IMG/VR virus record: IMGVR_UViG_3300028392_000054
Location: 1 to 64,000 of that record
DNA: 64,000 nt
From: a virus
Direction: 5' to 3' (one strand)
In this document: positions 1-64,000 of the stretch, piece after piece
Layout of the letters: each line of letters begins with the position of its first letter
Numbering within the stretch: the stretch's first letter is position 1
Program-made: the position numbers and the translations under genes
Notes under the pieces: generated by a model
Seen by the model: the letters and a program-made list of their open reading frames with translations, nothing else
What the model was told of the DNA's origin: nothing
Database searches by the model: none

Positions 1-861
1 AACAACTGGAACGTCAGATTAGAGGATTTGACTATGCCAGAGGGTTACCGCAACACCTCAGAGAACCAACTCGTAGTTCGTGACAACCCTTTTGATTCTG
101 GGGTAGATGTTCTCTCGGTTGTGGGTTCTCGTTACAAGGTAGTTCAGAACGAGGAACTATTCGCTTTTGGTGACGGTATCCTTGACGGTGGCGCAACTTG
201 GGAATCAGCCGGCTCTATCAAGGGCGGTAAGGTTGTCTTTGGTTCGCTAGTTGTTCCTCGTGAGTTCATCATTGACCCAGAGGGCGCAAACGACAAGACC
301 GTAACTTACTTGCTCGTTCACACCTCGCATGACGGTTCAACAGCAGTTCAGGCTAACATTACACCTGTAAGAGTTGTTTGCCAGAACACGCTAAACATGG
401 CAATCAAGGATTCTAAGCAGAGTTTCAAGATTCGCCACACCGCAACCGTCGGTGGCAGAATTGACGAGGCTCGTCGTGTTCTTGGTCTTACTTTTGACCA
501 CATGGACAACTTTGAAATCATGGCAAAAGCGCTTTACGAAACTGCCATGACAGACCAACAGTTCAACGACATCATCAAAGCCACTTATGCAGAGCCAGAA
601 AATGGCTCGGCTAAGGTTGCGCAAACTCGTTGGAACGATAAGGTTGACCTGCTAAACAATCTGTGGGAAAACTCACCTACCAACGCTACAATCAAGAACA
701 CCGCTTGGGGCGCTCTAAACACCATGACCGAACGCATTGACTACTTTAGAACAGGTAGAAAAGGTGGCGAGGCTATGATTGGAGCCGCCTCTGGATTTGA
801 CCCAGTTGTCAATGCCGAAAAGGCTCGCATACTAGGCGCAATCATGGAGTTCGCCAAGTAA
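1..861 (+). CDS. DUF932 family phage/plasmid-like protein (5' truncated by window)
   Basis: VGSRYKVVQNEELF, WESAGSIKGGKVVF, SHDGS, TPVRVVCQNTL and RHT motifs typical of DUF932; frame open from base 1. Confidence 0.85.
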   Translation, partial: NNWNVRLEDLTMPEGYRNTSENQLVVRDNPFDSGVDVLSVVGSRYKVVQNEELFAFGDGILDGGATWESAGSIKGGKVVFGSLVVPREFIIDPEGANDKTVTYLLVHTSHDGSTAVQANITPVRVVCQNTLNMAIKDSKQSFKIRHTATVGGRIDEARRVLGLTFDHMDNFEIMAKALYETAMTDQQFNDIIKATYAEPENGSAKVAQTRWNDKVDLLNNLWENSPTNATIKNTAWGALNTMTERIDYFRTGRKGGEAMIGAASGFDPVVNAEKARILGAIMEFAK

Positions 862-874
862 CACCAAATAAGTT

Positions 875-910
875 AGATAAGCCCTCTGCCAATCGGCAGG
901 GGGCTTATCT
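875..910 (+). terminator. GC-rich hairpin after DUF932, first element of repeated module copy 1
   Basis: AGATAAGCCCTCTGCC-aatc-GGCAGGGGGCTTATCT followed by GCTTT. Confidence 0.65.
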
Positions 911-913
911 GCT

Positions 914-990
914 TTGTTAGGTTGGTAACCTATTGCCTATGCCCGCTTGCGAAAAAGGCATATATAGGCAATAGGTTACCAACCCAACAA
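914..990. repeat. 27-bp-arm inverted repeat, copy 1
   Basis: TTGTTAGGTTGGTAACCTATTGCCTAT (914-940) / ATAGGCAATAGGTTACCAACCCAACAA (964-990), one mismatch. Confidence 0.95.
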
Positions 991-1026
991 GCCTATTACC
1001 ACAGTTTCTAATCCGACACGCCGTTC

Positions 1027-1115
1027 GTTACCTAATCGTTATGAGAGATTTATAACAGTATCGTTATGACTAAAATGCCTAAAATCCTATTTAGAGAGAG
1101 AGAAACCTATAAACT
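1027..1115 (+). promoter_or_regulatory. Putative early promoter 1: phased GTTAC/GTTAT boxes, (AG)5, -10 TAAACT
   Basis: GTTAC 1027, GTTAT 1038; ATAAC 1052, GTTAT 1063; (AG)5 1093-1102; TAAACT 1110-1115; -35 poor. Confidence 0.6.
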
Positions 1116-1123
1116 GTAACTAC

Positions 1124-1723
1124 ATGGAAATACACAACCAAACAGAAAGCGAGATTACCATGTTAGAGAACCAAGAGAACAACCAAGAACCAGAACTGAC
1201 CGTTGAGCAGAAGTTAGAGCAGATTGTATGTATGCCTCGTAACTTGCTTGAGGTATCAGATGTAACAGTAAAGCCAATCCTAGACATTTTAGGGCTGGAA
1301 GTAAGAGGTGTCGGTTTCTATTCAGAACCAACAGCCGAGCAGGTCACAATCCGTCAGGAACTCGTAAAACTAAACAAGTTAGTTGTAAATACTGAAACAA
1401 CAAGCGAACAGCGTTGGAACGATTTGAGGGATTTTCGTAGCAGGGTTGATAAGTTAGAGGAATACCTTGACGAGAACTGGGACAGCATTGACGAGGAAGT
1501 TCGTGACTTTTTGTGCGAAACTTTCAAAATTGACCAAGAAGTCACCAAAACCGTAAATGTCACAATCACAGGTTCATTAGACATAACAGCACCAAGAGGT
1601 TATGACTGGGACAACATTGAGGAGGACATTGAGATTGACGGTTCTGTTCGTATCACCAACTCTGACCTTGACGAAAGCGGTTACGGTTTCAGCGTTGACG
1701 ACACCGAAGTAGAAGTTGATTAG
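1124..1723 (+). CDS. Acidic hypothetical early protein (start may be ATG 1160)
   Basis: 199 aa ORF, very Asp/Glu-rich; SD-like GAAAG before 1160. Confidence 0.75.
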   Translation: MEIHNQTESEITMLENQENNQEPELTVEQKLEQIVCMPRNLLEVSDVTVKPILDILGLEVRGVGFYSEPTAEQVTIRQELVKLNKLVVNTETTSEQRWNDLRDFRSRVDKLEEYLDENWDSIDEEVRDFLCETFKIDQEVTKTVNVTITGSLDITAPRGYDWDNIEEDIEIDGSVRITNSDLDESGYGFSVDDTEVEVD

Positions 1724-1736
1724 AACTAAATAAACT

Positions 1737-1770
1737 TGTTAGGGGCTAGTTTCTAGGCTAGCCCCTAACA
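1737..1770. terminator. Hairpin after the acidic ORF
   Basis: TGTTAGGGGCTAG / CTAGCCCCTAACA 13-bp stem; ends resemble those of the large inverted repeat. Confidence 0.55.
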
Positions 1771-1795
1771 TACCAAGCCAGATTGGTTCTCTGGC

Positions 1796-1843
1796 GATAA
1801 GCCCACCAGTTATTTTCTTCCAAAGGTCGCTGGTGGGCTTATC
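1796..1843 (+). terminator. Hairpin, first element of module copy 2
   Basis: GATAAGCCCACCAG ... CTGGTGGGCTTATC followed by TATTTT. Confidence 0.6.
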
Positions 1844-1847
1844 TATT

Positions 1848-1922
1848 TTGTTAGGTTGGTTGCTTTGTTGCCTACCTGCGTTATTAGCAGATAGATAGGC
1901 AACAAAGCAACCAACCTAACAA
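1848..1922. repeat. 27-bp-arm inverted repeat, copy 2
   Basis: TTGTTAGGTTGGTTGCTTTGTTGCCTA (1848-1874) / TAGGCAACAAAGCAACCAACCTAACAA (1896-1922), perfect. Confidence 0.95.
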
Positions 1923-1931
1923 GTTTGTGCT

Positions 1932-2006
1932 GTTACATAATCGTGACCTAATCGTTACCTGTTCGTTACCATGTATCTTGCGTAAGAGAGAGAGTAGGTA
2001 TAAACT
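1932..2006 (+). promoter_or_regulatory. Putative early promoter 2: four phased GTNAC boxes, then TTGCGT-17-TAAACT
   Basis: GTTAC 1932, GTGAC 1943, GTTAC 1954, GTTAC 1965; -35 at 1978-1983; (AG)5 1985-1994; -10 at 2001-2006. Confidence 0.75.
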
Positions 2007-2035
2007 GAATACACAATCACAGAAAGGATTGAGAG

Positions 2036-2305
2036 ATGAAAGTCAAAGACCTAATCGCCGAATTACTAAAGCGTAATTCGTTAGAAGATGAAGTAGTAGT
2101 AGCCTATTACGATAGTGGTTATTGTATAGACGAAATACAGATGACAGCCCCAGCCAGAGAGATTATGGAACAGGCTTGGAAAGAGATTGCTGATGAGGCA
2201 CAAGAGATAGTTGAGGGTCACCTTGAGTTCACACAGACAGGTTACGAGATTAGTGACATGTTTGAGGAAAAGATAACAGAACTATTACAGAAAGAGGAAA
2301 ACTAA
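2036..2305 (+). CDS. Acidic hypothetical protein
   Basis: SD GAAAGGA; MKVKDLIAEL N-terminus common in small phage proteins. Confidence 0.8.
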   Translation: MKVKDLIAELLKRNSLEDEVVVAYYDSGYCIDEIQMTAPAREIMEQAWKEIADEAQEIVEGHLEFTQTGYEISDMFEEKITELLQKEEN

Positions 2306-2430
2306 TGTACGAAAATGTATTAGGAGAACAATTTGAGTTCTATTGCGAGGTATGTGGTAACTATGCCCATGAGGTATGTGACTGCTGTACCGAGTGTTTA
2401 GAAGTTGCTGACCTATGTGAGTGTAACTAA
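2305..2430 (+). CDS. 41-aa Cys-rich micro-protein (not in ORF track)
   Basis: MYENVLGEQFEFYCEVCGNYAHEVCDCCTECLEVADLCECN; TAATG coupling at both ends; GAGG SD. Confidence 0.75.
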   Translation: MYENVLGEQFEFYCEVCGNYAHEVCDCCTECLEVADLCECN

Positions 2431-2615
2431 TGCCTAAATACAGCGTGCCGATTACCTTTTGGGGAACTATTGAGGCTGAGAGTGCCGAACAAGCATGGCA
2501 GATAGTATCTGACGGACTATCTATAAAATGTGGTGTATTTGAGAATACTATGGTAGCAATAGGTATGACCGATACTGAACACCTACACGACGAGGTAGAG
2601 GAACTAGATGAATAA
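2430..2615 (+). CDS. Small acidic hypothetical protein
   Basis: Coupled start; IEAESAEQAW motif typical of small phage proteins. Confidence 0.75.
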   Translation: MPKYSVPITFWGTIEAESAEQAWQIVSDGLSIKCGVFENTMVAIGMTDTEHLHDEVEELDE

Positions 2616-2696
2616 CTATCTAATAACCCTGCTAAGCCGAATTATTATCCAACTATCCGTATTACACGCCAAACTTATTATGAAAGGTAAAAAATA

Positions 2697-3050
2697 ATGG
2701 CTCTATTAGAAATGCCTGTCATTGACAGAGAAACAATGTCGTCTGACCAAATCCACGCTATCTACCAGCAATACTGGCATGATAGACAACTACAAAGCGG
2801 AAATAACCTATTGTTTATGAAAGACAGAATAAAGCAGTTAGGTTATACATCTATGGCTGACTTCCGTAGGCAGAACCCTCGCCTTGTAGTTACTGCTGGA
2901 ACTATAACTAACTACTTTAGAGGCTATAGCACAATGTCGCCCCACACCGTAGTAGAGTTATCCTATGCTTTACGCATGACCCCAAATACATTTCTGTCCA
3001 TAATGGGTTACTACGACCCTAAGAAACAGACGATAGTAGAGGTAATCTAA
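2697..3050 (+). CDS. XRE/Cro-type HTH protein
   Basis: LGYTSMADF...TITNYFRG...LSYALRMTPNTFL pattern; SD GAAAGG. Confidence 0.65.
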   Translation: MALLEMPVIDRETMSSDQIHAIYQQYWHDRQLQSGNNLLFMKDRIKQLGYTSMADFRRQNPRLVVTAGTITNYFRGYSTMSPHTVVELSYALRMTPNTFLSIMGYYDPKKQTIVEVI

Positions 3051-3208
3051 TGAGTTCTCATGGAACCGATTGCTTATGCGTATTCTGTGGGACATTGTGC
3101 GAAATCTGCCTTCAGCCGTATCCTAGTGCTTGTTCCTGTCCCAATGAGGAAGATTGTAAGGTATGTAATGACCCTGATAGCGTAGAGGACTGTATCTACC
3201 ACCCATAA
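3050..3208 (+). CDS. 52-aa micro-protein with 10 Cys (not in ORF track)
   Basis: MSSHGTDCLCVFCGTLCEICLQPYPSACSCPNEEDCKVCNDPDSVEDCIYHP; TAATG coupling; GAGG SD. Confidence 0.7.
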   Translation: MSSHGTDCLCVFCGTLCEICLQPYPSACSCPNEEDCKVCNDPDSVEDCIYHP

Positions 3209-3272
3209 ATGTCGTGTAACGCTCATTACACGCTGGAATAGGCTTTTTCCACCTTTCTGTGCCTATTCCACC

Positions 3273-3305
3273 AACCCCCAGCCACATCTCTCTTGGCTGG
3301 GGGTT
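3273..3305 (+). terminator. Hairpin, first element of module copy 3
   Basis: AACCCCCAGCCA / TGGCTGGGGGTT stem followed by TT. Confidence 0.65.
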
Positions 3306-3319
3306 TTGGCTTATCAAGA

Positions 3320-3401
3320 TTGTTAGGTTGGAAGCCTTTAGCCTTAGCCGAGCCGAAGGGTGAAACGGGCTAAATAAGGCTAAAGGCTTCCAACCTAACA
3401 A
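3320..3401. repeat. 27-bp-arm inverted repeat, copy 3
   Basis: TTGTTAGGTTGGAAGCCTTTAGCCTTA (3320-3346) / TAAGGCTAAAGGCTTCCAACCTAACAA (3375-3401), perfect. Confidence 0.95.
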
Positions 3402-3405
3402 GATT

Positions 3406-3526
3406 GTTATGAAATCGTTACCATTTCGTTACCAAAGCCTATTGACTAATAGAGAGAGAGGTGCTATGTATGCGATTATAACGATTTGGTAACAACCAGC
3501 ATAGAGAGAGAGAAATAGTGTAGGCT
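3406..3526 (+). promoter_or_regulatory. Putative tandem promoters with phased boxes and (AG)5 spacers
   Basis: GTTAT 3406, GTTAC 3417, GTTAC 3428; TTGACT 3442 -17- TATGTA 3465 with (AG)5 3451-3460; ATAAC 3478/GTAAC 3489, (AG)5 3503-3512, TAGGCT 3521. Confidence 0.55.
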
Positions 3527-3898
3527 ACGCCCACCGTTTCGGCTACTGCCTAATAAGCCTATCAAGCGTGCAGGGATACGCCCAGATTGTAGGTTGTTTT
3601 ACTGGTTTTGTGTATCTGATGTATGTGTGAGAGAGAGAGAGAGGGCAGAGGCACGCAGTTACGCTACATCTAACTTATTACTCTCTATGTATTGTTCTCT
3701 CTCTTAGAGGTAGAAACAAAGAAATAAGCAAAGCCCCGATTTTCTTGTCGGGGGGTGGGTTCGCAGGTGACCAAAATCAAATGTTACAATAAGGTAACAA
3801 ATACGGAAATGCTGTATCCGATTGTCACCACTAGGGCTTAGACTACTTATACGAGGTCAGAGAGGCTGACCTCACTAAATCAGAAAGTATCAAATCTT

Positions 3899-5284
3899 AT
3901 GAGTATCGCCCTTTTAGTATCAACTGAAATGAAAGACGGTAAAGAACAGACCCTACTTGTTCCTACCGATAATGAAGTCCTAATGTTCCACCGTCTATCT
4001 ACTGGTGGTCGTGGTCGTGGTCAGGCATGGAACAAGGTCACAGATGTAACAACCTTGCCACAGACCCCAGCAACTAATAAGCCTGTCGCAGTTGCTATCA
4101 ACAGCACAGATGTATTTAACGCCAAGTTCGGAAATGTAACAGCCCTATCTAGTCGCCTTACTACCCTTGACGGTGAGTATCACTATGACGAGAGCAAGCG
4201 TATCTCACATCAGGCTTGGGTTACTGATTTGACCGAAAGGCTTATTGCTGGCGAGAGCAACTTGGCTCTCTATGTTCAGGACAAGCGTAGGCAATCCCCA
4301 GTAGTTATCAAGCCTATTACAGCAACAGAACCAGAGCCAGAATTGGAAATGGCTTTCGTGGCTATCAACAGCACAATCAACGAGCCTTTTAGTAATGTCG
4401 TGGCTATGCCACGCCCACAAGTCCAGACCGAAATGGCAACCGTTCCAGATAAGTCATGGGCTAACCGTTACCTCAACCGTAAAAATGTTAATAAGTCTGG
4501 TAAGACCGATTACGAAATGCTAGACATCATCAAGGCTAACAATCAGAACCTACTAATCAGAGGTCACGCTGGGTCAGGTAAGACCATGTGTGTTATCGCT
4601 TGGGCAGGTTCTAGGGAATACCGTTACTACAACATCTCTAGCAACATTGGGCTAGAGCCGAGCCACCTATTCGGTATGTGGATTCCGACAGAACAGGCTG
4701 GCGTATTTAAGTGGCAAGACGGTCCTGTAACAGACTTGGTAAGACATGGTGGCGTGCTGTTGCTCAATGAAATTGACTTCATGCCAGAACGCATTACAAC
4801 AGTTTTATTTGGCTTGCTAGATGATAGACGAGAAATCCAGTTGCTAGAAAATGGTGGCGAGGTAATCAAGGCTCACCCTGACCTAGTTGTAATCGGTGAC
4901 CACAACCCGAACTATCGTGGCTCTCGCCCTATGAACCAAGCGTGGAAAGACCGTTTTGCTCACAAGTGGGATTTTGAGTATGACAAGGCTATTGAGAAAA
5001 AACTTATTGGTAACACAACCCTATTAGAAGTGGCTAATCAGTTGCGAGAACAGCATGAACGAGGCGAGATTGACACGCCTATCTCTACCAGAGGTCTTGA
5101 GGCTTTCGTCAAGAACACTCACAATGTCAATCTTGATTACGCTGTTATTACTTATCTAAATAGTTTTGCTGATGATGAACGAGAGGCTGTCAAATTGGTA
5201 TTTGATACTGCTAAGGCTGGTATCGCTACTGGGTTTGGTATCGCTGTTGATGTAGAACTACAACTAGACGAGGTGGCTAACTAA
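3899..5284 (+). CDS. MoxR/CobS-like AAA+ ATPase with N-terminal extension
   Basis: Walker A GHAGSGKT, W.DGP, Walker B LLLNEID, AHPDL, NP.YRG.RPMNQAWKDRF, ISTRGL. Confidence 0.9.
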   Translation: MSIALLVSTEMKDGKEQTLLVPTDNEVLMFHRLSTGGRGRGQAWNKVTDVTTLPQTPATNKPVAVAINSTDVFNAKFGNVTALSSRLTTLDGEYHYDESKRISHQAWVTDLTERLIAGESNLALYVQDKRRQSPVVIKPITATEPEPELEMAFVAINSTINEPFSNVVAMPRPQVQTEMATVPDKSWANRYLNRKNVNKSGKTDYEMLDIIKANNQNLLIRGHAGSGKTMCVIAWAGSREYRYYNISSNIGLEPSHLFGMWIPTEQAGVFKWQDGPVTDLVRHGGVLLLNEIDFMPERITTVLFGLLDDRREIQLLENGGEVIKAHPDLVVIGDHNPNYRGSRPMNQAWKDRFAHKWDFEYDKAIEKKLIGNTTLLEVANQLREQHERGEIDTPISTRGLEAFVKNTHNVNLDYAVITYLNSFADDEREAVKLVFDTAKAGIATGFGIAVDVELQLDEVAN

Positions 5285-7377
5285 TGGCTAAGCCTAAAGT
5301 AAGTAGAGTTAGCGTTGATTCCACCCCTATCGGTAAGACATGGTGGGAGTGGCTTGCCGAGCAAGGCGAATCAGATTCCAGCATTTACAATAGCAAGGTA
5401 GATGTAGCCAAAGAAGTAAAAGCAACTGGTAAGACAGAGGCAGAAGTTATCATGCGTAGAAATACCTTGAGGGCAGAATTAGAAAACGAGTATGACTTTT
5501 ACATTGACAACGAAAGGTCTAAGATTGGTAGCGTGTTCCAAATGCGTAACAACACACTTGATAGCGTTGTTTCAGTTTATCAGCGTGCCGACAGGATTCT
5601 TACTGGTCTTAATGTTCTGGTATCCATAAGTGAAAATGAGGTAGCCCCTGCTTACAATGACGGTAAAGACATTGTATTTAGTGGAAAACTAATTAAAGAC
5701 CTTGACGAAAATACAGTATTGTCTTTACAAGGTCTTAATTACCATGAACTTGGTCACCTGCTATTCACGCCAAGAATCGGCACAGCGTTAGGCAAGTGGG
5801 TCATTGAGAAAGGTCTAAAGACTAAACAGACTAGTTATGACTACATGGATAGTGACGGTAAGGTTCAGACACACACTCGGTCATACTCAACAGAGGAACT
5901 GGTAGAACCTGCTCGCAACATGGCGTTTAACATCTTAGAGGATTGCCGAGCCGAGTATTACCTAACGCTTAAGTATCCTAGTATCAGACCTTTCATGGTA
6001 ACCCTATTAGGTGATTACATACTTGATAATAAGTTAGATAAGTTAGGCGAACAGTTTATCCTGCTCGCTGGTCGCAAGTATTTCTCGCTTGAGTTACGCA
6101 AGATGTCTGCCCAGATGTTCATAGCCGAGCATGGCTTAGACAAGGCTAAGGCTCTCTACGACATTTTGACCGAGTATCGCACTCTCGTATTCCCTCGCCA
6201 GTATGACAGGGCTAAAGAACTGATTACAGAGTTCATAGCCCTACTACCTAAAGACGACAATGGCAATCCAAAGCCAGTAGGTCAGAACCCTAATGGCTGT
6301 ATCCATAGAGAACCTATGCGAAATGGCAGACCTACTACCGAGAAAGAACAAGAGGCTCTCGCTGGCAACGCTGGCACAGGTAAAGACCCTCTCGGTGATG
6401 AACTCGGCAAAGGGCTTACTGCTGGCAAAGGTAAGTTTGAGGAAACTGGTGAGATTAATTCCGAAACTGCTGGTTTTAATACCAAAGACGAGGAAGTAAT
6501 TAGGGAATTACAAGAGGTCGTTCAGCGTGCTAAGGCTGATAAGTCTTTACAGAAAAAGGTTAGTGACACGCTTAAGGCTATTCAGAAAGACCGTAGTAGC
6601 AAATCTATCCTAGAGAAAACTAGGGCTGGCAATTACACGCCAGAGATGTCAGAGGTTACTGCTAGTCGCTTGTTCGCACAAGAACTAGAACTGCTAAGAA
6701 TAGAAAGTGACCCTGCTTGGAACAGAGAAAAGCCAAGTGGCAAGTTAAATGTCAAGCGTGCCATGAACGCAGACATTAACAGGATAGATACGCTATTTGA
6801 CCGTTGGCAAGAGGGTAATGATGATTACGACATTGAGGCTAGTATCCTGATTGACAGGTCTGGCTCTATGTATTCCGAGATTGGTTCTGCTTGTCGGTCT
6901 GCTTGGGTAATCAAGCGTGCCATAGAACGAATCAACGGTAAAGTATCTGTATCTGTATTCAGCGATTACGGTAGGGAACTGTTTGACAGAGATACCCTTG
7001 CGAGTGCCACAGATGTTCGTATCGTAGAGGCTGGTGGCGGAACTGACCCTAGCCAATCCCTAGCCGAAACAGCAAGAATAATGGATAATACAACTGCTAA
7101 AACTAAATTAGTATTTATTCTTACTGACGGTGAGTGGTATAAACCTGCTGTTGCTGATAGCAAGATTGAGCAACTAATTAAACAAGGCTGTTATGTAAGC
7201 GTAGTCTGGCTTGGTAGCCATGAATACGCCAAGACTATTATGGCTAACCCTAAGCAAGTTATCCAATACACACATGGGGCTAACTCGTTCAGGACTATCC
7301 AGCAACCTAGCGAACTAGTTAAGGTCGCTAAAGATGTGGTTAAAGCACAGATGAACCGTAGCAAAGTCAGGGGTTAG
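5284..7377 (+). CDS. CobT-like VWA domain protein with N-terminal HExxH metallopeptidase-like domain
   Basis: YHELGH and FNILEDCRAE; MIDAS DRSGSM, GGT, LTDGE; coupled to the AAA gene. Confidence 0.88.
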   Translation: MAKPKVSRVSVDSTPIGKTWWEWLAEQGESDSSIYNSKVDVAKEVKATGKTEAEVIMRRNTLRAELENEYDFYIDNERSKIGSVFQMRNNTLDSVVSVYQRADRILTGLNVLVSISENEVAPAYNDGKDIVFSGKLIKDLDENTVLSLQGLNYHELGHLLFTPRIGTALGKWVIEKGLKTKQTSYDYMDSDGKVQTHTRSYSTEELVEPARNMAFNILEDCRAEYYLTLKYPSIRPFMVTLLGDYILDNKLDKLGEQFILLAGRKYFSLELRKMSAQMFIAEHGLDKAKALYDILTEYRTLVFPRQYDRAKELITEFIALLPKDDNGNPKPVGQNPNGCIHREPMRNGRPTTEKEQEALAGNAGTGKDPLGDELGKGLTAGKGKFEETGEINSETAGFNTKDEEVIRELQEVVQRAKADKSLQKKVSDTLKAIQKDRSSKSILEKTRAGNYTPEMSEVTASRLFAQELELLRIESDPAWNREKPSGKLNVKRAMNADINRIDTLFDRWQEGNDDYDIEASILIDRSGSMYSEIGSACRSAWVIKRAIERINGKVSVSVFSDYGRELFDRDTLASATDVRIVEAGGGTDPSQSLAETARIMDNTTAKTKLVFILTDGEWYKPAVADSKIEQLIKQGCYVSVVWLGSHEYAKTIMANPKQVIQYTHGANSFRTIQQPSELVKVAKDVVKAQMNRSKVRG

Positions 7378-7382
7378 GCACT

Positions 7383-7532
7383 ATGATAGAACCTATCCTC
7401 TATGGAGTTGTGTTACCGTTTGGATTGTTCGGGCTGGAAACAATAGTCTTAGCAATCTGGTTACACAGGACAACAGCACCAAAACCAAAACAAAATAAAC
7501 TAATTAAGAAAGGCAAGACAAATGGGCGATAG
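7383..7532 (+). CDS. Small single-TM protein (not in ORF track)
   Basis: MIEPILYGVVLPFGLFGLETIVLAIWLH followed by a basic tail. Confidence 0.5.
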   Translation: MIEPILYGVVLPFGLFGLETIVLAIWLHRTTAPKPKQNKLIKKGKTNGR

Positions 7533-7896
7533 AAGTTCTATCTACATTATCAGCAAGGGCTTACCAAAGCCGATACAGATTTACGGTCACTATGGGTATG
7601 ATGATAACGCCAGAGCCACAGCCATAGTTCTCAGCAACACCAAGAGGCTCGGTGACGCTTGGTATCTAACAGCACAATTGTTCTACCAGTTTGCAATCGT
7701 TCAGGGTGGCTATGTGGGTGTGGATAGTTTCGGTATCGGTTCTGTTGATACCCTTAGCAATTCTGACGAGAATCCACCTATCTATCTAAACGCCGATAAT
7801 GGTGAGGTTGAGTATGGTGGCATGGATTACACAAAGACAGAGTTCGTAGAGGAGTTTGGCAAGTTGGCTGGACTAGATTGGATAAGTAACACATGA
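7522..7896 (+). CDS. Hypothetical early protein
   Basis: SD GAAAGG; MGDRS..IYGHYG type of phage hypothetical. Confidence 0.8.
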   Translation: MGDRSSIYIISKGLPKPIQIYGHYGYDDNARATAIVLSNTKRLGDAWYLTAQLFYQFAIVQGGYVGVDSFGIGSVDTLSNSDENPPIYLNADNGEVEYGGMDYTKTEFVEEFGKLAGLDWISNT

Positions 7897-8087
7897 TTAC
7901 AATGAATAAAACAGCGTGGGTCGCTAGTGACGGTTCTTATGGGGCTGGCACAATAATCTTGTTTGACCCTAATGAACTCACAGATTTAGAGTGGGAGATT
8001 GTCGCAGAGGAAACGAGTGACATGGACAGGCTAGATGTAATAAAGCAAATACTAAATAATAAGAAAATAGGAGAAACAAATGATTAA
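7893..8087 (+). CDS. Hypothetical protein
   Basis: ATGA overlap, 64 aa. Confidence 0.7.
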   Translation: MITMNKTAWVASDGSYGAGTIILFDPNELTDLEWEIVAEETSDMDRLDVIKQILNNKKIGETND

Positions 8088-8319
8088 AACTAATAAGCAA
8101 GTAGAAACATCTTGGGCTTGGTTCGTAGCACGCTACAAGAAACTCGGCTACAAATCTCTCAACCAGTTCGCAATCGCAACAGGCTTTCAGAAGTCTAGCC
8201 TATCCAGATACTTTCACCTTGAGAGGCAGATACCTAGTGGCATGATGTCGGCTTTATGTAGCACGCTAAAGGTCAGCCCTAATACCCTGATGAAAGTCAT
8301 TGGCGAGGAGTGGAACTAA
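8080..8319 (+). CDS. XRE/Cro-type HTH protein
   Basis: LGYKSLNQFAIATGFQKSSLSRYF..ERQIP..LCSTLKVSPNTL; SD AGGAG. Confidence 0.8.
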   Translation: MIKTNKQVETSWAWFVARYKKLGYKSLNQFAIATGFQKSSLSRYFHLERQIPSGMMSALCSTLKVSPNTLMKVIGEEWN

Positions 8320-8510
8320 TGGAAACTTACAGCGTAATACTTACCAGCGACAGCACAACTTTCATCACGACCATAGACTATAAGTATGAGGGTGAGGAAG
8401 AACTAGACGAGGACAAGTTGTATGACTTGGCGATTGCTCGTATTAAAGACGAGGAAGGCATTGACCTTAGTAATAGACGGTTGGACTTTACATACGAGGA
8501 GATTAACTAA
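8319..8510 (+). CDS. Small acidic hypothetical protein
   Basis: TAATG-coupled start at 8319; SD GAGGAG. Confidence 0.7.
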   Translation: METYSVILTSDSTTFITTIDYKYEGEEELDEDKLYDLAIARIKDEEGIDLSNRRLDFTYEEIN

Positions 8511-8686
8511 TGGCTAGTGTGACCATAGAGGTTCGTCAGGTCTATAAAATTACAGTTACAGGTGACGAGTTCTGGGGTGATGTCTTAGACAAAGCCCTAA
8601 AGACTTATTACACAACTGGCGTAGAGATAGATGAAGTAACCCTATTAAGTGCTGATAACGAGTTTATTGAGAGTGAGGAGAACTAA
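8510..8686 (+). CDS. 58-aa acidic hypothetical protein (not in ORF track)
   Basis: MASVTIEVRQVYKITVTG...; TAATG coupling at both ends; GAGGAG SD. Confidence 0.7.
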   Translation: MASVTIEVRQVYKITVTGDEFWGDVLDKALKTYYTTGVEIDEVTLLSADNEFIESEEN

Positions 8687-8808
8687 TGAGCAACTGGGAA
8701 GTTAAAGACGACCAAGATGTTTCGTGGTGGCATTGTGGTCGCCCTGCCTATTGGGAAAATGATGATGTGTATTGTTCTAAATGCCAAGAAAAGTTAGAGG
8801 AGAATTAA
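8686..8808 (+). CDS. 40-aa Zn-ribbon-like micro-protein (not in ORF track)
   Basis: MSNWEVKDDQDVSWWHCGRPAYWENDDVYCSKCQEKLEEN; GAGGAG SD. Confidence 0.7.
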   Translation: MSNWEVKDDQDVSWWHCGRPAYWENDDVYCSKCQEKLEEN

Positions 8809-9042
8809 ATGTTTAACTATGACGGTTGGCTAGAAAGCCCATACACAGACGAGGGTATGGATTGTTCAGAGAGTTATTGCTCTCTATGCTGGACAGATTG
8901 CGAGGAGTGCGATACGCAAGGCGAACTAGACGGAGTGACTTGCCCTAAGTGTGAGGGCGAGGGGGCTTTTTATTACGACCAAGCCAGCGATTACGAACAC
9001 CGATACGAACATGACGCAAGCCAAACACCAGACGACAAATAA
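8809..9042 (+). CDS. Cys-rich protein with DnaJ-like CxxCxGxG Zn motifs
   Basis: CEECDTQG...CPKCEGEG. Confidence 0.7.
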   Translation: MFNYDGWLESPYTDEGMDCSESYCSLCWTDCEECDTQGELDGVTCPKCEGEGAFYYDQASDYEHRYEHDASQTPDDK

Positions 9043-9051
9043 GGAAAACAA

Positions 9052-9525
9052 ATGACAATACCCGAATTACAATTACTAATAAGCCTGATACCACTAGCCT
9101 ATGTCGGTGGTGCTATGATACCGATTTTTCACTCGGACTACACTCGTAATAAAGTTTCTAATAAGATAGTTGTGCCTTTAATGGTTCTGACCTTGTTGTG
9201 TTGGCTGACCTTAGCAATCTGGCAGGGCGAGTGGCTAAAGTTCGGTATCTCTATCCTATTCTTTATAGGAACTATCCTGTTTGGTTTCTTCATAAACATT
9301 AAGTATGACCTATTAGGTATGGGTGACATAAAACTATTAGCAATCTTGTCTATGATACTGTCGTGGTTTTCATGGGGAGTAGCCCTTGTATTCTTACCAG
9401 TAACAGCAGTTTTATCACTTGTAGTAGGGTTCTTTGTAGTAATGCTCTCTAACGCAAAAGACATGAGGTTATCACCAGTAGTCTTTATAGCCTTCGGATT
9501 CCTAATGGCAGTAGCCATGAATTAA
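9052..9525 (+). CDS. A24 family prepilin peptidase (short TadV/CpaA type)
   Basis: Multi-TM; first Asp in SDYTRNKVSN; GMGDIKL motif; C-terminal LSP. Confidence 0.8.
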   Translation: MTIPELQLLISLIPLAYVGGAMIPIFHSDYTRNKVSNKIVVPLMVLTLLCWLTLAIWQGEWLKFGISILFFIGTILFGFFINIKYDLLGMGDIKLLAILSMILSWFSWGVALVFLPVTAVLSLVVGFFVVMLSNAKDMRLSPVVFIAFGFLMAVAMN

Positions 9526-9542
9526 ATAGCAATTAAATAATT

Positions 9543-9568
9543 AAGCCCTCAGAAATGAGGGCTTTTTT
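9543..9568 (+). terminator. Rho-independent terminator ending the early block
   Basis: AAGCCCTCA-gaaa-TGAGGGCTT followed by TTTT. Confidence 0.85.
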
Positions 9569-9628
9569 ATTGCCCAAAGTTCCTAGGACCAGCTCAGCTC
9601 AGGGCGGGAGAGATGTAGGAGAGGTAAA

Positions 9629-9713
9629 AGAGAGAGAGAGATTTAAATAGCAAAAAAGCCCATAACCGTATTTGGCTATGGGCTTTAATGAGAGAGAGAG
9701 AGAGAGAGAGAGA
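9629..9713. repeat. (AG)n microsatellites flanking the nrdJ terminator
   Basis: (AG)6 at 9629-9640 and (AG)11 at 9691-9712. Confidence 0.9.
9652..9686 (-). terminator. Terminator for nrdJ
   Basis: AAAAAAGCCCATA...TATGGGCTTT; U-tract on the - strand. Confidence 0.75.
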
Positions 9714-9714
9714 T

Positions 9715-11748
9715 TTACTGGTTGTCTTTAATTAGTTTTATTTCACAAGCGTCAGTAGTACAATAAGCCTCACCGATAGCCTCAATACCTAAGCCCTGAT
9801 ACACGCCAGCAAAGTCAATAGGGAATAGTTCCATAGCATACTGGTCGTATTCCGCTTGAGAGATTTGAGAGTAAGGCATTTGAGGATAGACATGGTTACC
9901 CATTGGCAAGAAAGAGATCGTTTTTAACTGACCGTCGTACATGTGGAGAACTGTACCTACATCTTTAATTTCTTTTTCAGCGTCAAAAGAGATAGTCACA
10001 GACACAGAGTTATCTGACCACCAGCGTTGAGCAGTCGCAGCGAGAGCAACCTTTTCGTAGATAGATACATCTTTTTCAGAACGCTTAGCAAGAGATTTAA
10101 TAGGGAAGAACACCACAGAAGTCTTAGTAGTGTTTTCACTAGCAGGTTCTACTCGGTAATTAGCCATTTTAAAGAGAGAGAGCATAGGGTCATCATTACC
10201 AAAGCGGATGGCACGCAAGAAGTATTCGCCGCCTGGGGTCCAATGTACGCCTGGACTTTCACCAGAGAGAATAGATACAGTACCAGAAGGCTTTATTGTA
10301 GTTGTTTTAATGCTTTCTCGTATTCCAAGCCACTCAGAATAGCTTTTATCGTAATTAACGATAGTCTTGTAGCCTTCATCCATCCACTCACGAAGCACTG
10401 GAAGCCCGTTGATGTCAGCGAAGTTAGCCACACCAGACATAGAAGTTCCAATGCGTCTGTTCCTTTGCATGATAGCGTTAGTTTCTTCCCAGTGAGTAGG
10501 CAAGAGTGTAACAGTCTTAGCATAGAGATAAGCAAACTTGAGAGTACGCTTGTAGTCCTCAAGAGATTCATGTCTATTTAGATAAGTTTCTACCAGAGTA
10601 CAGCACTCAAACGATTCGAGAGATTGCTCGGCACATGGGTTATAGCCCGCAGCACGCCAATCTTTATTGTTAGGTTGGTCGGCTAATCTACCATACTTAC
10701 GAGTTACATCCATCCAAATAACTCCAGGCTCACCATTGAGAGCGATACCATCTACAATTGCAGAGAGGTCTGTACCCACAGCGGTTTCTACAGAGTTATT
10801 AGACATCCAAGCCCAGCCTGGATTTTCTGGGTCATAAGAGTTACGTTCTGGGAAACGCTCAGCATTTTTGAGATTTAAGAAGTTATCGTCATCTATACGC
10901 CCAAGCAACAGCTCAGCAGAACGGCGAACGTTACCTGAAACTACGCAAACACCAATCATATTACCTATATCCGCAATATCAATTCGGGTTATCTTATTTC
11001 CAGCCCTACCAGCAAAGAGTTTTCTAATGTGCGTGTGCAATTTTAGAAGCGGTTCGTGTCCCGCAGCAGTTCCGCCGAAGGTAGCAATAGGTGCGCCAAA
11101 TGGTCTAATGCTGTCGTAATTAAATACCCAAGTAGGCTGGTCTGGCTTTAAATAAGCATTTATTAAAGCAACAGTACTATCTACCCAACCCTCTCGCGTG
11201 TCAGGGATATCGAACACTTGTTCGCCTTTTGGCTCATAGATGTCAAAGCCTTTATCAGCACCTTTGTCATCAAAGCCCACACCCACACCCAGCATCGAGG
11301 CTTCCATCAGGAACGCAAACGGCTTAGCAGGGTTGTTTTTAGACATTTCATTAGTAGAAACAAATGCGCAATTCTGCAAAGCAGCACTATTCTTTTGCTC
11401 ATTTACCAAAGGCGTACCCATTACCCAAAGACCTCGGCCAGGCGGAGTCCACTTGAGATTAAACAGGCGGTCAAACGCTTCTTTAGCGGAAGCCTGTGCC
11501 TTAGCGTCGTTCCAAGGCAAACGGTTAGTCTTAGCGTGGTCTTTCTGAAGCGAGTACATACCGTTGATGACACGCTCACATACATCAGTCCAAGTTTCTT
11601 TAGTACCGTCAGCCTTTAGGCGAGAGTAAGTACGAAGAAAGGTAATCTCTCCAACAGAGTTACCAGCAACATCTTTAAACCCCCAAGGTACTACTTTGTT
11701 CTTGTAGCCTTCTACGAAGTCGTTTGTTAATTTAAATGATAATGACAT
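9715..11748 (-). CDS. nrdJ: Class II adenosylcobalamin-dependent ribonucleoside-triphosphate reductase
   Basis: RTYSR, PPGRGLW, QNCAF, NVRRSA, NPCAEQ, TIKPSGTVS, C-terminal YCTTDAC; start placed at MSLSF after AGGAA SD. Confidence 0.95.
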   Translation of the reverse strand: MSLSFKLTNDFVEGYKNKVVPWGFKDVAGNSVGEITFLRTYSRLKADGTKETWTDVCERVINGMYSLQKDHAKTNRLPWNDAKAQASAKEAFDRLFNLKWTPPGRGLWVMGTPLVNEQKNSAALQNCAFVSTNEMSKNNPAKPFAFLMEASMLGVGVGFDDKGADKGFDIYEPKGEQVFDIPDTREGWVDSTVALINAYLKPDQPTWVFNYDSIRPFGAPIATFGGTAAGHEPLLKLHTHIRKLFAGRAGNKITRIDIADIGNMIGVCVVSGNVRRSAELLLGRIDDDNFLNLKNAERFPERNSYDPENPGWAWMSNNSVETAVGTDLSAIVDGIALNGEPGVIWMDVTRKYGRLADQPNNKDWRAAGYNPCAEQSLESFECCTLVETYLNRHESLEDYKRTLKFAYLYAKTVTLLPTHWEETNAIMQRNRRIGTSMSGVANFADINGLPVLREWMDEGYKTIVNYDKSYSEWLGIRESIKTTTIKPSGTVSILSGESPGVHWTPGGEYFLRAIRFGNDDPMLSLFKMANYRVEPASENTTKTSVVFFPIKSLAKRSEKDVSIYEKVALAATAQRWWSDNSVSVTISFDAEKEIKDVGTVLHMYDGQLKTISFLPMGNHVYPQMPYSQISQAEYDQYAMELFPIDFAGVYQGLGIEAIGEAYCTTDACEIKLIKDNQ

Positions 11749-11896
11749 AGCATTTCCTATTCTTTTATTTGTTTGGGGTAGTGTTCTAGTATAGGTCATC
11801 CCTGTTAGAAGATGATCCGGAAGCGGAAGGTGGGTGTGTTATTTTGAATCAATTTAGGACTATGCCATTTCAGGCGTTTTTTAATACATATATCAG

Positions 11897-13342
11897 CTAT
11901 ATGTCAGTCGTGTTTATCTTCTTAATTATCTCGTTTGTCTGGTCTTCATTGTATCCGTTATTAGGTAGTTCAGTCAATTTTTGAGCCCTATCGCCGAATA
12001 AACTGGACAAAACTCCAGCCGAATTTCCACGCTCAACAGAGATTCTCATAGTCTCTTTTGACTCGTCTAATTCTTTAATAGTCTTAAGCATTTTAAAGAA
12101 TCTATCCATCTCTAGACCTGTATTTGGGTCAGGATATCCGCCGTTTAAATCCTCTGCAAACTTGGCAAATGCCACTCGTTGCCCTTGTATTTCAAGGAGT
12201 GAGTTAATTAGACCCTTAAGTTGTTCCTTGGTTTTTACCTCAACTGGTAGGTTAAACGCACAAGGGTTATCCACCTTAAAAGCAGGACAGTTATCCTTGA
12301 CAAAACAAGAATTACACTGGCGTAGGCTAGTGCTATTTGAACGAAGAACAGGTACATCTTTAATTACATCACGACCAGTTTCATCCGTCTCAATGACACG
12401 TGAAACTTCTACTCCAAGAACAGGTAAAGTACGCATTTCGAGTGGATTTCGCTGTAAAAGTTTGACTGATTCAGATGCTGATATATCAGTATTAGAGGGG
12501 GTAGTTTGACTATTTTGAGGGGGTAACATTTCACCACTTATATCTGATATATGTTTAGTGCTATCAGCCCATATTTCTAGCTGTTGATACGACCATACGG
12601 CGAGCCTAGAGACCTCAACAGCGTCATCTGCAAGTATCTTATCGAAGTTTAAGTTAGCCTCTTCATAAGCGGCTTTATAGCGTGAGCGAGCCTGGTCTTT
12701 CATACGTTTAGGGTAACGGTGTAGTTGATTACCAAACCATACGATAGTTTCGCCCCTCATCATAGGAGATAACCAAGCAAGCGTGCTAGTAGTCTCAAAC
12801 GGCGAGTTACGGAACTTATCAGGCTTGATAGACCCTAAAATGTGAAACTTAGTACCATGCTGGGAAGAAAACTTGCGGCACATCGGCTCAAGTGCTTCTG
12901 CTACATTTCCAGCAATAAAAACATTTAAATATCTAGTGGCAAGGCTTTCTAAACTACCTTCGGTATAAACAACACCAAACTTAGTATCATCTACCTCATT
13001 CCACACAGACGCCCGCTGCTGGGTAATAAACTCTTGAGACAGATTTGGGTGGCTTATTTCACTAAAAAGGGTAATTCTATTCAGGTTATCTGAAATAAAC
13101 TCCTCATAGTCGGCACAAAAGTCCTCTAATTCCTCATCCGTTAAGCTGGCTGTAGCCGGTATGCCTGGATACACATATACTTCTACCTCATCTTTAAAAT
13201 AGTTCTCTAATAAATATTTTTTAGTCTTTGGTAAACCACGCTTTACAAGGCCCCAATAACTAACGCCAACCTTTTGAGCGTTTGAGTGGTCTAAGATAGT
13301 GCGGTTGCTAGGTACTTCTGCACCTAAATAAATTATCTTCAT
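11897..13342 (-). CDS. Hypothetical: possible degenerate TGT/DpdA-like barrel plus Cx2Cx5Cx8C cluster
   Basis: KFHILG...PFETTSTLAW resembles the HxFG...PxxSxDSxSW segment of TGT-like phage proteins; CNSCFVKDNCPAFKVDNPC. Confidence 0.4.
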   Translation of the reverse strand: MKIIYLGAEVPSNRTILDHSNAQKVGVSYWGLVKRGLPKTKKYLLENYFKDEVEVYVYPGIPATASLTDEELEDFCADYEEFISDNLNRITLFSEISHPNLSQEFITQQRASVWNEVDDTKFGVVYTEGSLESLATRYLNVFIAGNVAEALEPMCRKFSSQHGTKFHILGSIKPDKFRNSPFETTSTLAWLSPMMRGETIVWFGNQLHRYPKRMKDQARSRYKAAYEEANLNFDKILADDAVEVSRLAVWSYQQLEIWADSTKHISDISGEMLPPQNSQTTPSNTDISASESVKLLQRNPLEMRTLPVLGVEVSRVIETDETGRDVIKDVPVLRSNSTSLRQCNSCFVKDNCPAFKVDNPCAFNLPVEVKTKEQLKGLINSLLEIQGQRVAFAKFAEDLNGGYPDPNTGLEMDRFFKMLKTIKELDESKETMRISVERGNSAGVLSSLFGDRAQKLTELPNNGYNEDQTNEIIKKINTTDI

Positions 13343-13794
13343 ATGCGGTCATCCTCTGCCTTCATATCTATCTGCCTATCTAGTTCGCTAACTAGGTCAT
13401 CCCAAGTCTTACGACCTACGCGACCATCTGGTCTAAACTTAGCACTTTGATAGACTGGATGTAACCAGAGTAGTGTTTTAATACCATTTTGTACGCATTT
13501 TAACCCTAATTCTACATCAGCCAATATGACCATAAACAATGGTCCCGATGCCTGTTGATGTTGAATCTTTAGGAAGTCTTTGTCTTCATATTCGCCAACT
13601 GTTTTATTAGAAATAAACCCATCTATGTCGTCAAGTTTATGTTCTCTGCACCAACGCTGAGCTTCTTCTTGGTCATCGCAAGCAAGCATGACCGTGCCAT
13701 TTACATTAAGGGATTTATACAGCGCAACACCCTCATAGATAGGGATTTTACTGCTAGACCGCATTACGCCATCCATAAATAATACAATTGCCAC
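13339..13794 (-). CDS. HAD-superfamily-like protein (degenerate motif I)
   Basis: IVLFMDGVMR N-terminus followed by PIYEG. Confidence 0.5.
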   Translation of the reverse strand: MAIVLFMDGVMRSSSKIPIYEGVALYKSLNVNGTVMLACDDQEEAQRWCREHKLDDIDGFISNKTVGEYEDKDFLKIQHQQASGPLFMVILADVELGLKCVQNGIKTLLWLHPVYQSAKFRPDGRVGRKTWDDLVSELDRQIDMKAEDDRI

Positions 13795-13807
13795 GAATTA
13801 ATTCTTC

Positions 13808-14701
13808 CTAAATAAAGCGTCTAGTTGCTGCGCGTCTAATTAACGTGCTTGCGTCTGGTAAATCTACTCCATATGTCTTTTTGTTTAACGCCTCATCTTG
13901 GGCGTCCATTTCGTCTTTCAATGAGCGTAATGCTTGAATAACACCTGACTGTTTACCTGCTTGCCAACGGTAGTTAGCAAAATCGGCATAACCTTCACCA
14001 GTAGGACTAAAGGCTGACGAACGGCCTTGATGCACACTTTCATACAAACCTGAACCCTGTACCATAGCGATACGCATTTCGGATCTCGCATTTGCACGTA
14101 GCGCTTCATTTCCTGCTTGTTCATATCTATCTTTAGCATTTTGGTATTTAGTTAATATATCTATGGCTTGTACTCTATCGCCCTCAATAGCACTATTCCA
14201 GGTAGGGCTTACATCAACACGCAAAGGCGATGGATTAACTGTCCAAGTGTCATCAGTAAGTGAATACGCAGCGTAAGGTTTAATATCTACAATATTGCTA
14301 CGAACGTTTACATAAAATGTTAATTCAAATGCGCCTAAGAACTCACCAGTAATTGGATGCAAGTCTTCCCTGAATCCTTCATTTAACATCTGGGCAATTT
14401 CTTTATCGCTTAGCCCAGTGAATTGAGTGTTTGAACTGCGAAAACTGCGGTAATCTATACCGATTAAACAGTCCAAGTCACCTGGGTCGCGATGCGCAGC
14501 CCACTGGAATGAAACCCCAGAGCCAGCTAACCAAACGTGAGCCCACGCACTACTACTCGTGTAATACTTATCTAAATAGTTAAATAGCAATTGCAAAACA
14601 GCAGAACGTACCATCGGCTGTATTTTATTACTCTTAAACAACCGTGGGTCTAAAATAGCAGCGGGTTCGCTGAAATAAGATGTTTCTGATGGTTCTAGCA
14701 T
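13808..14701 (-). CDS. Pol-beta superfamily nucleotidyltransferase
   Basis: WLAGSG...GDLDCLIG (hGS..DxD), ELTFYV, YSLTDDTW. Confidence 0.75.
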   Translation of the reverse strand: MLEPSETSYFSEPAAILDPRLFKSNKIQPMVRSAVLQLLFNYLDKYYTSSSAWAHVWLAGSGVSFQWAAHRDPGDLDCLIGIDYRSFRSSNTQFTGLSDKEIAQMLNEGFREDLHPITGEFLGAFELTFYVNVRSNIVDIKPYAAYSLTDDTWTVNPSPLRVDVSPTWNSAIEGDRVQAIDILTKYQNAKDRYEQAGNEALRANARSEMRIAMVQGSGLYESVHQGRSSAFSPTGEGYADFANYRWQAGKQSGVIQALRSLKDEMDAQDEALNKKTYGVDLPDASTLIRRAATRRFI

Positions 14702-14911
14702 TTAATCCTCGTCGTCATCTTGCGGAACGATTTGTCTGATGTCAAACTCTTTGCGAATAGTGCGGTCTGGCATTTCTTCTTTAACTGGGGTTACGAAACC
14801 ACAACCAGTGTGGGCTTCTAAAAAGCGTATGGTAGTAAACTGAGTAAAACTCTCATTGAACCCGTCAAGTTGAAGTGTAGCTCCGCATTTGCAGGACATT
14901 TCAGTAAACAT
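14702..14911 (-). CDS. Small Zn-binding hypothetical protein
   Basis: CKCG...HTGC. Confidence 0.65.
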   Translation of the reverse strand: MFTEMSCKCGATLQLDGFNESFTQFTTIRFLEAHTGCGFVTPVKEEMPDRTIRKEFDIRQIVPQDDDED

Positions 14912-14930
14912 GGGTTCTCCTAAAGGTATA

Positions 14931-15188
14931 TTACTCTTCTATTGTACTCTCGCTTTGGGGGGCTAACGCGGTTATAATCAAAGCCGCTAACTGTTGTTGC
15001 CCTAATGAATATGCTACCTCTGAGGAGCCTACACGGACCTCGTTGAGGGTAGTTTCGCGCTGTATGGATAGAGGCGCTGATAGGTCTGTCAGTACATGCC
15101 AAGCACCTGACTTGGCCTTAACGACCAAAAATCCTGTCTCAAACTCTGTAACTTCTGGGGTTAACTCGTTTTGTGTTTCATCTGTCAT
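14931..15188 (-). CDS. Hypothetical protein
   Basis: 85 aa, ATGA overlap. Confidence 0.65.
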   Translation of the reverse strand: MTDETQNELTPEVTEFETGFLVVKAKSGAWHVLTDLSAPLSIQRETTLNEVRVGSSEVAYSLGQQQLAALIITALAPQSESTIEE

Positions 15189-15682
15189 TTTGATATACCT
15201 TTTTCATCGTGGAATTTAACCATATTAAACGATTTAACTGGGCAAAAATCGCACAGATAAATGGTTGGACCCGCATACTTGTCTAAGTTTTCAGCTTTAC
15301 GCATCTGCTCAGTACCTGCCGAAAGTTTCTTTTTATCTGACTTATAGTCAGGACATTGACCTTTTGGGCGTAGATGTAAACTATAACAGTTCATCGCGTC
15401 ATCTGCAAACTGCATACGAGTATTGTAAAAAGGTAGACCTAAGCCTTCGCCTTCGCCGTTAGACAGCTGTTTAATTACATCTTCTTTAAGGGCTGGGGTA
15501 GACCAAACGGCTTTAGGCACGTTCCATAGACGGCCATAATGCAACTCACCGTGGCGCTCTACCGTAATGTTTAAAAGGGTGTTGCCTGGGTCTTCCTCAG
15601 CAGAAGGCAATTCGTCAATGGTACGACAGTTCTTACACACCAGTAAACGGAAATACGGTTCTTGCTCTTCTTTATTCGACAT
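15185..15682 (-). CDS. Cys/His-rich hypothetical protein
   Basis: CKNC, C..H..C, CDFC; AGGAG SD. Confidence 0.75.
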   Translation of the reverse strand: MSNKEEQEPYFRLLVCKNCRTIDELPSAEEDPGNTLLNITVERHGELHYGRLWNVPKAVWSTPALKEDVIKQLSNGEGEGLGLPFYNTRMQFADDAMNCYSLHLRPKGQCPDYKSDKKKLSAGTEQMRKAENLDKYAGPTIYLCDFCPVKSFNMVKFHDEKGISK

Positions 15683-15738
15683 ATAGTGCTCCTGTTAGAT
15701 AGGTGATTAGCCTATCACATGATTTGGTTTTGTGTTAC

Positions 15739-15990
15739 TTACACTCCTGGGTCTGTTGCGCCCGGAACCTTGGTATTCTTTACTCTATCATAAGTAGCTT
15801 GAGAAGCTCTGTATGCTGGAGATGAGCCTGGTGCCGCAACTCCTGGAATAGGTCCACCAGTAATCATGGTCTTTGCATCAAGATTTGGGTTAGTTTTCTC
15901 ACCCTTTTTAGCGTTGTGTGCCCCAAAGGACTCTTTACGGCCAAGTTGTACGTCTTTACCTTTGCCACGGCGGTCTCTGAATAATGCCAT
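15739..15990 (-). CDS. Small basic protein (MALFRDRR)
   Basis: ORF track; operon context. Confidence 0.7.
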   Translation of the reverse strand: MALFRDRRGKGKDVQLGRKESFGAHNAKKGEKTNPNLDAKTMITGGPIPGVAAPGSSPAYRASQATYDRVKNTKVPGATDPGV

Positions 15991-15996
15991 TTTTAT

Positions 15997-16380
15997 CTAC
16001 TTTCCTTGATTTTCTCTACGCAACCTATTACCGGTGCGTTTATTGTGTTTACGAGCACTTTTATCCACAGCTTTGGCGGACATGTCATAACCTTTTGCAA
16101 CTAATGGTGCAATAATTTTACGGGTAATGACGCCTTGACCCTCGTCTTTCATGTGCTTTTGCATTCTTGGGTGCTTAGCTAGTGCAGACATCGAAGGAAA
16201 TACTTGCTCATGTTCTGCGCCTGGAAGTTTTGTAGAAACTTCCGTTGGGTTAGTTTTGGTAGGAAAAAAATCATAAGGCAAAGTATTGCGGCTATCAAGG
16301 CGCATTTTGGATTTAGTGCCTTCGCTATCTCTACCTAAATTAACAAGTTCGCCACTTCTGCGGTCATGAAATGTTGCCAT
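15997..16380 (-). CDS. Small basic protein (MATFHDRR)
   Basis: ORF track; N-terminus similar to the neighbour. Confidence 0.7.
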   Translation of the reverse strand: MATFHDRRSGELVNLGRDSEGTKSKMRLDSRNTLPYDFFPTKTNPTEVSTKLPGAEHEQVFPSMSALAKHPRMQKHMKDEGQGVITRKIIAPLVAKGYDMSAKAVDKSARKHNKRTGNRLRRENQGK

Positions 16381-16382
16381 GA

Positions 16383-16589
16383 TTACTTTCCTGGGTTTAC
16401 CTTGTTTGGGTCTTCGCTGTTAATGAAACCGTAGTTCATGTAAGGGTGTAGACCAGCACGGTTTTGTGCAACGGTCTGGTCACCCTGTCCCGGGGCTACA
16501 GTTGTGTTTGGGCGACGCTTACGGTACTTACCGTCAGTTGCGCCTTCTTGCATACTCTCGTTCTCTGAACGTGACTTATTTACTGCCAT
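16383..16589 (-). CDS. Small hypothetical protein
   Basis: AGGAG SD; GATDGKYRK. Confidence 0.75.
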   Translation of the reverse strand: MAVNKSRSENESMQEGATDGKYRKRRPNTTVAPGQGDQTVAQNRAGLHPYMNYGFINSEDPNKVNPGK

Positions 16590-16599
16590 GATTGTCTCC

Positions 16600-16809
16600 T
16601 TAGACCATCTTGTTTTTAACGCGCTTTACTGCTTGACGTCTTGAACAAGACGGGCAGATGTCCGAGTTAAGGGATTGAACTGGGTTTAAAATAAGCCCAC
16701 AACTAGTGCAGCCTTTATCACCATTATACTGTGTACGGTTAATATCCGCTGGGTATGGTGCAGGAAATGCTGTGCCATCGCCAGAAGGGTCTATCATGCT
16801 TAAATCCAT
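16600..16809 (-). CDS. Small Zn-ribbon protein
   Basis: CTSC...CPSC. Confidence 0.7.
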   Translation of the reverse strand: MDLSMIDPSGDGTAFPAPYPADINRTQYNGDKGCTSCGLILNPVQSLNSDICPSCSRRQAVKRVKNKMV

Positions 16810-16810
16810 A

Positions 16811-17182
16811 TTAAGTATTTCCTAACGCATTTCGGCTGGTTGATTCTGTGGTTGTAGGTTGCTGTGAGTAATCTACACGAGTCTGTGGTCTACCAGTCAT
16901 TTCTACAATGTCTTTAATGCCGTATTCCGCCACTTCATAGCCAAAACGCTGTGGAAATAGCTGGATTTGTGGCATTGGTGGGCGAACGTACTGCTGAATC
17001 TCTTGAGCGGTCAGGTTACCTATTCTTAGGGCCTGTGTAAGCATACGCTCATTGTTGCTGGCAAAAGGGCCGAGGTACTCCTGTGGAGGCATCGCAGCCT
17101 CTGGTGGTACGCCTACAGGCTTATCCCACGCTCTAAATCCATATTTACCATTTGCGGTATTAGGCATTGTGGTCCTTGCCAT
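16811..17182 (-). CDS. Hypothetical Pro/Gln-rich protein
   Basis: ORF track; operon context. Confidence 0.7.
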   Translation of the reverse strand: MARTTMPNTANGKYGFRAWDKPVGVPPEAAMPPQEYLGPFASNNERMLTQALRIGNLTAQEIQQYVRPPMPQIQLFPQRFGYEVAEYGIKDIVEMTGRPQTRVDYSQQPTTTESTSRNALGNT

Positions 17183-17399
17183 GGTTAAAGTTGTCTAGCT
17201 TTGCTTTAATTTTTTCCGGTTTTGGCTTTAACCCAAGCTGGTTTGAGCCAAAGTTTACGCCGTGTTTAAATCCGGATTTGTGTTGGTCAATCGCTCTTTG
17301 TATATATGTGTCGTCTACGCCAGGAATAGCGTGTACATCGCTTACAATCTCGTTGCTAGCTGAACAATGTCTGCATTTAATTTTTACGTTTTTAGCCAT
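17160..17399 (-). CDS. C2H2-type Zn-finger-like protein, paralog B
   Basis: MAKNVKIKCRHC...IPGV...HKSGFKH; start moved to MAK. Confidence 0.7.
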   Translation of the reverse strand: MAKNVKIKCRHCSASNEIVSDVHAIPGVDDTYIQRAIDQHKSGFKHGVNFGSNQLGLKPKPEKIKAKLDNFNHGKDHNA

Positions 17400-17661
17400 T
17401 GTGATCCTTACCGTGCCCAAATTCTTCTAGTCGGCCAGTTGCTGACTCTTTAACTTCAGACGGAGTCATACCAGCTTCGCGCAATCCTTTATCAATTGCT
17501 TCTTTTTTCATTACTTCTGCCCCGTGACCAGCACTACCTAGGTGCTGCTCTTCGCCCGCAGATACGTAAGTACTAGGCACACCTGGAATAGCTTTTGAAT
17601 CTTCTACTAATTCTTGGGCTTCACCGCAATGTGCGCATTTAATATTTACTTTTTTAGCCAT
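17392..17661 (-). CDS. C2H2-type Zn-finger-like protein, paralog A
   Basis: MAKKVNIKCAHC...IPGV...HLGSAGH. Confidence 0.7.
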   Translation of the reverse strand: MAKKVNIKCAHCGEAQELVEDSKAIPGVPSTYVSAGEEQHLGSAGHGAEVMKKEAIDKGLREAGMTPSEVKESATGRLEEFGHGKDHNG

Positions 17662-17804
17662 TAATACTCCCCTTTGCCCATGCCCGTTGTAAACGCCTCA
17701 GTGCGGCCTTCCTTCGGCGGAGTAGCAACAGCTGCGCCATCCGCAGCTTCCATTTGACTATCATCTTTACGGTCATTCATAGTACCGACTTGTGGGGTAT
17801 TCAT
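17661..17804 (-). CDS. 47-aa hypothetical protein (not in ORF track)
   Basis: MNTPQVGTMNDRKDDSQMEAADG...; TAATG coupling at both ends. Confidence 0.6.
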   Translation of the reverse strand: MNTPQVGTMNDRKDDSQMEAADGAAVATPPKEGRTEAFTTGMGKGEY

Positions 17805-18067
17805 TAGCCCTTTAATTCGTGTTGAGCCGCAGTAGCCATAGCAGCATCCTGCTGACCTACATTAAATGAGCCCATCCTAGATTCGCCACTGTTACTGCGT
17901 TCTGCATAGCCGTGTCCACCGCCAGTAGGCATGAACCCGCCCTTACCTAACTTACTAAGTAAACCGCTTCCGCCTTCAGCGGCTGCGCCGCCTTCAGCTG
18001 CGGCAGCTGCTCCACCAGCGGCTTCTCCTGCTACTAATCCTTCGGCTAAAGGTGCTAAAAATGCCAT
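17804..18067 (-). CDS. Gly/Ala-rich small protein
   Basis: AAGGAAAAAEGG repeats; GGAG SD. Confidence 0.7.
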   Translation of the reverse strand: MAFLAPLAEGLVAGEAAGGAAAAAEGGAAAEGGSGLLSKLGKGGFMPTGGGHGYAERSNSGESRMGSFNVGQQDAAMATAAQHELKG

Positions 18068-18068
18068 T

Positions 18069-18590
18069 TTATCTCCATTGCGGGCTTAAGCCGCGTAGCT
18101 GTGTGTTGCGGACTTTATTCATTTCTAGTAGGCTACTAGAGCGTGTGTTTGCCTTACCGTCGTTTACTAAGTGAGGCGCTGGTGCCAAAGCAAATGCTGG
18201 AGCAAATCTAGAAGCAGGCTTACCTCTCTTAGCGGCAGCCATCTGCCTTGCAATACCACGGTTTGCAGCAAATCCTGAAGGCAAATAGTAATCACTCGGG
18301 TCAATTCGCTCGCCGCGATGAACGCCGCGCTGATAACCACGTTGCGTTTGGCGTACTTTTAGGCCGTCTAAGACCTGCTCAGATACGCTATTAGGGCGAC
18401 CACGATCATCGCGACGAGTTCGAATTGTTCCAAGATAACCGTCTGGATATTCCGCAGACGGTTCTCGGCCAACACCTAAGCGCAGGAAGTCAAGGTCAGA
18501 GCGGGCAACAGCCACGCCACCGCCACCATAGTTGGTGTAGGTGCCATACATACCATTGGCACCGAGGCTTTGAACGTTTTGACTAGGCAT
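18069..18590 (-). CDS. Basic hypothetical protein, probably leaderless
   Basis: EYPDGYLGTIRTRRDD; TAAACT 6 nt before ATG. Confidence 0.75.
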   Translation of the reverse strand: MPSQNVQSLGANGMYGTYTNYGGGGVAVARSDLDFLRLGVGREPSAEYPDGYLGTIRTRRDDRGRPNSVSEQVLDGLKVRQTQRGYQRGVHRGERIDPSDYYLPSGFAANRGIARQMAAAKRGKPASRFAPAFALAPAPHLVNDGKANTRSSSLLEMNKVRNTQLRGLSPQWR

Positions 18591-18610
18591 ACCTATAGTT
18601 TATACACTAA

Positions 18611-19627
18611 TTAAGCTAAATTAGTTCTAAACTCTTGTCCCATAAATACTGCCCAGTCATCTAGGATTGGAACTGATAGTAGGGTAAATTCGCCTGTGTC
18701 TTTATACCACGCAAAACCTACTCCCTGTTGCCAGTTTTCCCAGTATTTAACTGGTTTCTCATTAGGGGTAATTCCACCCTTGACGCTAGGTACCGAACCA
18801 TCTACACGACATAGACATCCAGGGCTAAACGCAGCATTACGAGCTGGCCCATTACTGGTGTGGTTAGTGTGGTACATCATTTCAATTCGGTGGATGTGCC
18901 CATAAATTACGGAAACATGGTGATTTGAATTAATATACTTCATAGCCGTACTACCGGCCGAATTAACCCGGTCGCCGTGGATACAGCGTAGGTTCTCATT
19001 CAACCAGTATTCGCCCGCTGGGTATCCGCTGGCGTACTTGATGTTTAGTTCATCCATACGTAACAAATGTGGAAGGCTGTTTACTGGCCAATCACTTGGA
19101 GTAGTTCCTGCCTGACGCATATTTGATACGGCTGGTGCGTTCTCTGCCAAATACTTATATATACGGCAATCGTGGTTACCTTCTAGGAATACAATTTCTG
19201 CATCCGGAACTGTAGCGCGCTGGGCAGCCAGATACTCATAGCCACGCTGGATGGCTAGATTAGTCGAGTTCTGGAACGCAATCTCCTGATGGTGACGGCT
19301 CTGTGCTGGTAGGTCTAGGGTATCCCCTAGGTTTACCACAGTATCCACGCCAAACTGTTGATGTGCATAGTTTATAATCTGTAGGGCAATGTCAATTGCT
19401 TTCTCGGAATGAAATTCAATTACTGTCCCATCCTCATAGACACGGTAACCGATTTGGGTATCCGGCAGCAGCGCAGCCAATTTCCAATCGTTCTTTCCCT
19501 TTTTAGGTTTAGTAATAGTTGACGGTTTAATCGTCATTTTTTGAGCCTGTATGATTGGAAATTCTTTTAGCGGGTCTTCTCTCAGAAGTTTCGCTAATTC
19601 TTTGGCTAAGCTGTCGGACAAGTGCAT
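18611..19627 (-). CDS. Calcineurin-like metallophosphoesterase
   Basis: PDTQ, LGDTLD, EGNHD, IHG, GHIHR motifs. Confidence 0.88.
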   Translation of the reverse strand: MHLSDSLAKELAKLLREDPLKEFPIIQAQKMTIKPSTITKPKKGKNDWKLAALLPDTQIGYRVYEDGTVIEFHSEKAIDIALQIINYAHQQFGVDTVVNLGDTLDLPAQSRHHQEIAFQNSTNLAIQRGYEYLAAQRATVPDAEIVFLEGNHDCRIYKYLAENAPAVSNMRQAGTTPSDWPVNSLPHLLRMDELNIKYASGYPAGEYWLNENLRCIHGDRVNSAGSTAMKYINSNHHVSVIYGHIHRIEMMYHTNHTSNGPARNAAFSPGCLCRVDGSVPSVKGGITPNEKPVKYWENWQQGVGFAWYKDTGEFTLLSVPILDDWAVFMGQEFRTNLA

Positions 19628-19881
19628 ACTCCTCGCATGTGGTAGTTAAATGACGTTTGCTTAAATGGGATATCTGGATGGTACTTTTTAATTAACTTTA
19701 ATGCTTCTGACATGTTTAAATTAGGTTTCCCCTGAAGGGTGGCAAAAACTTCTTGGAAATCTTTGTCTTGCGCTTGAACCCAGATGTTTACTACACACCC
19801 TATTGCATCTGACTTAGCTGCCAGTAGCTTCAGTTCATCTATTAACATAAACCTCTCCCGGTCTCTATATATTATTATCAC
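19606..19881 (-). CDS. Hypothetical protein (start probably at MLIDEL)
   Basis: C-terminal H..G.CTC; overlaps the phosphoesterase start. Confidence 0.65.
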   Translation of the reverse strand: MIIIYRDRERFMLIDELKLLAAKSDAIGCVVNIWVQAQDKDFQEVFATLQGKPNLNMSEALKLIKKYHPDIPFKQTSFNYHMRGVCTCPTA

Positions 19882-19937
19882 ACAAGAATGTGATGTACGT
19901 TGATTATCGCCGATAATTTTTGGTTTGTCAAGACAAT

Positions 19938-19965
19938 AAAAAAGCCCCCATCGCTGGGGGCTTTT
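19938..19965. terminator. Bidirectional-type terminator
   Basis: AAAAAAGCCCCCA-tcgc-TGGGGGCTTTT. Confidence 0.8.
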
Positions 19966-19982
19966 CCTATACCTTGTCGGGG

Positions 19983-20300
19983 TTAGTTATGGTCAGACAT
20001 TCCGTCTGTAAACTGTGCTGATGTGCGGTTAGTAGACGCTGGCAGAATACGACCGTTACCCTGTGTAGGACCAATCTGAGGGTCTACATATGAAGGCATC
20101 TTTGTAGTAATACCGTATTGCTTAGTGCTTGTTGCTTTAATTTTTGTGCGGCTAGGCTTTGCCTGCTTGTAAGGGTCGCCTGATGCTGTGTTCTTCTTCT
20201 TTACAAGCGTTCCTCTTTCAGGTTTTCCTGAAGGATTATTAGCAGTTGAAGCTGCGCTAGTTCCCATTGTAGGGAATTTGCCTTGTGGTTGTTTATCCAT
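19983..20300 (-). CDS. Basic low-complexity hypothetical protein
   Basis: GAGG SD; 105 aa. Confidence 0.7.
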   Translation of the reverse strand: MDKQPQGKFPTMGTSAASTANNPSGKPERGTLVKKKNTASGDPYKQAKPSRTKIKATSTKQYGITTKMPSYVDPQIGPTQGNGRILPASTNRTSAQFTDGMSDHN

Positions 20301-20365
20301 GGTTTTTACCTCTTTGGCCTAAGATGGTTGATACTTTAACGATACAGGTAATTGGCTAAATATGC

Positions 20366-20647
20366 TTAATTAACTGAATTTACTTTAAATACGATTGCGC
20401 TGATACTTTCGCCATTAATCTCTACGGACTGAAATCCTGGAATACATACTAGGCTTATTCCGCGTGGCGCGGTATATCCGCTGGCAATGGCAATGGCTTT
20501 TACAGCTTGGTTAACTGGTCCCGCGCCTACAGCGCGAATCTTACAAGTTCCTTTTTCGTAAATAGCGTGTGCAATAGCTGACGCCACTGCTTGGGGGTTA
20601 CTAGACGCGCTTACGCGTAATACATTTTCATCTTGTGATTCAGACAT
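20366..20647 (-). CDS. spoVS: Stage V sporulation protein S homolog
   Basis: LRVSASSNPQAVASAIA...RAVGAGPVNQAVKAIAIASGY..P.G..L.CIPGF..VEINGE.ISAI.F. Confidence 0.92.
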   Translation of the reverse strand: MSESQDENVLRVSASSNPQAVASAIAHAIYEKGTCKIRAVGAGPVNQAVKAIAIASGYTAPRGISLVCIPGFQSVEINGESISAIVFKVNSVN

Positions 20648-20710
20648 TTAATTACCTTAAATTGTGTTAGTACTCCCGTACTTCTACTATAAAGGTAAAA
20701 TAGGCTTAAT

Positions 20711-21148
20711 TTAGGCCCAATCCAAATTTTCTCTGATGTCTGGCATTACCCCGATTTCACGGTTATCCCAGTTTCCATCAAGTACCATAAGGGCAATAAT
20801 CGAGTAATTGGCCATATCGATAAAGCTATCGCGCAGGCTCTCGTTTTCAGGCTTAGCCCCGCTATCGTACAGGTGATTGATTCTGGCTAACTTATCGTGC
20901 ATACGTACTCTAAGTCCGTTCAAAGGGCCGCCAGGGCTTTCGCTGATGTTCTTTGGTCCATAATCTTTGTGCTTTTTAACCAGCAACTGCTCTGCCTCTA
21001 AAAACTTAGTAGCCAGCATATTTTCAAAGTTTTCTTGAAGTACCTGTGCTTTTAGCTCCTCTGTCGTAGGTCCTGATTTACGGATAAATTCTCTTGCTGC
21101 TTCTGATAGGCCATTGAAATCGCCTGGGTCTCCTGGTTTAAACGCCAT
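20711..21148 (-). CDS. DUF1599 / nucleotide modification associated domain 1 (Nmad1) protein
   Basis: KHKDYGPKNI...GLRVRMHDKLARI...ESLRDSFIDMANYSII; start at MAFKP after AGGAG. Confidence 0.8.
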   Translation of the reverse strand: MAFKPGDPGDFNGLSEAAREFIRKSGPTTEELKAQVLQENFENMLATKFLEAEQLLVKKHKDYGPKNISESPGGPLNGLRVRMHDKLARINHLYDSGAKPENESLRDSFIDMANYSIIALMVLDGNWDNREIGVMPDIRENLDWA

Positions 21149-21149
21149 G

Positions 21150-21299
21150 TTATTCTCCTTGTTCATTGTGGCAGGAACATCCGCAGATTTTCTCTGAGGC
21201 TGTCCCCATTGATAGTTTTACTACTTTTGGGCAATTATCATGATGCCCAGTTATACACCAACCAGTACGATCGGTTCCTTGTAAATTTTTATTCCTCAT
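21150..21299 (-). CDS. 49-aa Cys/His micro-protein (not in ORF track)
   Basis: GWCITGHHDNC...CGCSCH. Confidence 0.6.
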   Translation of the reverse strand: MRNKNLQGTDRTGWCITGHHDNCPKVVKLSMGTASEKICGCSCHNEQGE

Positions 21300-21426
21300 C
21301 GTCGTGAAAGTGCTCTAAGTCTATACCTTTTACAACGCCAATTAGTGTCATTATTCCAGCCAATACTAAAGTAACAACTACAGTAATGGATACGAATAAT
21401 ACTACTGCTGCAATAATTTCTACCAT
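21289..21426 (-). CDS. Small single-TM protein (not in ORF track)
   Basis: MVEIIAAVVLFVSITVVVTLVLAGIMTLIGVV. Confidence 0.55.
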   Translation of the reverse strand: MVEIIAAVVLFVSITVVVTLVLAGIMTLIGVVKGIDLEHFHDDEE

Positions 21427-21429
21427 TTA

Positions 21430-21675
21430 TTAATCCTTTAGTTCTCGTATGAATTGTACAATTATATGTGCATCACAGCTATTTCCGCAAGATGCTGATT
21501 TGTGTGGAGCACCGTCTTCTATAAGCTGTGCTACTCTAGCTCGTTCATCAAACTTACTAGTTTTTAACTCTTTATTTTGTCGCTTTATTATTAACCAGTA
21601 TGAGGCCAAGATATACGCAAATATACGGGCAGCAAACCCTGTTCGTTTTTTTGCGTCCTCAAACCCCATAAACAT
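21430..21675 (-). CDS. Hypothetical protein
   Basis: Coupled ORF; ERARVAQLIE motif. Confidence 0.6.
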   Translation of the reverse strand: MFMGFEDAKKRTGFAARIFAYILASYWLIIKRQNKELKTSKFDERARVAQLIEDGAPHKSASCGNSCDAHIIVQFIRELKD

Positions 21676-22265
21676 TAAGGTTTTTCCCTAAAATTAGGGC
21701 CTTTAATCTTTTCAAGAATTTCTAATTCATAGGCTAGGTTACCTTTACCGGCAGCTAGCATAGCTAGGGCATATGAGTCCGCGGCGTTATCGTCGTTAAA
21801 CTCTACGCCCCACTTTTTATATACCGCTAAAAGTACCTGATTTTTTTGTACGCCTGTGCCTTTACCTGTGATGTATTTCTTTAAAGTAGTTGGCGGAATA
21901 ATGTATGGGTACTTACCCTCAAATTCATCCAGTTCATTGTAGCAAACCAGTTTTACTATGGCACCTAATTCGCCCAGCATATGGGCCATTGTGGTGCCAA
22001 AGGCATAGCCTTCCATGGCTACAATAATTGACGAAGGCTTATTATAGAAAGTATAGTAGTCCAATATTTCTGTAAGTTTTTCTTGAATCCAAACCAAACG
22101 GTCAATGTGTAGCCCTTCTGCTTTAAACACATTAGTTTTATAATCCGCTACGTCTTCTGCGTCAAGTACGGTTATCCCAAACCCGGAATAAGATTGGTCT
22201 ATACCAATTGCAATACTATTTACATCTCGCCCTAGTCCTGGCCCAAATACCTTATCTTTTGCCAT
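21675..22265 (-). CDS. ruvC: RuvC-like Holliday junction resolvase
   Basis: IGIDQS..GFG, MEGY, PTTLKKYITGKG...K, DDNAADSYALA. Confidence 0.85.
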   Translation of the reverse strand: MAKDKVFGPGLGRDVNSIAIGIDQSYSGFGITVLDAEDVADYKTNVFKAEGLHIDRLVWIQEKLTEILDYYTFYNKPSSIIVAMEGYAFGTTMAHMLGELGAIVKLVCYNELDEFEGKYPYIIPPTTLKKYITGKGTGVQKNQVLLAVYKKWGVEFNDDNAADSYALAMLAAGKGNLAYELEILEKIKGPNFREKP

Positions 22266-22768
22266 TATGCGGTAAACTTACGACTTCTGGTTTTAAAGTT
22301 ATCGCTTGATGTTCTACGGGTCAGCTCACGGCTACATACCGCGGTGCTACGTTCGTAGTTATTAACCATGGTCTCTAGCATTTTGCGATACGAGTACTTT
22401 ACCAAGGCCTCCTGGCGCACTTCACCGAGTGTAGGGTCGCCATCAACTAAGGCTTTAATAATAGTTACTGTGGTCTTAGCGTTGTTTGTCTGATGACGTA
22501 GCATTGCCTCTGACTCAGCATAATCTCTGTTACGTTCTGCATCTTTTTCATCGATAATGGCACAGGCTAATTGCGTACTTAGAAACTCACTGTAAGCCGA
22601 TAAATGTGTGTATAAACGCATTAGGTCTTCATCATCTAACTCTGTGATATCAGCTGGAAGCTCTGGGCGTGGCATAGACGTTTCACGGTCTACAGTCAAT
22701 CCTTGTTCATCAAGCATATCTAAGATGTACTTGCTGGTGTCATTTGTGATTAATGTTGTCTTACTCAT
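22265..22768 (-). CDS. Helical protein, possibly UvsY-like recombination mediator
   Basis: Coiled-coil, C-terminal SRELTRR; located between nuclease and resolvase. Confidence 0.4.
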   Translation of the reverse strand: MSKTTLITNDTSKYILDMLDEQGLTVDRETSMPRPELPADITELDDEDLMRLYTHLSAYSEFLSTQLACAIIDEKDAERNRDYAESEAMLRHQTNNAKTTVTIIKALVDGDPTLGEVRQEALVKYSYRKMLETMVNNYERSTAVCSRELTRRTSSDNFKTRSRKFTA

Positions 22769-23636
22769 TGAACCCTCCGCATTGTTTGCATTTTAACGCT
22801 CCGCCAACATTACAGTCTGGGGCGTTGTTCTTGGATAACGAGTCTACCACAATTTGTGCGCCATCAATAATCGGTTGAATTGCCCAATCATCTTTGCGAA
22901 CGATAAACTCTTTAACTTCCTGTGTAGGCTTTGCTTCGTACAATAACACAGCTTCCTGTGGTACATCTGTGCGACCAGATAACTCTAACACTTTCATATA
23001 TAACTGAACCTGGGCTACGTGAGCCTCAAATGGTGACTTAAGGTTTTTCCATGCTTCAGCAAAATCTTGATTTGATGCAAACCAGTTTGACCGGTCGTAC
23101 CACATAAATGTACCGGCACCTACTGACTTAATTTCAAGCATTAGGTCATCGCCAAATCCTTTTAGCCAACCATCTGAATGGCCAGTAATCATCAACTTGT
23201 CATATTCTACGGGAACTTCTTTATAACGCATTGTTCCTTGCGTACTACAGGCGTCACAACCTTCTGGGCTAGTTTCCCAAATTTTAATAAAGCAGCTCTT
23301 ACACTCCCATACACCATACAGCTTACCCATGTCACGAAACCAATTTTGCCAAGTAGCATGAATACCATGGCCTTGTGCAAAAATTAATTCACGTTTAAAT
23401 TGGCGAGCTTCTGGTGTAGGGTGATTACCTTTTAAATGAAAGTAAGACGCACGATGGCACCAATAAGGGCTAACCATGGCGGATGGGTGCAGACCGTTAA
23501 ACGATCTAGAATTATCTATAGGTTGCGATAGTACAAAGCGTTCTACTTTGCTAATCACTCTTGTGGTTGATTTACCGGCATCTACAAAGCTTTTCAATGC
23601 ACCTGCTGGTATTTTTTTTAGTTTTTTCTCTGGCAT
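22761..23636 (-). CDS. Cas4-like PD-(D/E)xK exonuclease
   Basis: HPS..C, G..IH, GHSDG, LEIKS, QVQLY, C-terminal CxxC. Confidence 0.85.
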   Translation of the reverse strand: MPEKKLKKIPAGALKSFVDAGKSTTRVISKVERFVLSQPIDNSRSFNGLHPSAMVSPYWCHRASYFHLKGNHPTPEARQFKRELIFAQGHGIHATWQNWFRDMGKLYGVWECKSCFIKIWETSPEGCDACSTQGTMRYKEVPVEYDKLMITGHSDGWLKGFGDDLMLEIKSVGAGTFMWYDRSNWFASNQDFAEAWKNLKSPFEAHVAQVQLYMKVLELSGRTDVPQEAVLLYEAKPTQEVKEFIVRKDDWAIQPIIDGAQIVVDSLSKNNAPDCNVGGALKCKQCGGFNE

Positions 23637-23673
23637 GTTTTATGTCCTCCACTGAAGAACATAGCACACTTTT

Positions 23674-24048
23674 CTATGGTTGTCTACTAGCTTTTTTAGC
23701 AAGTTCTTCTAAAGTAGTTCCTTGCTTTTTAGCTTTACGTTTTAAGGCGTTTCGTTCACGATGGCTCATGCCGCCCCAGATACCGTGCACTTCATCGTTC
23801 TTATCCGCAAACATAAGGCATTGTAATCTTACTGGGCATTCACCTTTGCCATCACGGCCAAAACAAATTGATTTAGCTTTGTCTGCTATTGGCTTATACA
23901 GGTCTTTATCTCTTGGCGGAAACCAAAGGTCTGGATTATATACGAATACATAATCTTTGGTTTTGTCATCATATTTTCTGGTACCGCACTTGGATTCATA
24001 TTGCCAAGGGTCTGGTTCTGAAAGAAAGCTAGTAAACGGGGTAGACAA
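23674..24048 (-). CDS. whiB: WhiB family Fe-S transcription factor
   Basis: C...PDLWFP...AKSIC...CPVRLQCL...GIWGGMSHRER. Confidence 0.93.
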   Translation of the reverse strand: MSTPFTSFLSEPDPWQYESKCGTRKYDDKTKDYVFVYNPDLWFPPRDKDLYKPIADKAKSICFGRDGKGECPVRLQCLMFADKNDEVHGIWGGMSHRERNALKRKAKKQGTTLEELAKKASRQP

Positions 24049-24067
24049 ATAAACTCCAATAGTTGAG

Positions 24068-24412
24068 CTACTTCTCTTCCGTGTGCTCCTCTATACATTG
24101 TAACAGAAATTCTCTCATTGTCAAAAAGTCATTTTCGTCCATAACCACGTAATTAACCTCATTTAAGCTTATGCCCAAAACGGGCGTACGGCTGTCTAGG
24201 AGGGCCTCTGTGGTTATCTTTTCTAATACATCAGACTTCAGGGTAAACGACTTCTTACCGGTCCATTTATGCTCAATTAGAAGGTCTTGTGACCGTACAT
24301 CGCCTTTGCGAAACCAAAAAGCACCGGAGGCAACACTACGTTGACCTCCGACGGCTTTAGCAAGGCGTTTCTCATGCTTAAGGGATTGTTTTTGGCCTTC
24401 TGACTTAGCCAA
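24068..24412 (-). CDS. PD-(D/E)xK nuclease, archaeal/phage-type resolvase-like
   Basis: HEKRLAK...SGA...KGDV...IEHK. Confidence 0.75.
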   Translation of the reverse strand: MAKSEGQKQSLKHEKRLAKAVGGQRSVASGAFWFRKGDVRSQDLLIEHKWTGKKSFTLKSDVLEKITTEALLDSRTPVLGISLNEVNYVVMDENDFLTMREFLLQCIEEHTEEK

Positions 24413-25424
24413 GCTTTAGGGTACCCATCACATCTTTAGTTAATTGGTCTTGCAAATCAACTTCTTCTCGAATTGAATTAAGCAAGGCATCTGCACCTTG
24501 CCACTGGCGCTCTGAGTAGCGGTAGTATGCACCGGCTCTTACAACAATTTTATTAATAATTGCTAAGGATACGATTTCTTTGGCAAAATCATACTCGCCT
24601 TTATCAATACCAGAACCGTCGTCAAAGTAAAAGTCTACAAATGCAGTCTGTCCCGGAGGTGATGACTTGTTCTTTCTAGTCTGGAATTTAATAGTTTGAC
24701 CTACCTTGCGCTTTTCCTGACCTGTACCAATTTCAATCCATTCATCGCGCTTTACATCAACGCGGGTAAAGAAAAAGTAATTCTTACCTTCGCCACCTGG
24801 AGTAGTGCGTGGGTCTCCATACATTACGCCAATTTTCATACGGAACTGGTTAATAATTAAACCAATAAATGGTCGCTCTTCGCCTAACATACTGCGTTTG
24901 CCAGCTCGTTCCATTTTACGGAAGAATTTACCCATAAGCATTGCGCCACGGCCAACTGTAAATTCTTCCATTTCCTTTTCGTCTTCTGCTGAAGGTACAA
25001 GGGCTGGAAGGGAGTCAATAACTACACAATCAACTTCTTTAGTTTCTACAAATTCTAAGACAGCTGTTAAAGCAATTTCCATGACGTTGCTACTAAACAC
25101 AAACACTCGTGAGGAATCTACTCCGCACATTTCTGCATATTCTGGAACCCATTGCTCAGCAGCAATCCAAATAGTAGTAAAATCAGGGTTAATTTTCTGG
25201 TTAGCTGCAATGGTTTTAAGGGCTAGTGCGGTCTTACCATTACTTGCTTCACCAATAATCTCATGCCATTGGTTAGTTGGCCAACCACCGCCCAAAATCA
25301 TATCCAATGACAATGAGCCCGAGGTAAACCTAGTCATAGGTACAATCTCAGACGCTTTGACAATAGTATTTTCACCAAGTTTTTTATTTAATTTTGCTAC
25401 TACAGCATCTACTACTTTAGACAT
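24405..25424 (-). CDS. recA: RecA recombinase
   Basis: SGSLSLDMILGGG, GEASNGKT, VIDS, INQFRMKIGVMYGDPRTTPGG. Confidence 0.95.
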   Translation of the reverse strand: MSKVVDAVVAKLNKKLGENTIVKASEIVPMTRFTSGSLSLDMILGGGWPTNQWHEIIGEASNGKTALALKTIAANQKINPDFTTIWIAAEQWVPEYAEMCGVDSSRVFVFSSNVMEIALTAVLEFVETKEVDCVVIDSLPALVPSAEDEKEMEEFTVGRGAMLMGKFFRKMERAGKRSMLGEERPFIGLIINQFRMKIGVMYGDPRTTPGGEGKNYFFFTRVDVKRDEWIEIGTGQEKRKVGQTIKFQTRKNKSSPPGQTAFVDFYFDDGSGIDKGEYDFAKEIVSLAIINKIVVRAGAYYRYSERQWQGADALLNSIREEVDLQDQLTKDVMGTLKLG

Positions 25425-25843
25425 TAACCGATCCTATCTATGATTGTGCCAGGGTTGAAATTGTTTGCGGTGCTAACTTGTTTAGCAGCTTCAGTATTAC
25501 CATTGCTAGGTATTCTAACTCCTGGCATACCTGAACCAGACTGTTGAATTGGATAACCGCAATCATAGCAACGAGGTGCTGTCTCTGGGGTCATTTTTCC
25601 ATAATTACCACTAGAACAGTTTGGACAACGACTTGGGGTCAATGCACTGGCTGGGAGCCTATGTCCGGCTAGTTCTGGGTTGTATGGGGGCTGTTGGGTA
25701 ACCGGAGGATAACCTTGATTAGGAGTATACCCAGGATACTGCGGTGTTATACCAGGCTGGACTACAGGAACTTGTTGTTCAGGTAATCGTGGTTGCTGTG
25801 GTTGTCTTGGGGTGCCTAATTTATCTGCCCACCAATTACTCAT
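25424..25843 (-). CDS. Pro/Gln-rich Zn-ribbon protein
   Basis: CPNCSSGNY...RCYDCGYP. Confidence 0.75.
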   Translation of the reverse strand: MSNWWADKLGTPRQPQQPRLPEQQVPVVQPGITPQYPGYTPNQGYPPVTQQPPYNPELAGHRLPASALTPSRCPNCSSGNYGKMTPETAPRCYDCGYPIQQSGSGMPGVRIPSNGNTEAAKQVSTANNFNPGTIIDRIG

Positions 25844-26306
25844 TATCTGTCTCCTTTAATCCGGTATAAGTACCGTGAAGTTTAATTAAATTAAGCTCTA
25901 CAGCAGCTGAGATAGTTGCTAACAATCCATTAAAAGTTAAATTGCTATAGAACTCTTTTAAAGTTGTGGAACTTGATTCTAACATACTTTCATCAACACC
26001 TGGGATTTTTAACATCTCTTTGCGGTGAGCTTCAAAAGAAAACTCAGCATTCATGTTTGCATAGATAGTTAAGAAAGGTAACAGCGCGTCGATATTAAAA
26101 AGTCGGTTATCAGAATCATCTTGTTCTTTTTCATGTCCTTCTTCACTAACGGGTGACAGATTAAAAACTCCAATATTTTTATTAGCATCAGAACCAACGG
26201 TATCGTATAAGTACCACCTAAACAAAGTTGTGACCGGTACTTGATGTATTTCTCCCACACCTTCTGGTTCAGGTATTGGCCAATCGGTCATTTTGCTTCT
26301 CCCCAC
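25836..26306 (-). CDS. Hypothetical protein
   Basis: ORF track; start probably MTDWP. Confidence 0.7.
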   Translation of the reverse strand: MGRSKMTDWPIPEPEGVGEIHQVPVTTLFRWYLYDTVGSDANKNIGVFNLSPVSEEGHEKEQDDSDNRLFNIDALLPFLTIYANMNAEFSFEAHRKEMLKIPGVDESMLESSSTTLKEFYSNLTFNGLLATISAAVELNLIKLHGTYTGLKETDNE

Positions 26307-28270
26307 TTATCAACAATTTTAATATCAGCAATTAATGGTACTTTTAACACTTGAATATCCTCCATAGCCTCACGCAGCTTTTCTGCTGTTTCTTCTGCCA
26401 GTTCTGCTGGTGTAGTAACTACCAATTCATCGTGAACAGTAAGTATTATCTTAGCCTCTTTTGGAATCATTGTCCAAGCACGTACCATGGCGATTTTAAT
26501 AATATCTGCGGCACTACCTTGAATCTTTGTGTTAAACGCTTGACGCTCAGCTCCTGCACGAAGTCCATTATCTCTTGACATAATTTCAGGAAGATAGCGA
26601 CGGCGTCCCGTAATAGTTTTGATATGTGCAACTGGTTTACCTGCACGAGTGGCTGAAATAACTTTGGAACGATAAGCAGAAATAGCAGGGAACTCTTTAG
26701 CAAACCTATCTAATAAGTCTTTAGCTTCAGTTTTAGAACAACCAATAGATGCGGCAATCTTATCTGGACCAACACCATATGCCATAGCTAACACAAGTAC
26801 TTTACCCGCTTTACGGTCTACGCCCATAGTGTCACCAATAGTGGTATAGATATCTTTACCCTCTAGATAGTTGTCCATCATAATCGGATCTTCCGAGAAA
26901 GACGCAATAACACGCGGCTCAATCTGTGAGTAGTCAGCCACAACTAATACTTGGCCCGGAGGTGCTGTAAACAAATTACGAATAGCTTTACCGTGTGCGG
27001 TATGAGGTGCTGGTACGTTCTGTAAGTTAGGGTTACGGCTTGAAAAACGGCCTGTCTCAGCTCCGTGCTGTACAAAGTCACCGTGTAATCGCCCGTTAAT
27101 TAAAAGGCTTTCCTTGGTCTCTGTACGAGTTTTTCCAGAAGTTGTGCGTTCAATATCTCCGCCTAAATATGGAATTACGTAAGTTGAAAGAAGCTTATTA
27201 TAGTCAGCGTATTCCAACATAGCTGTGACTAGTGGGTCTTTATCACGGTAAGGTTCTAGTGCCTCGGCTGATACTGAGTAATCTGACTGTGATAGGTCTG
27301 CGCCTTCTTTGTCTTTTTGACTACCTTTAGTCGTAAGAACTTTAGGCTTTAGCCCTCGTCCGCCGTCTTCTTTAGCGCCATACAGTAATACTTGTTTTTC
27401 TTGATTAGAATTAATATTAAACTCGCGACCGGCAGCTTTATAGATATTGGCTCGTGCCTCATCTACTTTAGCTTCTAAATCAATCTTTAATTGTTCTAGG
27501 GATACCGTATCAATAACTGCACCAGTTAATTTCATGTCGCATAAAACACGCAATACATCCATTTCTAATGCAAATACTCGGTTAAGGTCTGCGGCGTCTA
27601 ATTTAGGTACAAGCGACTTCCACAATAAAAAAGTGTACTTAGAGTCTAGATAAGCATATTTAGCTACAGTATTAAAGTCATAAACTTCAACTTCTTTACC
27701 AACACCTTTTTCCATCTCATACCCAAACTCGCGCTTAAGGCAGTCAGCAAGACCACACTTATTTTTATTGCGGTTGTCTGAGATAAATGAAGCAATCATA
27801 GTGTCGAAGTAAGGGCCGGCAGGAACGCGGCCACCGTAATACTTTGCAACTGATGTAAGGTCAAAAACTAAGTTATGGCCAATAGTAAGGACATCTGGGC
27901 TAAACATCAATGGCTCTAATGCCTTAAACACCTCAGCTGGATACAGCTGTTCTGGTGCGGGACCAAAAACTTTAGTGGCTTTCTTCGAGTCACGGCTGTA
28001 GTCGCTAGGTCTAAGGGTTAGCCCCTTTTCTTTGCGAACTTCGCCCTGACCGGTGAGCGGAAAAACTTCTTCAATAAAGTCGCCGTGTGGGTGGCCCATA
28101 GGGATGACGTCACAGCGTCCGTTAGTTGCAAATGTAATCCATAAGACTTCATTTACAGGAGTCATGCCTCGGCGTGGGCCTACGGTTTCAACGTCAAAGG
28201 CAAAGGCATCTTGAGTTAGGTAGTAATCTACCATCTCGGCAAGTTGTTCGGCAGTAGTAATAATATTCAT
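26288..28270 (-). CDS. polA: Family A DNA polymerase (3'-5' exo plus pol, no 5'-3' exo)
   Basis: FDVET, HNLVFD, TGRFSSRNPNLQN, DYSQIEPR, K....LA.AYG, QGSAADIIK, VHDE. Confidence 0.96.
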   Translation of the reverse strand: MNIITTAEQLAEMVDYYLTQDAFAFDVETVGPRRGMTPVNEVLWITFATNGRCDVIPMGHPHGDFIEEVFPLTGQGEVRKEKGLTLRPSDYSRDSKKATKVFGPAPEQLYPAEVFKALEPLMFSPDVLTIGHNLVFDLTSVAKYYGGRVPAGPYFDTMIASFISDNRNKNKCGLADCLKREFGYEMEKGVGKEVEVYDFNTVAKYAYLDSKYTFLLWKSLVPKLDAADLNRVFALEMDVLRVLCDMKLTGAVIDTVSLEQLKIDLEAKVDEARANIYKAAGREFNINSNQEKQVLLYGAKEDGGRGLKPKVLTTKGSQKDKEGADLSQSDYSVSAEALEPYRDKDPLVTAMLEYADYNKLLSTYVIPYLGGDIERTTSGKTRTETKESLLINGRLHGDFVQHGAETGRFSSRNPNLQNVPAPHTAHGKAIRNLFTAPPGQVLVVADYSQIEPRVIASFSEDPIMMDNYLEGKDIYTTIGDTMGVDRKAGKVLVLAMAYGVGPDKIAASIGCSKTEAKDLLDRFAKEFPAISAYRSKVISATRAGKPVAHIKTITGRRRYLPEIMSRDNGLRAGAERQAFNTKIQGSAADIIKIAMVRAWTMIPKEAKIILTVHDELVVTTPAELAEETAEKLREAMEDIQVLKVPLIADIKIVDKWGEAK

Positions 28271-28289
28271 AATATCTCCACAATAGCGT

Positions 28290-28320
28290 AATAGGCGGGG
28301 ATGTCAAGTCCCCGCCTATT
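28290..28320. terminator. Hairpin between ssb and polA
   Basis: AATAGGCGGGGA / TCCCCGCCTATT. Confidence 0.6.
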
Positions 28321-28330
28321 GCTATTGAAT

Positions 28331-28990
28331 CTAGATTAGCGAATCCGCGATTTCATCGAGCTCTTCAAAGGAGTGCTCTTTGATTAGTCCGCGGGTGTAA
28401 ACCTCTGAAGCACTGACAACTTTAGATGCAGCATCTGCATCTAGTTTCCAGTCTTCCTCTAGGTCGCGTTCCTTGATTGGAGATACGGTGTAAGAAGTCG
28501 ATGGACCCTTACCGATACGCACAATCGCCCAGTATCCCTTTGTAAGAGGACCCTGTGGTGAGTAGTGAGCTGCGTGCAAAGCCTGATATAGGCGTGCACC
28601 TGAAATTAGCATCTGACGCTGCATTCCAATTGGTGAGTTTAATGACACAACTGTAAAAGCGCGCTTGTTCTCCGGGCGGTCCTGGAGCTTGACGCAAAGT
28701 GGGCAATTAGCACCAATACAGACATACGAGCGCTTACCGCTTGTCTTCTGCTTTAGGAAGTGCTGCTTGTAAATAGCAAACGGGCCGTTCTCGTCAAGAA
28801 ACTTGAAGACCTGGTGCTGGTTTTCCTCAAACTTAACTTCCGTTGGAAATTCGCTTGAGACTGCAAGGCTTTCGGCAGCATCCCAACCAGACTGAACTGA
28901 TGTAGATGTTGCTGTGGCCTGTGATGGGCGGGCGTCGATGTCGTCGGCAAGGTAGCTAGCGGCATCTGGGGCATTATTGTTTAGGGGCAT
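28331..28990 (-). CDS. gp32-like single-stranded DNA-binding protein
   Basis: FKFLD..P..YKQH, YVC...CPLC, G.G.STSY; acidic C-terminus; adjacent to polA. Confidence 0.7.
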   Translation of the reverse strand: MPLNNNAPDAASYLADDIDARPSQATATSTSVQSGWDAAESLAVSSEFPTEVKFEENQHQVFKFLDENGPFAIYKQHFLKQKTSGKRSYVCIGANCPLCVKLQDRPENKRAFTVVSLNSPIGMQRQMLISGARLYQALHAAHYSPQGPLTKGYWAIVRIGKGPSTSYTVSPIKERDLEEDWKLDADAASKVVSASEVYTRGLIKEHSFEELDEIADSLI

Positions 28991-28997
28991 GTTTTCC

Positions 28998-29468
28998 TTA
29001 GTTGATTATTTTGTTTTCTTCTGCGCGGATTGATTCCCACGCCTCGGCTATCCTACTAGTAAGATTCCGGTGTATATTCCAGTCTATACGATCTGTGCCC
29101 AAAAGTCCAGCTTTTGCAAACAATTCAACTGTAATTTTTACCATTGCCTTACTATAAAGACGCCTTCCCTCATGCATCTTACCGTTCTTATCGGGTTTAG
29201 CCGGTAAGCGATAAGGTGACTGAGGAAGCTTTCCTCTATCCATCCATTGCCTAAGCGTAGGGATGGTTTTATTTAATGCTTTGGCTAATGAGCCTAACAT
29301 ATAAACTTCAATTTCTCTACCATTTGGTAAAGTTTTTAACACAAAATCTTTTTCCCAGTCTGTATCTAATGCAGGCATTTCTGGGGCCTCTTTACGCTTA
29401 CGTTTACTGCCGGGATAATAAACATCAAGCTCGCCAAACATATCGTCAATAAAATCTTTTTCACTCAT
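28998..29468 (-). CDS. MerR-like HTH DNA-binding protein
   Basis: LGSLAKALNKTIPTLRQW...P..PYR...RRLYS. Confidence 0.7.
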   Translation of the reverse strand: MSEKDFIDDMFGELDVYYPGSKRKRKEAPEMPALDTDWEKDFVLKTLPNGREIEVYMLGSLAKALNKTIPTLRQWMDRGKLPQSPYRLPAKPDKNGKMHEGRRLYSKAMVKITVELFAKAGLLGTDRIDWNIHRNLTSRIAEAWESIRAEENKIIN

Positions 29469-29641
29469 TAGTCGTGAACCTCACAGTGCAAAATAGCTTC
29501 ATTCTCAGTTGTATATAAATCCCAACATGATTTAGGTTTATCTTCTTTAATTAAAAAATAGCCGTATAGTAAAGAACCAAGCATAGCTAAAATTATTCCC
29601 GCAATTGCAATAATTTCTTTTTTAGTTATGCGTTGATTCAT
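29468..29641 (-). CDS. Small TM protein (not in ORF track)
   Basis: IIAIAGIILAMLGSLLYGYFLI followed by CWDLY. Confidence 0.55.
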   Translation of the reverse strand: MNQRITKKEIIAIAGIILAMLGSLLYGYFLIKEDKPKSCWDLYTTENEAILHCEVHD

Positions 29642-30123
29642 GAGTTAACTCCTTTAAAAATTACTATAGCACTTGGAAAAGGTGCTGAACTATTTTTTAC
29701 AAACCCTGGTTGTTCAAACTTTAGTCTGCCTTTTAAAAACCTTATCTCACCTTTAATAGCATAATCATGCCACCAAGCGGTATCGGTTCTAGCGGGTACT
29801 AAACAAACTACAGTAGCACCTTTTTGAGATTCTTCAAATGCTTTTTTCATCCATTGCCCAATAGTACGACCATAAGGCGGGTTCATCCATACGATGCCCG
29901 CCCAGTCCTGCACTAGCGCATCAATTTTTTCATTAAAATAAACATTTACTTTAAAGTTGTGTGCGCTAGCACAGGCATCCAGGGTAAAACTAAATTCATC
30001 GTTTAACTCGTCAAACAATGCTTGAGGCGTACCCCAATCATCAGTTGCACTAGAGTATAAACCAGAATTTATTTGGCTAATTGGTTTCTCCCTTGATAAG
30101 AGCAATAACTTCATCCACTGCAT
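29638..30123 (-). CDS. Phage DNA N6-adenine methyltransferase
   Basis: DDWGTPQ, FTLDACA, WMNPPY, LVPARTDTAWWH, GRLKF, APFPS; start uncertain. Confidence 0.9.
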   Translation of the reverse strand: MQWMKLLLLSREKPISQINSGLYSSATDDWGTPQALFDELNDEFSFTLDACASAHNFKVNVYFNEKIDALVQDWAGIVWMNPPYGRTIGQWMKKAFEESQKGATVVCLVPARTDTAWWHDYAIKGEIRFLKGRLKFEQPGFVKNSSAPFPSAIVIFKGVNS

Positions 30124-30313
30124 CTAAAAAGATTTGGTCAAAGTTGTGTTGATTTTCTAGCAGCTTAACGATGCGCTCACGTTCTGCAAAAGCACCTTCT
30201 TCTTGACCTATAGCAAGTCCTTCGGCGCGGCCTCTGTTAAACCCGTGCATAAAGTCTTTAATTTCGTCAGGAAGTTCGTGTAGTTCTGCGTCTAAATCTG
30301 ACATGCGTCCCAT
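30077..30313 (-). CDS. Hypothetical protein
   Basis: MGRMSDLD...AERERIVKLLE; coupled start. Confidence 0.65.
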   Translation of the reverse strand: MGRMSDLDAELHELPDEIKDFMHGFNRGRAEGLAIGQEEGAFAERERIVKLLENQHNFDQIFLDAVDEVIALIKGETN

Positions 30314-30750
30314 TAGTTTTTCTCCAATATTAGTGCCCATGTAACCTTTTCAGGAAACATAGTTTCAATGTCTTCGTCGGTTAGCTTACCATCATAGTAT
30401 GCAGCCATGACAGCATCTTGGTCAAGTACGGTAATTGTTTTAGTTACTGAATCAAACAAACCTTTTTCCTTTAATAAGTTATCGGCCTTGTCTTCATCAA
30501 ACACTTTAGAAACACGGCGTTGTTTTATTACGCTACCCGTGTTGCTGACATGATCGTTAATAGGAAGTACTAGGCTTCCCTTTTCGTTAGTCTCTCCGAT
30601 TTCTTCAATAACAGCAAGAATACGTTTTCTGAGAGTGCCCACGCGGGCTTCAATAGCAGTAACTTCTTCCTTTAGGAATACGTACTGCTGAACTTCTTTA
30701 CGGATTTCTTCCAAACTTGGGTCTGGAATTGAATCATTATTAATTGGCAT
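30313..30750 (-). CDS. Hypothetical protein
   Basis: GAGG SD; coiled-coil N-terminus. Confidence 0.75.
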   Translation of the reverse strand: MPINNDSIPDPSLEEIRKEVQQYVFLKEEVTAIEARVGTLRKRILAVIEEIGETNEKGSLVLPINDHVSNTGSVIKQRRVSKVFDEDKADNLLKEKGLFDSVTKTITVLDQDAVMAAYYDGKLTDEDIETMFPEKVTWALILEKN

Positions 30751-30811
30751 TTATACCTCTTAGTCTAACCCCCGTGGGGGATGCTATGTCTTAGCTGTAT
30801 AAATCTAAACC

Positions 30812-30976
30812 CTACTCAGCGACTTTGTCAAGTCCTTCAGCAATAAATTTTTCCATAGCTTCTAGAAGAATGCTAGTAACGGTTACACCCTGCTTAGCGG
30901 CTTCTTTTTGTACGGCTAGCCATAGGGCGTCAGGCACACGGATAGTGCGTGTTGGGGTTTTAGGTGCGTTAGGCAT
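30812..30976 (-). CDS. Ribbon-helix-helix protein (not in ORF track), probably leaderless
   Basis: MPNAPKTPTRTIRVPDALWLAVQKEAAKQGVTVTSIL. Confidence 0.75.
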   Translation of the reverse strand: MPNAPKTPTRTIRVPDALWLAVQKEAAKQGVTVTSILLEAMEKFIAEGLDKVAE

Positions 30977-30998
30977 ACCTATAGTTTACCATAAAAAG

Positions 30999-31069
30999 CT
31001 GGTTCTGTAGGAGTCGAACCTACGCCTGCGGTGTTGGAGACCGCCGTGCTACCGTAACACTTAGAACCA
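30999..31069 (-). tRNA. trnW: tRNA-Trp (CCA anticodon); 3' CCA not encoded
   Basis: TGGTTCT/AGAACCA acceptor stem, GCGGT-CTCCAAC-ACCGC anticodon arm, GTAGG-TTCGACT-CCTAC T arm. Confidence 0.92.
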
Positions 31070-31082
31070 TAGCCATCATAGT

Positions 31083-31634
31083 TTACTTGATATCAATGAC
31101 TTTTGGCTTCTTTTCATCAGGGATATTCTTAAACAACTTGACTGACAAAAGCCCGTTTTCTACCTTGGCTGATTCTACTTCGTAAAATTCAGCAAGGGCA
31201 AAAGTGAGCTTAAAATCGCGTCCAGCGATACCGTTGTGAACGAGTTCGCCTTCTTGTTCTTTGTCTTTCTTTTTACCTTCAATTTTCAACGCCTGTTCTT
31301 CTACTGTGATTGATAGTTCTTTCTTATCGAAACCAGCAACAGCTACATTGATGACTGTGGTATCGTCTTTGTGGTCAATAATGTCATAAGGCGGATAACT
31401 TGCCTTAGCATTTGACAACTCTTTAAGCTGCTCTAGCAGCGGGGACCAGCCAATAGACCAGCGGTCTAGGCTTGGAAATAGGTCATTGATGGTAATAACC
31501 TTTGGGGCAGGCGGTTTCTGCCATTTCTTATAAATATCCGCAGGGTCATGCGGATTTGGAATTGCTTTACCATATGGGTCATATGGATTGTTGTGTTTAT
31601 CCCACGGGTCTGGGAATTGATCACGTATTTTCAT
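31083..31634 (-). CDS. Hsp20 small heat shock protein
   Basis: YPPYDI, AVAGF, HNGIAGRDF, A.VENGLL.V, IPDEKKPKVIDI. Confidence 0.92.
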   Translation of the reverse strand: MKIRDQFPDPWDKHNNPYDPYGKAIPNPHDPADIYKKWQKPPAPKVITINDLFPSLDRWSIGWSPLLEQLKELSNAKASYPPYDIIDHKDDTTVINVAVAGFDKKELSITVEEQALKIEGKKKDKEQEGELVHNGIAGRDFKLTFALAEFYEVESAKVENGLLSVKLFKNIPDEKKPKVIDIK

Positions 31635-31768
31635 GTTGTCTCCTTAGACGACAACTGTGCCTTGGTACATTTACTGCCCGTAGCACAGTATTTATTTACG
31701 GTACCCAATTGGCGTACCTATATAGATTTTAACAGAATCTATACAAGTTGTCTATACATGTATATAGG

Positions 31769-32011
31769 TTATTTTTTAGGAAAACATTTAGGACATAATT
31801 GGTTATCTAAACCTGGCCCTACTACAGCAGCTGCTTTGTCACGAGTCAATTTACCGCCAGGATGGGAATATTTGGTGGGTTCGTGTACATCACCTAATTT
31901 AGTACATTTAGTAGAGGTATCTCCAGTGACTAGGTGTAAAGACCTTCCTCTACCCATAGGCGCTATACCAAAAGTTTCTCCACCGTGAAAATCTGCATTA
32001 TTTCTAGTCAT
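31769..32011 (-). CDS. Small hypothetical protein (RNNADF N-terminus, CPKC)
   Basis: ORF track; TGATAAAAT just upstream. Confidence 0.6.
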   Translation of the reverse strand: MTRNNADFHGGETFGIAPMGRGRSLHLVTGDTSTKCTKLGDVHEPTKYSHPGGKLTRDKAAAVVGPGLDNQLCPKCFPKK

Positions 32012-32032
32012 GTGAATATTTTATCAGTTTAG

Positions 32033-32105
32033 AGCCCCCAACAGGACTTGAACCCGTCACCTACGCATTACAAGTGCGTCGCTCTACCAGATGAGCTATA
32101 GGGGC
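32033..32105 (-). tRNA. trnT: tRNA-Thr (TGT anticodon); 3' CCA not encoded
   Basis: GCCCCTA/TGGGGGC acceptor stem, GCTC/GAGC D arm, ACGCA-CTTGTAA-TGCGT anticodon arm, ACGGG-TTCAAGT-CCTGT T arm. Confidence 0.92.
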
Positions 32106-32108
32106 AAA

Positions 32109-32142
32109 GTGGGCCGGAGAGTGAGAGGCACATCCGGCCCAC
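32109..32142 (-). terminator. Hairpin after the NlpC/P60 gene
   Basis: GTGGGCCGGA...TCCGGCCCAC. Confidence 0.55.
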
Positions 32143-32149
32143 AATTAGT

Positions 32150-32677
32150 TTACAGTGTTTTTACTATACGGACAAATCGGATTTGCCCGCTTTTGTAATC
32201 TGTAAGCGGTTGAATTATCGTGGCATGAGCTCCACGATGTGCATTAATTATTTTTCCATTTCCAATGTAAATGGCGGCGTGATAGAAGTCTGTGCTGCCA
32301 TTGTAGGCAAACAAGACAATGTCTCCAAGCTTTGGCTTTGAGACTCTAGTTCCAATATGCCCTTGGGCATTTGCCGAGTGCGGTAGTTCTATACCGAATC
32401 GTTCATAGGCCCAGCGTACTAGACCTGAACAGTCCCATCCACGGGGACTGGCACCTGAAAACACATAAGATGTGCGTCCTACGCGAGTTTTCAGATACTT
32501 AACTACATTCCTCATTTGAGCAGTATTGCGGTGTGCTTTAGCTGTCTCAATTAAGGTTAATGGTTTAACTTGGTGTTGCTTTGTTTCTTGTGTAATTTGA
32601 GCTACAGCTGTTGCTGTAGAGGCGGAACAACCAGCAAGTGTTACAAGTATGCTGGCTATAATTACGTACTTTTTCAT
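32150..32677 (-). CDS. NlpC/P60 cell-wall peptidase, lipoprotein-type signal
   Basis: LAGC lipobox; YVFSG...WDCSGLV, GDIVLF, HAAIYIGNGKIINA. Confidence 0.92.
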   Translation of the reverse strand: MKKYVIIASILVTLAGCSASTATAVAQITQETKQHQVKPLTLIETAKAHRNTAQMRNVVKYLKTRVGRTSYVFSGASPRGWDCSGLVRWAYERFGIELPHSANAQGHIGTRVSKPKLGDIVLFAYNGSTDFYHAAIYIGNGKIINAHRGAHATIIQPLTDYKSGQIRFVRIVKTL

Positions 32678-32923
32678 TTGGCGACCTTACCTTTCATTGC
32701 TTTAGTACTGGGGTCGTTTATTGTCGAAGTGACACTATATTCAGTTATAGGTAAGACCATAGCATAGAAATACGGAGCCAAACAACGTTTAGCCAAAAAA
32801 ACACACCTGGCTAGTAGATAATGGAATTGACCCTATTTGTCAAATTAATCGCGCAGTTACCTGCTTAAAACACGCGTTTCTATACCTAAACTCCCCTATA
32901 AATCTTTAGTTTAGAAAATTATT

Positions 32924-33220
32924 ATGAAACTTTTTGGCAATGTAATGTTGCGTGTACTTGCAACATTTGTCGCCTCAGCACTGGGCGTAATCGGTGCGGG
33001 TACAGTCGCCGGCTCTATGAGCGGTATCCAAATTCCTATTTGGTTTAGCGCTGTAATGGGCGGTGTAATGGCCGTAGCTAAAGTAGTTGAACTGCTTGCT
33101 TTGGCTTTCTTAGAAGATGGAAAGCTTACCCTAAATGAAATTAATGCTGCTTTCCAGCAAACCGTATCTTTAAAAAATGTCGAAAATGAAAAGGAAAAAA
33201 CCAATGAAAAAAATGCGTAA
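32924..33220 (+). CDS. Two-TM holin-like membrane protein
   Basis: Two hydrophobic helices followed by DGKLTLNEINAAF. Confidence 0.6.
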   Translation: MKLFGNVMLRVLATFVASALGVIGAGTVAGSMSGIQIPIWFSAVMGGVMAVAKVVELLALAFLEDGKLTLNEINAAFQQTVSLKNVENEKEKTNEKNA

Positions 33221-34670
33221 GTTCTCTACTTTATTTGTAGCCGCAACTTCACTATTTCTTATGTTTGGGTTGTCTAGCCCCGCTATGGCTGATAGCACAA
33301 CTGACTATAACCAAAAAGTTGCTGAGGCACAGGCAAAGGTACAAGACCTTCAGAATCAGTTATCCAACGCACAAGCTAACCTTGATAGTTGGACTAACTC
33401 GTCTAACTCTCAGGCTGACCTTATTAACTCTGCCCAGACTGCCGCTACTGAAGCAAAAGATGCTTTAGAGGCTGCTGTGTCCGATTACAACAGTAAAAAG
33501 TCTGACTATGATGTGGCTTTTGCTGATGTTCAGGCTGCTGAAGTAGTAGTCGCTCAGGCAGTGGCCGCAGTAAATGCTGCTGCTGATGTAGTGGACTCTA
33601 CCTATAATTCTTACGCAGTAACCCAGCAGAACGCTGATAACGCTCAGGCTGTTATGAATCAAGCACAAAATGATTATGACACCAAGTTAATTACCGAGGG
33701 TGGTAGCGTTAAAAATGCCGCTGGTTTGGTTGTTGATGTTTACACAGGCATTAACCGTTACGGAAACCCTCCACAAAAATCAGACACTGCTTACACCAAA
33801 TGTAAGACAACTACTGTAGCCAACATTGACGCCAACTGGGGTGGCGGTGACATTCTAGGTTGTGGTTCTGATTACATCATGCTTCACTACAAGGGTTACA
33901 TTACCTACCCAACAACAACTAAAGTTTACTTCCAGGCCCCTGCTGATGATGGTTTCTATATGCAAATTGGCGGAACTCAGGTAATCAACGACTGGTCGCT
34001 AAAAGGCTGTGGAGCAAACTCTACAGGCATGTTCTCCTTTACAGGTGGAAAGTCTTACGCTATTGACGCTTGGTTCTATGAGTGGGGTGGCGGTGCTTGT
34101 TCTAGTTTAAACTACAAACCTCTAGGCGGTAGTTCTTATGCAGTAGCCCCAGCGTCATTCTTCACACAGGGCGCAGTAGCCAACTTGGTTAAAAACCCAG
34201 CACTGCTTGCTGTACTAAACGCTAAGACCGCTCTTTATGTTCAGGCAGTAGCCGCTGAAGAGCAGGCAAATGTGGTTTACAGCAATGCTTGTGATGATTA
34301 TGACGGCAAACAAGCAGCCTATGGATACGCTGGAAGTTCGTTAGCAAATAAGCACACTATTTTAGTTCCACTAGAGTACGTCATGAGTAACGCCGAATCT
34401 AACTGGCAAAACAGAAGTGATGACAAAGTAGTCGCTGATGCCAACTTGCGTGACCTAAAAGCCGAGTACAGTAGCACATTTGCTGCTATTGAGTCTGCGG
34501 TACAACAGGTAGACGACCTAGAAGCCAAAGTTGTTCAAGCAAAAGTAGACCTAGCAAACATTCCAAAGCCTACTGCTGCTGATAAGCGTAAACCAAAAAA
34601 GAATAACCCAAAGTATTTTGCTGATGGTGCGTACCTTCCTAGGCAAGCGTTTGTAATCAATTTAAAATAA
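33204..34670 (+). CDS. Secreted coiled-coil protein with central PA14 domain
   Basis: Signal peptide ending PAMA/D; IDANWGGG, YKGYI, ADDGF, DAWFYEWGGGA (PA14); start at MKKMR after AAGGA. Confidence 0.85.
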   Translation: MKKMRKFSTLFVAATSLFLMFGLSSPAMADSTTDYNQKVAEAQAKVQDLQNQLSNAQANLDSWTNSSNSQADLINSAQTAATEAKDALEAAVSDYNSKKSDYDVAFADVQAAEVVVAQAVAAVNAAADVVDSTYNSYAVTQQNADNAQAVMNQAQNDYDTKLITEGGSVKNAAGLVVDVYTGINRYGNPPQKSDTAYTKCKTTTVANIDANWGGGDILGCGSDYIMLHYKGYITYPTTTKVYFQAPADDGFYMQIGGTQVINDWSLKGCGANSTGMFSFTGGKSYAIDAWFYEWGGGACSSLNYKPLGGSSYAVAPASFFTQGAVANLVKNPALLAVLNAKTALYVQAVAAEEQANVVYSNACDDYDGKQAAYGYAGSSLANKHTILVPLEYVMSNAESNWQNRSDDKVVADANLRDLKAEYSSTFAAIESAVQQVDDLEAKVVQAKVDLANIPKPTAADKRKPKKNNPKYFADGAYLPRQAFVINLK

Positions 34671-34727
34671 TACCCCCAAAGGAATTTAACAACAATAATC
34701 CAGTTGCAGATATTCCATTGTTGGGGG
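34661..34727 (+). other. Candidate -1 programmed ribosomal frameshift signal
   Basis: T_TTA_AAA heptamer 34661-34667 immediately before TAA; 5-nt spacer; stem CCCCCAA/TTGGGGG plus GGAAT/ATTCC. Confidence 0.75.
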
Positions 34728-34936
34728 CAGCATTTCAAGGATTAGCTGATGCGTTTAACGCTTTAGGCAACATTGGTGCAGATTTACCTCCTGCTGTGCG
34801 AGCAAAAGCACAGAAAGTGGTTATTTCGGCCATTATTGTTACACAAGTAGCAACACAAGCTGCATCTATGGCTGCTCAAAGCGCAGCAAGTGCAGCATCA
34901 AGTTCATCAAGTTCTAGCCGAAGGAAAGAAAAATGA
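34661..34936 (+). CDS. -1 frame extension of the PA14 protein with hydrophobic anchor and basic tail
   Basis: Frame open from the slippery site: KIIPPKEFNNNNPVADIPLLGAAF...VVISAIIVTQVATQAASMAA...RRKEK. Confidence 0.7.
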   Translation, partial: FKIIPPKEFNNNNPVADIPLLGAAFQGLADAFNALGNIGADLPPAVRAKAQKVVISAIIVTQVATQAASMAAQSAASAASSSSSSSRRKEK

Positions 34937-35097
34937 AGTTTTTAAATGACCTTATAGGCCAAATATGGACTCTTTTAGGTATGTTTGTAGCCTGGGTTGT
35001 ACTAGAAGGCTCTGCTAAGGCGGTAGTTGGCTGGTGCATCATAGGTTCATTGGTTATATGGATAGCCACGTTCCCCCTGCGAAATAGAGACGAATAA
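34933..35097 (+). CDS. 54-aa two-TM protein (not in ORF track)
   Basis: MKFLNDLIGQIWTLLGMFVAWVVLEGSAKAVVGWCII; ATGA overlap, AAGGA SD. Confidence 0.75.
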   Translation: MKFLNDLIGQIWTLLGMFVAWVVLEGSAKAVVGWCIIGSLVIWIATFPLRNRDE

Positions 35098-35143
35098 GAG
35101 ACAATAGAACTGTCCCCTCCAACCCTTCGAAAGGAACCCCACT

Positions 35144-35668
35144 ATGGGTAACTGGATTTTCCCGGTAAAGAAGGTCAAACTCGGATCACTATTTGGCGCA
35201 GTAGACCAGTGGCACAAAGCTCCAGGTCATCGTGGAACCGATTATAACGGTTTCCCTGTTGGCGAGCCTTTGCTTGCTGTAAATGATGGAACAATCGTAC
35301 TTAATAGACCTTTAGCAAAAAGCACCGTTCTTGGTAACGTTGTTGTACTACAGACAGATAACGGCCACTACTTCGGTTACTGCCACATGAATGAACCATC
35401 ACCACTTAAGGTTGGAACAGTCGTGAAGTCAGGCGACGTAGTTGGTAAAGCAGGTAACACAGGCTCAGCGAGTTTTGGTTGTCACCTACACTTCACACTA
35501 AGCGGTTCTGCTGAAGGTGTGTTTGGTGGCAAAGTTTACAACGCTCACGAGTACATTAAAGGCCAAATTGCAAAGCAAAAAGCTGTTAAGCCAGTTGCTA
35601 AGCCAGTGGCTGCCCCGGTCCATGCAGACCCAAAGGTTTGCCCAACTTGTAAGCAAGAGGTTAAATAA
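35144..35668 (+). CDS. M23 family peptidase (candidate endolysin)
   Basis: HRGTD, YCHM, GNTG.S.GCHLHF. Confidence 0.9.
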   Translation: MGNWIFPVKKVKLGSLFGAVDQWHKAPGHRGTDYNGFPVGEPLLAVNDGTIVLNRPLAKSTVLGNVVVLQTDNGHYFGYCHMNEPSPLKVGTVVKSGDVVGKAGNTGSASFGCHLHFTLSGSAEGVFGGKVYNAHEYIKGQIAKQKAVKPVAKPVAAPVHADPKVCPTCKQEVK

Positions 35669-36036
35669 TGAAAGCACTTGGTAATTTAATTAAGCGCACT
35701 ATTGGTGTGGTTATGTTTGCTGCAATCCCAGGTATGGCTACTGGTGCTGCATCAGGCATTGGTCCACTACTTGGTGCTTTAAATGGTGTTGCTACTGTAT
35801 TCTCATCAATCATCATTTACTTTGGTGTTCAACTAGCTTGGGATGCAAGTATTTCAAACGAAGACATTGAAAAAGGTTTCCGTGCTGCTGTTGCAAAACA
35901 ATCAGCAAATGACCCTGAAGTTAAACAAGCACTAGAAGAATCAGCTGCTGAAACTCCAGAACTTGCTGACTTTGGTGACCTGACAGAACTAACAGACCAT
36001 GTAGATGCCCCTGAAGAAGAAGAGCCATTGGCTTAA
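35668..36036 (+). CDS. Two-TM holin-like membrane protein
   Basis: Coupled to M23 gene; TM segments followed by DASISNEDIEKGF and an acidic tail. Confidence 0.6.
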   Translation: MKALGNLIKRTIGVVMFAAIPGMATGAASGIGPLLGALNGVATVFSSIIIYFGVQLAWDASISNEDIEKGFRAAVAKQSANDPEVKQALEESAAETPELADFGDLTELTDHVDAPEEEEPLA

Positions 36037-36045
36037 ATCTTAAGT

Positions 36046-36078
36046 AAAAACCCCCTGTTGTTTAGCAGGGGGTTTTTT
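36046..36078. terminator. Bidirectional terminator at convergence
   Basis: AAAAACCCCCTG...CAGGGGGTTTTTT. Confidence 0.85.
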
Positions 36079-36097
36079 ATTAACTACTTTTTAGACT

Positions 36098-36652
36098 TTA
36101 TATCTCATTGCCCCAAACATCCCAACCATCCATCGGCCTACGAGCAAACATTTCAAGCTTTAATTGATTTGGGTACAGACGCTCAATTCTTCGGTGAACT
36201 TCGTCTGGCTTCCTTGAATGCTCCATTTTTGCAGCAAGGACCACGTGGGAAACACCTTCGTCTGCAAGGGGCAGGGGTCGGCCCTTCGTAACGTTTGAGG
36301 CAACAATAACAAACTCGGTTGTCGGTTTTACGATGCTCGGGCGGACGCCCTGCGCGCCTATTGGGGTCAAGCCGTCTTTGCGAGTCTTTACCCATGTAAA
36401 CGCAACTCCTCTATATGTAAACCCCCATGCTCGTAGAAGATCAATAGCAAAGTCCAGGCGAGGCGATGTTACCCACATAAAAATTACGCCAGGTTTGTTT
36501 AGGATACTTTGGATATCCATAGCTATTAAGTCTTCATCCGACATAGTTGGATAAAACTTTGCAGCAGCCCCCATCTTGTCTTGTGCGCCATAGTAAGACC
36601 ATGGCGGGTCCATTAAAATAACGTCGTATTTTTTATTAGGGAGTAATAACAT
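36098..36652 (-). CDS. MT-A70 family adenine methyltransferase
   Basis: YDVILMDPPW, FMWVT, WGFTY..FTWVK, HSRKP, KLEMFAR..GWDVWGNE. Confidence 0.92.
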   Translation of the reverse strand: MLLLPNKKYDVILMDPPWSYYGAQDKMGAAAKFYPTMSDEDLIAMDIQSILNKPGVIFMWVTSPRLDFAIDLLRAWGFTYRGVAFTWVKTRKDGLTPIGAQGVRPSIVKPTTEFVIVASNVTKGRPLPLADEGVSHVVLAAKMEHSRKPDEVHRRIERLYPNQLKLEMFARRPMDGWDVWGNEI

Positions 36653-36654
36653 CT

Positions 36655-36783
36655 TTACTTCTTGCGAACTAATTTGCGCTTGATAGCGTCAAAAATCTTT
36701 GGTCGCTTTTTTGGTGCTTTACCGTTATTGCGGCCGTCTCCGGCTTTCTTAACTGGTGCTGGTGCTGGCTTTCCTTTTGCCAT
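36655..36783 (-). CDS. 42-aa Lys-rich protein (not in ORF track)
   Basis: MAKGKPAPAPVKK...; AGGAG SD. Confidence 0.6.
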   Translation of the reverse strand: MAKGKPAPAPVKKAGDGRNNGKAPKKRPKIFDAIKRKLVRKK

Positions 36784-36792
36784 TTTATCTCC

Positions 36793-37047
36793 TTATACTT
36801 CATAGCCTGAATTAGTTGCTCGCCACACGCTAGGTGAGTGGTTTTCCTCTACGGCAGCCTTAATTTCTGGGCTGTTGTAAAGTCTTAATATATGAATACA
36901 TGGGTCATCTCCGCTGTCATACTCCTTGTATTCTTCTTCGCTCATAGGTAAGCCATCGTGAGTATGACAGATAGTAGGACCTACCCAACCTTGGGTAAGC
37001 CCAAGCCATAGCCATTTTTCAAAAGTCATCATTTGTCCAAGTGCCAT
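36793..37047 (-). CDS. Hypothetical protein
   Basis: GWVGPTICHTHDGLP...DDPCIHILRLY. Confidence 0.75.
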   Translation of the reverse strand: MALGQMMTFEKWLWLGLTQGWVGPTICHTHDGLPMSEEEYKEYDSGDDPCIHILRLYNSPEIKAAVEENHSPSVWRATNSGYEV

Positions 37048-37220
37048 TAGTTTCCTCTTCCCCAGCCGCCGCCTCTAAACTGAACTGCAAGGTTTCCAAA
37101 AACCCTGGTCATCAATTTATTGCAAGCAAGGCATTTAGGTGTCTTTGCTTCTTCGTTTATATTTTGTGTAATCGTGCAAGTAGCTTCACAGTCAGGGCAT
37201 TTATATTGATAGTTAGGCAT
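37047..37220 (-). CDS. FmdB-family Zn-ribbon protein (not in ORF track)
   Basis: MPNYQYKCPDC...CLAC..MTRVF..VQFRGGGW. Confidence 0.8.
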   Translation of the reverse strand: MPNYQYKCPDCEATCTITQNINEEAKTPKCLACNKLMTRVFGNLAVQFRGGGWGRGN

Positions 37221-37221
37221 G

Positions 37222-38805
37222 TTACACCGACATATCTAATAGGAAACCACGAAGTGTGCCAATTGTCAAATCCACCCCACCGTTATCGTTAATACCCTCA
37301 CCATCAATTACGGCTGAGGCAATTGCGTTCTTTTGCTGAAGAGCTGAATGTTGGCGTACTTCAATTGAGTTAGTAACCAGCACATCTTGAATCACAATGG
37401 TTTTCCACTCAGAAGAAGCCCTACGAATGCGGCCGTTACGCTGAGTAGCCAAACCAGAAGACCAAGGTAAATCATAGTTAATGAGCATGTTCGCCGCCGG
37501 AAGGTCCACGCCATAACCACCGGCGTCAGAACTAACGAACACACGAATAGAAGGGTCGTTATTGAGAGCATTTTTATGTTTTTCCTTTGTCTTAGCGTCA
37601 AGTTGTCCTGTATATGTAACACTGATGTCACGCCCAAGGCGGTCAGCAATGATATCTACCATATCTACATAGGTACAAAATACTACTAGTTTATTATGTT
37701 CATCCTGTTCTAGAAAGTCTTTAGCGTAACTTACAAACGCCTCAAGTTTTGGGCTAGAAAGTCCTTCTAATAACTCTTCTTCATCTAATTGAGCAGCATA
37801 AGCAGAACCTTCACCGTTACCGTTTCTAAATTTTTTTGCGCTTACTTTAAGAAGTTCAGGAGAACAGGTAAGCATTTTAAGACAACCTAATTTAGACATA
37901 ACCTGCCCGCGTAGTTCATCTGCTGGGCCACCCCATGACTTTTCAAAGCCATAATGAGCTAATACGTTAAAAGAGCTTCCAAAAAGCGTTTGAGCGTTAT
38001 CTAAATCCATTAGCAAGTCATCTGAAATACGTTTATATAACTTAGCTGTCTTTCGGTCCATCATTACAAATATTGGATCTTTATGTATTGTGTCCGGTAA
38101 AAATGGAGCAACGTCAGGGTCTTTTTGAGCTTTACGAACAGACGCTGTCTTCATGCGCTCATGCAAGGTAGATAGATTGCGATAGCGGTCTACGCCACCC
38201 CACGCGTTACGAACAATAAATGTCATGTCAAACTTATCAAATCGCCCCAAAACGCTGTCATCAACAAACTGCATGATGCTGAATAGTTCCTCTGGCTTGC
38301 CGTTTTCTACTGGGGTTCCAGTAAGAGCAAACCGATATTCGCAAGTAGCCAGTTTCTTAACAGCCTTGGCACGCTTTGACTTAAACGACTTGATAGCAGT
38401 GGCTTCATCTAAAACAATAAATCCTCTAGGCAACTTGCTTACAGAATCCCAGTCGTTTACTACTTGCTCATAGTTCATGATTACGTAATCGATTTTAGAA
38501 GTTTTCCAGCGCATCGCACGGTCATATTGCTTTTTGCGCTGCTCTGGGTTGCCGTCAATAACGATTGAGTTTGAGCCGTTAGTAAACTTAGTAATAGAAG
38601 ACTGCCATTGGTATTTAAGGCTAGATAGGCAAATTATCAAACCTGGCTCAGTTATATTGCCTTCATCCATTAATTCTTCAATAGCCGCAATCGTCAATAC
38701 GGTTTTACCAAGCCCTAAGTCATAAGCAACAAGCATCTTGCCGCGCTCAATCATCTTATCAACAGCCTCTGGCTGATAAGGAAGCAGCGTTCCTACGAAT
38801 CCCAT
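37222..38805 (-). CDS. SNF2-family helicase
   Basis: LLPYQ, DLGLGKT, LDEA, LTGTPVEN, GYGVDL, QRNGRIRR. Confidence 0.92.
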   Translation of the reverse strand: MGFVGTLLPYQPEAVDKMIERGKMLVAYDLGLGKTVLTIAAIEELMDEGNITEPGLIICLSSLKYQWQSSITKFTNGSNSIVIDGNPEQRKKQYDRAMRWKTSKIDYVIMNYEQVVNDWDSVSKLPRGFIVLDEATAIKSFKSKRAKAVKKLATCEYRFALTGTPVENGKPEELFSIMQFVDDSVLGRFDKFDMTFIVRNAWGGVDRYRNLSTLHERMKTASVRKAQKDPDVAPFLPDTIHKDPIFVMMDRKTAKLYKRISDDLLMDLDNAQTLFGSSFNVLAHYGFEKSWGGPADELRGQVMSKLGCLKMLTCSPELLKVSAKKFRNGNGEGSAYAAQLDEEELLEGLSSPKLEAFVSYAKDFLEQDEHNKLVVFCTYVDMVDIIADRLGRDISVTYTGQLDAKTKEKHKNALNNDPSIRVFVSSDAGGYGVDLPAANMLINYDLPWSSGLATQRNGRIRRASSEWKTIVIQDVLVTNSIEVRQHSALQQKNAIASAVIDGEGINDNGGVDLTIGTLRGFLLDMSV

Positions 38806-39740
38806 TGTAAAGCTCCTAATCCGTTTACAGAGTGCTTAGCTGTAAGTAGCCCATAAAGAATTTCAGTTCTGCTCATAGCACCTACATCTTTCATATCCGT
38901 CTGGCCGTAGTTAAAATACCAAGCCTCTAGATTTTGCTCTAGCATCTTTTTAGAAGAGTTAATTCCAGATTCGTCATTATCAAATGCAAACACAATCTCA
39001 TCTGCTTCTTTTATTAGTTCTAATTGAGTATTAGAAATCATTGAGCCATAGGTAGACACTCCACCGGGGACCCCGATTGACTCTAATCTTACCACGTCTA
39101 ACGGAGACTCTACGATAATCATGCGTCCACCTGTGTACTTATTAAGGCCGAACAGCGTTGTGGATTTTTCTACACCCTGTGGGTAGTTTCGGAAATAACG
39201 GCGACTAAAGCCTTTCTCCTGCCAACCCAACAATTTATTTGAATGCGGGTCACGGATTACGGAAATCCAATTTGAGTGCGCTGTATCCCAAAGTAACTGA
39301 TGTTTTTCTGCCGCTTGTAAAGTAAACCCGCGGGCAGTTAATGCGTGCTGTGGTGGATATGTGAACAAGGCAAGCCTAGACTCTGTAATAGTCGTAACTT
39401 CTTTAAACACCGACTCTTGTTCTTCTTCTTCATGCGTACCTAGTTGAATGTTATCGAATGATAGGTATAACCAGTCTTTAGCGTCTGCGTAATCTAAGAA
39501 ACCATTAGCATCTCGTAATCCTTGTGCAGTTGCAATAAGAGCCCATAGGTTACCCTTAAACCCGCAAGAAAAACAAATGTGTGCGCCTGTGTCAGAGTTA
39601 ATCCACCAAGATGGGCTACGATCTTCTTTACCCGTAATCTCTTTATGGCCTGGACATAAAGCAAGTATCTCTGAGCCGCGTGCATTAACTGGCTCAATAT
39701 CTAAGCGTCTTAATACGCTTTCCATCTCTTCTAGTCTCAT
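38793..39740 (-). CDS. dnaG: DNA primase (CHC2 Zn finger plus TOPRIM)
   Basis: CPGH...CFSC; VESPLD; FDNDESG. Confidence 0.88.
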   Translation of the reverse strand: MRLEEMESVLRRLDIEPVNARGSEILALCPGHKEITGKEDRSPSWWINSDTGAHICFSCGFKGNLWALIATAQGLRDANGFLDYADAKDWLYLSFDNIQLGTHEEEEQESVFKEVTTITESRLALFTYPPQHALTARGFTLQAAEKHQLLWDTAHSNWISVIRDPHSNKLLGWQEKGFSRRYFRNYPQGVEKSTTLFGLNKYTGGRMIIVESPLDVVRLESIGVPGGVSTYGSMISNTQLELIKEADEIVFAFDNDESGINSSKKMLEQNLEAWYFNYGQTDMKDVGAMSRTEILYGLLTAKHSVNGLGALQWDS

Positions 39741-40963
39741 ACGTCGTCGCTTGTCATTTCGCGGAATAAACCGCTAGACCAATCCCACATTAGGGATGCC
39801 TCTACGTTAGCGCTGTTACGAGCAGCCATAACCTTTAGGGTTCTAGTATCATCTACGTTTTCATCTTCGCGCTCAAGACCAAACACGACATCTGCGTCCT
39901 GTAGGAATGAGGATGAGTAACCGATTGAGTCAGTAGATACCTTACCCTTTTTGGTTTTCCAGTTAAGCGCCTGTGTAGTAATAACAATAGGCTTATTAGT
40001 TCTCTGAGCTAGACGTTTCAAAGAACGAGTAATACCAGTCAAAGCTTGTGGGGTGTTTGACTCGCCAGTCTGTTCATCCATCATTAAATACACACCGTCA
40101 ATAAACACGACATCTGGGTTAAGCGTTTGAATTTTGCTTTGGATAGATGACACGGTAATACCGTGAGCGGCATCTACAAGCCAGAAGTTTGTAGGGTCAT
40201 CCGCCATAGTCAATAGGGCATCTTGGAATCGTTTTTCTTCTTCTTTACTTAACGTACCTGAGATAAGGCGGTTATGTGAAACAAGCGCACGCATTGAGTC
40301 ATAACGATTTTGCTGTTCACGGTTAGTCATCTCAAAAGATTGGAACATTGGAGATAGGTTTTGCTTATGTACGTTATTGGCAATCTGCAAAGCCAGTGTT
40401 GACTTACCGGTCTTAGGTGTAGCAACAATTACAATCAGTTGGCCATTCTGCAACCCATTAGTTACGGTGTCAATTGTAGGAAATCCGGTAGCGACTCCCA
40501 ATAGACCTGGGTTATTCTTACGGAATAAATAATCTTCCCAGCGTGACTCTGTGGTTGTAATCAAGTTGATATCGGAGGTTTTGTTCAAACCTTCTTCTTC
40601 AAGCTTTACAAGACCTCCCTGCATCAAAAGTAATGCGGCTTCATGGTCTTTCTCAGTTTGAATTGCTTCTACGGCAAGACGTAGCGTGTTGCTAATAGAA
40701 AGTTTACGACGTTTGTCTACAAGGTCATCAAGTAGAAAATCTATTGAGTCAGTTAGTTCCGCTACACGATATGTAGGAAAGTTTGCTGCAATTACTTCTT
40801 CGCTAGGACTTTCGCCATACTTAGCAAAGTGAGTCCGTAAGTAGGTCCATACACGTTTGTCTTCTTCGTTAGAAAACCACGAGTCTGATACACCGCGCTC
40901 AAATAACGGGGATAGGTCGCGGACACGAATGGCCGCACCAATTAGTTTTGTTTCTGTACTCAT
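39737..40963 (-). CDS. dnaB: Replicative DnaB-like helicase
   Basis: TGFPTID, ATPKTGKS, SFEM, FIDG, QDADVV; start at MSTET. Confidence 0.92.
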   Translation of the reverse strand: MSTETKLIGAAIRVRDLSPLFERGVSDSWFSNEEDKRVWTYLRTHFAKYGESPSEEVIAANFPTYRVAELTDSIDFLLDDLVDKRRKLSISNTLRLAVEAIQTEKDHEAALLLMQGGLVKLEEEGLNKTSDINLITTTESRWEDYLFRKNNPGLLGVATGFPTIDTVTNGLQNGQLIVIVATPKTGKSTLALQIANNVHKQNLSPMFQSFEMTNREQQNRYDSMRALVSHNRLISGTLSKEEEKRFQDALLTMADDPTNFWLVDAAHGITVSSIQSKIQTLNPDVVFIDGVYLMMDEQTGESNTPQALTGITRSLKRLAQRTNKPIVITTQALNWKTKKGKVSTDSIGYSSSFLQDADVVFGLEREDENVDDTRTLKVMAARNSANVEASLMWDWSSGLFREMTSDDV

Positions 40964-41367
40964 AATGAAGGAAAGTCCATCCCCCATCGACCATACCGAA
41001 GTAGTCGCGATGGGATATCAATTACACCGATAACCTCTGGTCGATAAGGAAGTTCTGCAACTAACTTATCTACCGATTTGTAAGACGAGCCGTAACGAAA
41101 TGGGTTCGTTCCAAGCTTGTCTAAGTGAAGCATTAACTCTACCACTTCATCTTCTGAATGAGTAAAGCTAATAAGCTCCATTGTAATACCGCGTTTAAGA
41201 GTAGTCATATACAAGTGGCTAAGCACCATTCTGTTATATTCCTTACGTCTTTTTTTAACTGGTACAAACCCAAGAACTTTTCTATTGTCCTCGTAAACAT
41301 CTACAATTACATCAGCAGTCACTATAACACGTTGCGGTAACGAATTGCTAATGTCATTCCCTTGCAT
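40960..41367 (-). CDS. Hypothetical protein in replication cluster
   Basis: MQGNDISN N-terminus; coupled at both ends. Confidence 0.7.
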   Translation of the reverse strand: MQGNDISNSLPQRVIVTADVIVDVYEDNRKVLGFVPVKKRRKEYNRMVLSHLYMTTLKRGITMELISFTHSEDEVVELMLHLDKLGTNPFRYGSSYKSVDKLVAELPYRPEVIGVIDIPSRLLRYGRWGMDFPSL

Positions 41368-41687
41368 TAGTAAATCTCCACTTTAGCGTGTTTAATTATG
41401 AAGTCTCTAAATGTTTGTTCGGTCCTCATTGCAACTCGTATTTGTTCTGTGTTAACTCTGTCAGAAAAATCAAATGGATACATTCCCCCACCTTCTTCAA
41501 TTCTGCGCTCTACTAACGCTGTGTGTTTGCAACTATCTTTGGCAGCAAACCCTGGACAATTACATGACAAATATTTATCTGGAGTAGTGTTTACTTCAAA
41601 AATTCCTGGACCTGGACTGTCCGACCTATGGCTAAGAAATATTTGTAGCAGTCGTTTGTTTTCTGGTGCGCTTTTTCCTGGGGCCAC
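41367..41687 (-). CDS. SWIM Zn-finger protein
   Basis: CNCPGF....CKH. Confidence 0.75.
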   Translation of the reverse strand: MAPGKSAPENKRLLQIFLSHRSDSPGPGIFEVNTTPDKYLSCNCPGFAAKDSCKHTALVERRIEEGGGMYPFDFSDRVNTEQIRVAMRTEQTFRDFIIKHAKVEIY

Positions 41688-41688
41688 G

Positions 41689-42381
41689 TTACTTCCTCAA
41701 ATCCGCAGATGAATCCATGTTCACGTAAATAAAAGCCTCGTGAACAAACGACTGAGTAGCAGACCCATAGTGAGCCTCCCAATCGTCCATCTTGATATTG
41801 GTGGTAACTATGGTAGGCAAACCATTATTGAAACGTGTACGAAGAACGTGATGAAGCATATTCTTCTGCCAGCCTGAAGCACTTGCGTGCTCTTTACCTA
41901 CGTCATCCAAAACAAGGACTCGTACGTTATACGCATCATCATAAGCTTCACCAAGAATACCGTTGTAAAGCAACTCGTCATCGCTCTCGTGGTCTTCCAT
42001 GATTGCGCCCTTAAGGTCAAGTAACCCGTTGTAAGTGATGAAATAGCAAGGGCGCGAAACTGTCTTGCCTGGCTCCATACCTAGAATTTCTGGAGCTGCT
42101 TTACGAAGCACTTCTTGAATCAAAGTATTAGCCATTGTGGTCTTACCGCGACCCGGAAGTCCATAAAGCATTAAACCAAGACCACAAGTTTGCTTACCTT
42201 CGGCTCGGATTACCTTATCTGAAGTTACTGCGGAAAACCACTTAGAGACGGCCGTCATTACGTCCGCAGAGACGTCAGAACAGTCCTCAAGGGTCCAACC
42301 AAGCTTGGCTGGGGGTATACTCGCAATCTTCACCCAAGTCCGCCTACGGGCCGGCAAATCGTTTGGCTTATACATTTTCAT
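41689..42381 (-). CDS. DnaC/IstB-like helicase loader ATPase
   Basis: GLPGRGKT, LVLDDVGKE, R...GLPTIVTTN. Confidence 0.88.
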   Translation of the reverse strand: MKMYKPNDLPARRRTWVKIASIPPAKLGWTLEDCSDVSADVMTAVSKWFSAVTSDKVIRAEGKQTCGLGLMLYGLPGRGKTTMANTLIQEVLRKAAPEILGMEPGKTVSRPCYFITYNGLLDLKGAIMEDHESDDELLYNGILGEAYDDAYNVRVLVLDDVGKEHASASGWQKNMLHHVLRTRFNNGLPTIVTTNIKMDDWEAHYGSATQSFVHEAFIYVNMDSSADLRK

Positions 42382-43288
42382 CCTCGTCTAGCAAAGCAAG
42401 CTTACGGTTAGTTAGCTCTTGGTCACGAATAATGTTCGTTTCCAGCTGCTCTACCGTGATGATACTCTCACGAGCCTGCATTAGCAAGCTGGGGGCTTTG
42501 TAGAGGAAGGCTCTCCATAGATGGTTCCCGTCGGTGTACTTCTCGGACTTGAGGGTGCTGAAGAATAGCTCGATAATCTTGAGCTCCACTTCACCGTTCG
42601 TATCATGCTGTTTCCGGAATACCGAGAGTGCCTGTACAAACCGGGACTGAGTGATACTGAAGGGTTTGATGGACCAAATATCGGCCATGCGGTCCCCAAA
42701 TTCGTATGCAACGTCTTTGCATGTCCAGTCTGATGGAGCAATCTTGGAGCGGTGCTGGTCTTTGCGTTTTTGCGCCTTAGCCTCGCGAACCTCCACGTAC
42801 TCGGCTTTCTTCTGCGCCAGATGCTTTGCGCGGTCAACCAGAGTATCGTCATCTGGAGACGACATCTTTTTAAAGTACTCATAACCCACTTCTTTTTCCT
42901 TCCCCTCGACCTCGTCGAGGAATTTATTTGTAGCTATATTAGTAGTACTAGCTGTATTGCTATTAGAAATATGGCTTACTAGCTGTACTGCTATATGGCG
43001 ATAACCTGATATGACCGATTTGGTCACGTCAGACATTACCACTTTAGTTTTAGTACCTGCACCAACTATTCTAGTCATTTTGATGCAATTTGCGTCTCGT
43101 AGCTCTTGTAAAACAACCAAGCTTTTGCGTCTGCTCAAGCCCTTGTGTTCCATCAGGGTACGGTGATTTATTATAAGAGTTGGATTTAGGTATAGGAAAG
43201 CTAGGCAGTCCTGTGCCTGCCGACTAATATTGATAGACATGCTATTCCTTGATGATGCGTTTAAATTCTTTAGCAAATGATCGGGCAA
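42368..43288 (-). CDS. Putative replication initiator (N-terminal HTH)
   Basis: Directly upstream of the DnaC-like gene; HTH-like GLSRRKSLVVLQEL; low-complexity linker. Confidence 0.5.
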   Translation of the reverse strand: MPDHLLKNLNASSRNSMSINISRQAQDCLAFLYLNPTLIINHRTLMEHKGLSRRKSLVVLQELRDANCIKMTRIVGAGTKTKVVMSDVTKSVISGYRHIAVQLVSHISNSNTASTTNIATNKFLDEVEGKEKEVGYEYFKKMSSPDDDTLVDRAKHLAQKKAEYVEVREAKAQKRKDQHRSKIAPSDWTCKDVAYEFGDRMADIWSIKPFSITQSRFVQALSVFRKQHDTNGEVELKIIELFFSTLKSEKYTDGNHLWRAFLYKAPSLLMQARESIITVEQLETNIIRDQELTNRKLALLDEDENV

Positions 43289-43850
43289 AAATCTTACCCA
43301 TCTCTGACATTAGCACAACCAAATTTTCTTCTAAGTCGTACTCGCTGTCATATGCTTCATCTTCTTCATCATCAGGCAAAGCTTCTTTAATAGCTTTAAT
43401 TGCCTTTTCATCAGGAACAGTCTCCTCAGTTACTTGAGTCTCTACCACAGGCATTACAACTCGTGGGGGACTTGCAATAGTTCCTTGGCTTAAGGGTATT
43501 AACATAAGACCGTTTGTAAGGTCATAGACAGGGATATTGTGTTGCTGAGCTATTGCAGCGGCGGCTTGACATTCTGAGTCGTCATCATCCCATAAGGCAA
43601 AGAATCTAAGTTCTTCCTTAGTATTATCAACCAAAAGTTCTTCATAATTATTCCTAGAATAATCAAGAATTGGTAGTTCTTTATCGATTGCGTATTGATA
43701 AGTCCATTCGACTCCATCAGACTTTTTTTCATTATATACAATAGCGATAGTTGCTTCATCAACTGAATCTACAACATCACTAATAAGGGCCTCTACGTTA
43801 GCCCGGGTTGTTTTACCATTACCCATAACCGCGATGGTTACTCGTCTCAT
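43242..43850 (-). CDS. Hypothetical protein, possibly SLOG/Rossmann-like
   Basis: VTIAVMGNG N-terminus, ALWD, IPVYDL; GGAGG SD. Confidence 0.55.
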   Translation of the reverse strand: MRRVTIAVMGNGKTTRANVEALISDVVDSVDEATIAIVYNEKKSDGVEWTYQYAIDKELPILDYSRNNYEELLVDNTKEELRFFALWDDDDSECQAAAAIAQQHNIPVYDLTNGLMLIPLSQGTIASPPRVVMPVVETQVTEETVPDEKAIKAIKEALPDDEEDEAYDSEYDLEENLVVLMSEMGKIFARSFAKEFKRIIKE

Positions 43851-43900
43851 AATTACCTCCTATGAACGGAAGTATTAGTATACAGAAGAATTAAAAAACG

Positions 43901-46561
43901 TCAAGTAGCGGTAGTACCAATAAATACCGCGTAAGTAGACCCTAGAGGTAGGTAGTCAGCTAGTACAGCGTTTAAACGATTTTGAGTTAAGAATTTGTTA
44001 GGGTAATAAAGGCTTCTACCAGTGCTTGCTGTACCTTTAGTACCGGCAGCATTTTGCTCCCAAACTAAATCATCCGTGTTATTGTACCCAGTACCGCCAT
44101 CGAAATAGGCATTTACAGTAGCACTTGATTCAAACAAAATAGAATCTACATAGTAAATATGAGTGCTAGCTCCAGTAAAAGTTAATGTAATTGTTGCTGT
44201 TGCAGCAGTTGCTGGGGAAATCATTTGTGTAGAACCTGAGATAGGAGTTAACGACAAACGGCTAAAAGTAGCGGTAGGTAAAGTTAAGGCGGCTGAGGTA
44301 TCGGTTTGTAAAGTAGTACCGCCAGAATCTTTCCAAATAACGCTTACAGTAACAGTATCTGCGTTTGAACCTTTTACATAAGCACTAAACGAATATTGTG
44401 TATTTGCAGATATTGCAATAGTACTACTTGGGGTTAATGTAGTAGATGCAGCATTTGCGGTAAGTTTAGCCGACTTTGTGCTATTTGCAGTACCTAAGCC
44501 GATTGAACTAGTTGGATACACATTTCCAGCCGTAGCATCTGTTGCAAAAGCGCTAGTACCAGTAGTAGACCAGTTAGTAGTAGCAAGCTCAAATCCAGGG
44601 TTAATAACCTGGTTAATTCTAGGAGCGTTTAAATAAAGGTCCACGCGTCTAGGATCAGAATATTTTGTAGCAAATGGGGAAGCTTCAAATTGGAAAGCAT
44701 CAAAGTAATATTTATCACCTACCGTAATTAAATTAGCTATACCTATAGTTGTAGTGTTGTAAATCTGTATAAAAGGAACACCATAGGCAGCATAAGTAGG
44801 GGCTGTATTAGTGTATGATTTGTTAGTCCAAATATTTGCATCAATATCGTAAATTGCTGTACTACTACCTAACGCGGTAGAGATGAATGATCCGTATTGG
44901 TCATACCATTTAATTCCGGGACCAATTTCACGTCCGGTTGGAAAATAACCGTAAAAAGAAAATTTATAACTTGTTCCACCGGTTACTGGGATTCCATAAA
45001 GAACTGGGTTATATGAGTTAATTGTTCCAGAACCGCTTGTTGGAGAAACTGTAATTGGACCGCCAGAAACACCAGCGGCTGCAATTGCTGAGTTATAGAA
45101 AGTAAAAGAAGTAGGGCTAGGAACGCTAATTATTTTAATTATGCCGTTTATATAATTCGGGGTCATGCCTTGAAGAACTATAGATTGTCCAACAGAAAAA
45201 CCATGTTCAGCAGTAGTAGTAAGCGTAACAAAACCATAACCATCCACAGCATTAGTGGTTGTAGTTGCCGTTATGCTAAAACTATCTGTAGATATTCCAT
45301 ATGATAACTCCCATGCTGATTGGCCAGCTGTTGAAGTTATAGTAGCTTTTAAATAACCAAGACGACTATTTGCATAACCAGTAGGGGAGTTAGACTCAGA
45401 GTAAGCTGCTGGGCTTCCTCCTTCTAACGCTGGGGTAGTATTTACGGCCGTCATAGCGTTTCCGCTAGTACCCCAATATCCATCAGATGTCTCAAAAGAA
45501 GCACAATCAAGTGTCAAAAATAAGTTTTTAAAAGGGTTAATAGTCGCCGGGTAACCGGTAAATGAAGTAACAAATTGTTTTACGCCTTGGCCAGTTCCTT
45601 TATTAAGGTAGATATAATCAGCGTTATTAAGCATCCTTCTGCTTTGTTGTATGCCCAATCCGCTTTCATATGAAAAGCCCATTTGGTCCATAAGAGCTGG
45701 CAATAACTTGCCGTCTAAATTATTTACATCGTATCTATTTTTAGCGTTCTCTACTTTTGTTTTAATGAGGTCATACTGAACACCAATAACTCTTAATAAG
45801 TTATATAAGTCATTATTTTTATTAGAGCTAGTTGAGGAAGATAAATAAACTTGAGGCAAGGAGTTATACATTACATTAGCGGTATTATAGTCCTTAATAG
45901 ATGTGCCCATGGCAGTTCCAACACGTTGCCAATAACTATTTGTGTAAACAAACGCGGAATAGTAATAGGACTTACCTGGAGTTAAGAACGTTGGAGAAAA
46001 TGTTAAAGTAGTGCCGTCTGGAATATAAGCAGGTTTGCTTAAAGTTAAGGTAGTTCCGTTAATTGCAGCTACAGTAGTGTTTCCTACAACTCCACTACCT
46101 GAGTTGGGGCCGGTTAAATAAATCGTTGGGGTATAAGTAACTAGTTGACCAACTTTAATGTTTGCGTTAGCCGCAGTAAGAGTTACGTAAATGCTAGCGT
46201 CTACTGTGCCCGTAGTGATAGAAGTATAAGTAGTAGTTGCAGAGCCGGTAATAGGATCGTAAAAAGAACCTGTATCTGTAAGCGTACCAGTAGTTCCTAA
46301 AAGGCTTGATAATTCAGATGTAGTAGCTTTATAAATTACATTTCCACCATCAGGCGTAATAGGAAAACCAACTGCGCTTCTTACTATTAAAAACGTTGTT
46401 CCAGATACAGGAAAAGTGCTTGTATTATTTGGATACACCCAAGACAGTTTAATAGTTCCATAGTCTAAAGACTGTGTAGTAAACGGGTATGCGCTTATAT
46501 CGGTAGTGGCTCCAATACCATACCTAAAAACCCCATATACTTTAGAACCATAAGTTGTCAT
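43901..46561 (-). CDS. Baseplate wedge/tail protein with carbohydrate-binding-like domains
   Basis: Tail protein I-like core (LLPALMDQMG, YLNKGTGQG); NPGFE..W CBM-like repeats; Thr-rich. Confidence 0.75.
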   Translation of the reverse strand: MTTYGSKVYGVFRYGIGATTDISAYPFTTQSLDYGTIKLSWVYPNNTSTFPVSGTTFLIVRSAVGFPITPDGGNVIYKATTSELSSLLGTTGTLTDTGSFYDPITGSATTTYTSITTGTVDASIYVTLTAANANIKVGQLVTYTPTIYLTGPNSGSGVVGNTTVAAINGTTLTLSKPAYIPDGTTLTFSPTFLTPGKSYYYSAFVYTNSYWQRVGTAMGTSIKDYNTANVMYNSLPQVYLSSSTSSNKNNDLYNLLRVIGVQYDLIKTKVENAKNRYDVNNLDGKLLPALMDQMGFSYESGLGIQQSRRMLNNADYIYLNKGTGQGVKQFVTSFTGYPATINPFKNLFLTLDCASFETSDGYWGTSGNAMTAVNTTPALEGGSPAAYSESNSPTGYANSRLGYLKATITSTAGQSAWELSYGISTDSFSITATTTTNAVDGYGFVTLTTTAEHGFSVGQSIVLQGMTPNYINGIIKIISVPSPTSFTFYNSAIAAAGVSGGPITVSPTSGSGTINSYNPVLYGIPVTGGTSYKFSFYGYFPTGREIGPGIKWYDQYGSFISTALGSSTAIYDIDANIWTNKSYTNTAPTYAAYGVPFIQIYNTTTIGIANLITVGDKYYFDAFQFEASPFATKYSDPRRVDLYLNAPRINQVINPGFELATTNWSTTGTSAFATDATAGNVYPTSSIGLGTANSTKSAKLTANAASTTLTPSSTIAISANTQYSFSAYVKGSNADTVTVSVIWKDSGGTTLQTDTSAALTLPTATFSRLSLTPISGSTQMISPATAATATITLTFTGASTHIYYVDSILFESSATVNAYFDGGTGYNNTDDLVWEQNAAGTKGTASTGRSLYYPNKFLTQNRLNAVLADYLPLGSTYAVFIGTTAT

Positions 46562-46571
46562 TATTTACCTA

Positions 46572-47276
46572 TTACTTAACGCCGTAGATATAATATGTCG
46601 ATGTAGTAGGAGCAGTGGCGTGAGAAAAAGTAATGTTTGTAATTGCTCCAGTAATTGTTCCACCAGAAATATATGAACCAGCTCCCCAACCAAGTGCGTT
46701 TGTCCAGTTAATTGGTTTAGTACCTGATGCGGATGCGTTATAAATTTCTGCTTGCAATGCGTCACCGCTAGCAGGGGCAGCATTATTAGTTATTGGAAGA
46801 CCAGTAGTAGCAGCATTATCTCCTACAACAGTTGGAGAAGCGGCATAGTTAAACCTACCAAATTTTTGTAAAGTAGAGCTATTAACGTTCATATCAACTT
46901 TGCTTCCAGAAGTCATGTTTTGGAAATAAATAATTACAACTACTTTATTATATCCCGTAGTAGTGATTGAAACTGAAGTTGAGGTGCTAGCTAGAGAACC
47001 AGTAGCAAGTTGTGTATATCCGACACGTGTACCGTTAGTACCATCACCTGTAAGTCCGGCTTCTAAGTTATTTAATCTAGCTGCTACAGTAGTGTTTGTT
47101 CCGGATGCGTTATACGTACCACCAGTTGCAATTATAGAAGTCCTTGGAGTAGTACCGAGCTCGCCTTCAATTGCCTGGATTTCTCCTTGAACGCTGTTCA
47201 TATCAGCAGCTAATACTGTGTCAACACCATCTACTTTATTAGTATAGGTTTTTAACGAAGCTGGATAAGTTGCCAT
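46572..47276 (-). CDS. Minor tail/fibre-associated protein
   Basis: MATYPASL..DGVDTVLAADMNSVQGEI..IE..LG N-terminus; YIYGVK C-terminus. Confidence 0.7.
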   Translation of the reverse strand: MATYPASLKTYTNKVDGVDTVLAADMNSVQGEIQAIEGELGTTPRTSIIATGGTYNASGTNTTVAARLNNLEAGLTGDGTNGTRVGYTQLATGSLASTSTSVSITTTGYNKVVVIIYFQNMTSGSKVDMNVNSSTLQKFGRFNYAASPTVVGDNAATTGLPITNNAAPASGDALQAEIYNASASGTKPINWTNALGWGAGSYISGGTITGAITNITFSHATAPTTSTYYIYGVK

Positions 47277-47290
47277 TTATTTATTCTCCT

Positions 47291-49531
47291 TTATTGAAGT
47301 CCGCCAGTAGCGGCAATAGTGAATGTACCTTTAATAGGAATTTCATTAGCGGCACAAACAATTCCAGATGTAACAACTCCATTTAAAGTAGTTGAATCTA
47401 CCGCTGTTACAGAAGCTAAGTTTAAGTATGTGCTAGGCGGCCAGCTAAACGAAAGGGCTGTACCGCTTGCTGTAACAGAACCAATAATTACTGAAATAGT
47501 AATTGAGGCTGCACTTACTAATGTAACTATAGCTGGGTTATACGATTCAGTAGGTAAGTTAGTTCCAGTAACATACATACCTGCAACAATTCCTTTAGCA
47601 GCTGGAGTTGCAATAGGAATGGTGTAAGCTCCAGGAACCGTCACAGCTGATGATGTGACACCCGTAGGTGTTGCTGTACCCGCAGGTACTGTAATTGTTA
47701 CTGAGTTAGTAGTAACAGAGTTTACAGCGTATGTGCCGTCAAAAGTAGCTACGCCAGAAACTGTTATTATTTGTCCAGCGGTAATGTTGTGGTTATTTGG
47801 AAAAAATAATGTGGCAGTACCAGCAGTACGAGTATAGTAATAAACCCAATAGCGTTGTTCATTAGAGTTTTTACGTAAATGCTCAACAGTGGCATAATCA
47901 ACACCGTCAATATTTGTAATAGAATTTAAAACAAAATGTGGCGGAACCCTATCGGCAAAGAATGAGTTATTGTAAGAAACTAAACTAGATAAAGCATTTT
48001 GAACCTGAGTTACCACCGATGCTTGACTGTATTGTGGAAGCACATGCAAAGTCATATTAAGGTTAACAGGAACATATGTAGGAGGCAATACAGATAAGCT
48101 AACGTTAGGTGCAACTTTATCTGTAAAATAATTAACTACATCTGTTTTAAGTGTGGTAAAAGCACTGGTGTTACTACCAGTAGCAGTAACTACAGCATTA
48201 GGGCCAGCAGCAATTGCTGCTTTATTAGGAAGCGTAGTAATTCCAGAAGGTTTAGCTACAGTAAATTTTGTATTGTCTGCATATGTAACCATGGTAGGGG
48301 TGACTATATCATAAGTAACCCAGGTACATCCTGTAACTGTTACATAACTTTGATTGGTAACAAGGCTTGTAGTTGCAACAGTATAAGTAAGATATCCGGT
48401 ACCAGCAGTGCTATCGCTAGCCGTTTCAGCTACAGCAGTAATATTAGTAAATGGACCATAAGTATTTATGGCACTGCTACTAAAAGGTGCAATGTATAAA
48501 TTAACGTTAGACCAAACAGATGCGTCTGCGTTAGCTTTAGATATCCCAGATACTTGAAGAGCCAGATAACCGTAGTCTTTTAAAGATACCGCACGGCGTA
48601 GGGTTCTCAATGCCCTAGGTGCATTAACTCTAATAGAGTCAGTAGACTCAAGGTCTGCGCCACCAGTACCGGCATTAAGTTGAGTAACAGTTACATTGTA
48701 GCTACCAGTGAGAGTTTTTTGGGCTAAAGAACCTAAAGCAATGTTTCCAGCTGAGCCGACTCCGGTACGATAGGTAGCTGTAATTGTGTAAGTTGCAGGT
48801 GGGATACGACCACCAACTCCGTCACCAAATACAATATAGGTATAGCCATCTGCATCCATGTTTGTTGTAAAGGATGAATCGTAAGGGTTATTGTCTACAA
48901 GAGCAGAGCTGTATGTATATGGAACACCACCAACTTTTACGGTAATGTTGCTTCCAGTGCTGTTAATTACAACACCGGCTTGAGAAATTTTAAATACTTG
49001 ACTTGGTGTTCCATTAGAGGTTCCAAGTGATTCGTCAGTAGTTGTGATACCTTGAGTAGCGGTTGTATTGACCGTAACACCAAATGCTACAGACACATCA
49101 GAGTCAAGCTCAAATACTACTTGAGTGCTTTGCCCATTAACATTAGTTGTAGAAGCAACTTGAGTACCAGCTGGAATTGTTAAAGTTCCGCTAGCGTTAT
49201 TGTTTTTAATGGATAAAGATACTGTAGCTGCGCTGCTTGGGGTAGGAGTATAGCCAAGCATGTTAGCTATTTGCAGAACGCTAGCACGCTGGCTAGCGGT
49301 ACCTAAAAACCCTTCAGAAGCCATACGGTCAGTGTAAAAGCTAAGAATGTCACCAAGGTAAGCAAAGGTTTCAAGAAGGGCTACGCCAATGTCGGTCGGA
49401 TCGCTAACAGCCCAGGTAGGGTTGAATTGCTTAGCGATAGCAGTTAAGTCCGTTAAAATTGCTGTATAGTCACGTGAGACGTAGTCAATTTGCGGAATAT
49501 AGTTTTTAGTAACGCTAACGTTAGTAGCCAT
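47291..49531 (-). CDS. Baseplate J / T4 gp6-like wedge protein
   Basis: IDYVSRDY, LGYTP, FGDGVGGRIP, GGADLES, RAVSLKDY. Confidence 0.9.
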   Translation of the reverse strand: MATNVSVTKNYIPQIDYVSRDYTAILTDLTAIAKQFNPTWAVSDPTDIGVALLETFAYLGDILSFYTDRMASEGFLGTASQRASVLQIANMLGYTPTPSSAATVSLSIKNNNASGTLTIPAGTQVASTTNVNGQSTQVVFELDSDVSVAFGVTVNTTATQGITTTDESLGTSNGTPSQVFKISQAGVVINSTGSNITVKVGGVPYTYSSALVDNNPYDSSFTTNMDADGYTYIVFGDGVGGRIPPATYTITATYRTGVGSAGNIALGSLAQKTLTGSYNVTVTQLNAGTGGADLESTDSIRVNAPRALRTLRRAVSLKDYGYLALQVSGISKANADASVWSNVNLYIAPFSSSAINTYGPFTNITAVAETASDSTAGTGYLTYTVATTSLVTNQSYVTVTGCTWVTYDIVTPTMVTYADNTKFTVAKPSGITTLPNKAAIAAGPNAVVTATGSNTSAFTTLKTDVVNYFTDKVAPNVSLSVLPPTYVPVNLNMTLHVLPQYSQASVVTQVQNALSSLVSYNNSFFADRVPPHFVLNSITNIDGVDYATVEHLRKNSNEQRYWVYYYTRTAGTATLFFPNNHNITAGQIITVSGVATFDGTYAVNSVTTNSVTITVPAGTATPTGVTSSAVTVPGAYTIPIATPAAKGIVAGMYVTGTNLPTESYNPAIVTLVSAASITISVIIGSVTASGTALSFSWPPSTYLNLASVTAVDSTTLNGVVTSGIVCAANEIPIKGTFTIAATGGLQ

Positions 49532-49950
49532 TAGTTAATCTCCTGAAGCAAGTCACCAGAACGGTTGAATATTCCAGTATTAATTGTAACACTATCTGCC
49601 TCTCCGTTGGGCAGTCCATAGGTAATACTTACGGTTAAAGTGCCTGTAGCTGGGTCAAATAACGGACTAATTTGACGCAATTCAAGGTTTGGCAACCAAG
49701 CGGTAAAAGTTTGAGTAATGCTGTCTTTGGCTATTTGACCAGCCGTAGCTTCTGGTTCAAATACAACAGTATGCAAATTACTACCAAAATCAGGGCGCAT
49801 TAAGCGTTCTCCTGGCCTAGTTCCTAATACTAACAACACTCGTTGCTGCCATATTTTCTTAGGGTCGGTAGTAGCTGCAACCGTATTAATATAAGTGCCA
49901 GCAATGTTTTTGCTTAAAGAAAATGGGTAATTTATTACATTAATTGCCAT
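49531..49950 (-). CDS. gp25/GPW-like baseplate protein
   Basis: LGTRPGERLMRPDFGS..VFEP; start at MAIN. Confidence 0.9.
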   Translation of the reverse strand: MAINVINYPFSLSKNIAGTYINTVAATTDPKKIWQQRVLLVLGTRPGERLMRPDFGSNLHTVVFEPEATAGQIAKDSITQTFTAWLPNLELRQISPLFDPATGTLTVSITYGLPNGEADSVTINTGIFNRSGDLLQEIN

Positions 49951-50180
49951 TAGAATGTTCCTAACCATAATGGGAAATCGGGGTCTCCGCCTTCAAACAT
50001 AATCCAACATAAATTTTCAGACACTACAGTATCATTTTTTCTAATAGGCCAAGCCCAATTAGTAACTTCAGTACCAAAAACTTGTGGGACTCTTACAGTA
50101 ATTCTGCCTAGGTTTTCAGGGTCATTAGTAGCTACTACTATGCCGCGATAAATTCCTTGGTATTTAATATCAGATTGCAT
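49950..50180 (-). CDS. gp5/VgrG-type OB-fold spike protein (76 aa)
   Basis: YRGIVV..NDPENLGRITVRVP...WAWP...FEGGDPDFPLWLG. Confidence 0.88.
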   Translation of the reverse strand: MQSDIKYQGIYRGIVVATNDPENLGRITVRVPQVFGTEVTNWAWPIRKNDTVVSENLCWIMFEGGDPDFPLWLGTF

Positions 50181-51480
50181 TAGACCTCAATTTTGCCCAT
50201 ACAGCTTCGGGCATACGTTCATCTACTATTTTATAATTTAAATCACGGTGAGTGGAGCCCCAACGAGAAGTGGCCACAAAAGGTCCGGTCTGAGCAGCTC
50301 GGTTAATTCTATTTACAAGCTCCGTTTGCTGATAACGTTTAGTAGTAATTGTAGGCAGATTTATAATTGTTTTAGGTTTAACGTTAGTATTTCTTTGATT
50401 TGGGATAAGTCTTCTTGTTGGGTTGACAGAAGGTACTTCAGGTATTCTAATGTCAGATGCCCTACCAAGAGAGTCAGATGCTACCATTAACTCACAAGTA
50501 TACATTTGCTGGTTTAAGTTATCTTCAACAACTTCATGGGTAACACTAAGTACTGTCCAATAGCCAGAGTATTCTGCGCCAACATTTTTAAGGTATACAG
50601 GTAAACATGGGCGCATAGAAGACACACCAATTGTCTGCACTTTAGCGGCGTAAGGAAATCTGCTGTACTCATCAGAAGCTTTTGCTAATTGATTAGCTGT
50701 CTGATAATCATTAGCCACTACACCCGTAGCATGGTCATCAAAAAACTCTTGATTAGAAAATTGGCGACTAGGGTTAAATGAAGTTTGCGTAGTTATCTTA
50801 AATTCTTGACCAGTAACAGGGTTTACACCCGCTACTGAAGTTGCAGCTTTTTTAAACCCAAACTGTCTTAAAGTTTCGCTAATAACAGTTTTAAATGAGT
50901 AAATAGGATTTGTAGGTTTAAACCCACCATCAGCTTTTTGAAAACTTACAGCTTCTGTAATAAGATTAGTAAAGTCCTCAGTAAGTGGTTGAAAATAAAT
51001 TTCAGTGTTTTCAGCTCTTAAAAAGTAACCAGACTGTTTAGCAAGGCGAACCATAAATTCCCAGTCAGTCATTCCAGCTTGAGCTAGTTGGTCATAGATA
51101 CGTGGGTGTGGCGTAACCTTATATGCAAAATTATATTTCTTAGCTATTTCAGCAACTATTTGATCGGCAGACATGTTTTGATAAATTTTTTGGCTAGCCT
51201 GTTTCATAACATATGATGCGCCAATAAAACCTACTTTTGTAAAGCTTTTAGTAGCAGACTGATTGCCTTGTAAATCATGCACATAACCGTGATAGTCTTT
51301 ATCTTTAATGGTAAGTATCATCAAAGAACCAGGTTTAATGTTTAACGGGTCTAAGTTCCAGTCTCTAAATTCAACAGTTGCGTAGTCATGAGCAAAAATT
51401 TCTTGAGTAAGGCTCACTCTATACACCCTTTTAGGTTGTATAGCACTAGTTGGAAAGTTAACGGTAACGTAATTAGACAC
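50170..51480 (-). CDS. Baseplate hub (gpD/gp27-like)
   Basis: QAGMTDWEFMVRLA; YSGYWTVLSVTH. Confidence 0.8.
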   Translation of the reverse strand: MSNYVTVNFPTSAIQPKRVYRVSLTQEIFAHDYATVEFRDWNLDPLNIKPGSLMILTIKDKDYHGYVHDLQGNQSATKSFTKVGFIGASYVMKQASQKIYQNMSADQIVAEIAKKYNFAYKVTPHPRIYDQLAQAGMTDWEFMVRLAKQSGYFLRAENTEIYFQPLTEDFTNLITEAVSFQKADGGFKPTNPIYSFKTVISETLRQFGFKKAATSVAGVNPVTGQEFKITTQTSFNPSRQFSNQEFFDDHATGVVANDYQTANQLAKASDEYSRFPYAAKVQTIGVSSMRPCLPVYLKNVGAEYSGYWTVLSVTHEVVEDNLNQQMYTCELMVASDSLGRASDIRIPEVPSVNPTRRLIPNQRNTNVKPKTIINLPTITTKRYQQTELVNRINRAAQTGPFVATSRWGSTHRDLNYKIVDERMPEAVWAKLRSNAI

Positions 51481-51757
51481 GTGGAATCCTAATGTTTGTG
51501 CCAGCAGGTACGTTTAACCAGTCTGAAATCTTAGGGTTAAACTCAGCAATAATCCACCAACGAGTAGGAAACAAGAAAAACTTAGTGGCTAAGTTATCCA
51601 AGCGGTCACCGTTTTTCCATTCGTAATCAATATAGTTCAGTGCACCAAATTCGCTAAAATCATAGAATAAGACTGGCGCGTTTTCACCAGTAGGTTTTGT
51701 AGCAAAGTAATCTACTGTAGAGTCATAGTATCTTGAATCATTAGATGGTGCTGCCAT
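51473..51757 (-). CDS. LysM/gpX-like baseplate protein
   Basis: GDRLDNLATKF..P.RWWIIAEFNP...VPAGTNIRIP; true start MAAPSND. Confidence 0.85.
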   Translation of the reverse strand: MAAPSNDSRYYDSTVDYFATKPTGENAPVLFYDFSEFGALNYIDYEWKNGDRLDNLATKFFLFPTRWWIIAEFNPKISDWLNVPAGTNIRIPRV

Positions 51758-51758
51758 T

Positions 51759-53171
51759 TTAAAGTCCTCCTCCGCCGCCGCCGCCGCTACCGCCGCCAGA
51801 ATAACCTTGGCCTCCAGAACCACCAGTATTGCTAATATCACTGCTAATACCAGCACTAGCGGTAGTAAGACCAGCAGTAGCCAATAGATTAAACGCAACT
51901 TGCACTGTACTTTGAATTGGAATCATATCTTGAGTAAACATAGTATGTGTAACAGCCATGTTAGTTACATAACCTAAATAAGATAATGGACCTATATCAA
52001 TATTTAATAGTGTAGGCATTAAGAAACCAATGTCAGCAGTAATTATACCACGGCCATTCTTCCAGTAATCTCCTCCAGCTGCGGTGCTTCCAGGACCTGG
52101 GCCATTGATAGCAGTATATAGATATTCAATATCCGCTAAAGTTCCACGTTGAAATAAATCAACAAGCTTTTTTTCAACAGTTTTTAAACGCCCATTTCTA
52201 AGCAAAGATGCAGTAAAACTTCCATTGTTTGAGTAGTAAGGAACAAAATTAGCCACATCAGCTTCTGTAATAAAGTTATTAGTTCCAGGATTACCTAGCG
52301 CACTACCAATATTACTAGGGCGTTTAAATAAAGCGTTTGCACAAGCAAAGTCATTTATACGATTAACTTCAATAGTAAATGATATAGATTCAGTAGCAGG
52401 AAACGCACCTACTTGACCTAGGAAACGGTCATTAACGTTTGGCGTAGCATCCATTTGAACAGATACGCTTGTACCAAAACTTGTAGGGTTCCACAAAAAC
52501 TGAAAGCCATATTTACGGTCAGCATTATCAATTTTTGTAGTTTTACCGTTGCCATCGATAGTGCTCAAAGAATTGTCTGTGGCTCTCCACCAAATACGGC
52601 CTCTGCGATAGCGGTCATCTGAAGCAGGCTTGTGGTTTTCAGGAGGCATGTTATTAGGGTCTGAGCTAGCAAATCTAGGCATACTCCATTTGTGTGGCGG
52701 CAAGTTCCACTGGTATTCCCCAGGATTTGCTGGAGCTACAGGAACCTTAACGTTAAACTTATTGTCAGAGGTAGCATTTACTTTTTGGTCAAATCTAGGG
52801 ATTACTTTTGTAATATCTCCATAAGTTATAGAAGGAGTAATTGACCCATTACCTTTAGTAAGTTTAATAGGCGAACCAATAGTTTGAATAGATGTTCCAT
52901 CTTTAGTAGATAAGCCAGGAGTGACTGAATCAAAAAAGAATTTGCCAGATGCGTTTGGCACAGTCGGAACATACTTATAACTTTTCTTTAATGAAGTAGT
53001 AATTCCAGGGCTAACTTCATAATTAACTGACGCTGGCAAAGTTGTAGAGGTATCCCCTACAACATAAGATGAGCTATCTACATATACGTTTACAATAGTG
53101 TTATTAGCATTAGTGCTTGTAATGTAGCCCATAGACCTTGCGCTTGCTGAGCTGCTAGTATTTCCCGCCAT
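51759..53171 (-). CDS. Tail tube initiator / CIS tube-like protein
   Basis: FQFLWNPTSF; GYVTNMAVTHTMFTQDMIPI; position after tape measure. Confidence 0.7.
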   Translation of the reverse strand: MAGNTSSSASARSMGYITSTNANNTIVNVYVDSSSYVVGDTSTTLPASVNYEVSPGITTSLKKSYKYVPTVPNASGKFFFDSVTPGLSTKDGTSIQTIGSPIKLTKGNGSITPSITYGDITKVIPRFDQKVNATSDNKFNVKVPVAPANPGEYQWNLPPHKWSMPRFASSDPNNMPPENHKPASDDRYRRGRIWWRATDNSLSTIDGNGKTTKIDNADRKYGFQFLWNPTSFGTSVSVQMDATPNVNDRFLGQVGAFPATESISFTIEVNRINDFACANALFKRPSNIGSALGNPGTNNFITEADVANFVPYYSNNGSFTASLLRNGRLKTVEKKLVDLFQRGTLADIEYLYTAINGPGPGSTAAGGDYWKNGRGIITADIGFLMPTLLNIDIGPLSYLGYVTNMAVTHTMFTQDMIPIQSTVQVAFNLLATAGLTTASAGISSDISNTGGSGGQGYSGGGSGGGGGGGL

Positions 53172-55354
53172 TAGTGTCTTCCTCCTGAGCCTCTAGCCTC
53201 ATCTTTAATTGCTTCATCAGCTAAATATTGTTTAATAGCTTCTACAATTCCTACGGTATCTTGAGCACCATTAACATTAATAGTAATATTTCTAGCAATA
53301 CCTATTTCTTTAGTTCCCCATTCATCAGCTTTTACAGCTACATTTAATGCTTCAAGGCCTTTATCTTTTTTAAGCACAGTAGCAATATCTTTAAAATTAT
53401 CTTGTTGCAAAGTTGCAATAGTCGCCGCAATTCCGGCATCTTCATTAGCAAATTCTTGCACACCGCCATTTGGATTTGATAATGACCAGCCAGCATAATT
53501 TTTAGCAATTGAATTACCGTCAGAACGAGTAGTGTTTAACGGGTTATTCCAACCTTGATAGTTATTACCAGAAGAGCTTTCTGAGGAAGCCCAAGATACC
53601 ATAGCAGCTAAATTTGATTTAGTTACCGGAGCGCCCATGCCTTTTAGTACTTTTCCAGCCCACCCTAAAATGCTGTCGTTAGACTGTTTAAATCCTTTAG
53701 GATGAAGTTTTTGATTTCTTAATTCGGAAGAATCATGAGTTTCTTTTTTAGGTTTAGGAATAATTGTGTTTCCACCGCCACCCCCGCCAGTAGGGCTTCC
53801 TCCAGGAAATCCGTTATTACCCGTACCTGAAGTTCCGTTGGGGGTCATTCCGTTAGTGCCATTCGAGCTGTTGTCGTAGTTTTGATTAAGCATCAAACTA
53901 CCTAAAATTCCTACGTCCCAACCGCTACCTGCCCAAGCAGAAGTTCCGCTATCAGGAGTGCTCTTACCAGACATAATGTCCTTGTACCATTGCTCATCAC
54001 GTTGTTGCGTAACGTTTCTAGATATAGCTCCCACACCTAAAGCAAGAGCTGCGGCTAAAGCAACATATTTAATTGCTTTAATTCCTTCCAGAGAAACATC
54101 AGCAGCGCCTTTAGTTGCATCAATAAGTCCTTTAATAAGGATACCTCCGGTGCCATTACCTGCTCCACCTAGAGTTTGGCTAAACGTGGTTGCTGTAACT
54201 AAACTTTCCATTAAAGGCATCATTGCTGTAGCCATTGTAGTAAAACTTGTAATTAAATCATTAGCGCCTTGAATACCTAAAACACCACCTGTTGTATAGG
54301 CGTTTACGTTTGCACTACCTGCGGCATTTCTACGACCAATACTTTGAGTAATACCCGGGTTAGCGCCGGTAGTAAGAAGTTCTTTTTTACCCGCTTCGGT
54401 TTGATAACCGCCGCCAACTTTTGCACCATTATTTTTAGCAAATTGAAACAAATAAGAAATAACGGATTGTTTAAGAACAGCATCTGTTCCGAAATACTGG
54501 TCAAGCAACATGGCCACTGAGTTACCTGCTTGCAAAGAGTATGATAAATCAGCTTCAGTAATTCGTGCAGTTCCAGATTTACTGCCATTTAGTGAACGCC
54601 AAAGATCGCGTGCAATGTCTTCAACGTTGCGCATAAAACCATTTTGGTCACGTACGTTAATACCAATCATACGAAGCTTATTAATACTTGAGCCTTGGTT
54701 AAGGGCGCTTACCGCGTTCATACCACCTTCAAGACCAATACCCGGCATTACGTTAGAAATACCAGCTGTGCTGTTAATAATGGTGTTATAGTTTTTAAGG
54801 CCAGACATAAGGCCCATAGAGTTACCGGCCATAGTCGCATTAGCGGCGTCCATAGCGCTAATTGGAGTACCACGGCTAGACATAGAGGCAAACGCAAAAC
54901 CTCCACCTATGGTACCAATATTATCATTTTTTCTACTATACGACCCTTGGAAGAAACCAAAACGACGACGGGCTATATCGTTGGTTATATATTGCTCACC
55001 ATCAACACCCGTAGCAAGAGCAGTAAGAGCCGCACCCGCCATTGATTTTACGGCAGAAGAAAAACTACTCGCACTAGAACCAGAAGCGCTAGCGCCTCTT
55101 GGGCCACCCGGTCCACCCGGTCCACCCGGCTCTCCTGGCTCTGGCGGCTCACTAGGTTCCGACATAGAAGAAGCACCGCCACCACGACGTTTTTTACCAG
55201 AGTTTTGTAAATTACCAGCAATGCTTTTAGATAACTTTTCAGTTTCTTTAAGGGTAATATTAAGCTTTTTATATTCGTCGTTAAGATCAGCGACTAGGCG
55301 GGTTTTAGATGTACCTCCGCCTAAACCAAAAGAGCTTTTTACACTCGCCGCCAT
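53171..55354 (-). CDS. Tape measure protein with C-terminal lysozyme-like domain
   Basis: Ala/Gly-rich, follows chaperone; WASSES..NNPLNTT..GVQEF..GIAATIATL. Confidence 0.75.
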   Translation of the reverse strand: MAASVKSSFGLGGGTSKTRLVADLNDEYKKLNITLKETEKLSKSIAGNLQNSGKKRRGGGASSMSEPSEPPEPGEPGGPGGPGGPRGASASGSSASSFSSAVKSMAGAALTALATGVDGEQYITNDIARRRFGFFQGSYSRKNDNIGTIGGGFAFASMSSRGTPISAMDAANATMAGNSMGLMSGLKNYNTIINSTAGISNVMPGIGLEGGMNAVSALNQGSSINKLRMIGINVRDQNGFMRNVEDIARDLWRSLNGSKSGTARITEADLSYSLQAGNSVAMLLDQYFGTDAVLKQSVISYLFQFAKNNGAKVGGGYQTEAGKKELLTTGANPGITQSIGRRNAAGSANVNAYTTGGVLGIQGANDLITSFTTMATAMMPLMESLVTATTFSQTLGGAGNGTGGILIKGLIDATKGAADVSLEGIKAIKYVALAAALALGVGAISRNVTQQRDEQWYKDIMSGKSTPDSGTSAWAGSGWDVGILGSLMLNQNYDNSSNGTNGMTPNGTSGTGNNGFPGGSPTGGGGGGNTIIPKPKKETHDSSELRNQKLHPKGFKQSNDSILGWAGKVLKGMGAPVTKSNLAAMVSWASSESSSGNNYQGWNNPLNTTRSDGNSIAKNYAGWSLSNPNGGVQEFANEDAGIAATIATLQQDNFKDIATVLKKDKGLEALNVAVKADEWGTKEIGIARNITINVNGAQDTVGIVEAIKQYLADEAIKDEARGSGGRH

Positions 55355-55363
55355 GTTCTACCT

Positions 55364-55510
55364 TTATTTACGGGCTGCCCTAGACAGCCAATTTCTACGT
55401 TCTCTTACGGACAAACTTCTGATGTCAGACAGCGTCCAGCCGGGAAATGTTCTAGATAGTGCTTCATATTGGTCGAGTAGTTGTTCGTAATCTTTTTCTT
55501 TATAGACGAA
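55364..55510 (-). CDS. Tail assembly chaperone extension (no own start; +1 frame)
   Basis: YEQLLDQYEALSRTFPGWTLSDIRSLSVRERRNWL, typical second chaperone segment upstream of tape measure. Confidence 0.7.
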   Translation of the reverse strand, partial: FVYKEKDYEQLLDQYEALSRTFPGWTLSDIRSLSVRERRNWLSRAARK

Positions 55511-56300
55511 ACAAGTCAGCTAACGACAGTGGAAGAGGGATATCCTCACCACAAGCCTCGCAAGTCGTCTTCACCTCCCCGAGGCGTGGGCCCGGGTTAC
55601 GCTTAATAATCTCATTAATCACACCGTCACGGTCAGCCATACCTAATGTAAGGGCAGTGCTAGCACCTAATGATGGCTCACCGTTTATTGATTTGAGACA
55701 TGAAGCGAGTAAAATGGTGTTGAGCTCTGAGTTTGTCTTATCAGAGTTTTCAACAAGTTTCCTTTGAGCAGCCCCAGTAGGAAGACCTACTACAATTGCT
55801 CCATGCTTTTTAGACATGTATGTAAAAGTTCTGTCATTGATTGGGTCTTCAAGCTCCCTGACAGGGACATCTTTAACCAAATCAACAGCTACTTCTAAAT
55901 CAGTGTTACAGTGTGGGCAAGGGAACTCATAGTCAACGGTATCGCCAAAAGTAACTCGACGAATACCAATCAACAAAGCGTCTCGGTCACCGCTCAATAA
56001 TTGGTCAAGGTCTGCCTTATCTACTGCGTTAGCTCCAATAGAAATTACGCCTCGCTGCAACATTGCAGCAAGTGCTTTACCGGCAGAACCGGCCTTTGAT
56101 ACAGCTTCTTCATCCATGCCGTTTAACTCACGAACTTCACCATATTTAATCAAAGAACCATCCTTAGCCAAGAACCCACCCGGAAGAATTACATTCGAGT
56201 TTGACGGTGCAACGGTTTTAATTTCGGCCTCTGGACCTTTTTCCAAATCCTGTGCGTACTGGGAAATAAGGTTTGGGTCGTTAGAGATATTGTTTGCCAT
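55500..56300 (-). CDS. Tail assembly chaperone / T4 gp26-like hub assembly protein
   Basis: VRELNGMDEE, GDRDALLIGIRRVTFG, CPHC, CEAC, ends LFRL. Confidence 0.8.
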   Translation of the reverse strand: MANNISNDPNLISQYAQDLEKGPEAEIKTVAPSNSNVILPGGFLAKDGSLIKYGEVRELNGMDEEAVSKAGSAGKALAAMLQRGVISIGANAVDKADLDQLLSGDRDALLIGIRRVTFGDTVDYEFPCPHCNTDLEVAVDLVKDVPVRELEDPINDRTFTYMSKKHGAIVVGLPTGAAQRKLVENSDKTNSELNTILLASCLKSINGEPSLGASTALTLGMADRDGVINEIIKRNPGPRLGEVKTTCEACGEDIPLPLSLADLFRL

Positions 56301-56350
56301 GTTGTACTCCTAATTAGATATAGCTATTTTATCAGATTTTAAATGTTAAA

Positions 56351-56980
56351 TTACGTTAGTGTAGCTGATACGTTTGAACCAAAGTTAGCTAGCTGAACTG
56401 ATAGACCTTCGTGAACCAAAGTCATAGTTTCATACATCAATGAGTTGTCAGAAGCGCTTAGGTCTGAATAGCTAAGGCCTGAAATCCATGCGTTGTGCAC
56501 AATAAACTTCATCTTGTAAGAAGACTTATTAATGATGTCTGAGGCGCTAATAGCAGGAGCACCAGTAGCTGGGTGGTCTAGTACGTAGATATCCATGTCA
56601 CAGCGGAATGATGAACCATCTACTCCGGCAATACCTTCACCAGAGCTAGCAGCAAACAACTGCTTAAACCAGTTGATACCTTCGCTCTGACCTAGGATTA
56701 CACCACGTGAAAGAGTAATTGGCTGGAAAGTAACACGACCAGGAAGCTGGTGCAAAGATGTATTCATACCACCTTCACGGTAACTAATTCCATCAATAGT
56801 CATACCTAGACCTGATACAGATGTAAACCCGCCCTTGAACTTCAAGAAGCTGTTTACACCGGCAGCAGATGAACCTGGTACACCAGTATCTCCATTTATA
56901 CGGAAATCAACAATGAACCTAAAGTTTCTTAAAGGGTCAGTTTGTAGTTTTGAAAAGCGTGAAATTGCGCTCTGTGCCAT
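56351..56980 (-). CDS. Tail tube protein (T4 gp19-like)
   Basis: DPLRNFRF, GFTSVSGL, YREGG, LPG..ITLSRG, NAW, LVHEG. Confidence 0.92.
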   Translation of the reverse strand: MAQSAISRFSKLQTDPLRNFRFIVDFRINGDTGVPGSSAAGVNSFLKFKGGFTSVSGLGMTIDGISYREGGMNTSLHQLPGRVTFQPITLSRGVILGQSEGINWFKQLFAASSGEGIAGVDGSSFRCDMDIYVLDHPATGAPAISASDIINKSSYKMKFIVHNAWISGLSYSDLSASDNSLMYETMTLVHEGLSVQLANFGSNVSATLT

Positions 56981-56992
56981 TTATTTTTCCTC

Positions 56993-59719
56993 CTACAGGA
57001 CTGTTACAACAGAACCACTGTCGTACTGGCTAATACGGATTACCACAAATTCAGCAGGACGCTGAAGTGCTACACCGATTTCTAAGTGAACCTCACCAGC
57101 AGCAATGCTAGATACGGTGTTGATGGAGCTATCGGATTTTACGTAGAAAGCGTCCAATGCTGTAGTTCCTTTTAGACCTCCGGATTGCCAGAAGTTAATT
57201 AGGATTGCTTCACAAGTGGTCTGTAGACGGTTCCATAGGCGCTCGTCGTTTGACTCAAATAAAGCAAAAGCTGTTGAATCTGTCAGGGTCTTACGTAAGT
57301 AAATAAGGCTTCTACGTACTGAAATATAGCGGTTGCTGTATGTGCTGCTAAGTGTACGAGCACCCATTACTACGATTCCAGAACCTGGGATATAACGAAT
57401 AGCGTTCACAGGAGTAGCAGTAGCAAACGTATTAGGATTAGTTGTTCCGTTGTTTAGGTAATCCAATTCGTTGTTTGTCAAAGTAGTAACTGATACAACA
57501 CCAGACAAACGAGCTTCTAGACCAGCAGGTGACTTAAAGACACCACGTGAGCTATCGGTTGTAGCATACTTAGCAGCAATCGCTCCACCAGGATAAGCAG
57601 TAGTAATTGCGCCAGGGCTGCTGGATGTAGGGTTTGGAATTGTTAGGTTGGGATAGTAAACCGCACCATAACCAAGAGCCGCAGAACCAGCAGAACCACC
57701 TGTGTATGAGTTAGCCAAAGTAAGTTGACTTGTCACATCTAGAGTAGCTTGTGTAGGGTCAATTATTACAAAAACATCACCACGGTTATACGCGTATGTA
57801 AGAAGCGCGTTTACGTTAGCTGCTTCAGTAACACCAGAAGCATTTAGCAAAATAGGCTGGTTAATGGCATCCAACTTTGCAGTAGCACTAGTAGCTGCTA
57901 CAGCAGTGTTGGTTACAGTAGAACCATCGCTACCACCGGTAAGGGCGGCATTTGTAAATGTTAAAGAAGTGTTTGCAGGTACCGTCATTGATGCGCTTAA
58001 AACCGCAGTATTAGAAGTAACTGTTCCAAGGGCAGTAATTGCACCTGGGTTTGAGCCCACGTTAATTACCAATGTTGTACCAGTCGTACCGGTTTGAGCT
58101 GTGAAAGTACCGTTGTAACCTGTTGGAGTAACGCCAGAAACAACTACAGTTGCACCTACAGCAATATTGTGATTGCTAGCAGTAGACAATGTAATGTTTG
58201 GAGCAGAATAGCTAACAGTTTGCGCAATAATAACCGCAGCAACACCATAACTAGAAACAGTAGTTCCAGAAGTGATACCATTACCAGCAACGTTCATACC
58301 CGCATTAATGCTAGAGCTAGTGCTAGTTAAGTTAACCAAAGTGCTTGCACCAAGTGCGCCCGTTGAAGTAGCTGTTTGAGATACTAACGCTGTTGTAACA
58401 GGAGTATTTGTAGTAGCAAAGTTAACTGCGGTGTGGTTAGCTGCGTTAGAATCAGTAGCAATTACGTAGTTAGACGAAGCGTTAATAATAGTAGGCGCAT
58501 ATGATGATTCTGTTGCAAGTAATGTAAGATCGCTAAAACGTTCTACAATGTAACCAGCAGAAGTTCCACCTGAATAAATAGCCAAGTTAAAATACTTACC
58601 AGGATATGAAGTGTTTGAGGTAGAATTTGAAATTTCATAATAAAGACCATTAGTCCATAAACCAGGGGTCTTAGCGGTTAGTGTAAGCTCATCTGTACCG
58701 CTTTGTGAAGTAGCCGTGCCCGCAGTAGTAAGAATTGCAGAAGGTGACTGAACATTTGTAACCGTGAATGATGAGGTGGTCGGCACAGCCGTTACTACGA
58801 ATGTACCATTGTAAGTAGAAGGAACAGCACCTGCTACCACAACAGTTTGTCCAACCTTTATATTGTGAGCTGTGTTAACCACAATGTTACCGGCAACAGT
58901 AATCGCACCTAAGTTTGCACCTGTGTTAATTACCAAAGATGTGGTAGTTGTACCAGTCTGTGCGGTCCAAGTACCGTTATAACCGGCTGGAGTAACACCA
59001 GAAATAGTAACTACTGTACCAACAGTTAAACCGGTAATTGCGCTAATTCCAATAGAGCTGTTTGGGGCAGAATATGTAGGAGTAGGGGTACCAGTAGGGT
59101 AACCAGTACCTGTAGTAAGAGTTACGCTAGTTCCGCTGGTTACTGGAGTCTGAAGACCAACAGCAACTGTAGTATTTCCCTTAATCTTTACAGAAGAAGC
59201 TATAGTGCTTGTAACTGTAAGCGGAGTTCCTGCTGGAACAGTAGCATTTTTGCTTAAAGTCAAAGTTGTACCAGCTACCACGGTAATAATAGTTCCTGCT
59301 GAAATACCATTACCAGTAATAGTTGCGCCAACAGCATTTGCAGAAGTAATTGTGCCCGCGGTAGTTCCATCCGATGTAGCAAGGCCAGAAGCAGCGGCAA
59401 TAGTTAACGTAGCGCTATTTGAAGTAGCAGAACCTGAAACAGCAGCTGTAGTAACTACTACACGCTGGATGTAACACTGGCTTCCACCATTAGCAAAAAA
59501 TAGGTAAACAGCAGTCGCAGAATCTGCGTCTGTAGAGTTAGCCAAAATATCACCATACAGAGATGTGAACTGGCTCCATGAAGACACTAGAGTGGCGTCA
59601 AGTGGGCCTTTTGCAAAATAGCCCATAAAAGTAGCTACTGTGGCAGTAGGGGTAGAGGACAGCGCTACAGAAGAAGCGACTTCTTCTAGGTATACTCCGG
59701 GGCGGTTATAAGTCGCCAT
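56993..59719 (-). CDS. Contractile tail sheath protein with inserted beta modules
   Basis: RPGVYLEE, FFANGG, RGVFKSPAG, GARTL, YISVRR, FESND..LW, RPAEFVVIRI. Confidence 0.95.
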   Translation of the reverse strand: MATYNRPGVYLEEVASSVALSSTPTATVATFMGYFAKGPLDATLVSSWSQFTSLYGDILANSTDADSATAVYLFFANGGSQCYIQRVVVTTAAVSGSATSNSATLTIAAASGLATSDGTTAGTITSANAVGATITGNGISAGTIITVVAGTTLTLSKNATVPAGTPLTVTSTIASSVKIKGNTTVAVGLQTPVTSGTSVTLTTGTGYPTGTPTPTYSAPNSSIGISAITGLTVGTVVTISGVTPAGYNGTWTAQTGTTTTSLVINTGANLGAITVAGNIVVNTAHNIKVGQTVVVAGAVPSTYNGTFVVTAVPTTSSFTVTNVQSPSAILTTAGTATSQSGTDELTLTAKTPGLWTNGLYYEISNSTSNTSYPGKYFNLAIYSGGTSAGYIVERFSDLTLLATESSYAPTIINASSNYVIATDSNAANHTAVNFATTNTPVTTALVSQTATSTGALGASTLVNLTSTSSSINAGMNVAGNGITSGTTVSSYGVAAVIIAQTVSYSAPNITLSTASNHNIAVGATVVVSGVTPTGYNGTFTAQTGTTGTTLVINVGSNPGAITALGTVTSNTAVLSASMTVPANTSLTFTNAALTGGSDGSTVTNTAVAATSATAKLDAINQPILLNASGVTEAANVNALLTYAYNRGDVFVIIDPTQATLDVTSQLTLANSYTGGSAGSAALGYGAVYYPNLTIPNPTSSSPGAITTAYPGGAIAAKYATTDSSRGVFKSPAGLEARLSGVVSVTTLTNNELDYLNNGTTNPNTFATATPVNAIRYIPGSGIVVMGARTLSSTYSNRYISVRRSLIYLRKTLTDSTAFALFESNDERLWNRLQTTCEAILINFWQSGGLKGTTALDAFYVKSDSSINTVSSIAAGEVHLEIGVALQRPAEFVVIRISQYDSGSVVTVL

Positions 59720-59758
59720 AAGATTTTCTCCTTGAGGTTAGTTGAGGGTAAACAAATA

Positions 59759-60376
59759 TTAAACGGGTTGTTGTCCAGATGGGATATCGGTTGTTGTTTT
59801 TGTATTAATATTTACAGTGGATACTGTGTTTGTAGCTGTTGTGTATGTAGCTGCGGTTCCTTCGCTACTCACGGTCACGGTGAATACATTTCGGTATAAC
59901 CGGCGGTTATCTTCAATGGTATCACGTTTTGTGAACTCTTCTAATATCAAATGCCTATAAGATGTCTCGGTCGCTAAGTCATTAGGAACCGATAAATAGC
60001 CGCGTTTTGATATAAAAACCTTATTTAAAAGATGAGCAATAATAGCTCTATCATGCCTAGGATGGCGGGAATAAGTAGTAATCTGGTACATTAAATCCCA
60101 AGCCACAGGAATTTCATAGCTATAAACAGTATTACCGCTAGGAGCAATTGTGCCCTGTAAGTCATTATCTTGGAATACCCCAGAGTGCTGGCGGTAAGTA
60201 GCTGGGTCAAAGTCTAATAACTCAATAGTAATATAAGGGTAACTTTGGGCTCTAGACTCTAAATCTGGGTTAGAAAACCATACACCAACTGAGCGGGTAG
60301 CATTTTTGTCATCCGCTACTACAATCCCAGTAAGCAAGGTTTTAAGGGCAAGGTCTTCACTTAGGATAAAACTCAT
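59759..60376 (-). CDS. Tail terminator/completion protein
   Basis: YPYITI, P.AWDLMYQITTYSR; upstream of sheath. Confidence 0.7.
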   Translation of the reverse strand: MSFILSEDLALKTLLTGIVVADDKNATRSVGVWFSNPDLESRAQSYPYITIELLDFDPATYRQHSGVFQDNDLQGTIAPSGNTVYSYEIPVAWDLMYQITTYSRHPRHDRAIIAHLLNKVFISKRGYLSVPNDLATETSYRHLILEEFTKRDTIEDNRRLYRNVFTVTVSSEGTAATYTTATNTVSTVNINTKTTTDIPSGQQPV

Positions 60377-60699
60377 GGAATAATCCCCTGCTCAGCTAAA
60401 TAATCTAGGGATGAACCAGCTAAATCTTTAGCAATGAAGTTCATGTTTTTAGTAACAAATCTTCTAAATATAGGCTTAGGGCTCTCAATACCGTCGCCAT
60501 ACTCTAAGTCATCAATTTGCTGGGTATATCGTTCAGGATAATAAACAATGATTTTTAAATCTTTTATTTCAACTTTAAGTTGAGAAGATATGTTTCTTGG
60601 CCACTCTGCGTTTTCAGCGTCTATCTTTAATAACTTAGTAAGGTCTTTGTTTATTCCCGTAAAAGCCTTTTTTGAATATGCTACAAATTCTACGCTCAT
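60373..60699 (-). CDS. Neck/tail completion protein
   Basis: DLEYG...PKPIFR (HK97 gp10-like motif). Confidence 0.6.
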   Translation of the reverse strand: MSVEFVAYSKKAFTGINKDLTKLLKIDAENAEWPRNISSQLKVEIKDLKIIVYYPERYTQQIDDLEYGDGIESPKPIFRRFVTKNMNFIAKDLAGSSLDYLAEQGIIP

Positions 60700-60842
60700 T
60701 TTTTACGCCGCATCGATTTATTTAAAATAAGCGCAATCAATAATTTTTTGTCGTCTGGAAAGCCATCCAAAAAACCTAAAAAGAACTTCTTGTCTGAAGG
60801 TTTAGATACCTTGGACTTAGGGTCCTTGTCAATAGATGACAT
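60696..60842 (-). CDS. 48-aa hypothetical protein (not in ORF track)
   Basis: GGAG SD; ATGA overlap with the next gene. Confidence 0.55.
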   Translation of the reverse strand: MSSIDKDPKSKVSKPSDKKFFLGFLDGFPDDKKLLIALILNKSMRRKK

Positions 60843-60918
60843 GATAGTCTCCAATGGAGTAGCAATATACAACGCAAATTTGAATCAGCCCCCGCATAGG
60901 GCTACTATTAGGATAAAA

Positions 60919-60945
60919 GAAAAGCCCCGCTTTCGCAGGGCTAAA
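60919..60945 (-). terminator. Terminator after the basic-protein cluster
   Basis: AGCCC.GC/GC.GGGCT stem with U-tract on the - strand. Confidence 0.6.
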
Positions 60946-60956
60946 CTTTTTAATTA

Positions 60957-61292
60957 TTACGGCTTCTTTTTCTTGAAAGAAGGACCATCTTTCATAGGCT
61001 TATTAACAGGGTTTTTAGCCTTACCCTCAGACCAAACACCGGCAACATTACCTTTTCTTACAGCTTTTTTAGTGCCCTTTAAGTCCTTGTTAATGTTCAA
61101 AGCTTCGTTAACAAGCTTGCCTTTCTTATCGTAAGACGGCCTGTCTGTTCTAGAATAGCTAGTACCTTTAGTTTGAGTCCATTTACTTTTATCATCTTTA
61201 TTACTTTGAACAGTGACTTTAGCACCGCTTGGGGTTCTAACCGTATTGGTAATAATTTTTTTACGAGTTGGTTTTGGATTATTCTTTCCCAT
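60957..61292 (-). CDS. Lys-rich small protein
   Basis: ORF track; highly basic. Confidence 0.7.
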   Translation of the reverse strand: MGKNNPKPTRKKIITNTVRTPSGAKVTVQSNKDDKSKWTQTKGTSYSRTDRPSYDKKGKLVNEALNINKDLKGTKKAVRKGNVAGVWSEGKAKNPVNKPMKDGPSFKKKKP

Positions 61293-61294
61293 GG

Positions 61295-61564
61295 TTACTT
61301 TTTCTTTCCTTTACAGGTAGGGCACTTGCCACACTTACCATTAGTACACTTCTTAACCTTAGCGGCTAGAGCTTTGTCCATCTTCATGTCGGCAGACTTA
61401 GACGGGTTCTTAGCATCCATCTTCTTGTCGCCCTTTTTAAAGGCGGTTTTCTGCTTAGGGCTCATGCCCTGCATCATTTTCTTATCAGCTTTTTCGTCAG
61501 CCTTTGAGCCGGTCCAAGGGTTCTTGCCCTTGTTTGCTGCGTTCTTTTTAGCGTGCATCGCCAT
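61295..61564 (-). CDS. Lys-rich small protein with C-terminal Cys cluster
   Basis: DEKADKKM...CTNGKCGKCPTC. Confidence 0.7.
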   Translation of the reverse strand: MAMHAKKNAANKGKNPWTGSKADEKADKKMMQGMSPKQKTAFKKGDKKMDAKNPSKSADMKMDKALAAKVKKCTNGKCGKCPTCKGKKK

Positions 61565-61621
61565 TTGACGGGTCCTTTCGACAGTTACAATTATTACATT
61601 TACACTCTGGCATTATTGGTC

Positions 61622-61801
61622 TTACTCCTTAAAATCTTCAACAGCTTTATTCTTAGCCGCCGATCTTGTTCTAGCTCTTTTAGTAGCAGGGTTTTTATGC
61701 CCACCAGTTTTAAATTTGCCCATATTTTCGTGCAATTCAGCAGACGCCGCTTTACGCATAGCCGCCTCAGCTTTATTTAGATTTTGCTTTTTTGGAAACA
61801 T
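61622..61801 (-). CDS. 59-aa basic protein (not in ORF track)
   Basis: MFPKKQNLNK...RARTRSAAKNKAVEDFKE. Confidence 0.55.
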   Translation of the reverse strand: MFPKKQNLNKAEAAMRKAASAELHENMGKFKTGGHKNPATKRARTRSAAKNKAVEDFKE

Positions 61802-62105
61802 TCTTCTTGCCCTCTAAACGCTTAGACATAGCCGCAGCCTTCTTCCTAGCATCAGCTTTTGAAGAAGCACCCCAAGCCTGCAACGACAGTAGGAGCCTTG
61901 TAGGCTCGCCATTAGGCTTACGCTCAGGGCCTGGATTACCTGCCATACGAGCCAAGAAAGAAGCCCTACGCGGGTTATCACCGGACTTTACAGGTGCCTT
62001 TAGGTCGGAGCCTGGATTAGCCCTCTCATAGGACTTACGGCCCTTTTCATTAAGGCCGCCTTTAGCGTTTTTACCTGACTTTTTCTGCCATGCTTCACTT
62101 GCCAT
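61773..62105 (-). CDS. DUF6321-like basic phage protein
   Basis: AWQKK.GKN.KGGLNEKGRKSY...LKAP...RRASF.ARM...L.AW. Confidence 0.75.
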   Translation of the reverse strand: MASEAWQKKSGKNAKGGLNEKGRKSYERANPGSDLKAPVKSGDNPRRASFLARMAGNPGPERKPNGEPTRLLLSLQAWGASSKADARKKAAAMSKRLEGKKNVSKKAKSK

Positions 62106-62269
62106 TATTTCTTCTTCTTCTTAGCAGCTGCCATATTGTCTACAAGATTAGGATAAGGTCTACCAGCAGCTTTAGCACGAGCCTTAGCAGCAGCCTTCTT
62201 AGGCTTAGTTAGTTTCTTATCTTTTTTAGTAGGGTCTGGAGTTTCCCAGACTTTTTTCTCTTTAGCCAT
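62105..62269 (-). CDS. 54-aa Lys/Ala-rich protein (not in ORF track)
   Basis: VWETPDP...AAAKARAKAAGRPYPNLVDNM. Confidence 0.7.
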   Translation of the reverse strand: MAKEKKVWETPDPTKKDKKLTKPKKAAAKARAKAAGRPYPNLVDNMAAAKKKKK

Positions 62270-62484
62270 TATTTAATCCTTGGGTGTTCTTTGTGAAATT
62301 TCTTAGTAGCCTTTACGCCTTGTTTAACAGTCTTAGAGCCAGCAAGCTTAGTAAGATTCATACGTTGCTTTTTACCAGTCTTACTGTTTTGTTCAACAAT
62401 AATGTCACCTTTTTTACCAGCGCCTTTGTCAACCTTCTTTTTAGTGACTTTATGCGCTTTTCCAGAAGCAGTTACTTTAGTCAT
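62269..62484 (-). CDS. Lys-rich small protein
   Basis: ORF track; coupled. Confidence 0.7.
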   Translation of the reverse strand: MTKVTASGKAHKVTKKKVDKGAGKKGDIIVEQNSKTGKKQRMNLTKLAGSKTVKQGVKATKKFHKEHPRIK

Positions 62485-62592
62485 TTTTCTTCTTCTTTAC
62501 TTCAACAACTGCCTTAGCAATAATTGCTACAACAGACACAATAGTTAATCCAACAATAAGTAGTATTCCGGTGTAATAAGGCAGGTCGATAG

Positions 62593-62724
62593 TCATTTCT
62601 TCTTCTTTACGTTTACTTTTTTAGGTAAAGCATTTTGATTAGGGGTTTCTTTAGCCCAACGCTTAGCCATTTCCGGCTTAGTGGCAAACATCCATTTTTC
62701 TTGTTTCTTAGACTTAAAAGGCAT
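62593..62724 (-). CDS. 43-aa basic protein (not in ORF track)
   Basis: MPFKSKKQEKWMFATKPEMAKRWAKETP. Confidence 0.7.
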   Translation of the reverse strand: MPFKSKKQEKWMFATKPEMAKRWAKETPNQNALPKKVNVKKKK

Positions 62725-63077
62725 TATTTAGCCTTCTTAGGTGCTGCCTTCTTTGCAGCTGGCTTAGCGGCTGGTTTAGCAGCAGCTTTTTTAGGTGCTG
62801 GCTTTGCAGCATCTGGAGTACCACTAGTCTTAGGTATTGAAGACTTTTCTGATGCTGCGTATCCAGGCTTACGAATAGCGGCATAACGAAGAGTAGTCTT
62901 ATAACCCTGCTTAGCCAATTCAGCCATGTGGTTAGCAATATCTACGTGAGGAGCACCTCGCATAGCGGTAGTGCCTTTTTCTTTGTCTTTAGCGTGATCT
63001 ACAATAGGCACAATATCGTGGGTCTCATCCGAGTACTCCGGTGTTGATGGTGCCGCTGCGGCTGCTTTCTTAGCCAT
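62724..63077 (-). CDS. Protein with histone H1-like AAKP tail
   Basis: KPAPKKAAAKPAAKPAAKKAAPKKAK; AGGAG SD. Confidence 0.75.
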   Translation of the reverse strand: MAKKAAAAAPSTPEYSDETHDIVPIVDHAKDKEKGTTAMRGAPHVDIANHMAELAKQGYKTTLRYAAIRKPGYAASEKSSIPKTSGTPDAAKPAPKKAAAKPAAKPAAKKAAPKKAK

Positions 63078-63086
63078 TTATATCTC

Positions 63087-63620
63087 CTATGGTTGGGCGT
63101 AACTTAAGAACTGTGAATCATTAACAAGCTCATCTGGAGCTAGTTGTGAAAGGTCCATAACTACTAAAGTATACCTGTTAGCAACTAAACCTGCTGGCTG
63201 AGCTTTAGTAGGTCTAAAAACTTCGCCTTTATAGACAACGCGGTATTTATCCAAGAGGTCTACTGAGGAAGTAATAGCGCCAATATTGGTAAATACTTCT
63301 GGGGCTACTGCCTGAACATCATCTACATTTAGGGTTAAGTGTAGAGTGTCTACGTTGTAGAAACCGCGTTCATTTAGCAAGGAAGAGCCTTGAGTAAGAC
63401 TAGCTCTAATTACAGAAATAGTCTTAGGGCCAATCCAAACACGACCAGTGCCAATAGGCTCAACATCATAAATGGTATCTTTGACAGAACTAGCGGCATC
63501 AAACTTCCACCACTCAGCAGATGTTCCTACTGGGTTAGTGAGGTCAGCTGTAATGCCTTCGCTAATCTGGTCTGATTCGAAATCAGAATCAAACCTACCA
63601 CCTGGTGTGTAGGCTCTCAT
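63087..63620 (-). CDS. Head-tail joining/neck protein
   Basis: DTIYDV, ERGFYNVDTL, RVVYKGEVF; position upstream of tail genes. Confidence 0.6.
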   Translation of the reverse strand: MRAYTPGGRFDSDFESDQISEGITADLTNPVGTSAEWWKFDAASSVKDTIYDVEPIGTGRVWIGPKTISVIRASLTQGSSLLNERGFYNVDTLHLTLNVDDVQAVAPEVFTNIGAITSSVDLLDKYRVVYKGEVFRPTKAQPAGLVANRYTLVVMDLSQLAPDELVNDSQFLSYAQP

Positions 63621-63623
63621 ATA

Positions 63624-64000
63624 TTACGCCTGAGCTTCGGTCCAAGACAAACGCCCTACTACCTGCGCTGCTGCAAGAGAGTTAAGGTTTTGAACCACAA
63701 TTGTAAGAACGTCAGGACCATCAGGGTAAATACCAGTGTTAACCACGGTAGTTCCGCCGCCAAGGATTGAATTACCAAGGTCACGAACAATTGAAAGGTC
63801 GATGCTGTTGGTACCATTAACAAAGAATCCGCCAGTAACTTCACCACCAGTAACCGTAGGAGCCGTAGTTGCTGTTGAATGGTCAGCAATTTGTGCAAGG
63901 CTTGAGGTAGGTGAACTTAGTGCGTTCCATGTTGTTGATACAGTAGGAACACCGTTTAGTACAGCTGTTACAAGCAGGTTACCAAAAGTAGAACCTTGAA
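63624..64000 (-). CDS. C-terminus of a large virion structural protein (truncated by window)
   Basis: SILGGG...YPDGPDVLTIVVQNL...RLSWTEAQA stop, a recurrent virion protein C-terminus. Confidence 0.75.
   Translation of the reverse strand, partial: QGSTFGNLLVTAVLNGVPTVSTTWNALSSPTSSLAQIADHSTATTAPTVTGGEVTGGFFVNGTNSIDLSIVRDLGNSILGGGTTVVNTGIYPDGPDVLTIVVQNLNSLAAAQVVGRLSWTEAQA

Follow-up and report, generated by a model that had tools for sequence, protein, structure and literature searches.

The first 9,590 nt of the window (the 64,000-nt stretch analysed, positions 1 to 64,000 of IMG/VR record IMGVR_UViG_3300028392_000054) form one plus-strand gene arm, whose features are collected in Table 1; comparison with a complete relative (G006) indicates that a further ~5–7 kb of it is missing from the contig. 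The AAA+ and VWA genes are the conserved core of the arm's most strictly purged part, and orthologues of the AAA+ ATPase are found in 19 of 20 related contigs (this one included), the exception (L011) beginning within the next gene. The DUF932 gene, of a type common on conjugative elements, belongs to a variable proximal part, and tblastn among the relatives' loci matched it, at 75% identity, in L137 only. ORF 2305–2430 is missing in some strains of the population (joint from 2296 to 2429 in runs X1 and X5), and several of the eight small ORFs downstream of the VWA gene also vary, with joints or replacements at 8056–8058, 8315–8505 and 8652/8679–8808. The small ORFs had been called acidic in an earlier note on this DNA and proposed as candidate anti-restriction factors or DNA mimics. 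They are indeed mostly acidic (pI 4.05–4.3), but no arm protein matches a known anti-restriction family, including ArdA-, Ocr- or similar ones, in PHROG and Pfam scans. The acidic 199-aa protein belongs to no known PHROG or Pfam family and gave a low-quality fold model (pLDDT 52), and the model of the 124-aa protein (pLDDT 84) matched no solved structure, only uncharacterised viral proteins.

Table 1. Features of the arm and of the region beyond its border.
Feature	Position	Strand	Details
Restriction-word desert	1..9590	+	coincides with the plus-strand gene arm; upstream end cut by contig start
DUF932 protein	1..861	+	5'-truncated by contig end; Pfam PF06067, E 3e-53; PHROG 1221
Intergenic module 1	863..1123	+	terminator-like hairpin 874-911; long inverted repeat 914-940/964-990
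Intergenic module 1, distal part		+	TCGTTACC-type 11-bp repeats 1024-1044, (GA)n run, TATAAAC, then ATG 1124
Acidic 199-aa protein	1124..1723	+	pI 4.07; D+E 49 vs K+R 17
Intergenic module 2	1836..2035	+	inverted repeat 1848-1877/1893-1922; four phased 11-bp repeats 1924-1982; (GA)n run, TATAAAC
Six small ORFs, 41-117 aa	2036..3208	+	five acidic (two of these Cys-rich), one basic
Intergenic module 3	3308..3445	+	inverted repeat 3312-3346/3375-3409; 11-bp repeats 3398-3445
AAA+ ATPase, MoxR/CobS-like (AAA_5)	3899..5284	+	Pfam AAA_5, E 3e-16; PHROG 249, E 5e-46
VWA-domain protein, CobT-like	5284..7377	+	Pfam matches under curated cut-off
Eight small ORFs	7383..9042	+	include conserved 124-aa protein 7522-7896 and Cro/C1-type HTH protein 8080-8319; others acidic
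Membrane protein with type IV prepilin-peptidase (A24) domain	9052..9525	+	last arm gene; PF01478, E 3e-6, 28 bits (cut-off 26.5)
Intrinsic-terminator-like hairpin and T run	9543..9571	+	closes arm
Converging terminator-like hairpin	9655..9686	-	of minus-strand replication genes
Class II (B12-dependent) ribonucleotide reductase	9715..11799	-	first gene past desert; site density normal
TGT/DpdA-like protein	11897..13342	-	PHROG 887, E 1e-35; syntenic anchor with BRock gp36
WhiB-family gene	23743..23937	-	PF02467, E 8e-14, above cut-off; marker of actinobacterial hosts

Computed counts for 1–9590 gave no copies of AGCT, GGCC, TCGA, GATC or CGCG, one each of ACGT (position 11) and CCGG (209), two of GTAC (2307, 2387) and three of TGCA (588, 3569, 7692), against an expectation per tetramer of 21–36 from base composition or 10–48 from a Markov model. 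The earlier note, which had described the first five words as absent and the other four as rare where chance would give tens of each, was correct and understated the effect. Depletions that it overlooked are those of ATAT (two copies, at 960 and 962, vs ~40 expected; 305 copies elsewhere), of GCGC outside the first ORF (all six copies lie at or before 836) and of TTAA in 1–4115 (no copies); CATG and CTAG, with 40 copies each, are undepleted. Together, AGCT, GGCC, TCGA, GATC, CGCG, ACGT, CCGG, ATAT, GTAC and TGCA (the ten-word set) occur nine times vs 254 expected at the rest-of-genome rate, by which measure palindromes take all ten top places for depletion among the 136 strand-symmetric tetramer classes. 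Three of the nine surviving sites, like all the GCGC copies, fall in the less strictly purged DUF932 gene. Coding DNA of the block holds six sites (vs 216 expected) and its 1,424 nt of intergenic DNA three (vs 37.7), and the longest site-free gaps are 4123, 1899, 1345 and 1182 nt, vs a maximum of 372 nt in the rest of the genome. For 13 of the 16 palindromic tetramers, the exceptions being CATG, CTAG and GCGC, none of 500 synonymous-codon shuffles of 18 block ORFs matched the observed count; the depletion is real, and codon usage, which had been named as a possible cause, does not explain it. Enzyme-type words that are not 4-bp palindromes are missing as well, including GGATG (0 vs 12.5 expected at the rest-of-genome rate), GCAGC (0 vs 24), CCWGG (0 vs 13.6), GAGAC (0 vs 8.1), GACTC (0 vs 9.4) and CCATC (0 vs 17), bringing the purge to at least ten 4-bp palindromes and at least eight 5-bp words, the latter being CCWGG and asymmetric words of enzyme type.

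The distal border of the desert is sharp. The first AGCT copies beyond the block lie at 9591 and 9596, as had been read by eye, and the desert ends 27 nt past the terminator hairpin, which the earlier note had placed essentially correctly at 9543–9568 (the hairpin proper spans 9543–9564 and is followed by the T run). Beyond this border the contig extends for another 72,139 nt, which hold ~1,900 sites of the ten-word set, with AGCT (388 copies) and GGCC (144) common and GATC rare (34 vs 159 expected), again as first described; a plus-strand lysis island at 33–36 kb is also unpurged. Because GATC and several 6-bp sites (CTGCAG, AGATCT, GCATGC and GAATTC) are avoided there, at least some enzymes see the rest of the genome too.

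The purge is present in 20 of 20 related freshwater contigs. In all 18 that cover the AAA+ and VWA genes almost fully, 8–12 of the 16 tetramers are missing from these orthologues; L128 and L011, which cover them partly, lack five each. Whether a word is purged is all-or-none and depends on lineage: ACGT, CATG, GCGC, GTAC, ATAT, AATT (in L136 and L138) and TCGA all switch, and in all more than 20 distinct words are purged, in sets that differ between close lineages. As each lineage has its own all-or-none set of forbidden words, selection is ongoing. Restriction is the only agent that fits both these lineage-specific sets and the asymmetric enzyme-type words; we found no published description of a purge this broad. 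By the same count, the AAA/VWA orthologues from cultured phages of Gordonia and Brevibacterium lack 0 and 2 tetramers and show no purge.

The block converges on the same TGT-like gene in all 15 contigs that extend past it, and AAA/VWA identity declines in parallel with that of this neighbour; by sequence comparison, the block is inherited vertically. Such a conserved border all but rules out a chimera or recent transfer, the outcomes that the boundary in relatives had been expected to distinguish. In G006, a complete circular assembly with a 114-bp end overlap, the desert occupies 31.2–47.0 kb, with the convergent junction as one border and a divergent intergenic region as the other. Purging is tightest over the promoter-distal 8–9 kb and loosens proximally, which is opposite to a simple ‘first in, longest exposed’ prediction; turnover of proximal genes may be the cause. 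Of the two arms on either side of the divergent region, one is purged and the other is not, even though in G006 the same TCGTTACC repeat array precedes this other arm too. Since this second arm and the plus-strand lysis island are unpurged, gene orientation is not the cause of the purge, and if the common TCGTTACC array means common early timing, which is our guess, early promoters by themselves do not explain it.

The phage is a myovirus of roughly 87–92 kb whose host is most likely among freshwater Actinobacteria; a PF02467 match, like that of its WhiB-family gene, was found in only one of 14 control genomes, that of Corynebacterium glutamicum. Its closest cultured relative is Streptomyces phage BRock (TerL 54% identical), with synteny spanning the replication and structural modules. 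BRock is described as having a 221-bp terminal repeat with defined margins (PMC7453282), and in our comparison its first 221 nt equal its last 221 nt. Its left arm (gp1–27) runs inward from the physical left end to meet minus-strand genes, the homologous TGT gene among them, and its right arm runs inward from the opposite end. Like the arm described here, the BRock left arm consists of small hypothetical genes at a syntenic position, converging on a replication module with a TGT-like gene; unlike it, it has neither the site desert nor the AAA/VWA pair, and the BRock genome is larger (112.5 kb, with 29 tRNAs). Synteny with this one cultured relative, at 54% TerL identity, suggests that the block adjoins a physical genome end, and would thus fit a first-entering segment. 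The circularity of G006 fits short terminal repeats and equally fits headful packaging, in which case there would be no fixed leading end. Of the two forms proposed by the earlier note, a first-injected segment or a terminal repeat, the position beside an end has gained support, whereas a long terminal repeat of the T5 type has not: the block is single-copy in G006, there is no twofold step in word depth (weak evidence), and the BRock repeat measures 221 bp.

We consider it somewhat probable (roughly 55%) that the block is an early arm lying next to a genome terminus of an actinobacterial myovirus and exposed first, in the manner of the first-step-transfer DNA of T5. Host restriction-modification enzymes would select against recognition-type words throughout the arm, coding and non-coding, where a cut would be fatal, and sites elsewhere would go unseen by the same enzymes. 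The difference between the arm and the rest would most likely lie in which DNA is exposed first: the genome would be linear with short terminal repeats, the arm at its leading end would enter and be expressed first, inward from the end to the terminator, and the other 75–80 kb would become accessible only after protection was established. That protection may come from arm products or from modification of virion DNA; a shield made by early products, as the earlier note envisaged, is what we infer rather than observe, as are the entry order and the early timing. The interpretation of that note, a block shaped by restriction and first to enter, is partly supported, without the long terminal repeat or the T5 pattern. 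The purge of ATAT sits uneasily with a restriction-based account, as we know of no enzyme that cuts the plain word.

It is possible, if rather unlikely, that the whole genome enters together and that only the early arm must stay uncut, making nuclease inhibitors and repair functions while cuts elsewhere are resealed or rescued by recombination. The desert is exactly one promoter-to-terminator arm and is strictest over the conserved core genes rather than at the proximal tip; the phage has a UvsX-like recombinase, a RuvC-like resolvase and a Cas4-like exonuclease; and no fixed leading end would be needed, in keeping with the circular G006 assembly. However, with the number of sites elsewhere, a 4-bp cutter would break the genome into fragments a few hundred bp long, exonucleases could enter the arm from the nearest cut just past the terminator, and neither the equally strong purge of intergenic DNA nor the unpurged second arm with the same upstream repeat array is easily accommodated.

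We find it still more doubtful that a protective base modification of virion DNA, such as a 7-deazaguanine inserted by the TGT/DpdA-like enzyme, is absent from or not tolerated in the arm, leaving the arm alone to avoid sites. DNA modification by this protein is possible; its gene adjoins the arm and is kept in all 15 contigs extending that far, as well as in BRock. DpdA enzymes are described as motif-specific and protective against restriction (PMC7544227, PMC10484667, PMC6884629), and outside the arm only some of the words are avoided, as would be expected if modification covered certain sites and not others. Yet ATAT, which contains no G, is purged in the arm and common elsewhere, with AATT switching in the same way; there is no known mechanism by which a motif-directed transglycosylase would spare 10–16 kb; the protein has neither a Pfam TGT match, or any other Pfam match, nor a PDB sequence match; and QueC and three DNA methyltransferase families were not found in the contig.

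A cause other than restriction, in which the arm dodges the phage's own nucleases or DNA marks, or in which structural constraints remove short palindromes, is highly improbable. The lack of a known ATAT cutter would suit it, but more than 20 words that differ between close lineages would require many fast-changing phage enzymes, and palindromy as such is not selected against, since CTAG is never avoided, CATG is not avoided here, and inverted repeats of 27–35 bp are kept in the arm. Finally, a foreign or promiscuous module (recently acquired, or moving among many hosts, with foreign word usage) or a contig chimera, which the shift in strand and base skews at the border and the differing proximal genes of strains might suggest, is close to refuted by the same GC content (0.436 in the block vs 0.422 in the rest), the identical junction in 15 of 15 contigs with different sample numbers, the AAA/VWA identity that tracks TGT gene identity, the switching of word sets per lineage within orthologous genes, and the presence of the AAA/VWA pair in cultured phages without a purge.

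Among known systems, the arm resembles the first-step-transfer (pre-early) DNA of T5, BF23 and other Tequintavirus phages, an end-adjacent block of ~10 kb with small early genes. Type I and II systems are reported to act on T5-like phages only when the first-step DNA carries sites, the same logic as proposed here, with protection of the rest of the phage genome described as unexplained (PMC10644984). The T5 block differs in being, by annotation, a 10.2-kb direct terminal repeat with an injection stop signal, and no long repeat is seen here; it also has no tetramer desert (AGCT 25, GATC 26 and GCGC 55 copies), and T5 is a siphovirus of E. coli, whereas the present phage is a myovirus with a probable actinobacterial host. 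None of 17 block ORFs scanned against PHROG and Pfam matched the named pre-early functions A1, A2 and dmp. Given the lack of a desert in T5, the likeness is one of principle and not of pattern, and with no long repeat seen and no pre-early matches, the arm is not a member of the T5 system.

In Murciavirus (Autographiviridae), the position of a restriction motif in the first-injected part is reported to set sensitivity, as in T7-type polar entry, and the authors propose that selection is concentrated there (PMC12455610). There, a single type I motif is at issue, in podoviruses whose entry is driven by transcription; here, more than 20 short words are purged over 10–16 kb in an uncultured myovirus. 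Under-representation of palindromic recognition sites through selection is also described across phages (Rusinov et al. 2018, PMC6286503), as a genome-wide effect usually involving few sites; the present genome instead has two tiers, with GATC and a few 6-bp sites avoided everywhere and nearly all 4-bp palindromes in one arm only. Conjugative plasmids differ in that their DNA enters single-stranded and uses single-strand promoters, and in the anti-defence genes in which their leading regions are described as rich (PMC12455610), no ArdA-, Ocr- or similar family having been found in the arm. Those leading regions are likewise reported as poor in restriction targets (PMC12455610), and it is this combination of first-entering and target-depleted DNA that the arm would share with them.

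The first 9,590 bases of the window form a block without, or nearly without, ten tetramers and several pentamers. The by-eye counts of the earlier note were all correct: in 1–9590, AGCT, GGCC, TCGA, GATC and CGCG are absent, ACGT and CCGG occur once each, GTAC twice and TGCA three times, and the first AGCT lie where it had placed them, at 9591 and 9596, 27 nt past the terminator hairpin at 9543–9564. It had missed that ATAT is reduced to two copies, both within a hairpin loop, that GCGC is confined to the first ORF, and that TTAA does not occur in the first 4.1 kb. Taken together, ten words (AGCT, GGCC, TCGA, GATC, CGCG, ACGT, CCGG, GTAC, TGCA and ATAT) have nine sites in the block, where 254 would be expected at their density elsewhere in the genome (26.5 per kb). 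The four longest site-free stretches of the block measure 4123, 1899, 1345 and 1182 nt, whereas none in the other 72 kb exceeds 372 nt; GC content does not change across the border (0.436 in the block, 0.422 beyond it). A near-identity search of 1–9600 against 50,697 phage records gave zero matches, and an Rfam scan of 1–12000 returned nothing at the gathering score.

The earlier note had allowed that computed counts might show the sites to be present after all, or that codon usage might explain their scarcity; neither is the case. When synonymous codons were permuted within each of 18 ORFs (500 shuffles, which preserve the proteins and the codon usage of the block), 13 of the 16 palindromic tetramers were in no shuffle as rare as in the real block, the exceptions being CATG, CTAG and GCGC. 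Relative to the rest of the genome, the ten most depleted of the 136 strand-symmetric tetramer classes are all palindromes, and the 1,424 non-coding bases of the block hold three sites of the ten words where 37.7 are expected. The purge is nevertheless wider than palindromes. Judged by the same shuffles, the ORFs contain no GAAGC, CATTC, CATCG, CCATC, GAGAC or GACTC (9–14 copies expected), and CTTC, CTCC and GAAGA are strongly lowered. Measured against the rest-of-genome rate, GGATG (0 versus 12.5), GCAGC (0 versus 24) and CCWGG (0 versus 13.6) are absent as well. Several of the missing non-palindromic words are recognised by well-known asymmetric enzymes (type IIS). Recognition-type words in the block are thus far below what composition, codon usage and protein sequence would lead one to expect. 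This breadth speaks of selection able to strip more than 20 words from about 10 kb of coding sequence; the dipeptides Met-His, Met-Gln and Trp-Pro, counted because they cannot be encoded without TGCA or GGCC, are missing too (0 versus 5.4 expected, small numbers).

The contig from which the window is taken is linear, viral, 81,729 bp long and an estimated 89% complete. It belongs to a phage of the myovirus type, with genes for a tail sheath, baseplate, portal, major head protein and large terminase (TerL), a family A DNA polymerase, a DnaB-like helicase, a UvsX-like recombinase and a class II ribonucleotide reductase, together with a WhiB protein and a TGT/DpdA-like protein. The plus strand carries the ORFs of 1–9525; from 9.7 to 80.4 kb every long ORF is on the minus strand, apart from those of a small lysis island at 33–36 kb. 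A plus-strand ORF of 194 aa at contig positions 80711–81295 (L004:18711–19295) seemed to conflict with this layout of arms; it is probably spurious, as the matching place in G006, a complete relative, carries a tidy opposite-strand operon of four to six small genes. TerL is nearest to those of Streptomyces phages (BRock, Alone3 and others, 54% identity) and the VWA protein to those of Gordonia and Brevibacterium phages; the WhiB gene, which among 14 control genomes found matches only in Corynebacterium, also points to an actinobacterial host. From these three affinities the host is probably an actinobacterium, and a freshwater origin is suggested by the labels alone of three public sequencing runs with contigs aligned to the window (X1, X2 and X5).

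Features of the purged block, of the remainder of the window and of the divergent region in the complete relative G006
Feature	Position	Strand	Remarks
DUF932 gene, truncated	1–861	+	Contains all six GCGC copies and three of the nine sites left in the block
Acidic 199-aa protein, then six small ORFs		+	Follow the DUF932 gene in this order
Intergenic modules, three copies	863–1123, 1836–2035, 3308–3445		Hairpin arms of 27–35 bp, then 11-bp-phased TCGTTACC repeats
(GA)n runs, 9–26 nt	1093–1105, 1988–1996, 3452–3461, 3503–3513, 3623–3643		Upstream of early genes
AAA_5 ATPase	3899–5284	+	60 bits versus cut-off 22
VWA protein	5284–7377	+	Pfam 23.3, below cut-off 26.4; homologues in Gordonia phages annotated 'CobT-like'
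Eight small ORFs after VWA gene		+	Include the conserved 124-aa protein and a Cro/C1-type HTH protein
Conserved 124-aa protein	7522–7896	+	Predicted alpha/beta domain, pLDDT 84
Membrane protein with prepilin-peptidase domain	9052–9525	+	Followed by terminator
(GA)n runs	9620–9640, 9688–9713		Between converging terminators at block border
WhiB-family gene	23743–23937	−	Replication module
tRNA-Trp (CCA)	30998–31069	−	tRNA gene
tRNA-Thr (TGT)	32032–32105	−	tRNA gene
G006 divergent region, repeats	G006 46,960–47,200 (L142:6960–7200)		About eight AGGTGAAC/AGGTAAAC repeats
G006 divergent region, hairpin			Small conserved hairpin GTTAGGCAGTAGCCTAAC, common to G001
G006 divergent region, array			TCGTTACC array facing the other, unpurged arm

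Within the block, an AAA_5 domain gene followed by a VWA-domain gene gives the architecture of a MoxR-type (CobS/CobT-like) pair, for which a part in cobalt chelation seems unlikely. Most of the small proteins are acidic (pI 4.05–4.3) and several are Cys-rich. The 199-aa acidic protein matched only unnamed viral clusters in the ESM Atlas, and its fold, predicted from a three-row alignment, was unusable (pLDDT 52). The model of the 124-aa protein had no PDB match at E ≤ 0.001 and six BFVD matches at that threshold without a named function, among them a protein of Streptomyces phage StarPlatinum. The truncated DUF932 gene, which a tblastn search recovered among relatives only in one contig (L137), looks like a more recent arrival in which the purge is unfinished. 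The three intergenic modules, whose hairpins have conserved ends (TTGTTAGGTTGG...CCAACCTAACAA), are probably early promoter/operator units; in the first two, a (GA)n run and TATAAAC follow the TCGTTACC repeats just before the next start codon. At its inner border the block ends in two converging terminator-like hairpins with two (GA)n runs.

The desert is shared by relatives, being seen in all 19 further viral contigs with the ATPase and/or VWA genes, which bear different sample numbers and have ATPases 56–95% identical. Judged against synonymous shuffles of the same genes, 18 contigs lack 8–12 of the 16 palindromic tetramers in their orthologues of the pair. L128 and L011, which cover the pair only in part (L011 starts inside the VWA gene), lack five each, and the corresponding figures for cultured ChisanaKitsune and Cantare are none and two. 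Whole-genome scans of Alone3, ChisanaKitsune, Cantare and BRock found no desert. In the orthologous genes of all 20 contigs AGCT, GGCC, CCGG and TGCA are at zero, and CTAG is avoided in none; ACGT, CATG, GCGC, GTAC, ATAT, AATT, TCGA and GATC are, from lineage to lineage, either missing or present at about the expected count, and asymmetric words switch in the same all-or-none manner. The earlier note had held that the lack of a similar boundary in relatives would suggest recent transfer or a chimeric assembly. The boundary is there: the block faces the same TGT-like gene, convergently, in all 15 contigs that extend past it, with the reductase between in nine, and the identity of block proteins drops in parallel with that of this neighbour. 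The shared junction, the parallel identity and the switching of words indicate that the block is an old, vertically inherited part of the phage family, kept clean by continuing and changing selection. A chimera, a recent import and a roaming module are ruled out by the common junction and the word switching in orthologues, and foreign origin, a poor fit altogether, is scarcely credible.

The complete relative extends this picture outward. G006 (87,293 bp, with a 114-bp end overlap) is collinear with the source contig, and its desert runs from the convergent junction at ~31.2 kb to ~47.0 kb, an arm of ~15.8 kb. At the outer edge the site density rises from 5 to 12–18 per 500 nt inside a divergent intergenic region (46,942–47,373), and the purge is strictest in the distal 8–9 kb and looser proximally. 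By this comparison the source contig begins within the arm, some 5–7 kb of which is missing. Contigs of several relatives are also broken inside the arm, as would follow from population variation: the contigs of four public runs over 1–12000 contain many variants with gene-sized deletions and replacements. Counting only covered stretches, small ORFs are deleted or replaced at 2296–2429, 8056–8058, 8315–8505, 8652–8808 and 8850–9050, which marks the block as a turnover hot spot in natural populations; fast turnover is suggested for the proximal part of the arm as well.

The divergent region of G006 is a candidate for the genome ends or an origin. BRock, a cultured Streptomyces phage, is syntenic with G006 over the replication and structural modules; the margins of its 221-bp direct terminal repeat are well defined (PMC7453282), and we verified the repeat in its record. 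From the physical left end of BRock, genes gp1–gp27 are directed inward and face convergent minus-strand genes, among them gp36, the homologue of the TGT-like gene, and its right-end genes run inward from the opposite end (strands as annotated in the record, counting of ORF strands being useless at the GC content of BRock). We infer that the desert arm is the positional counterpart of the left arm of BRock and that the divergent region upstream corresponds to the genome ends, a placement drawn from one relative at 54% TerL identity; the ends of BRock have no detectable DNA similarity to the divergent region. The earlier note had proposed that the block is a first-injected segment or a terminal repeat. 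Synteny places the arm beside a physical end, as the first of these would have it, but a long terminal repeat finds no support: the block is single-copy in the circular assembly of G006, although a collapsed repeat would look alike, the word-depth of contigs in runs X3 and X5 is no higher over 3.6–9.6 kb than over 9.6–12 kb (weak evidence), and the repeat of the nearest cultured relative is only 221 bp long.

We favour, at a probability of roughly 55%, the simplest account, in which order of exposure produced a purge of one arm. The arm would be the leading end, entering and being expressed first, and the remainder would follow under protection. Because losing one site among hundreds gains a phage nothing while the enzyme sees the others, a complete purge of one arm implies that a cut there is decisive and that the ~1,900 sites elsewhere are hidden from the same enzymes. 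Gene orientation does not select what is purged, as both the plus-strand lysis island and the second arm of G006 are unpurged; nor would early promoters alone, if the shared TCGTTACC array marks the same promoter class and timing in both arms, which is a guess. Against order of exposure weigh the reliance on synteny for the position of the ends, the location of the strictest purge, far from the presumed end, and avoidance elsewhere in the genome. From 9591 to 81729, CTGCAG (22.7 expected), AGATCT (18.8), GCATGC (13.7) and GGCGCC (8.6) are absent, GAATTC occurs once (16.2) and TGATCA twice (16), and GATC, which the earlier note rightly called rare throughout, is found 34 times beyond the block against 159 expected. 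The rest of the genome is therefore under restriction pressure too, for a few words only, and the two-tier pattern means that any shield is not complete.

Other explanations account for parts of these data. The arm might be a template that must survive, with no ordered entry; the exact fit of the desert to the transcription arm and the recombination genes of the phage agree with this, but 4-bp cutters would be expected to shred the genome, and we think it unlikely. A gap in DNA modification is more doubtful still. It would give meaning to the conserved TGT/DpdA-like neighbour (PHROG 887 'queuine tRNA-ribosyltransferase', E 1e-35; no Pfam match at E 0.01 and no PDB sequence match), but it leaves words without G (ATAT, AATT) unexplained and lacks a known way to spare one region. 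Moreover, QueC (PF06508) and three methyltransferase families are absent from the 81.7-kb contig, 89% complete, although preQ0 could be supplied by the host. A cause other than restriction fits poorly and is very improbable.

Ordered entry combined with a broad shield against type II restriction, encoded by conserved genes of the strict desert, could characterise a whole family of freshwater actinobacterial myoviruses, an extension that we put forward as doubtful. Either the shield or an entry gate would then come from the few genes conserved in the strictest desert of every lineage, namely those for the HTH and 124-aa proteins and for the MoxR-type ATPase with its VWA partner. The switching of forbidden words would record the restriction enzymes circulating in each host lineage, including specificities such as plain ATAT, for which we know of no enzyme. 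If order of exposure itself holds, comparison of lineages would yield a short list of candidate genes for a general anti-restriction shield, and the lineage-specific word sets could help to predict which restriction systems abundant freshwater Actinobacteria carry and to pair phages with their hosts. Sequence alone would then suffice to place the borders of the exposed segment within a few tens of bases in an uncultured phage, with fixed termini and polar entry predicted for a family that has no laboratory isolate.

The exposure principle is already in print for T5 and BF23, T7, Murciavirus and plasmid leading regions. In T5-like phages, type I and II systems are effective only against sites within first-step DNA; a recent BF23 study states that protection of the rest 'remains to be determined' and terms the mechanism undetermined (PMC10644984). 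No such shield is known even for T5. A Murciavirus study of 2025 generalised the exposure logic of T5 and holds that the argument fails for headful packaging (PMC12455610). A search of the open-access literature found no description of a sharply bounded multi-word desert in one phage arm; an arm of 10–16 kb from which more than 20 words are gone, family-wide in uncultured actinobacterial myoviruses and with lineage switching, is apparently undescribed. The annotated first-step DNA of T5 (1–10219) is itself no desert when set against the next 40 kb (AGCT 25 versus 55, GATC 26 versus 33, GCGC 55 versus 9).

In conclusion, the observation of the earlier note is confirmed and its interpretation partly supported: the purge stands and the arm lies beside an inferred end, but the likeness to T5 does not extend to particulars. 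PHROGs and Pfam scans of 17 of the 18 main ORFs of the block gave no match annotated as T5 A1, A2 or dmp, and nothing similar to the 1-kb repeat region of T5 was seen at its inner border. Unlike T5, the block thus has neither a visible long repeat nor recognised pre-early homologues; like T5, it would in the proposed reading serve as first-step DNA, and it is nearly free of restriction-type sites. It would work like the first-step DNA of T5 without being a member of the T5 system, and the problem posed by its proposed shield is that of the unsolved protection of T5 second-step DNA.

Follow-up and report, generated by a model that had tools for sequence, protein, structure and literature searches.

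Long palindromes with almost perfectly paired arms and conserved ends ("caps") stand at the junctions of early-gene units in a group of uncultured freshwater phages, and they are tentatively read here, at a probability of roughly 0.4, as DNA-level boundary elements in which copying from arm to arm would maintain the identity of the arms and the caps would serve as recombination seams. Lytic phages carry rapidly evolving genes against host defences in their early regions, and, to our knowledge, the wiring and exchange of such early anti-host genes have been detailed only for T4-type phages (PeSL cassettes). The capped palindrome has not been described previously: no Rfam family was matched at the gathering score (there were only sub-threshold, generic miRNA-precursor matches), and no match was found among GenBank phage records, which agrees with the initial annotation, in which it was not recognised as any described element. 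It would add a new part to the early arrays of abundant freshwater phages, namely, a long symmetric palindrome with common caps at the inspected junctions, and it raises the testable ideas that DNA secondary structure might be a regulatory or insulating device in phages, that recombination seams might measure only 12 bp, and that arm-to-arm homogenisation might mimic compensatory evolution.

Capped palindromes of the window and their flanks

The window (the whole analysed stretch of 64,000 nt, positions 1 to 64,000 of IMG/VR record IMGVR_UViG_3300028392_000054) contains three capped palindromes, all of type A (as defined below), at 914-990, 1848-1922 and 3320-3401, exactly where they had been annotated, with arms of 27-30 bp and the ends TTGTTAGGTTGG/CCAACCTAACAA. 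The pattern TTGTTAGGTTGG-N40-70-CCAACCTAACAA is matched exactly at 1848-1922 and 3320-3401, and in 0/100 dinucleotide shuffles; the outer 12 bp is common to all three copies, as had been claimed, apart from one mismatch in the first (at cap position 6, where an A faces a C). The first copy has 27-bp arms around a 23-nt centre, the second has arms that are perfect over 27 bp around a 15-nt centre, and the third has perfect 27-bp arms around a 28-nt centre with an inner stem; as pairing in the second copy reaches 30 bp with one mismatch, the description of the arms as exactly 27 bp, accurate for the other two, is a little too strict. The DNA folds of the three (dG of -27 to -34 kcal/mol, z of -9.5 to -13) contain the second short stem that had been noticed in each loop. 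The interiors, reported as variable and fully complementary, are both, but they are not free, since each arm consists of two tandem 7-8-nt units with the loose consensus WWGCYTWT WGCYTA. A short hairpin, TTGTTAGGGGCTAG...CTAGCCCCTAACA (1736-1770), right after the stop of the 199-aa gene, has 8 nt in common with the cap. Because the contig begins inside the gene upstream of the first copy, more copies are probably missing.

Every copy fills the gap between an upstream intrinsic terminator and downstream boxes phased at 11 bp, with a putative promoter. On the upstream side (all of the flanking features being on the + strand), a terminator-like GC hairpin GATAAGCC...GGCTTATC (876-909) follows the DUF932 gene, whose stop is at 861, and precedes the first copy; a terminator-like hairpin GATAAGCCCACCAG...CTGGTGGGCTTATC (1796-1843) precedes the second; and an intrinsic terminator CCCCCAGCC...GGCTGGGGG-TTTT, then GGCTTATC (3275-3315), precedes the third. 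In G000, GGCTTATC (902-909, 1836-1843 and 3308-3315) does end 4 nt ahead of each arm, as had been stated, and the accompanying description of a GC hairpin followed by GGCTTATC applies to the third copy, where GGCTTATC comes after the terminator, whereas in the first and second it is itself the 3' half of the GATAAGCC...GGCTTATC hairpin.

Downstream, GTTAY boxes at 1027, 1038 and 1063 (1027-1067) lie ahead of the next putative promoter, four GTNAC boxes at 1932, 1943, 1954 and 1965 (1932-1969) repeat with an exact 11-bp period, and GTTAY boxes at 3406, 3417 and 3428 open a block (3406-3470) that also holds TTGACT (3442), (AG)5 (3451) and TATGTA (3465); the phasing that had been noticed is exact in the latter two series. 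The (AG)5 tract reported after each copy is likewise there (1093, 1985 and 3451), with all 17 of its overlapping matches in the genome on the + strand, and it is followed by TATAAACT after the first (1093-1115) and second (1985-2006) copies. The "-10 box" of the initial annotation is plausibly the putative TAAACT, seen at 1110-1115 before the 199-aa gene, where a promoter role would suit it; TTGACT-N17-TATGTA is present in the third copy only, and no -35 is clear in the first two, where phased boxes, (AG)5 and TAAACT are seen. An RNA contig of one relative (n = 1) starts at the equivalent of 1998. The 3/3 window copies and those in the inspected relatives have, upstream, a GC hairpin together with a T-run or GGCTTATC and, downstream, conserved promoter-like blocks, presumably active as promoters; in the relatives, the palindrome starts 0-6 nt past the terminator T-run, and the first phased box follows its end after 0-5 nt. 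The palindrome does not itself look like an intrinsic terminator: its stem is followed by GYYTRTTA or boxes instead of a T-run, and a separate terminator precedes it.

The family among relatives

The search for further copies in relatives, one contig of which is binned with a Rhodoluna MAG, yielded 74 distinct ones (42 of type A and 32 of type B). Capped palindromes occur at 11 of the 79 DUF932-anchored loci scanned, and all 10 cap pairs of the complete 87.3-kb genome G002 fall inside 37.3-46.3 kb. Their length is 62-97 bp, with stems of 22-42 bp and centres of 7-42 nt (median 22); centres of this size would make cruciform extrusion kinetically hard, which counts against the boundary-element reading.

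The cap is 12-13 bp long (TTGTT-N2-3-GTTGG) and common to the copies within one genome, its central bases being near-uniform inside a genome and different among lineages. It faces inward in type A and outward in type B, and the B copies all stand ahead of the A copies in 6/6 arrays with both types; in branched versions (cap, hairpin, hairpin, cap), the caps are still complementary. The spacing of type B caps lacks helical phasing (Rayleigh p 0.67), which argues against cooperative binding on linear DNA, and that of type A caps shows some (p 0.003), among copies that are not independent. At other places in the genomes, lone sites that resemble the cap are only ~3-fold more frequent than in a reversed-pattern control, and the conserved ones do not track the cap variant of the array, so that a cap-specific factor, such as the putative protein that the initial annotation deduced from the invariant ends, is not required by the data; concerted evolution would seem to fit such cap drift better than a changed protein specificity. 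The cap is also no host motif, since 13 of its 18 matches in the Rhodoluna-labelled MAG are on a phage-like contig and the other 5 compare with 8 control matches.

Near-identical cores (89-93%) are found in unrelated flanks in L114:11078/L012:1630 and L109:1020/L110:4327, and in core-sharing pairs, identity drops from 95-100% to ~45% within 20 nt of both palindrome ends. These are the two strong cases of this kind; the other 8, with core similarity scores of 0.56-0.68 (1 = identical), could be a reflection of the loose interior consensus. The order of cassette families differs among the arrays of relatives as well, and, as far as such comparisons of sequence go, the palindrome appears to mark the places where gene units are swapped. 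Among the roles originally offered for it, only that of a recombination site for the shuffling of early-gene cassettes has gained comparative support (reordered units and breaks at the palindrome ends). The phage has a RecA of its own, and 0/4 near-complete genomes (one 100% complete, G000 89%) contain Phage_integrase (PF00589; controls 14/14), Y1_Tnp (PF01797) or Resolvase. In a comparison with MITEs, the caps would be the inverted terminal repeats, and no target-site duplication is visible in the flanks examined.

Pairing symmetry, the preferred reading and its rivals

When the outermost 22 pairs are counted in all 74 copies (1628 pairs), 15 are non-Watson-Crick, and 14 of these fall in cap positions 1-9, where mismatches cluster at the variable position 6, and 59/74 copies are perfect throughout. 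Interior positions 13-22 are Watson-Crick in 739/740 cases, with 0 G.T, though 3-4 pair types occur per position; given this and the 4 G.T/T.G vs 6 A.C/C.A pairs in the caps, there is no RNA-type wobble. Such strict pairing was to speak for a DNA role according to the initial annotation, and the capped palindrome indeed seems to behave as DNA, not RNA. RNAalifold predicted 20 pairs for 39 type A copies, and both sides vary in 11 of these pairs, which is a caution for covariation-based RNA discovery: an element with perfect covariation and zero wobble can be a DNA palindrome, not an RNA. Furthermore, the centre is inverted between the orthologues L010:4572 and L012:4559, with their flanks conserved (the one clear inversion; a second is weak). 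Because wobble intermediates are absent and one loop is inverted, arm-to-arm copying at the DNA level is suggested, and the co-varying interiors, from which selection on a folded structure had been deduced, do not have that as their sole reading.

If the palindromes are boundary elements, the symmetry of their arms would be kept via hairpin/cruciform pairing or inter-arm recombination, not via stepwise compensatory RNA mutation, and the caps would be short homologies where general recombination, with the phage RecA and without a site-specific recombinase, exchanges cores and cassettes, gene conversion homogenising the central bases of the cap. We infer that they most likely function as boundary elements that form a structure ahead of each early promoter: cruciform extrusion might absorb transcription-driven supercoiling, or the caps and stem base might dock a phage factor, and in either case the early units would be insulated or timed, with the two cap orientations (B first, A next) possibly marking two classes of units. 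A more ambitious version, which we consider improbable, is that of a new cis-element acting as a DNA structure, a cruciform or hairpin whose base is encoded by sequence, in which the polarities from B to A would be read by a phage factor and which would both time or insulate early units and provide break-and-join points; with such points built in, a lytic phage could swap anti-host genes in the absence of a site-specific recombinase.

The same symmetry could belong to a selfish or neutral, REPIN-like palindrome that has spread at junctions by cap recombination and arm-to-arm conversion and has no role in expression, a doubtful possibility for which it can be said that cores move independently of both flanks, caps evolve in concert without any co-variation of the conserved lone sites, no cap-binding protein was found, and the interior drifts freely with its symmetry retained. 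Yet neither a RAYT/Y1 transposase nor another recombinase of the three families searched is there to mobilise it, target-site duplications are not seen, the caps have not spread across the putative host MAG, and the strict B-then-A order would be unexpected, as would the fixed place of the cap pair in every inspected junction, including three of L114 (5030-6935) without a long repeat. Long palindromes are also costly, viral ones having reportedly been found in a study (PMC11707656) to trigger DdmABC/Lamassu. As a perfect palindrome folds in read-through RNA too, an RNA element has to be considered, unlikely as we think it is: in read-through transcripts, the 27-bp stem would back up termination, protect the 3' end or form an RNase III-type site for processing, which would suit its place directly after a terminator, the lengthening of the U-rich tract by the TTGTT of the type A cap, its very stable folds and its stem length (stems of at least 22 bp suit RNase III). 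Against it stand, besides the missing wobble and Rfam family, a loop orientation that is not conserved, the lack of a U-tract after the stem and an identical cap duplex in both polarities (A and B); the RNase III-type stem and the small RNA family of the initial annotation are both disfavoured by the location after a terminator and upstream of the next unit's promoter, and by RNA contigs (assembled only) that do not cover the palindrome.

Integron-like attC sites, i.e., folded single-strand sites that let a site-specific recombinase move gene cassettes in and out, resemble the capped palindromes in providing a single structured repeat of comparable length (62-97 bp here), with conserved ends and a variable middle, per cassette. 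The attC core consensus is GTTRRRY/RYYYAAC, which we take to be fitted by the GTTAGGT/GTTGAGT and ACCTAAC contained in the AG and GA caps; this fit, however, is confined to those caps and fails in the AC, TGG and TGT lineages (TTGTTACGTTGG, TTGTTTGGGTTGG and TTGTTTGTGTTGG), extrahelical bases are lacking, Phage_integrase is missing from all four genomes, and every cassette carries a promoter and a terminator of its own, so we regard this origin as very improbable. An attC identity is largely refuted by the perfect pairing, the absence of IntI and the core consensus not being kept across lineages. It is just as hard to credit a hairpin promoter used during DNA entry or a single-strand initiation signal (an N4-type vRNAP promoter or a Frpo-type ssDNA promoter), for which the clustering in the early region beside the DUF932 gene would speak, a gene that lies within the terminal repeat in Streptomyces BE-cluster phages, where it is found at two places per record. 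The N4 hairpin promoter has a 5-7-bp stem and a 3-nt loop and is used by a virion RNA polymerase, and Frpo-type promoters belong to plasmid leading regions; the stems described here are far longer and contain no -35/-10 pair, and a giant virion RNA polymerase gene is lacking, no ORF exceeding 1091 aa. Both the conserved promoter-like blocks and the starts of the RNA contigs are downstream of the palindrome. The ssDNA or entry role suggested originally is thereby left without support from any of these features.

Likeness to known systems

The capped palindromes class with PeSL-like cassettes, as a variant. The promoter-early stem-loop (PeSL) regulatory cassettes of T4-type phages are reported (PMC2839356, PMC4122927) to be likewise repeated composites of terminator and promoter, set between early genes that are small and mostly unknown; at these composites, units are inserted, lost and reordered among relatives by general recombination functions only, with no dedicated recombinase. 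A PeSL, however, is described there as a sigma70-consensus promoter plus a single GC-rich stem-loop terminator. The family presented here, which belongs to another phage lineage, has a further part between terminator and promoter, a perfect palindrome of 62-97 bp with conserved caps, as well as two cap polarities, phased activator-type boxes and an (AG)n tract without a PeSL counterpart.

REP/BIME/REPIN elements are also intergenic palindromes with a conserved end tag, often located after genes and in alternating orientations, with ties to termination, supercoiling (gyrase binding) and recombination. REPs, however, are imperfect, measure 20-40 nt, carry a GTAG or CGTC tag and are mobilised by RAYTs to hundreds of chromosomal copies, whereas the capped palindromes have longer perfect stems and another cap, are limited to the phage early array and are not accompanied by Y1_Tnp, with no cap enrichment in the putative host MAG. 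The RNase III stems of T7, a lytic phage, are similarly long and separate early genes, but they form within a polycistronic RNA and are imperfect stems with internal loops, unlike the present ones, which follow a terminator, precede the next promoter and are free of wobble pairs. Control of transcription by an intergenic DNA cruciform, attenuated by HlyU, is reported for exsBA of Vibrio parahaemolyticus (bioRxiv 10.1101/2022.03.07.483294); there, too, inverted repeats adjoin a promoter, but at just one locus of the chromosome, whose regulator is known, as opposed to ~10 copies per phage genome and a cruciform that is hypothetical.

Capped palindromes of the early block and their relatives

The source record, held in IMG/VR as a linear sequence of 81,729 bp that is 89% complete, contributes its first 64 kb to the window. 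A + strand block at 1-9525 carries a DUF932 gene, small ORFs and the genes of a CobS-like AAA ATPase, a VWA protein and a prepilin-peptidase-like protein; the remainder of the genome (G000), nearly all of it on the - strand, encodes a class II ribonucleotide reductase, a DpdA-like transglycosylase, a family A DNA polymerase, RecA and Dam, among others. No close phage was found in GenBank, the best protein matches being to actinobacteriophages at 40-50% identity, and 20 public sequencing runs, mostly of freshwater metagenomes, contain part of the window.

Three long inverted repeats with shared ends ("caps") lie between the early gene units at 914-990, 1848-1922 and 3320-3401 (copies 1, 2 and 3). 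Copies 2 and 3 match TTGTTAGGTTGG-N40-70-CCAACCTAACAA exactly, a match seen in 0/100 dinucleotide-preserving shuffles, and copy 1 has a single mismatch in its cap. Arms of 27 bp, said in the initial annotation to be of exactly that length, are indeed present, only the exactness having to be given up, as copy 2 extends to 30 bp with one mismatch. As ssDNA, either strand of the copies folds at -27 to -34 kcal/mol (z from -9.5 to -13), and the second short stem proposed for each loop was recovered as short inner stems in the centres of these folds. The surrounding elements described at the outset were likewise found in place: GGCTTATC stands 4 nt ahead of every arm (exact in all three copies), the phased boxes recur as GTNAC with an exact 11-bp period (1932/1943/1954/1965 and 3406/3417/3428), and (AG)5 lies downstream of the palindromes at 1093, 1985 and 3451, between the phased boxes and a -10-like box. 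Genome-wide, tracts of (AG)5 or longer number 17 when overlaps are counted, every one of them on the + strand and in the early block, within the first 10.2 kb; long (AG)n runs among them lie at 3630-3643 and 9629-9712.

A search of the whole 81.7-kb record, whose contig starts inside the DUF932 gene preceding copy 1, returned no further full palindrome copies. A short hairpin not listed in the initial annotation (TTGTTAGGGGCTAG...CTAGCCCCTAACA, with 8 nt common to the cap) is seen at 1736-1770, directly after the stop of a 199-aa gene, and a similar one follows the homologous gene in a related locus, L004. The 500 nt of non-coding sequence before the CobS-like gene (3401-3899) exceed a single promoter in complexity: three tracts of (AG)n are found here, along with repeated pairs of boxes (3478/3489) and, at 3600-3660, a run rich in GT/GA.

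Relatives were gathered by cap-pattern scans of viral contigs and as DUF932-anchored loci, both searched with custom hairpin scripts. Long palindromes were present in 11 of the 79 DUF932 loci scanned and missing from 68 (L011, a duplicate of L004, being left out); ten of the eleven are the loci with a DUF932 identity of at least 69%, and the eleventh shows 57%. Four palindrome-less loci still yielded none when rescanned at a lower threshold. The promoters of these relatives are of the ordinary TTGaca/TATAAT type, with inverted pairs of the DnaA-box-like TTATCCACA in front. Such pairs occupy the equivalent place, before a canonical -35/-10, at L021:9710-9749, upstream of DUF932 in L027 and L036, and at L034:8150-8300. 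A tRNA-like sequence (noted by eye only) sits right after DUF932 in L021, L027 and L040, which is the place of palindrome 1 in G000. The DUF932 array of Streptomyces phage Yaboi has no long palindrome.

Once identical copies were removed, 74 palindromes remained, with stems of 22-42 bp (mode 27-29) and centres of 7-42 nt (median 22); chance matches amounted to about 10 pattern matches in viral contigs, with 12-17 paired bases. The same scan of bacterial and archaeal genome contigs gave 41 loci, nearly all with 12-17-bp stems (chance level), the only members on a real family contig being L147 and L150. Both fall on one 15.9-kb contig (C29 of G006) with at least five capped palindromes, assigned to a MAG that bears the label uncultured Rhodoluna sp., which is a weak hint at the host, or else a mis-binning; outside this phage-like contig the MAG shows no cap enrichment (5 matches vs. 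8 for the control). Unrelated bacterial genomes, of Bacteroidota and others, contain single long palindromes that have 23-38-bp stems and carry TTGTTTGGTTGG or TTGTTTAGTTGG at their ends (L126 and L139 in a Chitinophagales MAG, which form a small repeat family; L137 and L149 in Saprospiraceae MAGs; L117 in Acidaminobacter); these probably have no relation to the phage element.

Module anatomy and the two cap arrangements

Each module runs from a gene stop through a GC hairpin with a T-run or GATAAGCC...GGCTTATC, 0-6 nt, the palindrome, a further 0-5 nt, between two and four boxes with 11-bp phasing (CGTTACC, TTATAAC/TGATAAC or GTTCACCT, depending on the lineage), (AG)n, a TANNNT-like box and a leader of about 30-40 nt to the next start codon, an order that places the palindrome after the expected end of the upstream RNA and before the next promoter. 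Downstream of each palindrome in L004, L107, L110 and L094, 11-bp direct repeats GTTCACCTGTT, which resemble actinobacterial PHO boxes, stand instead of the CGTTACC boxes, hinting at phosphate-responsive early promoters in these phages.

The arm interior consists of two tandem 7-8-nt units of loose consensus, and the cap follows the pattern TTGTT-N2-3-GTTGG. Its centre is AG/GG in G000, L003-L005, L007-L009 and L097, GA in L010, L012, L014, L094 and L107-L114, AC in L013, TGG in L015-L020 and TGT in L034, and is nearly, not fully, uniform within a genome (exceptions include copy 1 of G000, L004, L101 and L107). In 42 copies (type A, caps pointing inward) the 5' arm begins TTGTT...GTTGG, and in 32 (type B, caps pointing outward) it begins CCAAC...AACAA. 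As a perfect palindrome is identical on both strands, B is not a flipped A; rather, the cap duplex stands the other way round with respect to the centre. Every B precedes every A in the sense direction in 6/6 distinct mixed arrays (L004, L010, L012, L014, L015-18 and L107/L114), and one gene family can follow A in one phage and B in another. The copies in the window are of type A only, the B part of G000 probably lying in the missing 11% of the genome.

Symmetric interiors and exchange at the caps

The co-varying interiors, from which selection on a folded structure had originally been deduced, proved to be real, yet the pattern of the covariation is unlike that of stepwise compensatory RNA evolution. 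Among the outer 22 pairs of the 74 copies, 15/1628 are non-Watson-Crick (cap positions 1-9 account for 14, of which four fall on position 6, a variable one), and at interior positions 13-22 Watson-Crick pairs make up 739/740, with no G.T, even though each position shows 3-4 pair types. Whole stems, ragged inner ends included, hold 62/2085 non-Watson-Crick pairs (sense strand: G.T/T.G 15, A.C/C.A 11), and RNAalifold, applied to 39 type A copies aligned with MAFFT (the three with 13-nt caps excluded), returned 20 pairs, 11 of which are changed on both sides. Covariation on this scale without wobble intermediates is the trace that arm-to-arm DNA copying would leave, not stepwise RNA compensation. 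Within conserved flanks, the centre of L010:4572 is inverted relative to that of its orthologue L012:4559 (similarity score -0.28 direct, 0.53 as reverse complement); a second inversion is weak, nine pairs keep their orientation and 56 are ambiguous.

Cores (interior plus centre, caps excluded) from 20 representative loci formed 19 pairs with a similarity score of at least 0.55 (1 = identical), whose flanks were related on neither side in 10 cases, upstream only in 4, downstream only in 1 and on both sides in 2, with 2 unjudged. Cores 89-93% alike reside in unrelated flanks in L114:11078 with L012:1630 and in L109:1020 with L110:4327, where a stretch of 20 nt at either end is enough for identity to drop from 95-100% to about 45%. 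The latter value is approximately the global-alignment level of unrelated sequences (an estimate, not a computed figure); in the computed control, the local scores of unrelated flanks were 10-20, close to those of random sequence (median 8, 95th percentile 10.5). For the eight weaker "neither flank" pairs, the loose interior consensus may be the cause. Gene content between the copies does vary among relatives, as had been suggested for checking, cassette families being reordered, duplicated or missing between arrays.

What is seen at the cassette junctions is a family of DNA-level palindromes with symmetric interiors and with shared caps at which exchange takes place. No site-specific recombinase accompanies it: four genomes, 89-100% complete, lack Phage_integrase, Y1_Tnp and Resolvase, all of which score in control genomes. 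A RecA gene is present, and exchange between cassettes might be of RecA type, with arms kept symmetric by arm-to-arm copying and caps presumably homogenised among the modules.

Putative function and the caps as possible protein sites

We would tentatively regard the palindromes (a probability of roughly 0.4) as structure-forming elements that lie ahead of each early promoter and act as a boundary or a docking site. That they constitute a selfish module seems rather doubtful, and an RNA stem is somewhat less plausible still, given the wobble-free pairing of the interiors. Rfam, a comparison with which had been advised, gave nothing at gathering score, only sub-threshold matches to generic miRNA precursors. 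Contigs of two metatranscriptome runs cover ORF pieces (1113-1273, 1457-1551, 2013-2226, 2452-2728 and 3028-3200) and none of the palindromes, although missing cover proves nothing and RNA libraries may contain DNA. One relative's RNA contig starts at the equivalent of 1998, just past (AG)5, which would put TATAAACT within the transcript, a contig end not being a 5' end. Reading the palindromes as attC sites was rejected on the sequences of the cap lineages, the lack of Phage_integrase in the four genomes and the 739/740 interior count, leaving it a very slim chance, and a hairpin promoter is just as improbable.

The literature searches turned up PeSLs, a Vibrio cruciform and Lamassu/DdmABC, and no account of a capped palindrome. 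PeSLs share the module logic (PMC2839356, PMC4122927), but lack three features of the present modules, namely a palindrome with caps, its two polarities and phased boxes.

Lone copies of TTGTTNNGTTGG number 2-7 per genome vs. 0-3 for the reversed control. Exact lone TTGTTAGGTTGG sites are located at 10667-10678 inside the ribonucleotide reductase gene (AGG in G000 and the relatives G002 and G003), at 57640-57651 inside a tail-region gene (AGG or AAG) and at genome positions 68254-68265, just upstream of another gene (AGG in G000, G001 and G004). The lone sites examined are orthologous and conserved, each retaining its own centre regardless of the array's cap. The three exact sites of G000 had looked far above chance, and co-evolution with a cap-specific protein was considered and dropped, since the centres ignore the array variant; gene conversion among the modules thus accounts for the genome-wide uniformity of array caps better than altered protein specificity does. 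The small early proteins had no match in Pfam and PHROGs and therefore offered no candidate for a cap-binding factor; HTH-like proteins of 117 and 79 aa are among the early proteins. Helical phasing of cap spacing gave a mixed picture, type B showing none (p 0.67) and type A a weak signal (p 0.003) from copies that are not independent.

DNA contigs of one run (X1) break at the palindromes, as is expected of short-word assembly. Three gaps of the L114 array without a long repeat, examined singly, hold a cap-hairpin-hairpin-cap arrangement or a bulged stem, and in these branched gaps the caps are still complementary.

Follow-up and report, generated by a model that had tools for sequence, protein, structure and literature searches.

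The window, that is, the whole stretch of viral DNA that we analysed (64,000 nucleotides; IMG/VR record IMGVR_UViG_3300028392_000054, positions 1 to 64,000), carries a gene for a PA14 stalk protein whose reading frame ends at a slippery heptamer. The features of the locus are as follows:

32924..33220, plus strand: 98-aa holin-like neighbour with two transmembrane segments (2-TM), from context
33204..34670, plus strand: 0-frame gene, stop included, which encodes the short form of 488 aa (in order, a signal peptide, a first helix, the PA14 domain, a second helix and a disordered basic tail)
33204..33290, plus strand: residues 1-29, a Sec signal peptide as predicted by reading the sequence (MKKMRK, then a hydrophobic core and AMA/D)
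33297..33683, plus strand: long helix 1 of the predicted stalk, residues 32-160 (AF2, pLDDT mostly 75-95)
33690..34190, plus strand: residues 163-329, a beta domain of PA14 fold in which the motifs ADDGF, NDWSLKGC and DAWxYEWGGGAC are invariant (AF2 and Foldseek)
34197..34556, plus strand: long helix 2 of the predicted stalk, residues 332-451 (AF2 model)
34661..34667, plus strand: slippery heptamer T_TTA_AAA in 0-frame register (ORF end AAT TTA AAA TAA)
34667..34936, plus strand: -1 extension read after a slip, 89 codons and TGA, giving a long form of 577 aa
34668..34670, plus strand: 0-frame stop TAA directly 3' of the heptamer, from the sequence
34673..34727, plus strand: stem-loop 5 nt downstream of the heptamer, with CCCCCAA/TTGGGGG as its outer stem and GGAAT/ATTCC as its inner stem
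34817..34873, plus strand: hydrophobic helix VVISAIIVTQVATQAASMA, putative membrane anchor (Kyte-Doolittle, AF2)
34919..34933, plus strand: basic tail RRKEK, the same codons holding an AAGGA Shine-Dalgarno-like motif for the next gene
34933..35097, plus strand: gene for a 54-aa 2-TM protein, its ATG overlapping the stop of the -1 ORF (ATGA)
35144..35668, plus strand: M23 peptidase without a signal peptide, putative endolysin, from context

The signal peptide has its Kyte-Doolittle peak at residue 10, and SSPAxA-DS is conserved in an alignment of homologs (alignment A1). We found no lipobox Cys, as residues 1-40 of the stalk protein contain no Cys. A preliminary description of this DNA, made from the letters alone, had assigned a PA14 domain to the protein. 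The Pfam PA14 model (PF07691) scored 22.8 bits on the window protein, below the cut-off of 24; relatives scored 24.2-41.6 bits, above threshold, and PF07691 matched 30 of 76 proteins bearing the C-terminal module described below. The AF2 model of the 488-aa protein had a pLDDT of 81, mostly >90 in residues 163-329, and Foldseek matched it to solved PA14 domains (6qe7, 6x7x, 6m8m and 4cou; E 3e-10 to 5e-8; TM-score on the target up to 0.71). The predicted structure confirms residues 163-329 as a PA14 fold despite the weak Pfam score, in agreement with the earlier assignment. A search that admitted proteins of up to 854 aa returned 202 homologs of the 0-frame protein; the 120 matches listed were 312-522 aa long with an invariant last Lys, and since none of these 120 exceeded 522 aa, the position of the stop is conserved. 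Against the phage collection, tblastn picked up nothing beyond 93 aa of PA14 sequence in Pelagibacter phage HTVC008M, and megablast of the region gave zero matches.

Open between 34643 and 34936, the -1 frame overlaps the 0 frame by just 28 nt, and the heptamer lies inside this overlap. Among 94 stop-to-stop ORFs of at least 100 codons in the window, only two have an X_XXY_YYZ heptamer in frame at their 3' end, 0 or 3 nt away from the stop, and the stalk ORF is the sole one of these two with a -1 frame open for at least 70 codons. Heptamer, stop and open -1 frame coincide at the stalk ORF more than by chance. The ORF end, the heptamer and the stem arms proved to lie exactly where the preliminary description had placed them. 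The A-site codon at the window heptamer is AAA, which counts against a strong slip, and frameshift efficiency could be low. The window has two tRNA genes (Trp and Thr), neither of which bears on the slip codons.

We then compared related loci, of which 91 split ones were reduced to 69 by removal of identical sequences (3 more identical-sequence duplicates were dropped elsewhere); the junction comparison left out 8 loci whose PA14 frame ran off the contig. The same split was present in 68 of the 69 unique loci, and was -1 in all 68. Each of these 68 has an in-frame X_XXY_YYZ heptamer, placed 0 nt before the stop in 57 loci and 3 nt before it in 11. The commonest arrangements were C_CCA_AAA followed by TAA (33 loci) and T_TTA_AAA followed by TAA (22 loci); in others, one codon separated C_CCA_AAA from TAA (6) or TGA (5), and A_AAA_AAA and A_AAA_AAG occurred once each. 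The codon 5' of the heptamer varied in meaning, being AGC, GAC, CTC, ATC, GTC, AAC, ACC, CGC or GCC before the C class and AAT, GAT, AGT, TAT or GTT before the T class, and its wobble base was always X across the 68 loci. The overlap of the two frames was down to 10 nt, the heptamer and stop alone, in 19 of the 69 loci. Overall, all 68 unique -1 loci keep the heptamer, stop position, stem and -1 ORF pointed out in the window. C_CCA_AAG-type heptamers are reported as highly shift-prone in E. coli, and A_AAA_AAA as much less shifty there than A_AAA_AAG (PMC5009743, excerpt).

The -1 peptide ends in ...SSSRRKEK, and its best 19-residue Kyte-Doolittle window, VVISAIIVTQVATQAASMA, scored 1.64 against the usual mark of 1.6. 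The hydrophobic helix followed by RRKEK, as first described, is present, and its hydrophobicity is borderline; the anchor helices of 48 relatives scored 1.63-2.18 (mean 1.73). AF2 modelling of the -1 peptide alone gave a low-confidence model (pLDDT 56, helix 45-81) that was used for secondary structure only. We found nothing for the -1 peptide in Pfam, NCBIfam or PHROGs, and no usable match in the ESM Atlas. No sortase or exosortase signature (LPXTG, PEP etc.) precedes the transmembrane helix, and no NCBIfam or Pfam sorting-signal model matches; there is instead a conserved G-A-D-[LM]-[PS]-P motif, with a basic stretch between it and the helix. Column entropy by -1 codon position was 0.73/0.53/1.19 overall and 0.87/0.69/1.25 between the stop and the IPxLG motif, so that codon periodicity begins straight after the stop. 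Judged by this comparison, the -1 frame appears to be under coding constraint from the shift site onward without an initiation signal of its own.

RNAfold predicted the same two-tier hairpin 5 nt after the heptamer as had been described by eye, with CCCCCAA (34673-79) complementary to TTGGGGG (34721-27) and GGAAT (34681-85) to ATTCC (34712-16); its energy was -17.7 kcal/mol (z -2.26), a stability also reached by 4 of 200 shuffles. When each sequence was folded separately, a hairpin was predicted in nearly all split loci, mostly starting 5-7 nt after the heptamer (47 loci: mean z -2.39, with z < -1.5 in 34). After removal of identical segments, the homologous 68-nt stretch had a mean z of -2.73 in 58 split loci versus -0.15 in 21 fused loci (Mann-Whitney p 2e-11, from rows that are not phylogenetically independent). 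The predicted excess of RNA folding is thus specific to the frameshift clade. In a fixed-register alignment, covariation of the described stem was not significant, with 80.9% of cells paired versus 81.0% in shuffles and two stem pairs with double changes. RNAalifold returned a consensus of just 4 bp, because near and distant groups use different registers. A few compensatory cases occur: two relatives (L045 and L046) carry CCCAGC:GCTGGG and CCCAAC:GTTGGG, respectively, with both changes synonymous in the -1 frame, and in another (L052) the 5' arm is re-matched. Both stem arms also code for conserved residues. Rfam gave two chance-level minus-strand matches, far under gathering scores.

The C-terminal module of the extension, which we define as a helix, a kink, a hydrophobic helix and RRK, was followed through the window and 160 loci. 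It lies in the -1 frame in 90; a further 35, more distant homologs, carry it as an in-frame fusion, a single locus (L097, via a C run one base shorter) has it in the +1 frame, and in 35 it was not found, about half of these being cut by a contig end. The fused homologs end in ...IPxLG...GNxGxDMSPxxRxxxKxVV...Q.A...RRK, which can be aligned with the -1 peptide; this in-frame fusion is support that goes beyond the original proposal. In a tree that left out rows with <150 matched HMM positions, as well as identical proteins, the split forms group together and adjoin the fused clade. Of the heptamers, C_CCA_AAA takes the basal position, and T_TTA_AAA turns up separately at two or more positions with good support. 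The in-frame fusion is the apparent ancestral version. In all, the anchor module was found in 729 cluster representatives, with PA14, SUEL-lectin or fn3 domains as passengers. It carries no database annotation. The top match of the module profile (P0121), a repetitive abalone protein, was set aside as a low-complexity match.

We consider it highly likely that a conserved programmed -1 ribosomal frameshift operates at the end of the PA14 stalk gene. Comparison among relatives points to a slip site, no other entry into the -1 frame, constraint on the extension, homology to an in-frame module and a clade-specific RNA structure, and supports the proposal of an exported PA14/coiled-coil protein made with or without a C-terminal hydrophobic anchor. 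Most ribosomes would end at TAA 34668 and release a 488-aa precursor in which the signal peptide is followed by a helix of ~130 residues, the PA14 lectin-like domain, a second helix of ~120 residues and a basic tail; this precursor would be exported as a short form without an anchor. Some ribosomes would pause on T_TTA_AAA, with the hairpin lying 5 nt ahead; the tRNAs in their P and A sites would slip back by one base, and 89 more codons would be translated. The extension added in this way would begin with a short linker and an amphipathic helix, continue through an LPP kink into the hydrophobic helix, and end in the RRKEK tail. The resulting 577-aa long form would be tethered in the cytoplasmic membrane with its stalk outward. 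If a share of ribosomes shifts, free and anchored lectin stalks would be made in a fixed ratio. We infer signal-peptide cleavage, membrane insertion, sugar binding, the ratio of forms and the role of the protein.

Could the downstream ORF instead be a separate gene, translated from TTG 34718 or a similar start into a small tail-anchored peptide unjoined to the PA14 protein? A TTG or GTG lies near codon 19-20 in many close relatives, and public gene calls include 69-130-aa proteins that match the module (e.g., P0122, 82 aa). However, TTG 34718, the first ATG, GTG or TTG in the -1 frame, has no GGAGG/AGGA-like motif in the 18 nt before it, as the preliminary description had reported, and it is missing in many relatives, which read GGA CTG GGG there. 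Across 49 loci the first start wanders from codon 3 to codon 49, with the peptide and its codon periodicity conserved upstream of it, and no start codon in the -1 frame is conserved among relatives. Initiation at 34718 would also cut the IPxLG motif, which is part of the module in the fused homologs, and would leave the heptamer and the fixed wobble base unexplained. We therefore regard an independent start, which had been raised as an alternative from the outset, as very unlikely. Termination at TAA followed by a -1 restart at a non-canonical codon (ATA/ATT), yielding a separate 89-aa peptide, is a remote prospect. In its favour, the conserved -1 peptide begins within a few bases of the stop, and the hairpin could hold the ribosome in place. 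Against it, relatives read ATA ATA, ATA ATT, ACA GTA, ATC ATA or ACG GTA by the stop, with no conserved initiation codon among them, the heptamer pattern is again unexplained, and the fused homologs show the module working as a covalent C-terminus.

The long form could also arise from an edited mRNA, if RNA polymerase added one A in the AAAA run at 34664-67; the inserted A would give an identical protein. This run is just 4 A long, and the bacterial sites of transcriptional slippage that are known need about 7 or more. The constant XXX triplet before AAAA, the fixed wobble base and the clade-specific hairpin at 5 nt would all be unexplained. One RNA-library contig runs across the site without an extra A, a weak argument because contigs drop rare variants. 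Recoding of this kind yields the soluble and transmembrane glycoproteins of Ebola virus (PMC5009743, excerpt), and we judge it highly improbable at the stalk gene. A sequencing or assembly indel, or a decaying pseudogene, would mean that the gene is really one ORF or is broken, and the one-base difference in the C run of the related contig L097 could be read in this way. Against it, the same split recurs across many samples, in 68 unique loci with protein identities of 45-93%, an invariant stop position and strong constraint on both parts, and contigs from three DNA studies and the RNA library run through the site without a net indel. The check for an indel that had been proposed was thus answered by independent assemblies, which show none; the probability of this reading is negligible, and for practical purposes it is already refuted.

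The stalk gene is part of a putative lysis cassette, where its neighbours are holin-like, 2-TM and M23 genes; the tail genes are at about 43-60 kb. After duplicates by identical segment were removed, the start of the 2-TM gene overlapped the stop of the -1 ORF (ATGA or TAATG) in 59 of 64 unique split loci. The 54-aa 2-TM gene is strongly conserved. Pfam, NCBIfam and PHROGs held nothing for the 54-aa protein or for a 122-aa protein. PHROGs labels the 98-aa 2-TM protein a "nuclease", which we did not believe, and a BLASTP match between the 98-aa and 122-aa proteins (E 0.048) was too weak to make them paralogs. A complex prediction for the -1 peptide with the 54-aa protein, run without controls, scored 0.00 against a mark of 0.32 and speaks neither for nor against binding. 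Promoter-like sites were no more frequent than in shuffles; terminator-like sites numbered 7 versus 3.4 (sd 1.9) in shuffles, with none convincing between the two ORFs.

Streptomyces phages supplied the nearest baseplate J proteins, and the bacterial PA14 relatives were all (5 of 5) in Microbacteriaceae/Micrococcales MAGs; the host is probably a Microbacteriaceae actinobacterium. A probable monoderm host without an outer membrane argues against the spanin-like lysis role that the preliminary description had suggested, which we disfavour, the lipobox being absent as well. Our best guess is that the stalk binds a host cell-wall glycopolymer, in a role tied to the neighbouring lysis genes or to receptor masking; masking, adhesion and a lysis-linked role are all guesses. 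Unshifted ribosomes stop some 260 nt before the 2-TM start, so coupled translation of the 2-TM gene could come from frameshifted ribosomes. The frameshift might then be the control point of a small membrane machine, with shifted ribosomes delivering coupled 2-TM translation, anchor and partner made one-to-one and unanchored lectin in excess, a tentative and rather unlikely reading. If true, this locus, with its flanking holin-like and M23 genes, would be a new kind of device by which actinobacterial phages sense the wall, time lysis or mask receptors, and recoding would tune it.

The conserved frameshifts known from tailed phages concern either tail chaperones or the decoration of capsids and tails. 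In the lambda G/GT tail assembly chaperone, a -1 slip on an X_XXY_YYZ heptamer near the end of the upstream ORF likewise sets a fixed ratio of short to extended product, and such frameshifts were recognised by their conservation across phages (PMC10885494, excerpt); the heptamers include G_GGA_AAG (PMC5009743, excerpt). Unlike G/GT, the stalk gene does not lie between the major tail and tape-measure genes, and its product would be exported with a membrane anchor as the extension, whereas the chaperone is cytoplasmic with a tail-binding extension. The frameshift of Lactobacillus phage A2 uses C_CCA_AAA and a downstream stem-loop. C_CCA_AAA is the commonest heptamer in the stalk-gene family. In phage A2, T3/T7 gene 10 and Listeria phages A118/A500, a late -1 shift adds a C-terminal module to some copies (PMC5009743, in part). 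Those extensions are Ig-like decorations on virion proteins; the stalk protein instead has a signal peptide, a hydrophobic helix and a basic tail. The heptamer of E. coli copA is C_CCA_AAG. In copA/CopA(Z), which gives a soluble product beside the membrane protein, and in dnaX (tau/gamma; heptamer A_AAA_AAG), bacterial -1 frameshifting with a downstream structure likewise draws two domain contents from one gene (PMC5009743, excerpt). The shifted frame of dnaX and copA ends almost at once, so the shift truncates; at the stalk gene it would extend, adding a membrane segment.

By analogy, the nearest match in consequence is the Ebola virus GP. Recoding there (sGP versus transmembrane GP), as in arterivirus nsp2TF, picks between soluble and anchored forms of a glycan-related surface protein or swaps the transmembrane region (part of PMC5009743). 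Unlike the stalk gene, these systems are eukaryotic with unrelated proteins, and that of Ebola is transcriptional slippage. The stalk N-terminus weakly matches the PHROG "Rz-like spanin" (E 0.0013), over the TM-plus-coiled-coil part alone. Unimolecular spanins of the T1 gp11 type and Rz-like i-spanins resemble the long form in their N-terminal export signal, periplasm-length helical body, C-terminal TM helix and lysis-cassette gene, and differ from it in that the stalk protein has no lipobox Cys and the probable host no outer membrane. PA14 lectins, among them RsgI anti-sigma factors, Epa/Flo adhesins and the Marinomonas ice-binding adhesin, share the fold and the DD(G) motif, which is kept in the invariant ADDGF. 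The stalk protein differs from those lectins in being a phage protein that bears the domain on the tip of a predicted two-helix stalk, and its sugar binding is putative.

Our literature search, which was partial in coverage and does not prove absence, returned no earlier description of an anchor-adding frameshift in phages. In this family of uncultured freshwater phages, a share of the stalk protein very probably gains its anchor by a ribosomal slip, to judge from the sequence comparisons. This would add a third class to the conserved frameshifts of tailed phages, an exported lectin-tipped stalk with an optional membrane anchor dosed by recoding. The family would also offer a clean case for teaching and for training frameshift predictors, with interchangeable heptamers of fixed wobble base, 10-nt overlaps, an apparent ancestral in-frame version and a predicted hairpin only where the frame is split. 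It would define a widespread C-terminal anchor module, together with a conserved 2-TM partner gene, in abundant uncultured freshwater actinophages.

The 0-frame PA14/coiled-coil ORF runs from ATG 33204 to TAA 34668-34670, with a further in-frame ATG upstream at 33177. Its 3' end reads AAT TTA AAA TAA, so that T_TTA_AAA (34661-34667), an X_XXY_YYZ heptamer, lies in the 0-frame register immediately 5' of the stop. Reading between stops limits the open -1 frame to 34643-34936; the two frames therefore share 28 nt, with the heptamer inside the overlap. Neither the +1 frame nor 0-frame readthrough stays open beyond ∼25 codons. ORF end, heptamer, -1 frame and hairpin arms thus lay where the preliminary description had placed them. 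Of the window's 94 long stop-to-stop frames, only the PA14 ORF combined a heptamer at its end with a long open -1 frame. We also observed two further in-frame shift-prone heptamers ∼60 nt upstream, in the basic tail (window 34595-34613): A_AAA_AAG (34595) and C_CCA_AAG (34607), the latter being shift-prone in E. coli according to the sections consulted of the Atkins et al. review (PMC5009743) and the PRFect paper (PMC10885494). Because the -1 frame is closed there and opens at 34643, a slip at either would truncate the protein.

We searched 5.8 billion proteins (sizes up to 854 aa eligible) and obtained 202 matches; the 120 listed showed 45-93% identity and spanned 312-522 aa, most of them 481-502 aa. 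All 21 aligned sequences finish with [LP]K or with PK plus one residue, the Lys being invariant. This kept stop and last Lys exclude a private indel. A sequencing indel, which the preliminary description had entertained, was also absent from contigs of related strains: those assembled in three DNA studies and in one metatranscriptome library span heptamer, stop and stem with substitutions and no net indel there, and the 1-nt loss and 1-nt gain listed lie 3 nt apart, 5' of the heptamer. A contig from a lake metatranscriptome library (run X11) covers, at 34518-34676, the PA14 gene end, heptamer and stop of a related strain; it weakly hints at transcription of the related-strain locus, with DNA carry-over possible.

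Together with the window we compared 80 viral and 80 metagenome loci, in which the PA14 part and the -1 peptide were located with HMMs. The C-terminal module was in the -1 frame in 90 and in the +1 frame in one (split loci), in the same ORF in 35 (fused loci) and not found in 35, about half of which end at a contig edge. After removal of duplicates, 68 of 69 split loci had the module in the -1 frame, and every one of these 68 carried an in-frame X_XXY_YYZ.

Slippery heptamers and stops in the 68 unique -1 loci
C_CCA_AAA TAA: 33/68
T_TTA_AAA TAA: 22/68
C_CCA_AAA NNN TAA/TGA: 11/68
A_AAA_AAA: 1/68
A_AAA_AAG: 1/68, the same locus also having C_CCA_AAA

Although the residue preceding the heptamer varied (S, D, L, I, V, N, T, R, A or N, D, S, Y, V), the third base of its codon was X in every one of the 68 loci; selection here acts on nucleotides rather than on protein. 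A -1 frame stop directly abuts the heptamer on its 5' side in 19 loci, leaving only 10 nt for the frame change. In a tree of the PA14 region (quick method, midpoint root), split forms clustered beside the fused clade, with C_CCA_AAA basal and T_TTA_AAA at no fewer than two separately supported places; the heptamer was thus replaced yet remained a heptamer. The exception, metagenome contig L097, has the same heptamer and stop, but its C run has one base fewer than in its relatives. At L097:2940-2960 this run is 4 rather than 5-7 after the stop, which places the anchor module in the +1 frame; the contig would be either a natural mutant or a homopolymer assembly error.

We then considered an independent start in the -1 frame. 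The first ATG/GTG/TTG 3' of the heptamer wandered from codon 3 to codon 49 among loci, and TTG TTG GGG of the window corresponds to GGA CTG GGG in many of them. The peptide KIIPPKEF..NP...IP.LGA is conserved 5' of the candidate starts, and already between the stop and IPxLG, variability in the -1 frame peaks at third codon positions (entropy 1.25 vs 0.87 and 0.69). The absence of an SD-led start, as first described, stands, and by sequence comparison the -1 frame has no entry other than a slip.

RNAfold returned the described hairpin, with its first paired base 5 nt past the heptamer (-17.7 kcal/mol, z -2.26; equalled by 4/200 shuffles). When the 68 nt after the heptamer were folded per sequence, the stem mostly started 5-7 nt downstream, with a mean z of -2.39 and z < -1.5 in 34/47. 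The codons for Leu-Gly in IPxLG make up the 3' arm. The 5' arm falls in the variable linker and differs as the linker does (CCCCCAA, CCCCCA, CCCAAC, CCCAGC), and locus L052 has a longer, re-matched 5' arm. As a sharper control, we took the homologous 68-nt stretch anchored on IPxLG: mean z across 58 split loci was -2.73, and across 21 fused ones -0.15 (p 2e-11, with rows related to each other), so the predicted hairpin appears to be a property of the split clade. Covariation of the stem, assessed on one fixed register, was not significant; the RNAalifold consensus retains 4 pairs.

The 35 fused loci, whose PA14 region is 29-45% identical, are single ORFs of 378-1115 aa (counted from the preceding stop) that end in the same module. 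Its order is IPxLG, then an amphipathic segment, G-N-x-G-x-D-[LMI]-[SP]-P, a basic segment, a hydrophobic helix containing a conserved Gln, a run of Ala/Ser/Gly and finally RRK. By this comparison the -1 extension goes back to an old C-terminus. A module profile matched 729 cluster representatives among 1.84 billion (322 at E 1e-10 or better), at the extreme C-terminus in nearly all of the 150 listed; the top match, P0121, was set aside as repetitive. Module-bearing proteins range from ∼70 to 1213 aa, some of the shortest being split ORFs called alone. Domain scans of 76 of them gave PA14 in 30, fn3 in 6 and SUEL rhamnose/galactose-lectin in 5, and the module family had no match in the family libraries searched. 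In P0123-P0270, proteins matching the module, the passengers include PA14, SUEL lectin and fn3 and often follow PEPEP-type linkers together with a helical segment that is conserved (LTxxQ...GSPEYxxALxAL..AAQxDDI). The hydrophobic window scores KD 1.63-2.18 in 48 relatives, and AF2 gave the -1 peptide as a helix, an LPP break and a long helix at low confidence; the module may act as a stop-transfer anchor.

Given the heptamer, no other entry, the fused ancestry and the split-clade hairpin, a conserved -1 programmed frameshift, as first proposed, is by far the best explanation and very probably the right one. In the sections consulted of the same two sources (PMC5009743; PMC10885494), phage frameshifts are listed for tail chaperones, for extensions of capsid and tail proteins and for a few enzymes, and recoding alters membrane association in Ebola GP and arterivirus nsp2TF. 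In the main texts of the open literature searched, we found no frameshift in a phage PA14/lectin gene, nor one adding an anchor.

The Pfam PA14 match fell below threshold (22.8 bits vs 24). An AF2 model of the 0-frame protein (86 input sequences, pLDDT 81) gave a disordered N-terminus, a helix (32-160), a beta domain (163-329), a helix (332-451) and a disordered basic tail. In Foldseek, the beta domain matched solved PA14 domains (RsgI sensors, Epa/Flo adhesins, Marinomonas adhesin) at E 3e-10 to 1e-8. By eye, residues 1-29 read as a putative Sec signal peptide, whose AMA|D cleavage site is kept across the family. Were both helices to pack against each other as a hairpin, a distance of roughly 19 nm would separate the PA14 domain from each terminus (129 residues, 0.15 nm per residue).

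The window belongs to an 81.7-kb IMG/VR virus record, with genes for tail sheath, baseplate proteins, Pol A and NrdJ. Its baseplate J is nearest to Streptomyces phages (36-37% identity), and the five PA14-domain relatives found in 185,579 species genomes were all large surface proteins encoded by MAGs of Microbacteriaceae/Micrococcales (43-56% identity). Together these make an actinobacterial, monoderm host likely. The five (L162-L166) exceed 1200 aa with the PA14 domain N-terminal, and hint at the host group and at host-phage exchange of the domain.

Gene order around the module is conserved. A 54-aa 2-TM gene follows it in 84/90 split and 29/35 fused loci; a 98-aa 2-TM protein occurs in 73 split and 14 fused loci, and M23 peptidases in 64 split and 3 fused loci, the flanks being short. 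The 54-aa protein (window 34933-35097; QxWTLLGMFVAWxVLEGSAK...) is among the most conserved of the module's genes. In 59/64 unique split loci its start and the stop of the -1 ORF overlap, suggesting that it may be translationally coupled to frameshifted ribosomes. Divergent from the cassette, 32150-32677 (-) encodes an NlpC/P60 endopeptidase whose lipoprotein signal (Pfam LPAM_1) has an LAGC lipobox, a putative exported, lipid-anchored wall hydrolase in a phage. The membrane proteins bracketing the cassette (32924-33220, 35668-36036) share weak N-terminal likeness only (BLASTP E 0.048); the PHROGs label 'nuclease' for the former misfits a 2-TM protein and was rejected. Just upstream, tRNA-Trp(CCA) and tRNA-Thr(TGT) genes, at 30998-31069 and 32032-32105 (-), flank an hsp20 gene. 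Microbacterium phage lysis cassettes, in the part consulted of one account (PMC7302621), typically comprise an endolysin and membrane proteins, with no lectin stalk among their components.

The spanin-like role raised in the preliminary description is unlikely. Overall, our analyses give a well-founded prediction, from sequence, of free and anchored forms of the PA14 protein, for which wall glycopolymer binding tied to lysis or to receptor masking is a plausible role.
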